Shown: one piece after another, positions 1-32,000 of the stretch
Position numbering within the stretch: the stretch's first letter is position 1
How the letters are laid out: the number at the start of each line of letters is the position of its first letter
Assembly: GCF_002075285.3 (NCBI RefSeq)
Contig: NZ_CP021983.2
Coordinates: 1,290,001-1,322,000 of the forward strand
DNA length: 32,000 nucleotides
Reading direction: 5' to 3'
Source of the DNA: Halomicronema hongdechloris C2206
Lineage (GTDB): Bacteria; Cyanobacteriota; Cyanobacteriia; Phormidesmidales; Phormidesmidaceae
Program-made: the position numbers and the translations under genes
Notes under the pieces: model-generated
What the model was told of the DNA's origin: nothing
What the model saw: only the letters and a program-made list of their open reading frames with translations
Database searches by the model: none

Positions 1-951
1 GTGATAGGCCGACCGATACTCTATGCCAGCGGCGGCCAGCACCTTAGCCCATCCCCGAGCACTGAAATTCTTGGCGTCCATCGGTCCCCCCTCTGGAGCC
101 GGGAACACCAGATCGTCGCCCTCGACGCCTGCAGACATTCGCGATCGCAACATCTCAGCCAGGGAAGCACTCAGCTTCACTTCCCTGGGTTTCTTGGTTT
201 TGGTGTCCTTAAACTCTCCATGGCTGTAGGCTTCACCAAGCCAGACCACGGTGCAATCTTCATTCAGGTGGCGCCACCGGAGCCCATTTACCTCCCCAGT
301 TCGGCATCCCGTCGCAAACTTGAACTGGACATAGTCGGCATAGTGGCAATAGTAGGGAGAGTCCCTGAACCCTTGAATGATTCGTTTGACCTCATCCCTG
401 CTGAATGCTCTAGGCTTCTGCTTTGGCGACTTGCGGATTGTCAATTCTGACCAGGGGTTAGCCGTCACCAATTCCTGCTCTATGCCCCAATCCCATGCAG
501 CCTTGAGCAGGCCCAACCGCTCAAACACTGTGGACGGCTCTAGGTTTTCCATAAGCCATTGCAGGAAGTCGTCAGCAGTGTCTTCGCTCCCCACAGCACC
601 GTCGCCAAAATATTCTCGAAGCCAGGTCACCAGGCCGTAGTACTTCTCTAAGGTGCGAGCCTGGACCCGCTTCGCTTTCCACTCAATGAACCGCTCGAAC
701 AAGTCAACAGCGGTTATGATCTGCGGTTGCTGGCTGGGGTCTGTGCGGTATTTCCCCAACGTTGCGTCAAAGTTATTGGAGAGCATATCCAGCCGAATTT
801 CTGAGGCCCGGCGCTTTGCAACCTCAACGTTGATCGGGTCATACCGTAACCCAAGGCTGAGGTAGTAGCGCTTCCCATGGTGGCGCCACCGGAGCTGTAT
901 CCATCCCTCTTTGTTCGCGATCGCAACTTCGCCTTTAGGTGTCCTGGGCAT
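1..951 (-). CDS. tyrosine recombinase / phage-type integrase, 5' part (3' end runs off the left edge of the window)
   Basis: My own reverse-strand translation; it is absent from the ORF track because there is no in-window stop. ATG at 951-949, then MPRTPKGEVAIANKEGWIQLRWRHHGKRYYLSLGL...FKFATGCRTGEVNGLRWRHL...LVFPAPEGGPMDAKNFSARGWAKVLAAAGIEYRSAYH, open to position 1. The TGxRxGExxxLxW box-I arginine motif is typical of tyrosine recombinases. The gene lies immediately 3' of a tRNA gene. Confidence 0.8.
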   Translation of the reverse strand, partial: MPRTPKGEVAIANKEGWIQLRWRHHGKRYYLSLGLRYDPINVEVAKRRASEIRLDMLSNNFDATLGKYRTDPSQQPQIITAVDLFERFIEWKAKRVQARTLEKYYGLVTWLREYFGDGAVGSEDTADDFLQWLMENLEPSTVFERLGLLKAAWDWGIEQELVTANPWSELTIRKSPKQKPRAFSRDEVKRIIQGFRDSPYYCHYADYVQFKFATGCRTGEVNGLRWRHLNEDCTVVWLGEAYSHGEFKDTKTKKPREVKLSASLAEMLRSRMSAGVEGDDLVFPAPEGGPMDAKNFSARGWAKVLAAAGIEYRSAYH

Positions 952-965
952 AATTCACGGCACCA

Positions 966-1033
966 TTCCGCACCCATTAAACAGCCAAAAGCCCCATTCT
1001 TTCGTCAAATTCCGGGAAGCTTCCGCACCCATT
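966..1033. repeat. pair of 13-nt direct repeats TTCCGCACCCATT (966-978 and 1021-1033), 55 bp apart, between integrase start and tRNA 3' end
   Basis: Exact 13/13 match read directly from the sequence. The position between an integrase gene and a tRNA end is where arm-type recombinase or excisionase binding sites are usually found. Confidence 0.5.
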
Positions 1034-1095
1034 TCCCCGTTTTGCCAGCCCTATGCAATCGTTGAAATGCCTTGAAGCTACGGGTTTTCAGGGGA

Positions 1096-1169
1096 TGGAC
1101 GTAACTGGACTCGAACCAGTGACCTCCACGATGTCAACGTGGCGCTCTAACCAACTGAGCTATACGTCC
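1096..1169 (-). tRNA. tRNA-Val (anticodon GAC)
   Basis: The reverse complement folds by hand into a 74-nt cloverleaf: acceptor GGACGTA/TACGTCC, D arm GCTC-AGTTGGTTA-GAGC, anticodon arm CCACG-TTGACAT-CGTGG, variable AGGTC, T arm ACTGG-TTCGAGT-CCAGT, discriminator A. CCA is not encoded. Confidence 0.88.
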
Positions 1170-1309
1170 AAGCGAGATATCACAGTAGCACAGGAGCTTT
1201 ATCCGGTGCAATAGTTGACCCCACAGGGGCCTGAGCTATTGTCACCATGGCGGAGTAAACCCCTTTAGGATAGAGAAGGTTGATTTGAAGTTTTGTAAAG
1301 GTTGCCCCC

Positions 1310-2101
1310 ATGGCAATTGACTGGCAGGAAGTCTCTGGCAACTGGTTGTGGGTTCCCCCTCGTCCCAAGGCCATCATTCATTTTTTGGGCGGAGCGTTTG
1401 TAGCGGCAGCCCCTCATCTCACCTACCAGTGGCTGCTAGAACAGTTAGGGCGACAAGGATACGCGGTTGTGGCCACGCCGTTTGTCAATACCTTCGACCA
1501 TGCCACCATCGCCAAAGAAGTCGCGATTACCTTCGAGCAGGGGTGGCATTATCTCCACCGACAACGGGGGCTAGGTTATCTACCGATTTACGGGTTAGGT
1601 CACAGTATGGGTTGCAAAGTTCATCTGCTAATCAATAGCCTGCCCCTGAAGCATTCCCAGAGTACCGAGCGGGCTGGCAATATCCTCATGTGTTTCAATA
1701 ATTATCCGGCTCGGCGGTCTATCCCGCTGCTGGATCAGGTGATGCAGTTTTCTCCCAATCTGGCGGTGGAATTTACCCCATCTCCTCAACAAACCCTGGA
1801 GATTGCTGCCGAGCAATACTCCGTGCGCCGCAATCTTCTAATTAAATTTCGCCGGGATGAGATCGATCAAACCCACTCCCTAGCCGATGTGCTGGTGTCT
1901 CGGTTCCCTGAGTTAACCACAGTGCAGATTCTACCTGGCACCCATACGACTCCTGTCGCCCAGGACATCTCCTGGCAACCAGGCCAGTCCTACAGCCCAT
2001 TAGATGCCATTGGCCAATTCATTAAACAGGAGTTCTATCGCGATTTGAATCGATTGCAGAGAGCCGTTTTGCTCTGGCTAGATCCGATAGGGGTCTTGTA
2101 G
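1310..2101 (+). CDS. alpha/beta-hydrolase-fold protein, DUF1350-like (conserved in cyanobacteria and plastid lineages)
   Basis: 263-aa ORF with normal composition. It carries a GHSMG nucleophile-elbow motif (GxSxG). The N-terminal pattern IHFLGGAF...P..TY..LLE.L...GY.V.ATP resembles the DUF1350 family as I recall it. Confidence 0.6.
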   Translation: MAIDWQEVSGNWLWVPPRPKAIIHFLGGAFVAAAPHLTYQWLLEQLGRQGYAVVATPFVNTFDHATIAKEVAITFEQGWHYLHRQRGLGYLPIYGLGHSMGCKVHLLINSLPLKHSQSTERAGNILMCFNNYPARRSIPLLDQVMQFSPNLAVEFTPSPQQTLEIAAEQYSVRRNLLIKFRRDEIDQTHSLADVLVSRFPELTTVQILPGTHTTPVAQDISWQPGQSYSPLDAIGQFIKQEFYRDLNRLQRAVLLWLDPIGVL

Positions 2102-2293
2102 GGAGTGAAGCAGGGTTGCCCATTGCGACGGGCTGGATGGAGAGCGAAGCGGTAATACCATCGTTTGATCGCTGCCATGAGCTATTAGGCAGCTGTAAAG
2201 GACCGGGAGTGCTAAGGGCTAATCTGTGCCAAAATCTGAAATCTGGTTTGTTAGACTGATGAAAACAGTTACAAACCGCAGGATCGATACCCT

Positions 2294-3778
2294 ATGACGG
2301 TTGCTACCTCGCCCACTCAGCTGCTGCGCACCCAAGAAATTCCCCATTTAAGTTATACGGCCACGCGCGACCGCTTCGATGATACTTGGGAAGCTCCCTT
2401 GGCCACTCTGCTGGGGTTGGGCCGTGCGGCTGGAGCCGACTTAGTCGAGTTTTTCCTAGAGCACAATCACTTTATTAGCTGCCTAGCCGAAGACGATGCC
2501 ATTACCAGCCTCTCCCCGCGGCTGGTTACCGGTGCTGGGGTGCGCGTCTTTCGGGGTAAGGGCGACTGCTATGTCAGCACCAATGATCTCTCCTTCACTG
2601 GGTTGAAAGTGGCCCTGGAAAAGGGGCTAGCAATCTTAGGCCTATCGTTGCCGGGGCCTCACGCCCACATTCCTGAGATCAATTTGGAGTTAATGCGGGA
2701 CTATGCCGCTGCCAACCAGAAGGAAGGCTGGCTGCAGCGGTGCAGTTCCATGCAAGAGATGGGGGATGTGCTGTTGGCGGCCAATGGTGTCTTGGCCCGG
2801 CAGGCGAGCCATATCCAGGCCCGGCGGGCCACGTATTTTCGGGATTGGCAGGAAGTCTTGGTGGCCGCCAGTGATGGCACCTTTGCCCGCGATATTCGCC
2901 TGACTCAATCGGTGGGCTTTAATCTGCTCTGTGCCGACGGCGACCACCGCAGCTCTATCAGTCAGCGGCAGGGTGATAGCAGTGATCCCAATTTTCTGCG
3001 CCAGTGGGACTACGAAACGACGGCCAATGGGATTGCCGAGTCGGCTGGGAAGATGCTCTATGCCGACTATGTGGAGTCGGGTAACTATCCCATTATCATG
3101 GCCAATCAGTTTGGCGGGGTGATTTTCCACGAAGCCTGTGGTCACCTGCTAGAGACGACCCAAATCGAGCGGGGCACCACTCCCTTCATCGATAAGAAAG
3201 GGGAGAAAATTGCCCATGAGAGCTTGACGGCTTGGGATGAGGGGCGGTCACCTCAGGAGTTTGGCACCCTAGACATGGATGATGAAGGGATGCCTACCCA
3301 GCGCACGCTGTTGATCGAAAACGGCGTCTTGAAGAATTTCCTCAGTGATCGGGCGGGGGCCCTGCGCACTGGCCATCCCCGTACCGGCAGTGGACGGCGG
3401 CAAAACTATACCTATGCCGCGGCGTCGCGCATGCGCAACACCTATATTGCCCCGGGCGATTACTCCTTGGAAGAACTCTTTGCCTCGGTGGATAAGGGCA
3501 TCTATTGCAAGAAAATGGGCGGCGGCAGTGTGGGCCCTACCGGCCAGTTCAACTTTGCCGTCGATGAGGCCTATTTGATTGAAAATGGCCAGATTACCAA
3601 ACCCCTCAAGGGGGCCACGTTGATTGGGGAGGCCAAGGAGATCATGCAGAAGATTTCCATGTGCTCTCAGGATTTGGGGCTGGCACCGGGGTTCTGCGGC
3701 TCGATTAGTGGCAGTATTTATGTCACCGTAGGGCAGCCCCACCTGAAGGTAGACTCGATTACGGTCGGTGGCCGCTAG
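2294..3778 (+). CDS. tldD: metalloprotease TldD (TldD/PmbA, peptidase U62 family)
   Basis: 494-aa ORF with the HEACGHLLE metal-binding motif and a glycine-rich C terminus ([13 protein letters not shown]...GxxL) typical of TldD. It is followed by its usual partner pmbA. Confidence 0.88.
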
Positions 3779-3869
3779 GGTATCTCTGGGATGATAGGGT
3801 ATCAGCGGACCACAGGTCTGCTATATCAGTCTGCTCAGTTATTTCATTTCACTCAATCACAGCGCAATC

Positions 3870-5213
3870 ATGCCAACGGTTCAAGACATTGCAACCTATG
3901 CCGAGACCAGTGCCCGCAAGTTGGGGATTGGGAAGTACGACCTCTACGGGGCGTCGGTGGATGAAACCAGCGTCCAGGTGGATAAGGGAGAGCCGAAGCA
4001 GGTCAAGGCCTCTCAGCGCTCGTCGGTGATCGTGCGGGTCTGGAATGATCAGGGCCGCCTCGGGGTTACCACCACCACCGATGTCGATCCGAAGGGGTTG
4101 GAGTTGGCGCTGCAGACGGCCCAGGAAGCCAGTGCCTTCGGAGCCAAGGAGCATATCCCTGACTTTAGTCCTGAGGCAACAGCTGCCATTGCTGATAAGG
4201 ACGTGGGGCTGATTCCCCCGGTAGAGGTGCCTGAGTTGCTTGAGACCTTGGTTACGGCAGAACAGGCATTGCTGAATGCTCACCCTGCGATCGCAAGTGT
4301 GCCCTACAACGGCCTGGCCCAACGGAGCCTGGAACGGTTCTACCTCAACAGTGCCGGGGCCCGACGCCAAGAAAATCGCTCCTACGCGTCCATTTACCTC
4401 TACAGCAAGACCGAGCAAGAGGGGCGCAAGCCTCGCTCTGCCGGGTCGATTCGACTCCATCGAGGGCTACAAAAGCTGGACGTGCAAGCTTGCATCAAAG
4501 AAGCCCAAGAGAAAACCATCAGTCATCTAGACTATCGCCCCATTCCTTCCGGCCAGTATCGCGTCGTGTTTTCGGCCGAAGCCTTTCTCAGTCTGCTTGA
4601 CGCCTTCTCCAACCTATTCAACGCCCAGAGCATTCTCGATCGCCGTAGCCTATCCACCCCAGACTCCCTGGGTACCCAAATCGCCTCACCGCTGCTGACG
4701 GTTTACGACGATGCCCTCCATGCCGAGAATATCAGCGCCGAAACCTTCGACGGCGAAGGTACCCCCACCCGGCGAGTGGCCATTATCACCGCCGGGAAAC
4801 TGAGTAACTTCCTCCACAGTGCTGGTACCGCCAAGCGGCTAGGTGCCCAACCCACAGGCCACGCCAGTATCGGCGCTAAAGTCAGCGTCAGTCCCTCCTT
4901 CTACCACGTGGTTGCGGCAGAGTCGGCCCCTGAGCCCCTGAGCCTAGACACCGCAGATAATGTGGTCTGGATCGACGAGCTACAGGCCCTTCATGCCGGC
5001 GTCAATGCCCTGCAGGGCGCCTTCTCTTTGCCCTTTGACGGCTGGCTGGTGAACCAAGGCAAACGAGTCAGCATCGAATCGGCCACCGTCGCCGGGGACA
5101 TTCGCTCGGTGCTGCAGTCGATCCTCTATATCGAACCAGAGCCGGAAATTACTCCAGGCGGCGTATGTCCTCGCGTCTGGGTGGATGTCCTGTCTATCAC
5201 TGGCGAAGCCTAA
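3870..5213 (+). CDS. pmbA: metalloprotease PmbA/TldE (TldD/PmbA family)
   Basis: 447-aa ORF directly downstream of tldD. It has the family-typical C-terminal region (FDGEGTPTRR..., GHA...S..N, G.F..P..G) and lacks the HExxxH motif, as expected for PmbA. Confidence 0.82.
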   Translation: MPTVQDIATYAETSARKLGIGKYDLYGASVDETSVQVDKGEPKQVKASQRSSVIVRVWNDQGRLGVTTTTDVDPKGLELALQTAQEASAFGAKEHIPDFSPEATAAIADKDVGLIPPVEVPELLETLVTAEQALLNAHPAIASVPYNGLAQRSLERFYLNSAGARRQENRSYASIYLYSKTEQEGRKPRSAGSIRLHRGLQKLDVQACIKEAQEKTISHLDYRPIPSGQYRVVFSAEAFLSLLDAFSNLFNAQSILDRRSLSTPDSLGTQIASPLLTVYDDALHAENISAETFDGEGTPTRRVAIITAGKLSNFLHSAGTAKRLGAQPTGHASIGAKVSVSPSFYHVVAAESAPEPLSLDTADNVVWIDELQALHAGVNALQGAFSLPFDGWLVNQGKRVSIESATVAGDIRSVLQSILYIEPEPEITPGGVCPRVWVDVLSITGEA

Positions 5214-6109
5214 CCTTGCCATTCCCTTAAGCTGACCCTCACGGGCCGGGCCATTGCTTCAGGTTGTGGCGACGAGGGAGAGGCTTCATCTAAGTAGCAC
5301 CTGAGGTGGTCCCCTTCCACAATGACGTCACCGAGAGAGGTGCGAATGCATAGCCGGCCCGGTTCATGGCGAACTACATCCTCTAGTAACTTAGGGGGAT
5401 TTGGGTTTTTTACAGCAGCCCCCGGGGGAGATGGTTGAGCCACAGGGGCTGGCACCCGGTGAATTGGAGGCGGTGGCAGCGGGACGACCAGCGACGCTGG
5501 GTCAGCAGCCGTGGACTCATTCTGCCGAGATGATCTAACTGCTGCAGTTGGTCGAGCCGGTAAATACTGAGTCTCTTCCGCCTGGTCTTTGTCCAGCCAC
5601 ACCACCCAATCATCGCCCTGGTGGGCTGTTTCCCCTAGGTAGGTTTTCAGGAAGAGGGTACCCTGATTCAAGATAATGTCGCGAATTGGGTACCACTCCC
5701 GCTGGGTGAATATCAATAAATCAGTTTGGATGGCCTGCCGTTGTAGATGGCGACGGCGGGTCCACCAACTTTTCCATAGCTCTCGGGCTTGGGTGTAGCG
5801 CAACTCATAGCCAGCGGGAGTGGGGTGATATTCGTAGCGACAAACCTCTGGGGCAGCATCACAGCCAACGGGGACATAATCGTGAACCAGCAAGACCTTT
5901 TGCAATAGCTCAGCATAATCCGTCTGCTTCCGTATACAGACGGTCGGTGGTAGTTCTCTTAATTGGGCGACGGCTAACCATTGGCCATGCTGACCGATTA
6001 ACTGACAGTCGTTGTCAGCCGGTTGAATTCTCAAATGCTGATTCGACTTCAAACAAGCATTCCCTTGAACGAATAGGCGAATCAGACTTAAATCATCGAG
6101 GGTAGACAT
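5210..6109 (-). CDS. hypothetical protein with proline-rich central linker
   Basis: 299-aa ORF with coding-like composition. The central stretch is PLPPPPIHRVPAPVAQPSPPGAAVKNPNPP. I recognise no family. Its stop codon (5210-5212) overlaps the pmbA stop codon (5211-5213) on the opposite strand. Confidence 0.6.
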   Translation of the reverse strand: MSTLDDLSLIRLFVQGNACLKSNQHLRIQPADNDCQLIGQHGQWLAVAQLRELPPTVCIRKQTDYAELLQKVLLVHDYVPVGCDAAPEVCRYEYHPTPAGYELRYTQARELWKSWWTRRRHLQRQAIQTDLLIFTQREWYPIRDIILNQGTLFLKTYLGETAHQGDDWVVWLDKDQAEETQYLPARPTAAVRSSRQNESTAADPASLVVPLPPPPIHRVPAPVAQPSPPGAAVKNPNPPKLLEDVVRHEPGRLCIRTSLGDVIVEGDHLRCYLDEASPSSPQPEAMARPVRVSLREWQG

Positions 6110-6311
6110 GGGATCACTGGCACCCTAACGCGGCATGGTCGATTCCCTGGGGCTGTCTGCACGGAAGTACTGATGTAGCCGGCAGCTCAGGATTGGTATC
6201 GCAAATCGCAGTTTGTCGGGACGATTTGGATGCCTGAAATCCCTGGGCAGCAAGATGTGTACTTCTGCCTTTACTATGGCTATGCTGGCAGTGGTTTGCC
6301 CTATCCTCAGG

Positions 6312-6333
6312 GTTCCCACCCTAGGGTGGGAAC
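6312..6333. repeat. perfect 22-bp palindrome GTTCCCACCCTAGGGTGGGAAC flanked by 8-bp direct repeats ATCCTCAG (6303-6310, 6338-6345)
   Basis: The palindrome equals its own reverse complement when read directly. It lies in the 438-bp divergent intergenic region between the 5210-6109 gene (-) and the 6548 gene (+). Confidence 0.7.
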
Positions 6334-6547
6334 GCTCATCCTCAGTTGTCTAGGGCTAGCCAATCGATCTTCCTGAACTAAGCAGTTGAGCAAGCAACCA
6401 TGCCCTAAAACGACAACTGCCAATTCCCCCTTTCCCCGGCATTGCAGCGGGTTCGGATCACAAGAACTGGTGGGGGGCCAACCCTTGAATATAACAGCAG
6501 CTTAATTTCTGTCTCTAGAGTCAGCCGCTCTGCATGATTTTTCGCTA

Positions 6548-6817
6548 TTGTCTAACGATACCGTCACCCATCAGGATGCTATGGATACATCGCCCCCTCA
6601 GGAAGACCTGATCTCATTTTTGCGCTATGAGTTAGCCGTACCGGTAGATTCGATTAATTTGGGCCTGCGGCAGAGTCGTCATGCCCCCAACCTGCTACCT
6701 ATCGTGCTCTGGCAGTATGGTCTGGTTAGCACCCAGCAGCTCGATCAGATCTTTAAGTGGCAAGAACAACAATCTCAAGTTAGGGATTCCGCACCCAGTT
6801 GGTTACGCTTGGGGTGA
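6548..6817 (+). CDS. small conserved cyanobacterial protein (DUF2949-like)
   Basis: 89-aa ORF from a TTG start; an in-frame ATG at 6581 is an alternative start. The pattern LISFLRYELAV..DSI.L.LRQ....NLLPIVLWQYGLVS..QLD.IF.W resembles DUF2949 proteins as I recall them. Confidence 0.55.
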   Translation: MSNDTVTHQDAMDTSPPQEDLISFLRYELAVPVDSINLGLRQSRHAPNLLPIVLWQYGLVSTQQLDQIFKWQEQQSQVRDSAPSWLRLG

Positions 6818-6890
6818 CTGTCAGCCTGTAATTGGAGTCATCCCCATTACAGGTGGGTCTGTCGCTGGCTAACTTACTTGGGCCGTTGCC

Positions 6891-8414
6891 ATGTCTTTTG
6901 CATCCAGTGTTCGGCATTTTCAAACCCTGGTGATCTCCTTCCATTCCATCATCGCCATCGAGACCGTAGAAGAAGAGCGAGTCGAAACCCTGATTCATAC
7001 TGCCTGTAAGGATCTGCAGATGATGGTGTTTGAATGGAGTGTAGCCCAGGGACTGATGCGGTCGCCGGGGAGCCCCGGCAATCGCTGGCGCAATGGTAGC
7101 GATGGTCAACGGCCTACCCCCATCGGTAAAACCACCGATCCCCTGGATATGTTGCGTCACTTGGACGGCATCACCTACCGAGCCATTTACTGGCTGAAGG
7201 ATTTCGGCCGCCATCTGAAGGACCCGGTGGTAGCGCGTCAATTTCGCGAGGTGGCCCATCAGTTTTCCTTCAATCGCTCCACTCTGGTGATCACAGAAGA
7301 CAGTATGCGGTTGCCCTCTCCCCTGCACCAGGAAGCCGTTTACTTTGATTTGAAGCTACCCTCGCCGGATGAACTCTACCAGACCATTTCCCAAGTAATG
7401 CGAAATCTCGGCAGTCGGGCCAAAGTCGATCTCAGCCCGGAAGATATTCATGCTCTGGTGCAGGCGATGCGAGGCATGACTCTAAAGCAGGCCCGCCAGG
7501 TCATTGCCTATGCCGCCCTGGCCGATGGGAAGCTGATCGCCACCGATGTGGAGCGGGTGGTGCAACGGAAGGCCCAGGTTATCCATGAGGGGGGACTGCT
7601 GGATTATCTACCGGCGGCGGCGAATATGGCCCAGTTGGGCGGCTTCCAGGGACTGAAGGCGTGGTTGCAGCGGGCTTGGGTCGGCTTTAGCCCCGAGGCC
7701 CATCGCTATAACCTCCCGGCCCCGAAGGGCATCTTGATCGTGGGGGTGCAGGGTTGTGGTAAGTCTCTGGCGGCCAAAACCGTGGCCCGACAGTGGAAGC
7801 TACCGTTGCTGAAACTCGATGCTGGGCGTCTATACGACAAGTACATCGGCGAGTCGGAGAAAAACTTTCACCGGGCCGTGACCATGGCCGAGACCATGGC
7901 GCCGGTGGTGCTTTGGATTGATGAAATCGAAAAGAGCATGGGCCAAACCAGTGGGGAGGGTGATGGTGGCCTCAGTCGCCGATTGTTTGGCTCATTCCTC
8001 ACCTGGCTGCAGGAGAAGTCCCAGGATATTTTCGTGGTGGCGACGGCCAATGACCTGTCGCAATTACCGCCGGAATTACTGCGGAAGGGTCGCTTCGATG
8101 AGATCTTTTTCGTGGATCTCCCCGATGCCGCTGAGCGGCAGGCCATTTTAGAGATTCACTTGCAGCGCCGCAACCAAGCGATTTCGACCTTTCATTTGGA
8201 TACCCTAGTCCAGGCCACCGAAGGCTTTAGTGGGGCAGAGATCGAACATGTCATCAATGCCGCCCTCTACCGGGCATTGTATGAGCAACGGCAGTTGGAC
8301 ACGGCCCTGCTGCTCCATGAAATTACCAGCACTGTGCCCCTATCCATTGCCCGCCGGGAGGACATGCAGCGGCTGCGGGCTCTGGCCCAGGAGCGGTTCG
8401 TCACGGTGAGGTAG
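6891..8414 (+). CDS. AAA+ ATPase, Ycf46-like
   Basis: 507-aa ORF with Walker A GVQGCGKS and Walker [10 protein letters not shown]. The second region of homology is [21 protein letters not shown]. The N-terminal domain ([16 protein letters not shown]) resembles cyanobacterial/plastid Ycf46. Confidence 0.8.
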
Positions 8415-8453
8415 GCCTGGAGCCGGGATCGGGGTCTACGTTAGGGTAGAGCT

Positions 8454-9263
8454 ATGACGATTGCAGACTTGATCGATTGGTTTGAGGGCTGGGCCGCTCC
8501 TAGCTGGCAGGAGAGTTGGGATAACTGCGGCTGGCAGGTGCAGCCGGGAGTACTGGAGCAGCCGCCGCAGGTGCTGGTGTGCCTGACGCCGACCTTAGCC
8601 GTGGTGCAGGAGGCCCTGGCGCTGCGGCAGCAGGGCACCCCAGTGAATCTTATCTTTGCCCACCACCCCTTGATCTTCAGCCCCTTGAAGGTCGTTGATC
8701 GGGGGAATCCGGTGGGAGAGATGGTGCGGTTAGCTCTGCTGCATGGCATTGGCATCTATAGTGCCCATACCAACTTTGACCAGGTAGCCGATGGTACCGC
8801 CGATGTGTTGGCGCAACTGCTGCACCTCCAGGACCCCGAGCCGGTGGTGCCGACTGACGCCGGGATCGGCTATGGCCGGGTGGGGAATTTGCCGCAGCCG
8901 CAGCCGCTGAAATCGCTGTTGTTGACCATTCGCCAGGTGTTATCGCCGCCGGATGTGCTCTTTTCTCCGCAGGCCGATCTGAGCCAGCCGGTTCAGCGAC
9001 TGGCGGTGTTGGGGGGCTCGGGGGCCAGCTTCTTGAAGGCGGTGGCCCAGACGGGGGCCCAAGCCTATCTCACTTCGGATTGCAAATTCCATCAGTTTCA
9101 GGAGGGACGCGATCGCAACCTGGTTTTGATCGATGCTGGTCACTACGCCACCGAACGGCCTGCCTGCGCCCGTCTAGTAGACCATTTCCAGCGGCAGGGA
9201 GTGGCCTGGGCCGGCTTAAGCCAGCAAGACGAAGACTTTCGCCAGTTTCTGACTCCGCTATAG
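8454..9263 (+). CDS. Nif3-like dinuclear metal-centre protein (GTP cyclohydrolase 1 type 2 homolog family)
   Basis: 269-aa ORF. Recognised motifs are DNCGWQV near the N terminus, HHPLIF, YSAHTNFD, and C-terminal DAGHYATE, all typical of the NIF3/YbgI family. Confidence 0.85.
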   Translation: MTIADLIDWFEGWAAPSWQESWDNCGWQVQPGVLEQPPQVLVCLTPTLAVVQEALALRQQGTPVNLIFAHHPLIFSPLKVVDRGNPVGEMVRLALLHGIGIYSAHTNFDQVADGTADVLAQLLHLQDPEPVVPTDAGIGYGRVGNLPQPQPLKSLLLTIRQVLSPPDVLFSPQADLSQPVQRLAVLGGSGASFLKAVAQTGAQAYLTSDCKFHQFQEGRDRNLVLIDAGHYATERPACARLVDHFQRQGVAWAGLSQQDEDFRQFLTPL

Positions 9264-9265
9264 AT

Positions 9266-9739
9266 ATGGTGGATTCTTCTCTGTCCCTAGTATTGAGCGC
9301 CCTGGATGACAGCATCTACGGTCAAGTGGTGCTGCAGGTATCAATGCCATCGGCCTCCCTCTATCTGGCCGCCCAGGGGCAGTCCGTGGGGTCGATTGGC
9401 CAGAGCATCGCCCAGGGTATCGACGAGCTGGGCGGGACAGTACTAAGGCAAGAATTGCGGCTAGTACAGGGAGCCCCTCACTTACGGATACAGGCCCAGC
9501 TATCTACGGTGTCCCATGACCATGGCCAACGGCTGCGGACCGCGGTGATAGCAGCAGGCGGAGATGTCAGGCGGCTACGGCTCAGATTCCCTAGCCATGG
9601 CCCTAACTTTACCCAGCGTCAACCCTCGACCTGCCTAGGTTGTCGCCATTATTATGGTCGAGGTCACGGTCGCACTCGCCTGATCTGCGCCATGCATCCC
9701 CTGGGACCCGAGACCGACCCCTGCCCCGACTACAACTAG
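9266..9739 (+). CDS. hypothetical protein with C-terminal four-cysteine motif
   Basis: The track ORF 9080-9739 overlaps the Nif3 gene. The in-frame ATG at 9266 sits 3 nt after the Nif3 stop and gives a 157-aa product. It ends in CLGCRHYYGRGHGRTRLICAMHPLGPETDPCPDYN (CxxC...C...C). I recognise no family. Confidence 0.5.
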   Translation: MVDSSLSLVLSALDDSIYGQVVLQVSMPSASLYLAAQGQSVGSIGQSIAQGIDELGGTVLRQELRLVQGAPHLRIQAQLSTVSHDHGQRLRTAVIAAGGDVRRLRLRFPSHGPNFTQRQPSTCLGCRHYYGRGHGRTRLICAMHPLGPETDPCPDYN

Positions 9740-9810
9740 TACTGGCCAGTAAATATTACGCCCCTCTATCCATTAAAGTCCGACGGTAGACTTCATAGGG
9801 GAGTCCTGTT

Positions 9811-10104
9811 CTGCCTTCTGCCCTCTGCCTTCTGCCTTCTGCCTTCTGCCCTCTGCCTTCTGCCCTCTGCCTTCTGCCTTCTGCCCTCTGCCTTCTGCCC
9901 TCTGCCTTCTGCCCTCTGCCTTCTGCCCTCTGCCTTCTGCCCTCTGCCTTCTGCCTTCTGCCTTCTGCCCTCTGCCTTCTGCCTTCTGCCTTCTGCCCTC
10001 TGCCTTCTGCCCTCTGCCTTCTGCCCTCTGCCTTCTGCCCTCTGCCTTCTGCCCTCTGCCTTCTGCCCTCTGCCTTCTGCCCTCTGCCTTCTGCCTTCTG
10101 CCTT
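9811..10104. repeat. 42 tandem copies of the heptanucleotide CTGCCYT (CTGCCTT / CTGCCCT), STRR-like
   Basis: Hand-parsed: 294 bp equals exactly 42 x 7. The variant order (A=CTGCCTT, B=CTGCCCT) is ABAAABABAABABABABABAAABAAABABABABABABABAAA. It ends 10 nt before the pdxH ATG. Confidence 0.95.
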
Positions 10105-10114
10105 TAAAACGGTT

Positions 10115-10750
10115 ATGGACATTGCCGCCCTGCGTCGAGAATATAGCCAACGAGGCTTACAGAGAACAGACTTGGCCGCAGATCCGCTGCAGCAGTTTCA
10201 GCGTTGGTTTCAAGAGGCCTGTGACGCCGAGTTGCTAGAACCCAACGCCATGGTGGTGGCCACGGTGGCGGCCGATGGCATGCCCTACCAGCGCACGGTA
10301 TTGCTGAAGTACTTTGACCCGCAGGGGTTTGTCTTTTTCACCAATTACGGCAGCCGTAAGGCCCAACAGCTGCAGCATAATCCCAAGGTATCGCTGTTGT
10401 TTCCCTGGTATGGCCTGGAACGGCAGTTGCATATTACAGGGATGGCGACGAAGATCTCGACGATGGAATCCTGGCGATATTTCTCGTCTCGCCCCCGGGG
10501 CAGCCAGATTGGAGCCTGGGTATCGCAGCAGAGCCAGGTGATCTCATCGCGGCAGTTGCTAGAAGCCCAGTTTGACCACATGCAGCAAAAGTTTAAGCAA
10601 GGCCAGATCCCCCTGCCAGACTTTTGGGGAGGCTATCGGGTCGTTCCTGACAGCTTTGAATTTTGGCAAGGGCGCTCGAATCGCCTGCACGATCGGTTTT
10701 TGTACACCCGTCACCAAGATGGCTGGGATATTCAGCGGCTGTCTCCTTAA
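10115..10750 (+). CDS. pdxH: pyridoxamine 5'-phosphate oxidase
   Basis: 211-aa ORF. It has the full PdxH pattern: LR.EY...L...DL...P..QF..W...A, RTVLLK, FFTNY.S.K, LLF.W..LERQ, SRP..SQIGAW.S.QS, P.FWGGYR, EFWQGR..RLHDR. Confidence 0.93.
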
Positions 10751-10830
10751 CCGGCAGTAAGGAGGGGGCTATACTGGCTGCCGCGAACCGGCCCTAAACG
10801 CGTCACCCACCCCCCATCCTCCACACCTCA

Positions 10831-11451
10831 TCATCTCCCCCGCTCCCTCCCCGCGGCTACCTGCAGGAGTTCCTGACCAATGGCCTGATAATCCTGCCAA
10901 GCTTCCTCAGCTTTAGGATCTGCCACCGCATACACCGGCACTCCCCTCAGGGCAGCCTTCTGGAACGCCGCATAGCGGCGAATGCCTCCCTGAAACAGGG
11001 ACAAATGGGCTTCTTGCAACAATTGCCGCACCTCTGCCCCGGCCTTGCTAGGATGGGGCGGAATTGCCACCAGCAAGATGCGGTAGTGGCTGACGCGGAT
11101 GGCATTCAGATGAGCCACGGTGAGGGTGAGGGCATCTAGGGCCAGAATGTCTGGAGTGGTGGGCAACACCAGCAGGTCACAGCTATCCGAGAGTACTGTC
11201 AGATCCTCGGCGGTGGGGCGGGCCTGGGTATCGATCACCACATGGTCATAGGGTCGGGGTTGTTCTGCTGCCCGCCATTCATCCACTACGGGAAAGGGCA
11301 GTTGGCCGCGGCTGGCCCAGCCCAAGGCAGAGCGGTTAGGATCAGCATCGATCAACAGCGTCTGGGCGTGACCCTGCAAAAACGCCGCCAGGTGAATGGC
11401 CGTCGTTGTCTTGCCGACGCCTCCCTTAAAGCTGGCCACCGTTACAATCAT
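10831..11451 (-). CDS. ParA/MinD-family P-loop ATPase (orphan)
   Basis: 206-aa ORF with the deviant Walker A box KGGVGKTT, including the signature lysine. Size and pattern are typical of small ParA-like proteins. No ParB-like or McdB-like partner gene is adjacent. Confidence 0.8.
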   Translation of the reverse strand: MIVTVASFKGGVGKTTTAIHLAAFLQGHAQTLLIDADPNRSALGWASRGQLPFPVVDEWRAAEQPRPYDHVVIDTQARPTAEDLTVLSDSCDLLVLPTTPDILALDALTLTVAHLNAIRVSHYRILLVAIPPHPSKAGAEVRQLLQEAHLSLFQGGIRRYAAFQKAALRGVPVYAVADPKAEEAWQDYQAIGQELLQVAAGRERGR

Positions 11452-11525
11452 AGAGTCTTGAGGTCTCGATAGCGGTAGAGTGAAATGGACGTAATCTGAG
11501 CAATAGCCTGGGGACGTTACCCAAG

Positions 11526-12026
11526 ATGGCGATGGACTGGATGCCAGTCGTTATTACTTTGCCAGATGCCGAGGCCACCTATGCCCTAGGGCACTATCTG
11601 GGCCAACATCTGCCCATTGGTACCGTGATTTTACTCATGGGGGACCTAGGCAGCGGCAAAACCACCTTGGTGAAAGGCCTGGCAGCGGCGCTAGGGATCA
11701 CTGAGCCCATTAACAGTCCTACCTTTACCCTAATCAATGAGTATGAGCAGGGGCGTCTTCCCCTTTATCATGTCGATCTCTACCGCCTAGAGGCGGCAGC
11801 CGCCGATCAGCTCTATTTAGAGAGCTATTGGGACGGCAGCGAGTTTGTCCCAGGCATCATGGCCATCGAGTGGTCTGAGCATTTAGGCCATCATCCCCCA
11901 GAGCCCCTGGAGCTACGACTCAGCTATCATGACGCTGGACGCCAAGCTACCCTGAGACCGTCGACGCCCTGTCAAGCAGCCTTACTAGAGACATTACCCG
12001 ATGCAATACTGGCTAATGAAATCTGA
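11526..12026 (+). CDS. tsaE: tRNA t6A37 biosynthesis ATPase TsaE
   Basis: 166-aa ORF with [32 protein letters not shown] and EW motifs characteristic of TsaE/YjeE. Confidence 0.88.
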
Positions 12027-12462
12027 ACCGGATGTTTACAGCATCGACGATCTGCAACGGGATGGTGAGGAAATCTGGGACGGGGTACGTAACTACCAGG
12101 CGCGCAATTTCCTACGGACCATGGAATCTGGCGATCTGGCCTTCTTCTACCATTCCAATACCAAACCCCCAGGCGTCGTTGGCCTGATAGAGATTGCGGC
12201 GGCCAACGTGGTCGACCCTACCCAGTTCGACCCCCAGAGCAAGTACTACGATCCCAAGTCCACCCCAGATGGTCCCCGTTGGCAGACGGTCACGGTGCGC
12301 TACGGTGAAACCTTTCCCCAGGCCATTCCCCTCAGTACCCTGCGGGATACCTTTAGCCCTGAGGAACTACAGGTGGTGAAGCGAGGCAATCGCCTCTCGG
12401 TAATGCCAGTCCCCCCAGAAGTCGCTGAGCGTCTGCTGGCCATGGGGCGACAGCAAGCTTAA
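12001..12462 (+). CDS. EVE-domain protein (PUA-like fold)
   Basis: 153-aa ORF starting [18 protein letters not shown]..., followed by WDGVRNYQARNFLR and GDLAFFYHSN. This is the canonical EVE-domain N terminus. It overlaps the tsaE 3' end by 26 nt. Confidence 0.85.
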   Translation: MQYWLMKSEPDVYSIDDLQRDGEEIWDGVRNYQARNFLRTMESGDLAFFYHSNTKPPGVVGLIEIAAANVVDPTQFDPQSKYYDPKSTPDGPRWQTVTVRYGETFPQAIPLSTLRDTFSPEELQVVKRGNRLSVMPVPPEVAERLLAMGRQQA

Positions 12463-12520
12463 TAACCTAGTAGGCCAAGGCCGAGATTACCATTGTCCTC
12501 TTAGGTCTGATTTCTGCCCT

Positions 12521-13360
12521 TTACTGCACCTGGTCTGGATCAACACCCAATTCCCGCAACCGCTGGGCCAGGCGCTCGGCCCGCTGCCGCTCCTGCTCGG
12601 CCCGCTGTCGCTCCTGCTCGGCCTGCTGTCGCTCCTGCTCGGCCCGCTGTTGCTCCTGCTCGGCCCGCTGGCGCGCCTGCTCAGCCGCCGTCGGCAGCAG
12701 GTGGCCATCTAGGTCGGCCCAGCGTAGCCAGGTGGTCTCGACGCCGCGGTAGAGTCCCGACCAGCGTACCAAGGCCAGTTGCAGGACTGAACTGACCAGC
12801 AAGCCATCGGCATTCGGCTGAATCGGTTGGTAGCTGCCCCCCTGCAGCTGAAAGCCGGCCCAATCCTCGGGCTGGAAGGGATCAAACCAGAAATACTCGG
12901 GCACATGCAGCTGCTCTTGATAAATCTGTCGTTTATCGCCCTTATCGAAGGCGGCCGTACTCGGGGACAGTAACTCAATCACCAGGTCAGGCGTTTTGCC
13001 CTCTTCCCAGCACACCCAACTGAGCCGCTCGCCCTGGGGCACCCCTAAGGCCACAAAGACATCTGGTCCCTTGAAGTCTTGGTTTCTCACCTGGGCCAGG
13101 CTGTAGTACACAAACATGTTGCCGCTCACGTAGCCATCGTCGCGCTGCTGCAGCCACCCCTCTAGGGCATCAATGAGCAGATCCATCTGCATCTTGTGAC
13201 GCTGGGTTTCCATGGGCTCGCCGTCATCGTAGGGCAGCTGCCATTGGGTGGGGGGCAGGGTAATGCCCAGTTGCTCAAGCTCGGCAGGAGTCATAAAGCG
13301 GCATACCGTCCACTGTGCTCGATTGCCTCCAATATATCGGAGAGTCTGTTGCGATCGCAT
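12521..13360 (-). CDS. Uma2-family (DUF820) restriction-endonuclease-fold protein with C-terminal heptad-repeat tail
   Basis: 279-aa ORF. The core carries Uma2-like motifs (PYDDGEPMET, GPDVFV, PDLVIELLSPST...D...K...Y....VPEYW..DP). The C-terminal ~45 aa is the repeat AEQE(R/Q)Q(R/Q). Confidence 0.8.
   Translation of the reverse strand: MRSQQTLRYIGGNRAQWTVCRFMTPAELEQLGITLPPTQWQLPYDDGEPMETQRHKMQMDLLIDALEGWLQQRDDGYVSGNMFVYYSLAQVRNQDFKGPDVFVALGVPQGERLSWVCWEEGKTPDLVIELLSPSTAAFDKGDKRQIYQEQLHVPEYFWFDPFQPEDWAGFQLQGGSYQPIQPNADGLLVSSVLQLALVRWSGLYRGVETTWLRWADLDGHLLPTAAEQARQRAEQEQQRAEQERQQAEQERQRAEQERQRAERLAQRLRELGVDPDQVQ
12575..12679. repeat. 5 x 21-nt in-frame tandem repeat (CTCGGCCCGCTGTCGCTCCTG and variants)
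   Basis: Hand-parsed units are 12575-12595, 12596-12616, 12617-12637, 12638-12658 and 12659-12679. Read on the minus strand they encode the AEQERQR heptads of the Uma2 tail. Confidence 0.9.
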
Positions 13361-13534
13361 CTCATAAGTAGGACGTCCTAATTAAACGATGCTGTAGGGT
13401 CTGTTGTGGCGCTAGTCCAACGCACCGCAGTCTGGGCTGACGCGTTAGCGACAGCGTAATGCATCCTACCCATAATTCGGGCTACCTACTAAGCTGAAAT
13501 CTCGTCCCTGAGTTCAGCGTGACGATCCGGTTAA

Positions 13535-14059
13535 TCAGGGAGTAACACTAGGATTATTGCAATTATCGCCTTCAGTGGTTTTTAGACTACCGAGTAAATT
13601 GGCCACAATCACACACCGCTGAGCCGGTACTCCCGTAGGCGAAATGCTGAATACAAAAGGCACACTGGCCTCATCTTCGGGTCTGCCCTGATAATCAAAA
13701 GTTACAGACGTAGCCGGATTCGTGTCTTCGTTGATGTAAGCACTTAACTGGATGGTTCCTTCCGGAAAATTGCCACCGCCCAGTATCTGCGTCGTTCCAT
13801 CACTTACCGAAGGAACAGCGGGATCCACAATACTAACTGTCACATTTCGCCGTTGCTGACGGGCCGTTGTCTGCGCCTGTTTCAGCACGTCTACCAAATC
13901 GCTGCGGACAGTGTTCATTCTCTGCCGGTTTAAGAAGGCCAACCAGCCCGGGGCAGCGATGCCTGCCAGGATGGCCACTATGATCAAAACAACTAAGCCT
14001 TCCAACAGGGTAAAGCCAGCATGCGAGGGAGATTTTAGATGCTGCAAACAGCGCTTCAT
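13535..14059 (-). CDS. hpsD: prepilin-type N-terminal cleavage/methylation-domain protein, HpsD-like pseudopilin
   Basis: 174-aa ORF with the class III signal GFTLLEGLVVLIIVAILAGIAAP. It is the last of three pseudopilin genes behind a giant hpsA-like gene. This matches the hpsA-B-C-D order described in Nostoc punctiforme. Confidence 0.6.
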   Translation of the reverse strand: MKRCLQHLKSPSHAGFTLLEGLVVLIIVAILAGIAAPGWLAFLNRQRMNTVRSDLVDVLKQAQTTARQQRRNVTVSIVDPAVPSVSDGTTQILGGGNFPEGTIQLSAYINEDTNPATSVTFDYQGRPEDEASVPFVFSISPTGVPAQRCVIVANLLGSLKTTEGDNCNNPSVTP

Positions 14060-14080
14060 GGCGGATAGCCCTTAGTCAAT

Positions 14081-15055
14081 TCAGTTAGTATTGGGTTGTT
14101 TATTTAAGATGCCGCGGATCAAGATCTGAGCTTGTAAGGTGGGCAGACGCCCTTCTTCACTGTAGGTGTTGATTAAGCCCGGTCGACCAGTGGTGGCATT
14201 TCCTCTCAGATACACGATCAGATCTTGATTTAAGCGGTCTATGGCATCTTCGGCGTCAGGATCTGTGCCTCGCACACACACGAAGAAACTATTGCCATCG
14301 GCTGGCGTGGAGGGGATGCGCTCATAGGCCGATGAGGGACAGTTGGCCAAATCTGAGGGGGGCGTGGCAGTGGCAAGATCGACATAGTCGACCAGTACAG
14401 CCGAAAACCCATCAGTGTTAACGCTATTATCAGCAGTCCAGTTGGAAAAGCTATTGGTTTCGCCAGACTGCGTTGGATGCTCAGTAGTGGGATCGGCATA
14501 ACCATCCCGGGTAGTTAGGTTAGACACATCAGCATATTTAGGCAACTCATAGCGAATAATCCGCGACGGCCCCTGCCAAATATCGCTAGCCGCATTGTCT
14601 TGTTGTAAATACACCACCAGGTTATAGGTACTGTGCCTCACCTTCAGGGTATTGCACTCCTCCTCTTCCGTCCCAGAAAAGGCGGTGGAACAGTCTCCGA
14701 TGCCTGCGTAGTCATCTGAATCTAGGGGCTCTAACCGCCAGAAGGCCAAAATGGGCTCTCCAGCAGGCAAGTCATCCAGTTGACTGGTCACAGTCGTGGG
14801 TGTGGAGTAGACAAAGACCGCTTCTTGGGCATCTCGGGTGATGTAGGTCATGGCCCGCTGCATATTGGTTTGGGTCTCGGTCAGGGCTTCCTCCCGGCGA
14901 TTAATTTGCAACAGCTCTACGACCAAATACAGCAACCCTGATACCACAATACTGGCAATGATTAACGAGACCAGCACTTCCAGCAACGTAAACCCAGCTC
15001 GTTTGCCGCGTAGCAGGTGATGGTAGAGATGGAACCCAAGCCGTCGAGAAACCAT
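14081..15055 (-). CDS. hpsC: prepilin-type N-terminal domain protein, HpsC-like pseudopilin
   Basis: 324-aa ORF with GFTLLEVLVSLIIASIVVSGLL after a basic leader. It is second in the pseudopilin triplet. Confidence 0.6.
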   Translation of the reverse strand: MVSRRLGFHLYHHLLRGKRAGFTLLEVLVSLIIASIVVSGLLYLVVELLQINRREEALTETQTNMQRAMTYITRDAQEAVFVYSTPTTVTSQLDDLPAGEPILAFWRLEPLDSDDYAGIGDCSTAFSGTEEEECNTLKVRHSTYNLVVYLQQDNAASDIWQGPSRIIRYELPKYADVSNLTTRDGYADPTTEHPTQSGETNSFSNWTADNSVNTDGFSAVLVDYVDLATATPPSDLANCPSSAYERIPSTPADGNSFFVCVRGTDPDAEDAIDRLNQDLIVYLRGNATTGRPGLINTYSEEGRLPTLQAQILIRGILNKQPNTN

Positions 15056-15106
15056 GGCGCTAGAAGAAGTTAAATACGTTAACCAAACGAATAAAAGATG
15101 CTGTTG

Positions 15107-15862
15107 TCAGGTACATCCCTGCGGGGTTGAGTCGCCAGGGCTGCTGATCAGGTCGAAGTATTCACAGTAAGATTCCGTGTCTTCCCCCCGCACAACACTG
15201 GTGTAGAGCGCAGCCAAAGGCCGTCTGCCCCGTTCCCCTTCTCCGCCAGTAATGCCTAAGCGCGATGGGTCGGCCTCTAGGGTGTTGGTGCTGGTGGAGT
15301 CTAGGGCCTGAATGTCATAGACCCGAACTCCCAGACCGAAGGCCACTGGTTTATTGCCTATGGATACTCCACCGGTGCGATAGACCTGGATGCCGAAATC
15401 CGGATCGCCATCCCCATCAACATCGACGGCCCGGGTTTTAGTCGGTGGCAGGGAGTCATAGGCGGTTGTCGAATCTAGGGGATCTTCTTGGTCTGGAGGC
15501 ACCATCGTAGCAGGCGTGGAGTCATTCAGACTGGGCACAGACTGGGGTAAATCGGTATCCTCGTACCCCCCCTGCTCCACGATTAATCGCACTTGGTCGA
15601 TTTCCCCTTGGGCTACAGCCAAGGCCTGTTCCGCCCGCTGGCTCTGCACCCGTGTAGCCACAGCAATTACCAGAGCCGGGGTAATGGCCCCCAAGGTGAG
15701 GGCAATCACGACAATCGCTACTAGGGTTTCGATCAGGGTCAAGCCATCTTCTTGACAGGCAAGGTGGCAATCGCCTCGCTGCAGAGCCAAGCGCTGTAAT
15801 TTTCTCCGAATGGATAGCATCAGCAAGGCGATACACCTCCTACCAGAATCAACTAGGGACAT
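15107..15862 (-). CDS. hpsB: prepilin-type N-terminal domain protein, HpsB-like pseudopilin
   Basis: 251-aa ORF with GLTLIETLVAIVVIALTLGAITPAL. The listed start overlaps the hpsA stop by 10 nt. An in-frame ATG at 15820 (MLSIRRK...) is an alternative start. Confidence 0.6.
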   Translation of the reverse strand: MSLVDSGRRCIALLMLSIRRKLQRLALQRGDCHLACQEDGLTLIETLVAIVVIALTLGAITPALVIAVATRVQSQRAEQALAVAQGEIDQVRLIVEQGGYEDTDLPQSVPSLNDSTPATMVPPDQEDPLDSTTAYDSLPPTKTRAVDVDGDGDPDFGIQVYRTGGVSIGNKPVAFGLGVRVYDIQALDSTSTNTLEADPSRLGITGGEGERGRRPLAALYTSVVRGEDTESYCEYFDLISSPGDSTPQGCT

Positions 15863-18800
15863 GTGACATTGGGGAAATCAGAGGCATTGAATACCCGGGT
15901 GCCCCCATCATCGGTAGCACAGAGCAAATTTTCGATGTAAGGGTCATTCGCAGGCAGTTCTCGGTAGTACTCGCTGCGAGGCGACTCAATGGTGACGAAG
16001 CGTCGCGCTGCCGGGGCTGGCGGCTGGTAGAGCAAACCCACATCAAATCCCCAGCGTCGACCGGGCGGACTGTAGAAGTAGATGTTGTTTTCATTGATAT
16101 CCGCTGATTGCGTCCTTTCCCAGGCATCCTGGTCGAACAAGCCGGTACTGCCGGTGGAGAAATCGAACTGGAAGAAGGATCCGGCGATGAACAAATCGAT
16201 AGCATTATTGAAAGTCTCGTCAGACTTAGTTGTACCGGTATTCCACAGTTCTAAGAATCTGGGGAAGTTGTGAAAGCCGCCATTGTTCTGACCGCCTTGG
16301 GAGGGAATAATGCCACTGATGAACAGTGAATTCACGAAGGTTTCTCCGGCCCGAATTAAGTTGCGCTTGTGCCTCTTTTCATCGTCACTATCAAATCCGA
16401 ACTCAATAAAGTTACCGACACCAAAGGGATCCTTATTATCTAGCTCAAAATTAGGCCAAGGGTCGGCAGTTGGTGGTGAATCATCATCATATCGATTAAT
16501 GTAATAACCACCGTTACGGTCAATCCAAACCGGCGCCGCTGGATCATCAGGATCATTAGTATTTGGATCAACATCTTCTTCATAGAGCCACTCTCCTTCT
16601 TGAACCCATCTCTCTCGATTAAAGATAGAGCCGGGATCTGAGGGATCTGTCTCAAAGTAGGGGCGATTCTGGTTTTGGTAAGAGGATTCTCCTGCTCCAT
16701 AGTTAGCCGGAGTAATCTCAAGAAAAGTATCGTCAACGGCCCCATCCTGGAAGTTGTCCGACAGGATCGTGAATGAATCAGACAAAATCTCTACCGGTCG
16801 CCAATGGTCATCGTCGAGGGTGGCAAAGGTATCGGTGTTGAGGTCAGTGCGAGCGGTATAGAACGGATCGCCATAGGCAACATCGCCATCATTAAGAGTT
16901 TGGCCGTCTACGAACTCTTCTAGATTTGGTGTCACCCCATCGTCGCTGTGCAGGTTGAAGTTGCCCTGGATATAGACCGAGTTATCGGTGACAAAGGTCA
17001 TCCCTGGGTCTCTATCTAGGTCGCCACTGATATCGGCCCCATCTTTAAATCGGAAGCCATGGTTACGCCGCATCGGGTCGGGATAATAGTCCACAGGTTT
17101 GGGGCTGACGAGGCGATCGCTCAGCGGCGGGTCTTGAATCGTGCCCCCGGGCTCAACCGTCATCCTGCAGTCATTATCAGTCTTGAGGTTAGCCAGCACC
17201 GAACAATCGGTGGTTGCACTAGGTCCCCAGCCAGCATCGGTGTGTTTCGGTCGTACGATTTCGTCTTCCCGCACGGCGTCTTCTCGGAAGGCATAGATAA
17301 TGCCCTCACCGCCATTCTCTCGATCTGCCGCTAGCCAGTAATCACCAGAACCATTGGTTTCGTTAGCAAGGCGGCTGAGGTCAATGTCGAGCACTCGGAT
17401 TGCTAGCTGTTCCCGACCGTCGTAGATGCCCTTATCGAGGAAAGGAATATTCAGAATACCACCAGCCGGATTATTAATAGCGAATGGCCTATCATCGGGC
17501 TGATTACCAGCAGATGTGTCTAAATCAGCCGAGGAATCAGCCGTAAACGGAAGTTGCCATGTTGGTGTACCCCCTGGGACCCGAGCAACTAGAGCAAGAT
17601 CAGATAAGTTATCAGGTTCATCAGCACCATCATCTACAACTTGATAAGTGAATCCGTCGTTAACTAGGACACTGGATATTAAATAAGGCGGGATTAAACC
17701 TGGATCAACTGCTGTGGCATCAATGTATTCCTCTCCAGTGGGTTGAGCTGTATCGGCAATTCCCAAAGCCGTTAGCTCAGTTGAGTCAGCACTTGCGCTC
17801 TGATCATGGCTCGCCCTAGGAAATAGATAATAAAGGGAAGGATACTTTGGAACGTTTGTCTTTGGACATAGGGCTAGCGCGAGTGTGAGCGCTTCTTCAG
17901 GATCTGTAATGCCAAAGTCACTAAATGAGTTTGGATCACAGCTGAGGTTATATGAAATAGGCGGATCGTCGCCGTAGGTCGTCCCTACAGCATCGAGCTC
18001 AAAAGTCCCATTAGCCTGGTCATAGATCCCGAATAGTGGTGTGGGTGGGGTAGCTGCTGCTTCAAGTCCTGCGCCGGTAGCAAAACCGAAGGTCCGGTCT
18101 CTGAGAACCTGCCAGTAATCTGCAGCAACCTTCATGCGAGCTATTTCAGCTGCGGGTGCACCTGCAGCTTCAGCCTCCTCAATCCAGACGTCAGGTGGTG
18201 TGGTGTCTACATCCGCTAAAGGAACTCCATTATCCACCAGGTCTAATAAAGTTTTGGCGATTCCACTAGCAGCATCACTCCACTGAGCGTCGGTGATGTC
18301 ATCAAACTCTGTGTTGAGGCTGTCTAGGTTGTAAGCCAGCAGGCCGAGCGTACAAGCCGAAGAATGTAGCGTTGCCTGGTCGGCAAAGCTAAGGCTGCCG
18401 TAACCGGTGCCGCTTTCGACAATTTGCCTCAGGGGAGAGAAGTCACCCCACATAGCGAGATAGGGAAATGGATGAACAAAGTCATCTTGGAACGGCCCAA
18501 AAGAGGGGGCTCCGCCGTGCGGATCTCCAGCGAAGTAGGCAAGATTCTTTAGAGCCTTCTTCAAAGGAGAGGTGGCTAAGTCATATTGAGTCCCGAAGTT
18601 ACTTGCTGTCGCGAAGGTAGAAGGATAGGCAAATTCCCAACCATTGGTGCCATGCCCTTTAAGAAAGTCGACCTTGATATCATCAGCAGTAGTGGTGTTG
18701 AGTGTTAAATAATCAAAGGTACGACTATTGATAATGCTTTCCATAGTGCCGGGATGAGCCGTTAGAGCTACACAAGCTGCTGGGAACTCACCATCTGAGG

Positions 18801-20637
18801 CACTGCCACCCCCCTCGTAGTGATACACCACCATCCCCTGTACAGCCGCCAGATTATCCCGCAGCGAGCGGCGCTGTAGCACTTCATGGGGACCACCCCG
18901 GTCAGCACCTGTCAATCCCAAGGTTAGGTCAGGAGGATAGAGTGAATCAGGCTGAGAAATAGGGTTATTGTTAGGATTAGAACTTGGATCCGTTATATTC
19001 GGATCTGAAGTGGTATCTAGAGGGCTGGCATTCCAACCATATGTATTCCCCAGCTCTAGTCGCTCGCCCACGATCAGGCGTAAGCCCCTATTAATAGCTT
19101 GCCGTTCCCAAAAACCATCTAGACCTTCGTTTTCATCGGTTAATTCACCTACAGCTGTGATGGGATCGCCAACCTGCTTATTATCTGCCTCAAGGCCATG
19201 CTCTTCGTTGTATTTAGGCTTGGGTCCCCAGCGATCATCGGCGCGGTAGAAGTCATCGACGAAGGGTCTGATCACGTTGTCGTTTAGAATGCGACCTTGC
19301 TGGGAGGCATCTGAATTAGGCCAGTTTGGATCGCGGTCCCAAGTGCTGGGATCAATGTGCTCGTGAATGCCTTTGGTTAATAACGTCAGAGGGTTAGTAG
19401 CAATATCTGATAGCTTGGCGCCAGCATCAGTCGTCACAGAGTCATCCCCATTTCCCATGTCCCAGCCGGTTCTAGGGGGAGTATTATCGTCTGTTTGATA
19501 CAGGTGAAAATCTGCACTACTACCAGAAAAGTCGTCCTGGGTAACGGCTCCTTTCACCACTTGCCCCTGAAAGCCACCAGAATCAGGGTCAGGATTATTC
19601 TCATCCTGAGATAAGGTGATTTCTGATGACTCCTGGCTATACAAACAGGAGTTATGAGAGCTGACCATATGAGCATTTAATCCTCCCCGGACGAACAGAT
19701 TACCGTCCGTATGCATTGCTCCGTTCCAGTTAAAGTCAGGACCGGGGAAGATCTCTAGATCGTAGTTAAACCAGGCTCCCCATTTATTTGCCCTCTCCGC
19801 CTCCCGAGCCTGTTGAAACTCTAGGGTCTCCAGGGTGCGATTGACGTCGTTGCTATTGATGGCGAAGGCATTCACCTGAAAGTTTTTCTGCAGGGTAGAG
19901 TTATTGGCAGCATCCACTACCTGCCAACCCCCTTCAGAAATAGCCCCTTGGCAGAGCTCGGTGGCTTCAGTGGTGGCCAGGGGGCCGGTGCGGGTCACTA
20001 GAGCCTGGGCCTTATTTTGGCTGGGAGGCTCTTGTAGGGTAACGTCAGCTTCTTCGTAGGGACCGGCATCATCCACCAAAATGGAATAGATAACGACTTC
20101 GTCGCTAGCAACGGTGCCATCGCCATTGATATCAGACTTAAATACCCAGGCGTTATCTAGCCCTTCATCGTCGGGGTGATTCGGGTTGAGATTAATCCGG
20201 GTTTCATCTGGCAATGTGTAGGGATCACCAATGGCTGATACCCGGCCAGTGTACATTCCAGCCGGGTCCAGCATCATATCAGCCAAGATATCGCTGGCGG
20301 GAAGACCAGACGGGAAGCGGGGATCTTTATTGAAGAGAAACTCGATCTTGGCTTTGGCCCGGTCAATGGCGGGGGTGGCGGCGTTGACAATAACTTTTTG
20401 CTCTCGCTGGGCGATGATCTGCCCACTGCGGCCCAGGGATCGAAAGGTTAGTGCCCCGGCAGTGAGAACGATCAAAAGCAGTAATAGCGTGGTTGTCGGC
20501 AGCACGAAGCCAGAGCGGGCCAGGCGGGAGGGTTGGCTAACCAGCCAGAACAGCCGCAGCAGGCGGGTCATAAACCGCTTTAGCAGGGTCTGGGGCAGTT
20601 GCCAAAACCGACGAAGGTGACGACGAAAAGATGCCAT
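15853..20637 (-). CDS. hpsA: giant secreted/cell-surface protein, HpsA-like (hormogonium polysaccharide secretion system component)
   Basis: Uninterrupted 1594-aa ORF. It has a basic N terminus followed by GFVLPTTTLLLLLIVLTAGAL (a pilin-like hydrophobic helix). The sequence is D/N/G/T/P-rich and acidic. It is followed by three pseudopilin genes, as in hps loci. Confidence 0.6.
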   Translation of the reverse strand: MASFRRHLRRFWQLPQTLLKRFMTRLLRLFWLVSQPSRLARSGFVLPTTTLLLLLIVLTAGALTFRSLGRSGQIIAQREQKVIVNAATPAIDRAKAKIEFLFNKDPRFPSGLPASDILADMMLDPAGMYTGRVSAIGDPYTLPDETRINLNPNHPDDEGLDNAWVFKSDINGDGTVASDEVVIYSILVDDAGPYEEADVTLQEPPSQNKAQALVTRTGPLATTEATELCQGAISEGGWQVVDAANNSTLQKNFQVNAFAINSNDVNRTLETLEFQQAREAERANKWGAWFNYDLEIFPGPDFNWNGAMHTDGNLFVRGGLNAHMVSSHNSCLYSQESSEITLSQDENNPDPDSGGFQGQVVKGAVTQDDFSGSSADFHLYQTDDNTPPRTGWDMGNGDDSVTTDAGAKLSDIATNPLTLLTKGIHEHIDPSTWDRDPNWPNSDASQQGRILNDNVIRPFVDDFYRADDRWGPKPKYNEEHGLEADNKQVGDPITAVGELTDENEGLDGFWERQAINRGLRLIVGERLELGNTYGWNASPLDTTSDPNITDPSSNPNNNPISQPDSLYPPDLTLGLTGADRGGPHEVLQRRSLRDNLAAVQGMVVYHYEGGGSASDGEFPAACVALTAHPGTMESIINSRTFDYLTLNTTTADDIKVDFLKGHGTNGWEFAYPSTFATASNFGTQYDLATSPLKKALKNLAYFAGDPHGGAPSFGPFQDDFVHPFPYLAMWGDFSPLRQIVESGTGYGSLSFADQATLHSSACTLGLLAYNLDSLNTEFDDITDAQWSDAASGIAKTLLDLVDNGVPLADVDTTPPDVWIEEAEAAGAPAAEIARMKVAADYWQVLRDRTFGFATGAGLEAAATPPTPLFGIYDQANGTFELDAVGTTYGDDPPISYNLSCDPNSFSDFGITDPEEALTLALALCPKTNVPKYPSLYYLFPRASHDQSASADSTELTALGIADTAQPTGEEYIDATAVDPGLIPPYLISSVLVNDGFTYQVVDDGADEPDNLSDLALVARVPGGTPTWQLPFTADSSADLDTSAGNQPDDRPFAINNPAGGILNIPFLDKGIYDGREQLAIRVLDIDLSRLANETNGSGDYWLAADRENGGEGIIYAFREDAVREDEIVRPKHTDAGWGPSATTDCSVLANLKTDNDCRMTVEPGGTIQDPPLSDRLVSPKPVDYYPDPMRRNHGFRFKDGADISGDLDRDPGMTFVTDNSVYIQGNFNLHSDDGVTPNLEEFVDGQTLNDGDVAYGDPFYTARTDLNTDTFATLDDDHWRPVEILSDSFTILSDNFQDGAVDDTFLEITPANYGAGESSYQNQNRPYFETDPSDPGSIFNRERWVQEGEWLYEEDVDPNTNDPDDPAAPVWIDRNGGYYINRYDDDSPPTADPWPNFELDNKDPFGVGNFIEFGFDSDDEKRHKRNLIRAGETFVNSLFISGIIPSQGGQNNGGFHNFPRFLELWNTGTTKSDETFNNAIDLFIAGSFFQFDFSTGSTGLFDQDAWERTQSADINENNIYFYSPPGRRWGFDVGLLYQPPAPAARRFVTIESPRSEYYRELPANDPYIENLLCATDDGGTRVFNASDFPNVTCP

Positions 20638-21012
20638 GTTAAATCGAATCGCCCAAACGACAATGACTGAGGCTCGCGTAGATTGGGGCTGTGTCCTGTA
20701 GGCGGCCGACCCAAGAGGGCTAACTGAGCCAGGCCGAAAGGCTTAGTGGAGAGGGTTGTCGCTCTCTAAGAAGCCTTCAAAACTATAAATCATCAACCAA
20801 GGCTATAGGCTACCCACTTCTACTCAAAAACCGATCAGGGACGCTTAAATCTTTTTGGTGCTATCAATCGGTCTGCAGATACACGTATCTATCTCTGATG
20901 GTTGGGAACCTATGCCGCCAGTCTAGCTCATGTTCATGAAGCTGCCATGATCTGATACGCTCTGTCATTACTTATGGGATTGCTCTACTTATTTGAAGCA
21001 GACAGGGAATGG

Positions 21013-21062
21013 CTCAGCTCCCCTGCTCCCTTGGTGGAAGTAGGGGTCGGGGGAAGAGGGGG
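21013..21062 (+). repeat. leader-like repeat CTCAGCTCCCCTGCTCCCTTGGTGG...GGGGGAAGAGGGGG (paralog at 22434-22476)
   Basis: By-eye alignment with 22434-22476 (CAGCTTAGCTCCCTTGCTCCCTTCTGTGGCGGGGGAAGACGGG). In both places it sits just left of a GGTGGCGCTGTGCTTG segment of the main repeat family. Confidence 0.6.
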
Positions 21063-21116
21063 ATCCATGGCGAAGAGTCATGCATCGGAAATCTACCGGA
21101 TAGCGTAAATCTCCAC

Positions 21117-21153
21117 CTGGCTTCCGGGTGGCGCTGTGCTTGCCCGGAATGAC
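21117..21153 (+). repeat. structured repeat family, copy A (right half only: CTGGCTTCCGGGTGGCGCTGTGCTTGCCCGGAATGAC)
   Basis: Matches the second hairpin of the full units. It is followed by a 48-nt connector, then copy B. Confidence 0.85.
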
Positions 21154-21201
21154 AAGACTCTCCTTCGCAGTAGGTTAGCTACCTGAGAAAACTACACTCT
21201 C

Positions 21202-21324
21202 GTCATTCCCGCGCCTCGCGGAGCGTGCCCAGAGGGCATAGCGGGAATCCAGGGAATAAATCTCAGCCTCGGCTCAGAGCCCTCTGCCTGGATTCCGGGT
21301 CGCGCTGCGCTTGCCCGGAATGAC
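21202..21324 (+). repeat. structured repeat family, copy B (123 bp, full)
   Basis: Runs from GTCATTCCCGCG to GCCCGGAATGAC and contains both hairpins. It is about 85-90 percent identical by eye to copy C. Confidence 0.9.
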
Positions 21325-21372
21325 GGTGATACTTGCCAACGATAATTCCGCTGCCATACGTATCACACTCCC

Positions 21373-21495
21373 GTCATTCCCGCGGCTCACGGAGTGTGCC
21401 CGGAGGGCGTGGCGGGAATCCAGAGAATCAACCTCAGCGACGACTCAAAGGCCTCTATCTGGATTCCGGGTCGCGCTACGCTTGCCCGGAATGAC
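21373..21495 (+). repeat. structured repeat family, copy C (123 bp, full)
   Basis: Sequence: GTCATTCCCGCGGCTCACGGAGTGTGCCCGGAGGGCGTGGCGGGAATCCAG-35 nt-CTGGATTCCGGGTCGCGCTACGCTTGCCCGGAATGAC. It starts exactly 171 bp after copy B. Confidence 0.9.
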
Positions 21496-21543
21496 GACTA
21501 GCCTGATCGCGATGATGTTGAGGCCCGAAGAAAACACACCCCT

Positions 21544-21642
21544 GTCATTCCCGCGGCGGCGGGAATCCAGAGCGTTAACCTCAGCGACGACTCAAAGGCC
21601 TCTGCCTGGATTCCGGGTGGCGCTGCGCTTGCCCGGAATGAC
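21544..21642 (+). repeat. structured repeat family, copy D (99 bp, short hairpin-1 form)
   Basis: The first hairpin is reduced to ATTCCCGC-GGCG-GCGGGAAT. The rest is collinear with copy C. It starts exactly 171 bp after copy C. Confidence 0.9.
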
Positions 21643-21700
21643 GAGTTTCTTTCGCAGTAGGTTGCCTGAAGACCAGCAATGGAGAAATCATCCTGGAATC

Positions 21701-21728
21701 TATCACTGCCATAATGCAGATATGGTAG
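21701..21728 (+). promoter_or_regulatory. conserved 28-nt motif TATCACTGCCATAATGCAGATATGGTAG with extended -10-like TGcCATAAT, 24 nt upstream of the DUF433 ATG
   Basis: 26/28 identical to 22716-22743, which lies upstream of the MNT gene. TG (21707-21708), one nt, then CATAAT (21710-21715) fits the TGnTATAAT extended -10 pattern. The promoter function is inferred only. Confidence 0.4.
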
Positions 21729-21751
21729 AGACCGTGACCTGAGAGGTTAGG

Positions 21752-22033
21752 ATGATTCAAACAACGGAATATATTTATGTTGTTCAGGATGATGAGATCC
21801 TCCACGGAGAGCCTATTATCCAGGGAACTCGTACACCTGTTAGGGCAATTGTTGAAACCTGGCGCATGGGTATTATCCCCGAGGAAATCCCCAAAGGACT
21901 GCCACACCTAACCTTAAGTCAGGTCTTTGGAGCCTTAACTTACTACAGCGACCATCAAGATGAAATTAATCAATTTATTGAAAAAAATCGCATTCCTGGC
22001 GAATTAATTGATCCATTAGTTAGGGATGTGTGA
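21752..22033 (+). CDS. DUF433-domain protein (putative antitoxin)
   Basis: 93-aa ORF with the DUF433 signature ILHGEPIIQGTRTPVRAIV. Its stop overlaps the GTG start of the next gene (GTGA). Confidence 0.8.
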   Translation: MIQTTEYIYVVQDDEILHGEPIIQGTRTPVRAIVETWRMGIIPEEIPKGLPHLTLSQVFGALTYYSDHQDEINQFIEKNRIPGELIDPLVRDV

Positions 22034-22377
22034 GCAGCATATTTGTCTGTCTGTATTTAGATGAAGATGTCAACGTATTGGTGGCCGACTTGCTACAAGC
22101 AAGGGGATTTGACGTCATTACTGTACGAGATGCGGAACAACTTCATGCAACCGATGCAGAGCAACTTGCCTATGCTGTGAGTCAAGGCAGGACTCTGGTT
22201 ACTCACAATAGAACTGACTTCGAAGAACTTGTGCAGAGTTACTTTGATTCAGGTCGTATGCACTATGGAGTTATTTTTGCTGTGCGTCGTTCTCCTCAAG
22301 AGATTGCACAAAGGTTGCTCATTATTCTCAATCAAGTCACCTCAGATGAAATGCAAAATCAGGTTCGGTATATTTAG
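22030..22377 (+). CDS. DUF5615-family PIN-like protein (putative toxin partner of DUF433)
   Basis: 115-aa ORF with LYLDEDV...L...GFDV..V and L.THN..DF, the pattern of DUF5615/Mut7-C-like small nucleases. It is translationally coupled to the DUF433 gene. Confidence 0.75.
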   Translation: MSSIFVCLYLDEDVNVLVADLLQARGFDVITVRDAEQLHATDAEQLAYAVSQGRTLVTHNRTDFEELVQSYFDSGRMHYGVIFAVRRSPQEIAQRLLIILNQVTSDEMQNQVRYI

Positions 22378-22433
22378 GCACGATTACTCCTACTCCTCCG
22401 CCAACAAATTTCACAACCAGCAGATTTTGGCCG

Positions 22434-22500
22434 CAGCTTAGCTCCCTTGCTCCCTTCTGTGGCGGGGGAAGACGGGCATCACGAGGTGGCGCTGTGCTTG
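22434..22500 (+). repeat. second copy of the leader-like repeat (22434-22476) plus a 16-nt fragment GGTGGCGCTGTGCTTG (22485-22500) of the main repeat family
   Basis: By-eye alignment to 21013-21062 and to 21127-21142 of copy A. Confidence 0.6.
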
Positions 22501-22580
22501 AGTTCCCCTCCATCCTCTAGCTCCTTCCTCCCACAAGGGGCGGAAGGAGAACAGCACTCTGCTGAGCAGACAATACTCCC

Positions 22581-22679
22581 GTCATTCCCGCGACGGCGGG
22601 AATCCAGAGAATCAACCTCGGCAGAGACACAGAGACCTCTATCTGGCTTCCGAGTCGCGCTGCCCTTGCCCGGAATGAC
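22581..22679 (+). repeat. structured repeat family, copy E (99 bp, short hairpin-1 form)
   Basis: GTCATTCCCGCGACGGCGGGAATCCAG...CTGGCTTCCGAGTCGCGCTGCCCTTGCCCGGAATGAC. Same length as copy D. Confidence 0.9.
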
Positions 22680-22715
22680 GGTCATGCTTTCCAATGATAA
22701 TTCAGCTGTCATACG

Positions 22716-22743
22716 TATCACTGCCATAATGCAAGTATGGTAG
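22716..22743 (+). promoter_or_regulatory. second copy of the 28-nt motif (TATCACTGCCATAATGCAAGTATGGTAG), 60 nt upstream of the MNT ATG
   Basis: 26/28 identical to 21701-21728. TG at 22722-22723 and CATAAT at 22725-22730. Confidence 0.4.
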
Positions 22744-22802
22744 TAAACATAATCTGGGATTGTTCAACCCGCCCCAGGTCACGCTTCAACGGCAGAATTA
22801 CC

Positions 22803-23144
22803 ATGCCCACCCCTAACTCTCCAGCTATTGATCAAACCCTGCTGACGAACATTGTCCAGCGGTTACGCTCAGCTGGCGCACCACTGAAGGTAGTATTATT
22901 CGGCTCTCAAGCCAGGGGAGACACCCACATCGAAAGCGATTTGGACTTGCTGGTTGTAGAAGAATCGGAACTGCCTCGCCATCAGCGATCACCCCGTTAT
23001 TACAAAGCCCTCGCAGGCATTTTCCCAAGTAAAGATATTACTGTATGGACACCGGCTGAAATTCAAGCATGGTCAGCCGTGCCGAACGCTTTCGTGACGA
23101 CTGCATTACGAGAAGGCAAAATTTTATATGAAAAACCAGCATGA
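22803..23144 (+). CDS. minimal nucleotidyltransferase (MNT-type antitoxin)
   Basis: The track ORF starts at 22737 inside the repeat-derived motif. The in-frame ATG at 22803 gives 113 aa with the GSxxxG...DxD nucleotidyltransferase signature (VVLFGSQARGDTHIESDLDLLVV). Confidence 0.8.
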   Translation: MPTPNSPAIDQTLLTNIVQRLRSAGAPLKVVLFGSQARGDTHIESDLDLLVVEESELPRHQRSPRYYKALAGIFPSKDITVWTPAEIQAWSAVPNAFVTTALREGKILYEKPA

Positions 23145-23250
23145 TTTAGCCGCAGGCTGGTTTCGCAAAGTTCAAGCAATTAGTCTGGCACCACAGATTC
23201 GCACTGCCGTGTTGTCTGTGGTCACACCACAGGAGAGTTCAAATGGATAA
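23128..23250 (+). pseudogene. possible truncated HEPN toxin gene (40 codons)
   Basis: Hand translation from the ATG at 23128 (overlapping the MNT 3' end): MKNQHDLAAGWFRKVQAISLAPQIRTAVLSVVTPQESSNG*. The start (A.GWF.K) resembles HEPN N termini. The ORF stops after 40 aa instead of about 120-130, and no Rx4-6H motif is present. Confidence 0.3.
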
Positions 23251-23310
23251 TGCTCCGGAGCACTCTTTGTGAATGCCAATGACTCTATTTAAGGGGATGA
23301 AGTGAACCCT

Positions 23311-23345
23311 TGGATTCCGGGTCGCGCTACGTTTGTCCGGAATCA
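23311..23345 (+). repeat. structured repeat family, copy F (degenerate right half: TGGATTCCGGGTCGCGCTACGTTTGTCCGGAATCA)
   Basis: Collinear with the second hairpin of copy C, with several substitutions in the terminal arm. Confidence 0.75.
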
Positions 23346-23720
23346 TGGGACTCTCTCTCGCGATCATCTTCGATGATTAGGCTCACTCCGTATACGAGCC
23401 GCAGGAAATCATTATCGGTCAACAAAGTGCTGAGAGCATTGATCAATTCTATGTCACAGTCGACAAGCGACGAGACAGCCTAAATCGGGATACAGCGTTT
23501 TTAACACTAGTGAGGTACACGGATGACCGTAAAACCTTTGATACTAGGAGATAGGCTGTACCTCACCCAGTAAGGAAATGCTGTAGGGAGGATTCTCGCG
23601 AATTGCCCCTCCCACACCCCCTGCTTCCTTAGAGCTAATTTGCAAAGAAAATCTTAAAGAGCTGTCAAGACAAAGGCTTTCAAGGTTTACAGCAATCTTG
23701 AGGGAGTGTTCGTGGTGTTC

Positions 23721-24173
23721 CTAAACTTTAGTGATGACTTCCTGGGGATGCACAACCGCAACACCCGACATACCTGTAAAATCGTCCGGATTTAAGGTGA
23801 GAATGTGGCTAATATCGCAGGTTGTCATTACAGCTACGATACGTGCATCGTGAGTCCGTTTACCTTTTATTTGATTCTTAGTGACTACAGCCAACCAAGT
23901 TGAAAAAATCTGCGGTCTTTCCTCAGCAACCGGGAAACGTTCGAGCAGTTGAGCAATGATGTTATGCGTTTGCTCAACTGACCACCCTAAACCATTCACA
24001 TCAACTGGACGCGTGGCAACGACCCAAAGCTCAATTAAGACTTGCGCTGTTAGGTAGCACTCATCTGCATGCATTAGCAGAGTTGCGACTGCCTCAGTGA
24101 CTAAACGATGCTGTTCATCCGACGGGTTACTAAACCGCAAGACAATATTGGTATCTAGCAAGTACTTGGTCAT
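23721..24173 (-). CDS. vapC: PIN-domain ribonuclease toxin (VapC-like)
   Basis: 150-aa ORF beginning MTKYLLDTNIVL (first PIN acidic residue), with downstream conserved E and D (THDARIVA). Its start overlaps the upstream small gene by 1 nt. Confidence 0.8.
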   Translation of the reverse strand: MTKYLLDTNIVLRFSNPSDEQHRLVTEAVATLLMHADECYLTAQVLIELWVVATRPVDVNGLGWSVEQTHNIIAQLLERFPVAEERPQIFSTWLAVVTKNQIKGKRTHDARIVAVMTTCDISHILTLNPDDFTGMSGVAVVHPQEVITKV

Positions 24174-24442
24174 TACTCATAGATATTGCTACGGTCAAAC
24201 GCCTCATCTGGAAGGCTTAGGCGGGTCTCAGGAAGTTGTGCAATCCATGACCGAAAATCTTCAGCTCGCTCAGCAGGGGTCGCACGTTGCCAAAACGGAA
24301 TATTCCCAGCTAATTTATGAGCTTGACGCTTGATCACGGTCACAAAGTCAGCAATTTTTCTGAGTTGACTCTCGCTAAGCTGATCAATTTCTTGCTTCAG
24401 GGTTTCCCGCAACATAGCTTGTACCTGATTGAGCCTAGACAC
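24173..24442 (-). CDS. putative antitoxin of the VapC-like toxin
   Basis: 89-aa ORF immediately upstream of, and overlapping, the PIN gene. The C-terminal LSLPDEAFDRSNIYE tail resembles cyanobacterial VapB-type partners. The call is made mainly from position. Confidence 0.6.
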   Translation of the reverse strand: MSRLNQVQAMLRETLKQEIDQLSESQLRKIADFVTVIKRQAHKLAGNIPFWQRATPAERAEDFRSWIAQLPETRLSLPDEAFDRSNIYE

Positions 24443-24472
24443 CTAAATTGATCATACATGTATCACACTCCC

Positions 24473-24619
24473 GTTATTCCCGCGTTTCGCGCTCCCGTAG
24501 CGTATACATTGCACTCAGCGTGCCCGAAGGGCGTAGCGGCAATCCAGAGCGTCAACCCTGGCCAGGAAACCAAGCCCTCTGCCTGGATTCCGGGTGGCGC
24601 TGTGCTTGCCCGGAATGAC
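24473..24619 (+). repeat. structured repeat family, copy G (147 bp, long hairpin-1 form)
   Basis: GTTATTCCCGCG...GCGGCAATCCAG-35 nt-CTGGATTCCGGGTGGCGCTGTGCTTGCCCGGAATGAC. The hairpin-1 loop is 24 nt longer than in copies B and C. Confidence 0.9.
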
Positions 24620-24660
24620 AGCCATCTTTATCGCGGTGATGTTGAGTCGGTACCTTATCC

Positions 24661-25251
24661 TTATGACAAATCGCCGCGTAAAATCTCCTCTACAGTGATC
24701 TCGAGTTCTGGAAATGTCGGTGACTGCACAACATCACAGTTGGTGAACTCAGCTGCGTCATACCAGCCTTCAGTCAGCGTAAGAATGGTAGCTTTTGACG
24801 CCAGCGGATCGATGATCCAATATTCAGGGATGTCAAGCACACTATATTCTGCCCGTTTGGCCCGGTAATTGGCACCTTTAGTAGATTCGCTAACAACTTC
24901 TACCACCAGCACAGGGGGAGGCTCATGGAGGTGGATAACCGCCTCACGATTCTGCAGTTCCTGCCATTGGCTTAGCGATAAGACCACAACATCCGGAATC
25001 CGAACGGTATCCCAGCGGTCACCTCGCGGGGACTGGATGCCAATGACCATTTGCCTTGACACCCAATCTTGCCCCAACCGCTTGATTTCATGACGAAAAC
25101 AGGTATTTATGAAGTCGGCAATCTCTCCATGCTGCCCCATTCCCAGCGTCATCGGGACCAGCTCCCCATTCACCAACTCATAGGTAGTGTCTGTACCGTC
25201 GTCATAAGCCAGGTAGTCACTGAGTGTCAGCCGCTGAGTTGTCGTAGCCAT
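24661..25251 (-). CDS. Uma2-family (DUF820) endonuclease-fold protein
   Basis: 196-aa ORF with LTLSDYLAY.....[10 protein letters not shown]......[21 protein letters not shown]...D...K...Y....IPEYWIIDP, the typical Uma2 pattern. Confidence 0.82.
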
Positions 25252-25335
25252 TTAAGCTAGCCGGTTGAAATGCTAATCATTGTATCTGCTGACAGGGTAA
25301 CGCTTTGCCTGGGTTGACGGGCAAAAATCTCATGA

Positions 25336-25350
25336 CTTGCCCGGAATGAC
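25336..25350 (+). repeat. structured repeat family, copy H (15-nt terminal fragment CTTGCCCGGAATGAC) followed by a 47-nt type-1 connector
   Basis: The fragment plus connector (GGTGATGCTTTCCAATGACAATTCAGCTGCCAACAGATCACACTTCC) aligns with the B-to-C junction at 21310-21372. Confidence 0.7.
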
Positions 25351-25397
25351 GGTGATGCTTTCCAATGACAATTCAGCTGCCAACAGATCACACTTCC

Positions 25398-25508
25398 GTC
25401 ATTCCCGCGGCTCACGGAGTGTGCCCGGAGGGCGTGGCGGGAATCCAGAGCGTTAACCCTGGCCAGGAAACAGAGCCCTCTATCTGAAGTCCGGGTGGCG
25501 CTGCCCTT
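25398..25508 (+). repeat. structured repeat family, copy I (111 bp, lacks the last arm)
   Basis: Its first 53 nt are identical to copy C (25398-25450 vs 21373-21425); overall it has about 14 mismatches. It ends at ...GGTGGCGCTGCCCTT without the GCCCGGAATGAC arm. The next Uma2 gene starts 42 nt later. Confidence 0.85.
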
Positions 25509-25549
25509 AAAATTAAAGAGACCTGGTATACCCTTGCGGCATTTCTGCC

Positions 25550-26104
25550 ATGACTCGGACGTTAACCCAATGGAGCGTTGCAGACTACCACCGCATGATT
25601 GCGGCGGGTCTGCTGGCAGACCGGCGGGTCGAACTCTTGAACGGAAACGTGGTTGAAATGGCTCCAGAGCTGCCGATTCATCGGGCCACCTATCGGCGAG
25701 GAGCCAGATATCTAGAAACCCTTCTGGGGGATCGAGCAGTAGTCTTCACCACTGCTCCTATCACCCTACCCAGCAATGGCGAACCCCAACCCGATATTGC
25801 CATCGTGACTCCCCCTGAATCTCGCTACGATGAGCGGCATCCAGGGCCAGAGGATGTCTATTGGGTCATTGAAGTCTCGAACTCGACCCTGGTCTTTGAT
25901 CTGGAAGAAAAAGCTACGCTTTATGCTAGAGACGACATTGCTGAATACTGGGTGGTGGATGTGCCCAATCGTCAGCTCTGGGTGCACCGACACCCGGACG
26001 CCAGCATCTATCGTCAGGTGCAGCCCTTAGCGTCAGGCAATATTAATCCACTAGCCTTTCCAGACCTTGAGATTAGAGTGGAGCGGCTGCTGCCAGAGAA
26101 GTAG
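25550..26104 (+). CDS. Uma2-family (DUF820) endonuclease-fold protein
   Basis: 184-aa ORF with W.V.DYHRMI..G.L....VELL.G.VVEM.PE...H, PDIAIV, VYWVIEVSNST...D...K...YA...I.EYWVVD. Confidence 0.82.
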   Translation: MTRTLTQWSVADYHRMIAAGLLADRRVELLNGNVVEMAPELPIHRATYRRGARYLETLLGDRAVVFTTAPITLPSNGEPQPDIAIVTPPESRYDERHPGPEDVYWVIEVSNSTLVFDLEEKATLYARDDIAEYWVVDVPNRQLWVHRHPDASIYRQVQPLASGNINPLAFPDLEIRVERLLPEK

Positions 26105-26189
26105 ACCTGTTGGTTGCGAATGATGCAAGCCGGGAGCATGGGTCCTCCCATCTTTTACCCAGAATGAAAAATCAAGTGATGTCGCAAGG

Positions 26190-26816
26190 ATGAATGTATT
26201 TATACTCAATACCGGGCGTTGTGGCTCGACGACGTTCATTAAGGCCTGTAAGCATATTCGTAACTATAGCGCTGCCCATGAATCGCGGGTTCACTTACTG
26301 GGGCCTGCTCGCCTGCAATATCCGCCAAACCATATTGAAGCCGATAACCGCTTGTCTTGGTTTTTAGGCCGCCTCGAGCAAGTTTATGGGGACAACGCCT
26401 TTTACGTGCACCTACAGCGAAATCCCCTCGACACGGCTCATAGCTTTGCTAAACGCTACGATTTTGGCATTATCACTGCTTATCGTTCCGCCGTGCTCAT
26501 TGACTGCCCACCCGAAAGTGATCCGATCAAAGTATGCCTAGACTACTGTGAAACGGTCAATACCAATATTGAGGCATTCTTGGCGGATAAATCCCACACA
26601 ATGACCTTTCATCTAGAGCAAGCCCAGCAAGACTTTGAACGGTTTTGGCAGATGGTGGGGGCGACTGGTGATCTCCCTGCAGCTCTGCAAACATGGGACA
26701 CCACTTATAATGCGGCTGCCACTCAGCGCCGTTACTACACCCATCCGGCCCTAAGATATGGCCATAAGGCACTGCGTATCCTGCGTAAGCTGCCATCTTT
26801 TGTGAGCAATGCCTAG
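26190..26816 (+). CDS. hypothetical protein, sulfotransferase-like N terminus (tentative)
   Basis: 208-aa ORF. The N-terminal ILNTGRCGSTTF resembles the PAPS 5'-phosphosulfate-binding loop (xxGxxRSGTT) of bacterial sulfotransferases. The rest is not recognised. Confidence 0.4.
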   Translation: MNVFILNTGRCGSTTFIKACKHIRNYSAAHESRVHLLGPARLQYPPNHIEADNRLSWFLGRLEQVYGDNAFYVHLQRNPLDTAHSFAKRYDFGIITAYRSAVLIDCPPESDPIKVCLDYCETVNTNIEAFLADKSHTMTFHLEQAQQDFERFWQMVGATGDLPAALQTWDTTYNAAATQRRYYTHPALRYGHKALRILRKLPSFVSNA

Positions 26817-26833
26817 CTTGGTAGCAGGAATCC

Positions 26834-27799
26834 ATGAGTAAACCGAATAGTCCTGGGGATTGGCTGTTTCAGCAGCAGTGGGTTGCTTGGATGTACGATG
26901 CTACCCTAAGGCGGCAACTGCCTCTGCCCTATCGCTTGTTTGCCTATTACTGTGCTCTGCAAAAGAGCATTGGTTGCAGCCAACGCATCAAGAAAGGACG
27001 TCAGTGCCTGCAGTTAATGATGCATCTAAACCATCGGCTGTCTTCCAGCTATGTAGCTCGGTTAGTGCTGCCCAACCAGCTCAGTATCTATGTGAACCTC
27101 AGTGATCCCAGGTTTCTTCGCGTCGTGAACGAACTGGTGAATCCCAACGAAGAAACTGCTACCCTCGACAAGTTTCTCAAGCCAGGCGACACCTTCATCG
27201 ATATTGGGGCGAATCACGGTAGCTTCTCAATTGTGGCCTCTGGCTTGGTTGGGGAAACCGGGCGCATCATTGCCATTGAACCTCAGCCTGTATTAGCTGA
27301 TTTGGTGCGCTGTTCCTTGGCAGATAATGCTAGCTGCGACTACGAGGTCTATGAGATTGCCTGTGGCAGCCGTAGCAGTACGGTCACATTTTTCATACCA
27401 GAGGATACCTCTGGATCTGCAGGAATATTTTCAGCATTTTCAGCCACCCATCGCCATCGCCAACTGACGGTGCCCCTCAGATGTTTGGATGAGGTGCTGC
27501 CATGGCGAGACTTACCCGGCAATCTATTTCTTAAGCTAGATATTGAAGGCAGTGAGTACAATTGCCTAGCTGGCGCACGCCAACTGTTATTACAGCGGCA
27601 GCCCCATATCTTGATGGAGGCTAATCTGAGTACGCTCAAAGCCGCGGACGTTAGTCTGGAACAACTCAAAGCGCTACTGGCTACGCTGCAGTATGGAGAA
27701 TTTGCTGAAGTGAGTGACTTGACGCAGCGCTATCCCTTAGCTGAGTTGCATTTGCGGGGAAAAACCTCCCGTAATATCTTACTGTTTCCCAAAAGCTGA
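26834..27799 (+). CDS. FkbM-family SAM-dependent methyltransferase
   Basis: 321-aa ORF with the FkbM core FIDIGANHGSFS...IIAIEP...L and LKLDIEGSEY. The true start may lie downstream of 26834. Confidence 0.75.
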   Translation: MSKPNSPGDWLFQQQWVAWMYDATLRRQLPLPYRLFAYYCALQKSIGCSQRIKKGRQCLQLMMHLNHRLSSSYVARLVLPNQLSIYVNLSDPRFLRVVNELVNPNEETATLDKFLKPGDTFIDIGANHGSFSIVASGLVGETGRIIAIEPQPVLADLVRCSLADNASCDYEVYEIACGSRSSTVTFFIPEDTSGSAGIFSAFSATHRHRQLTVPLRCLDEVLPWRDLPGNLFLKLDIEGSEYNCLAGARQLLLQRQPHILMEANLSTLKAADVSLEQLKALLATLQYGEFAEVSDLTQRYPLAELHLRGKTSRNILLFPKS

Positions 27800-27885
27800 T
27801 GGGACTCTGGGAGAATATGAGGTTGGCCAGCCAGTTTAGTGCATCTTCCCGGTTAAATAGAAGGCGTTTCAACCAGAAGCCTGGG

Positions 27886-29034
27886 TTACGTGGCGTGGGT
27901 TCGTGCGAAGGCTTGCTCAATGCCATCGATCGTCCGTGATAACGAGAAGTGCGCTACGATGTGCTGTCGACAGCGTTGAGCGAGATCAGGATCAGTGATA
28001 CGCCAAGTCAGGTTATCGGATATGGCTGCCGCCAACTGCGCTGCATTGCCAGGAGAGACTAGCCGCTGTTGAAATTCCTTGGTGAGGATCTCGGGAATAC
28101 CGCCAACGCGACTAGCGACAACGGGAACTCCGCATGCCATTGCTTCGATAATCGTGCGACCAAACGGTTCCGGCCACTCGCTAGGCACTACGACTAGATC
28201 GCTGGCTCGATAGACTTGGCTGGGATCATCCACATGCCCTAGAAAGGTAACTGAGTCGTCTATACGCCAGTTGGTCGCTAGGCGTTTTAGCTCCTGCAGG
28301 TAGCTGGAAGGATCGTTGTGAGGTTTTCCCGCAATGGCTAGGTGCAACTGCGGATACTGCTGTTGTGCCAATGCGAATCCATGCAGCAAAGTCTCAATGC
28401 CCTTACCTCGATCGAGACGCCCTACATAACTAATGAGGTAATACTCAGAGGTATTGAAAGCAGGGGAGATCAATTGAGAGCGTAGGGCATAGGCATCATC
28501 TAGAGTAGCGGCTGCTGTAAATCTTTGGATGTCTATGCCATTGTGCACTACGTCAATGCGTGTGGCGTTATAGCCAATCGCTACCCACTCAGATTTTGTG
28601 TATTGGGAGACGGCAATCTGGCGATGGGCTCCTCGCATACCCAGGCTCCACTGCCACCCTAGATTGGGTGGGGGCGGTAGTCGCACATGACAAACTAATG
28701 GCCGCCTTCTCAAGCGGGCAAGCAGCCAGGCAAAGAAGCTGTCGTGGTACTGATTACAGTAGATGAGGCTGTTGGGCTCAATAGCGATACGCCGCAAATC
28801 CTGCAATAGCTGTCGTCCGGATGCTAATGGCCTTTTCATATCCAGGCGGTAGTGTTCAACCGACAGCATCTGCTGGCAGATATCTTGGTAAGCTGCCAAC
28901 AAGTTTCCTGGTTGCCGATAGAGCAAGGTCAGGGTATGTCCACGCTTAACTAACGCCTGGCAGACATCGAACAGGCTAAGCTCCTGGCCACCGCGACGGG
29001 TCGACGGCTCATTTTCCAAGACAATGAGGTGCAT
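27886..29034 (-). CDS. GT4-family (GT-B fold) glycosyltransferase
   Basis: 382-aa ORF with GG.E near the N terminus and the C-terminal EPFGRTIIEAMACGVPVVASRVGGIPEI (E-x7-E region) typical of GT4 enzymes. Confidence 0.85.
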   Translation of the reverse strand: MHLIVLENEPSTRRGGQELSLFDVCQALVKRGHTLTLLYRQPGNLLAAYQDICQQMLSVEHYRLDMKRPLASGRQLLQDLRRIAIEPNSLIYCNQYHDSFFAWLLARLRRRPLVCHVRLPPPPNLGWQWSLGMRGAHRQIAVSQYTKSEWVAIGYNATRIDVVHNGIDIQRFTAAATLDDAYALRSQLISPAFNTSEYYLISYVGRLDRGKGIETLLHGFALAQQQYPQLHLAIAGKPHNDPSSYLQELKRLATNWRIDDSVTFLGHVDDPSQVYRASDLVVVPSEWPEPFGRTIIEAMACGVPVVASRVGGIPEILTKEFQQRLVSPGNAAQLAAAISDNLTWRITDPDLAQRCRQHIVAHFSLSRTIDGIEQAFARTHAT

Positions 29035-29115
29035 CTAGGTCGTCAAGCTCGGGGAGAGAAGAGAGCAATGGCAGGCAGCTACTATCTACGGTTGCACCAG
29101 GCTGATTGCATGCTT

Positions 29116-29211
29116 TTAATCCTTAGCCAGAGCACGAGTGACATCTAATAGGCTTAATTCTTTGCCCCCGCGTTGGGCCGATGGCACATTTTCTAGGGCG
29201 ATGACCTGCAT
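29116..29211 (-). pseudogene. 31-codon remnant of a second GT4 glycosyltransferase N terminus
   Basis: Hand translation gives MQVIALENVPSAQRGGKELSLLDVTRALAKD*. The neighbouring GT4 starts MHLIVLENEPSTRRGGQELSLFDVCQALVKRGH. That is 19/30 identical positions, after which the remnant hits a stop. Confidence 0.6.
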
Positions 29212-29265
29212 GGGGCATTGGCCTGCAGACTGGTATCCACTGACGCCAGCAAGCATGAGCCGGGG

Positions 29266-29502
29266 TTAGCACTTATTCAAATCGATGCCGGCTTCCCGGG
29301 CCATGGCGCTGAGGCCTTTCTTCTGTAGGGTTTTAATGGCTTTGGTGGAGAGGCGCAGCTTCACCCAGCGCTTGCCTTGGGGCCACCAGACGCGCTTTTC
29401 TTGCAGGTTGGCATGCTGCAGCCGCTTAGTACGGCGGTGGGAGTGGGAAACGGCGTAGGCGTTATTGGCTTTTTTGCCGGTGAGTTGACATTTGCGGCTC
29501 AT
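29266..29502 (-). CDS. rpmB: 50S ribosomal protein L28
   Basis: 78-aa [43 protein letters not shown]...; canonical bL28 sequence. Confidence 0.93.
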
Positions 29503-29556
29503 CAGCGTTCTCCAGTGGATGCGGTTGACACGATCGATGATTATAGCGCAACCCGG

Positions 29557-30924
29557 CTACTCGTTCATGTTGCGATAGGTGGCGACGGCGGAGGGGGAGA
29601 TGCGGTTGAGGTAACGGAAGATCCAGTATTTGAAGACGGTGTCGAGGATCACGGGGAAGGTGGCAATGAACAGGAAGATGAATTCGCGGTTGGCGGCGAA
29701 GCCAAGGTGGCGGGAAAGCCCTTCTAGCAAGACTTCCCAGCCGTGGGGAGAGTGAAATCCGACGAACATGTCGGTGAAGAGGATGATGATGAAGGCCTTG
29801 GCGCTGTCGCTGAGGCCATAGACAATTTCATCCATGAAGTCTTTCAGAGTACTGACTTCCCGTTTACGGGTCACTAGTAGGGTGATGAAGGCGGCGACGG
29901 CCATCATGTCGGCGAAGACGTTTTTGATGGCATCGGCGCTGCGGCGGCGATAGGCTTCTTCGATTTCGGTGGCTTTCTCCCGCACGGTCTGCTCGATTTC
30001 TAGCTCTGGCATGGGGGCAACTTTGCCGATGAGGACTTCGAAGCGCAGCCGTTCTTCGAATTGTTGCAGTTCGTGCAGGGCTTCTTCTTCCATTTCGATG
30101 TTGAGGAAGACGCCGGCTTGGTTTTCTGCTCGAATGTAATCGACGATGGGGCCGACGAGGAAATTTTTGGAAAATTGCTGGGTTAACAGGGGCACGATCA
30201 CCAGCAGCAGCAAGAACTTGATGGCCAGGGTGGTTTTGACCTTGGAGGTGCGAAATTTTTTGACGACTTGGGTTTCGGCTTTGGGATCGAGGTCTTGGCG
30301 AATCCGGTCAACGGTTCTGAGGATGGAGCGGGGTAGGACGCTGGCCCGGTCGGAGAGGGCGTCGGTGCGGTCGCGATCGCGTTCTGACTCTGGCGGCTTT
30401 TGGGGCGGCTTTTGGGGCGGCTTTTGGGACGGTGGGGGCGGGGCACCATTGCCGGCTGACAGGCTGCTGGAGGTAGAGCGGTCTGGGGGGAGGGTAATCA
30501 CCCGCTGGGAGGGGGGGGGTGATTCTAGCTTGCCGTAGCGGGCCAGGACCTCATCGACGAAGCGCAGCTTGCGGAAGAAGATGGCGGGTTTGTCGATCAC
30601 ATCCACGGAGAGGCCATTTGGGCGGGTATCGGAGACCTGAATCTCCATGATTTTGGGATCCGACACTCGCAGCAGGGAGCTACTGGAGTGGAACTCGGCC
30701 ATTCGCAGCCGAATTAAGTTCAGGTATTTCTGCCGCTCGCCGTCGAAGTAGGCCTGGGCACTGGCCCCGTAGTTGCCGTAGGCTGATGAAATCGGGTTGC
30801 CGCTGAAGTGGTCATTCTCGATGGCCTCGATCATCCGGGCCGCTTCGTAGGCTTGGTCTAAAGCCCGTTCTGGGGTGCGAGAGAGCCACTGCCGCGCCGC
30901 GCGAAAAATGCCAAAAATCTGCAT
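29557..30924 (-). CDS. pxcA: proton-extrusion protein PxcA (CemA/Ycf10 family)
   Basis: 455-aa ORF. The C-terminal membrane domain ends ...FPVILDTVFKYWIFRYLNRISPSAVATYRNMNE, the hallmark CemA terminus. The N-terminal extension is as in cyanobacterial PxcA. Confidence 0.88.
   Translation of the reverse strand: MQIFGIFRAARQWLSRTPERALDQAYEAARMIEAIENDHFSGNPISSAYGNYGASAQAYFDGERQKYLNLIRLRMAEFHSSSSLLRVSDPKIMEIQVSDTRPNGLSVDVIDKPAIFFRKLRFVDEVLARYGKLESPPPSQRVITLPPDRSTSSSLSAGNGAPPPPSQKPPQKPPQKPPESERDRDRTDALSDRASVLPRSILRTVDRIRQDLDPKAETQVVKKFRTSKVKTTLAIKFLLLLVIVPLLTQQFSKNFLVGPIVDYIRAENQAGVFLNIEMEEEALHELQQFEERLRFEVLIGKVAPMPELEIEQTVREKATEIEEAYRRRSADAIKNVFADMMAVAAFITLLVTRKREVSTLKDFMDEIVYGLSDSAKAFIIILFTDMFVGFHSPHGWEVLLEGLSRHLGFAANREFIFLFIATFPVILDTVFKYWIFRYLNRISPSAVATYRNMNE
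30392..30427. repeat. 3 x 12-nt tandem repeat GGCGGCTTTTGG inside pxcA
   Basis: Read directly. On the minus strand it encodes the PQKP repeats in SQKPPQKPPQKPPQKPPES, within a low-complexity linker. Confidence 0.85.
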
Positions 30925-31257
30925 TTGCTGCCAGGGTGGTGATGGGAATACACATGCGATCGCATTGAAAATTTTAGAGCACCGCTCCTACCCCGCTGAT
31001 CGCTCCACGACAGGTTCTTGCCATCAGCCCTGGCAAGACTTGGGTAAATTGAGCGGGTAGGGCAATATAGGGTGAGTTAGTCCTGCTGAGGCGATGCTCT
31101 GATGCCAAGGTCATCTAATGCCAGGAGCAACTTAGGGGGGCGTTTTCACCAAAGCAACTCCCCCTCCCTAGACTTAGGCAAGAATCAATTACAAGATAGA
31201 TAGCAGTCTAACCAATTCATCAACCGGATACTATCTACCGGCTATCAAGAAACGCCT

Positions 31258-32000
31258 ATGGCTGGTCAAATTATCGGCGATCGCTACGAAGTAGAACAGC
31301 AATTGGGACGAAAATCAGGGCGCTGGACCCTGCTAGCCCGGGACTTACAAACGGATACGCCCGTCATTTTGAAGCTACTGTTTATCGACGAAGACCTCCA
31401 GCCCCGGGATCTGCGCTTGTTTAAGCGGGAAGTAGAAGCTCTAAAGCTACTAAATCATCCCGCCACGCCTCAGTTTCTGCACTATTTCGAAATCGAGTTG
31501 CCCCAGGATGGCCAAGCCCTAGTGCTAGTGCAGAGTTACGTCATTGGCACCTCCCTCAAGACCTACCTCGATCAAGGCCGTCAGTTTAGCGAAGCCGACG
31601 CCAAGATCATCGCCCGCGCTATTCTCAAGGTGCTGGTGTCCCTGCATCAGATGGAGCCGCCCATCATTCATCGCGATATTCGCCCCAACAATGTGCTGCT
31701 GATGGAGAGCAGCGATCCCCAGGTCTGTCTCGTGGACTTTGGCTCCGTCAAAGCCCTATCCTCCGGCAACACTGCCCTGACAGTAGTTGGCAGCGACGGC
31801 TATACCCCACCAGAACAGATGGGGGGGCGGGCCTTGACCGTCTCAGATCTCTACAGCCTCGGCGCCACCCTCGTGGAAATTATCACCGGCCAATCGCCAG
31901 CGAAGCTGCCGCGACGAGGGCTGACCATCGAGTTTGAAGCCGCTGCAACCTTTAGCCCTGACTTCAGTGCCTGGTTACAGCGGATGCTAGCCCCAGGCTT
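31258..32000 (+). CDS. Ser/Thr protein kinase, N-terminal part (runs off the right edge)
   Basis: Hand translation from the ATG at 31258: MAGQIIGDRYEVEQQLGRKSGRWTLLARD...ILKLL...HRDIRPNNVLL...LVDFGSVKA...GYTPPEQ. These are Hanks kinase subdomains I, II, VIb, VII and VIII. There is no stop before 32000. Confidence 0.85.
   Translation, partial: MAGQIIGDRYEVEQQLGRKSGRWTLLARDLQTDTPVILKLLFIDEDLQPRDLRLFKREVEALKLLNHPATPQFLHYFEIELPQDGQALVLVQSYVIGTSLKTYLDQGRQFSEADAKIIARAILKVLVSLHQMEPPIIHRDIRPNNVLLMESSDPQVCLVDFGSVKALSSGNTALTVVGSDGYTPPEQMGGRALTVSDLYSLGATLVEIITGQSPAKLPRRGLTIEFEAAATFSPDFSAWLQRMLAPG

Follow-up and report, generated by a model that had tools for sequence, protein, structure and literature searches.

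Hairpin repeats in a toxin-antitoxin/Uma2 islet of Halomicronema hongdechloris C2206 probably belong to the dRS3/NTS family

In a 32-kb window of the Halomicronema hongdechloris C2206 genome (the whole stretch of DNA that was analysed), nine full or partial co-oriented copies of one repeat, together with a tenth fragment, lie between positions 21117 and 25508. These repeats are probably members of a known and very widespread family of hairpins, dRS3/NTS or 'Ssn-related motifs' (SRM), assembled here into a NIME/BIME-like mosaic array. The repeats are real, but they most probably do not mark a new cassette system of the integron type. Nine copies of a single family, all on the + strand, had been proposed in the original prediction and were indeed recovered at the same positions, while the tenth fragment (GGTGGCGCTGTGCTTG), identical over 16 nt to the loop of the right hairpin in copies A and G, had been missed. 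The right-end pattern TTCCGGG-N12-TGCCCGGAATGAC gave 7 matches with up to three mismatches (0.01 expected), and GTCATTCCCGCG gave 6 with up to one mismatch (0.19 expected), all on the + strand, which excludes chance as the origin of the repeats. Within the window the family is restricted to the interval given above, and a hairpin detector likewise found such hairpins only at 21.1-25.5 kb. The repeats and the neighbouring genes are as follows.

21117-21153, +: copy A, right hairpin only (CTGGCTTCCGGG-TGGCGCTGTGCT-TGCCCGGAATGAC), lacking the left hairpin
21202-21324, +: copy B, full doublet; left hairpin (21202-21252) with a 26-nt loop insertion, then core, then right hairpin (21288-21324)
21325-21372, +: spacer block S1 (GGTGATACTTGCCAACGATAATTCCGCTGCCATACGTATCACACTCCC), which recurs after copies E and H
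21373-21495, +: copy C, full doublet; left hairpin identical to that of copy I, core the same as that of copy D
21544-21642, +: copy D, full doublet whose left hairpin has a short loop; exact dRS3 ATTCCCGCGGCGGCGGGAAT at 21547-21566
21752-22377, +: DUF433 (21752-22033) and DUF5615 (22030-22377), a toxin-antitoxin-like pair (Pfam/NCBIfam)
22486-22503, +: tenth fragment, right-hairpin loop GGTGGCGCTGTGCTTG, ending at the CTTG phase like copy I
22581-22679, +: copy E, full doublet; 22580-22607 reads CGTCATTCCCGCGACGGCGGGAATCCAG, exact dRS3 at 22584-22603
22737-23144, +: MntA-like nucleotidyltransferase, antitoxin type (Pfam/NCBIfam)
23128-23250, +: 40-codon ORF after the MntA-like gene
23311-23345, +: copy F, degenerate right hairpin, truncated on the left
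23721-24173, -: PIN-domain VapC (Pfam/NCBIfam)
24173-24442, -: 89-aa antitoxin-like ORF upstream of vapC, with no family match above threshold
24473-24619, +: copy G, full doublet; left-hairpin loop with a 50-nt insertion starting GTTATTCC, right hairpin at 24583-24619
24661-25251, -: Uma2-family gene (Pfam/NCBIfam)
25336-25508, +: copy H (25336-25350), S1 spacer (25351-25397) and copy I (25398-25508)
25550-26104, +: Uma2-family gene with a repeat on its left side and none on its right (Pfam/NCBIfam)
954-1, -: XerC/D-like recombinase ORF beside tRNA-Val, its open frame cut by the window end

A full copy is a doublet in which two convergent hairpins flank a 36-nt core. The left hairpin has the layout GTC-ATTCCCGCG...CGGGAAT-CCAG and the right hairpin is the same motif on the opposite strand. 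The repeat is 99-147 bp in size and ends in the 8-bp terminal inverted repeats GTCATTCC and GGAATGAC. The array has a GC content of 60.5%, as compared to 41-55% in the genes of the islet. The intervening spacers also recur (S1 at 21325-21372, 22680-22716 and 25351-25397, along with S2-type spacers), and the region is thus an alternating mosaic of hairpins and blocks rather than nine separate insertions. Variants of left hairpin, core, loop and spacer are interchangeable among copies, as is seen in copy C, which combines the left hairpin of copy I with the core of copy D and so identifies the copies as mosaics. In five of the ten copies the truncation falls within the repeat and not at its edges. 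Three of the truncated copies share a breakpoint, at phase CTT(G) in the right hairpin, and copy H, S1 and copy I together make up exactly one circularly permuted array period that starts and ends at the CTT of the right-hairpin loop.

An SRM is a short DNA hairpin with a GTC triplet, a stem of the form ATTCC(C/G)G(C/G) and a C following that stem, and dRS3 is ATTCCC-N8-GGGAAT; an exact dRS3 is present in copies D and E. Copy E differs by 1 mismatch from the Neisseria meningitidis NTS consensus CGTCATTCCCGCGMAVGCGGGAATCYRG, which is the tolerance used by the Ssn authors themselves (Chenal et al., 2025; PMC11893778). For SsnA, the mapped determinants are the palindrome, the three nucleotides upstream of it (GTC) and the C that follows it. 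All are kept in every intact left hairpin except that of copy G, which has GTT, and B, C, D and G also keep them in the minus-strand reading of their right hairpins; in A and E the right hairpin has substitutions within the 5' arm, and in F it is degenerate. The published degenerate SRM expression had no exact match in the 32-kb window, owing to one loop position and to the long loop insertions in several copies. An HMM of 103 Ssn proteins, run against the six-frame translation, found no Ssn/GIY-YIG ORF in the window.

In several respects the array resembles the NTS/SRM with SsnA (PMC11893778): the motif is GTC, ATTCCCGCG...CGCGGGAAT and C, the repeats are intergenic, clustered and oriented, and in other genomes the same hairpins border Ssn genes. 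It departs from them in its host, a cyanobacterium, with no ssnA in the 32-kb window; in left hairpins whose 26-50 nt loop insertions exceed the N(0-5) of the SRM expression; in its setting among toxin-antitoxin genes instead of membrane-protein genes; and in its convergent doublets, whose second hairpin is long-looped (stem ATTCCGGG, conserved 12-nt loop), an arrangement not described in the main text of PMC11893778. The NIMEs, in which dRS3 hairpins flank RS blocks (Bentley et al., 2007; PMC1797815), share with the array the alternation of dRS3-type hairpins with repeated blocks from several families, the mosaic copies, the high GC in hairpins and the proximity to variable, dispensable genes, with S1 comparable to an RS block. 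Here, however, hairpin orientation is strictly alternating and we saw no link to a filamentous phage or a Piv-type recombinase; NIMEs have also been stated to be absent outside Neisseria (PMC1797815). Several observations count against the SRM assignment: besides the lack of an Ssn/GIY-YIG ORF in the window and of an exact match to the SRM expression, the inter-hairpin blocks, at 36-48 nt, fall below the 50-150 bp typical of RS blocks, and the breakpoint common to three truncations differs from the site at which Ssn is known to cut in Neisseria.

The same hairpins occur in other genomes. An exact-pattern scan for the right hairpin found at least 120 loci, in Desulfobacterota, Alpha- and Betaproteobacteria, Bacteroidales, CPR and others. 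A convergent left hairpin lay 10-30 nt upstream in 66 of 121 cases, and the 12-nt loop, which the pattern left unconstrained, read TCGCGCT[T/G/C/A]CGCT in 87 of the 121. Left hairpins, when anchored by their flanks only, vary in the stem in a compensatory way, with position 8/17 being G-C in 10, C-G in 10 and T-A in 2, and position 5/20 being T-A, G-C, C-G or A-T. Ssn-type GIY-YIG ORFs were present in 4 of 120 loci, and in the three of these that were inspected (L032, L088 and L108) the hairpins directly flank the GIY-YIG ORF, annotated in L032 as 'GIY-YIG nuclease family protein' (PF01541).

We considered whether the hairpins could instead be recombination sites of a non-canonical system that inserts and excises single gene modules in integron-like fashion, possibly as single strands. 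This was one of two readings originally put forward, and it found little support and is quite improbable. Like sedentary chromosomal integron arrays, the region has imperfect palindromes of ~100-150 bp between small genes that include toxin-antitoxin pairs, and attC sites, too, are recognised in folded single-stranded form; a single small module fills every gap between repeat loci, two modules have the common upstream sequence TATCACTGCCATAATGCA..TATGGTAG, and gene exchange at dRS3 arrays was proposed by Bentley et al. One module per interval is, however, a pattern that any intergenic repeat produces, and the last Uma2 gene is bounded on the left only. As had been anticipated, the repeat ends do not match the R''/R' cores of attC (RYYYAAC/GTTRRRY), no IntI is present in the window, and the sole recombinase lies 20 kb away. 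There is no attI/Pc either, and the recombinase, a real XerC/D-like frame, reached 16.5 bits against a cut-off of 265 in the integron-integrase model. With genes on both strands and half of the copies broken inside the repeat, this is not an attC array. In other phyla, identical hairpins stand between housekeeping genes, namely tsf, frr, uppS-cdsA, nadC, map and those of an ABC transporter. The co-orientation over 5 independent loci, estimated at about 1 in 16 (p ~0.06), is not significant, and it is weakened further because the motif is on both strands of the element and because neighbouring copies share spacers, pointing to local duplication. Given the common breakpoint phase of the three truncated copies, a site-specific process keeps a small residual probability.

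The other original reading, a REP/MITE-like repeat, was essentially right, although the dRS3/NTS family was not recognised, nor that its known partner is a GIY-YIG ssDNA nuclease and not a RAYT or an integrase. An ordinary MITE, that is a non-autonomous DNA transposon with GTCATTCC/GGAATGAC as termini and a DDE transposase acting in trans, is improbable. Size, inverted termini, copy number and intergenic location would suit it, as would the 123 IS-related ORFs reported for the H. hongdechloris genome, but the solitary copies E and G lack a target-site duplication, solo hairpins elsewhere (156, against 66 doublets) are far more frequent than this model predicts, and the conservation across phyla goes with Ssn genes and not with a transposase. 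In addition, 2.9 million viral contigs contained no match to the pattern, and blastn of the repeat against PLSDB plasmids gave none. Transcribed regulatory structures (terminators, insulators or small RNAs) separating the transcription units of the islet are very improbable. In their favour are the stability of the hairpins (z-scores -1.5 to -3.1) and the position of copy G between a Uma2 stop and a vapB start on the same strand; against this, there is no Rfam match, the hairpins have no U-tract, a terminator scan found none at the repeats, Ssn is inactive on RNA, and no covariation was seen among the window copies themselves. A regulatory role would at most be a secondary effect. REPs/REPINs mobilised by an IS200/IS605-like Y1 (HUH) transposase are the least probable explanation. 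Inverted hairpin doublets, mosaic arrays, ssDNA recognition and an enzyme gene bordered by its own repeats are all shared with REP/BIME/REPIN and RAYT, an analogy drawn by the Ssn authors themselves, but the sequences are unrelated to REPs and are those of NTS/dRS3, for which a GIY-YIG nuclease is the demonstrated partner; Pfam detects no Y1 transposase in the 32-kb window, and the hairpin-flanked genes elsewhere are GIY-YIG ORFs, not RAYTs.

For dRS3/NTS hairpins, a plausible scenario can be drawn from Neisseria, Wolbachia and other tested species. The hairpins would form when the DNA becomes single-stranded, and Ssn, a single-domain GIY-YIG nuclease of ~95 aa, would bind them and cleave on the 5' side of GTC, a few bases away. 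Its gene typically has the same hairpins on its flanks, and it was probably ancestors of Ssn that spread them. The chromosomal copies may be selfish or domesticated intergenic repeats that accumulate and recombine in the islet. Recombination and breakage among copies could account for the mosaic modules, the truncated copies and a lost HEPN partner. By analogy, we infer a cognate Ssn in H. hongdechloris, cleavage of the hairpins and an effect on gene transfer: if Ssn is expressed, an incoming single strand with the islet would be cut at each doublet.

The toxin-antitoxin/Uma2 islet itself interrupts the hps locus, is AT-richer and is dispensable. Its gene content was largely as predicted, with DUF433/DUF5615, the nucleotidyltransferase, the PIN-domain VapC with its small upstream ORF and both Uma2 genes recovered by Pfam/NCBIfam. 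The supposed HEPN remnant at 23128-23250 lacks HMM support, its first ~14 residues being HEPN-like by eye. The true start of the MntA-like nucleotidyltransferase is probably the ATG at 22803.

All nine repeat copies of the original prediction were recovered between 21117 and 25508, in one orientation (A, 21117-21153; B, 21202-21324; C, 21373-21495; D, 21544-21642; E, 22581-22679; F, 23311-23345; G, 24473-24619; H, 25336-25350; I, 25398-25508), and a tenth, absent from that prediction, was found as a fragment at 22486-22503. The right-end pattern TTCCGGG-N12-TGCCCGGAATGAC has seven matches with up to three mismatches, all on the + strand, where shuffles predict 0.01, and GTCATTCCCGCG has six window matches with up to one mismatch, also exclusively on the + strand, where 0.19 are expected. 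The window has 10 copies within 4.4 kb, against an expectation of 0.01-0.19, and a hairpin detector run over the whole 32-kb window confined hairpins of this type to 21.1-25.5 kb. The spacers between copies also recur, S1 three times and S2-type blocks five times.

A full copy is a doublet. Its left part reads 5'-GTC-ATTCCCGC-(loop of 4, 28 or 52 nt)-GCGGGAAT-CCAG and is followed by a core of ~36 nt, and its right part reads CTGG-ATTCCGGG-(14-nt loop)-CCCGGAAT-GAC-3'. Because the right hairpin repeats the left-hairpin motif on the minus strand (GTC-ATTCCGGG...CCCGGAAT-CCAG), a full copy consists of one oriented motif per strand, with the 5' ends outward. Folding gives two structures, one with two local hairpins and one in which the four ATTCC/GGAAT segments pair alternatively to form a four-way junction; the window copies are too alike for covariation to discriminate between them. 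Copies C and I have an identical left hairpin and different cores, copies C and D have a common core and different left hairpins, and loop variants and spacer types assort independently among copies; the array copies are mosaics.

Five of the ten copies, namely A, F, H, I and the fragment at 22486, are broken off within the repeat. The stretch 25336-25508, comprising H, S1 and I, is exactly one circularly permuted period of 173 nt, the period of the tandem array being 171 nt. Both its ends lie at the CTT of the right-hairpin loop, and the 22486-22503 fragment stops at the same CTTG, so that three truncations have one breakpoint in common, CTT/G (the slash marking the break), at the 3' end of that loop. 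This breakpoint differs from the Ssn cut site known from Neisseria, and would most simply be explained by a hairpin loop that broke and was then joined illegitimately. A second small repeat family, an imperfect palindrome of the form GCTyAGCTCCCyTGCTCCCTT ... GGGGGAAGAsGGG, was seen at 21012-21065 and 22436-22480, at both sites upstream of a right-hairpin fragment.

A literal literature search with the repeat end sequences led to the Neisseria Transformation Sequence (NTS) and its GIY-YIG ssDNA nuclease Ssn, a system first described in 2025 (Chenal et al., 2025; PMC11893778). The NTS has the consensus CGTCATTCCCGCGMAVGCGGGAATCYRG, in which the classical dRS3 (ATTCCC-N8-GGGAAT) is embedded, and is defined by at most one mismatch to CGTCATTCCCGCGMAVGCGGGAATCYRG (Chenal et al., 2025; PMC11893778). 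Copy E (22580-22607) differs from the consensus at one position, located in the loop, while copy D has three mismatches, and exact dRS3 sequences are present at 21547-21566 (copy D) and 22584-22603 (copy E). The degenerate expression for Ssn-related motifs (SRM), HGTCWYN(0-2)YYVSBRHN(0-5)WNVSBRGN(0-2)RNCYNB (PMC11893778), has no exact match in the window, because E and D deviate at the single loop position W and the loops of the other copies, at 12-50 nt, exceed N(0-5); on this one sub-test the result counts against SRM membership. The bases critical for SsnA were mapped to the palindrome together with the three bases that precede it and the C that follows (PMC11893778). Both the 5' GTC and the 3' C are present in the left hairpins of B, C, D, E and I, with GTT in G, and, on the minus strand, in the right hairpins of B, C, D and G, with arm substitutions in A and E. 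The SsnA-critical bases are conserved in most intact window hairpins on both strands, the exceptions being left G and right A and E. No Rfam match was obtained at the repeats at gathering and E-value thresholds, and neither the genome paper of H. hongdechloris nor its supplements mention GIY-YIG or this repeat.

The same hairpin is found in other genomes. An exact-pattern scan with the right hairpin and a free loop, using one genome per species, returned at least 120 loci, and the listed matches include Desulfobacterota/Syntrophales, Rhodocyclaceae, Alphaproteobacteria, Bacteroidales, CPR bacteria, Methylomirabilales and others. Of the 121 instances listed, 66 have, 10-30 nt upstream, a convergent left hairpin with a short loop, which gives the same doublet as in the window, and the free 12-nt loop is TCGCGCT[T/G/C/A]CGCT in 87 of these 121. 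Left hairpins selected by their conserved flanks alone show compensatory stem changes, and therefore the hairpin itself is under selection. The right-hairpin pattern had no match in viral contigs, copy D had none by blastn in PLSDB plasmids, lineage-specific patterns had none in metagenome contigs, and a six-frame peptide query from the repeat array, which sought spurious ORFs over other copies, also gave no match. A right hairpin identical over its 32 nt, loop included, occurs in a Methanobacterium MAG (locus L053), in CPR bins (L023, L028, L036) and in an Actinomycetes MAG (L055), reflecting either very wide horizontal spread or binning contamination. In Desulfobacterota MAGs (loci L002, L010, L022, L029, L033, L048, L059, L066, L076, L077, L079, L100, L101 and L107) the doublet sits in a longer element with outer inverted repeats of its own, CTCTTGCAAAAGTC ... 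GA(C/T)TTT..CAAGAGTTTTGCAA, which suggests that these may be lineage-specific composites built around the same hairpin pair.

Proteins of the GIY-YIG family, 95 aa long, are encoded at 4 of the at least 120 listed loci. In all three loci inspected (L032, L088 and L108) the GIY-YIG ORF is directly flanked by hairpins, as in the published arrangement NTS-ssnA-NTS, and one of these ORFs is annotated as 'GIY-YIG nuclease family protein' (PF01541). Membership by ssnA rests on a cd10448-type GIY-YIG gene in the same genome, usually motif-flanked; here the window was covered, and neither a profile of 103 Ssn proteins run against its six-frame translation nor a GIY-YIG regular expression detected such a gene. 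A search with the Sulfuritalea Ssn protein returned, as its best 120 matches, only close betaproteobacterial relatives. Some database gene calls of Ssn proteins (L032 and the proteins P0122, P0128 and P0129) are ~150 aa instead of 95 aa because the open frame continues N-terminally through the flanking hairpin repeats, likely a systematic annotation artefact.

The genes between the repeats are as originally described, namely DUF433 and DUF5615, an MntA-like nucleotidyltransferase, a PIN/VapC with a small upstream ORF, and two Uma2 genes; the supposed HEPN remnant found no HMM confirmation. GC content is 41.5-49% in the toxin-antitoxin (TA) genes, 51-55% in the two Uma2 genes, 60.5% in the array and 54% in the whole window. 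The surroundings of this islet are as follows.

1093-1170, tRNA-Val(GAC), adjoining the recombinase gene at 1-954 (minus strand)
12521-13360, minus strand, third Uma2-family gene, with no adjoining hairpin repeats
13535-20637, HpsA and three pseudopilin-like genes, left of the islet
26190-29034, sulfotransferase-like, FkbM methyltransferase and GT4 glycosyltransferase genes, right of the islet

With HpsA on its left and the sulfotransferase-like, FkbM and glycosyltransferase genes on its right, the TA/Uma2 islet interrupts an hps (hormogonium-polysaccharide/pilus) locus, whose parts lie at 13535-20637 and 26190-29034. A 44-nt segment (TATCACTGCCATAATGCA..TATGGTAG, 80% identical) occurs at 21701-21744 and 22716-22759, directly upstream of both + strand TA operons, and starts where spacer S1 stops. 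It contains a CATAAT -10-like hexamer, recognized by eye and unflagged by a promoter scan, and could be a mosaic block that carries a promoter.

The closest known systems to the window array are NTS/SRM-Ssn and the Neisseria intergenic mosaic element (NIME) arrays. In the window array, hairpins alternate with blocks that form families (core types, S1, S2), but these blocks are only 36-48 nt, as opposed to 50-150 bp for the RS blocks that dRS3 copies flank in NIMEs. Moreover, NIMEs are defined for the genus Neisseria, and the arrays are stated not to be seen outside it (Bentley et al., PMC1797815); because its host, Halomicronema hongdechloris C2206, lies outside Neisseria, the window array works like a NIME but is not a strict one. 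Of the features of a MITE, the element has an 8-bp terminal inverted repeat, while no target-site duplication flanks the solitary copies E and G. REP/BIME/REPIN-RAYT is the functional analogue with a different enzyme. No Y1 (HUH) RAYT gene is present in the window, and the genes flanked by these hairpins in other genomes are GIY-YIG.

The alternation of repeats and small genes had also been likened to a cassette array. As already noted in the original prediction, the repeat ends, GTCATTCCCGCG and GCCCGGAATGAC, are not the attC cores R'' (RYYYAAC) and R' (GTTRRRY), and no IntI is encoded in the window, whose sole recombinase is 20 kb away. Against the integron-integrase model TIGR02249 (cut-off 265) this recombinase scores 16.5 bits. 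Integron cassettes are mostly co-oriented and each ends exactly at attC, whereas here the genes lie on both strands and half of the copies are broken within the repeat. An integron attC/cassette array was rejected on core sites, integrase score and gene orientation, and the array is not a new integron-like system. The proposed single module per interval holds between repeats and breaks down at the rightmost Uma2 gene, which has a repeat on one side only and is unbounded on its right; such partitioning is moreover expected from any intergenic repeat. Co-orientation over five independent loci amounts, as estimated before, to about 1 in 16, and neighbouring copies arose by local duplication, since they have spacers in common. 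Elsewhere the same hairpins mostly bound non-TA genes: in other phyla the intervals contain EF-Ts, RRF, UppS-CdsA, NadC, methionine aminopeptidase, an MsbA-like ABC transporter and a phosphatase, and only one holds a TA-like pair (DUF4160/DUF2442). There is, on the other side, a hint of module exchange, because three independent truncations are in the same phase at CTT/G and 25336-25508 is one permuted array period; half-hairpins are scarce in other genomes (1 versus 142 intact), and two modules have a common upstream sequence. Such exchange would make the right hairpin the crossover or breakage point of a GIY-YIG-linked, single-strand-based process, with modules such as TA pairs inserted or lost at CTT/G and the convergent doublet as the unit that moves or recombines (a 'REPIN of the Ssn world'), which we consider very improbable.

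Under the preferred reading, Ssn-related hairpin doublets have probably proliferated and recombined within a dispensable islet that interrupts the hps locus. A cognate GIY-YIG nuclease would bind the hairpins in their single-stranded form and cut them immediately outside GTC; in Neisseria, cutting by Ssn lowers the integration of repeat-bearing transforming DNA. Recombination among copies would account for the mosaic structure, for the truncated copies and for MntA having lost its HEPN partner. What is shown here is at the level of sequence; for H. hongdechloris we infer the presence and activity of the enzyme. The array is modestly new in its cyanobacterial host, its toxin-antitoxin context and its conserved asymmetric doublet, of which the main text of the Ssn paper makes no mention (PMC11893778). 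With a near-canonical NTS array, this filamentous cyanobacterium would extend the Ssn/NTS system and offers a tractable, non-pathogenic case for asking whether Ssn nucleases generally police incoming ssDNA and whether the hairpins are selfish. With its strong conservation between phyla, which extends to the 12-nt loop, the convergent doublet may be the unit that actually spreads.

Lastly, the recombinase predicted beside tRNA-Val exists; its open frame (954-1, minus strand, cut by the window edge) encodes a generic XerC/D-like tyrosine recombinase. A tyrosine-recombinase gene adjoining a tRNA is the usual signature of an integrated element, here one beyond the left edge of the window that has no relation to the repeat islet at a distance of 20 kb. 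Within the C-terminal extension of the third Uma2 gene, a 21-nt tandem repeat is present in 6-7 copies (12553-12707). A long tandem array of 7-nt units (CTGCCTT/CTGCCCT, ~55 units) with 14- and 21-nt super-periods occupies 9753-10151, and resembles the short heptamers in tandem repeats that are known from cyanobacteria.
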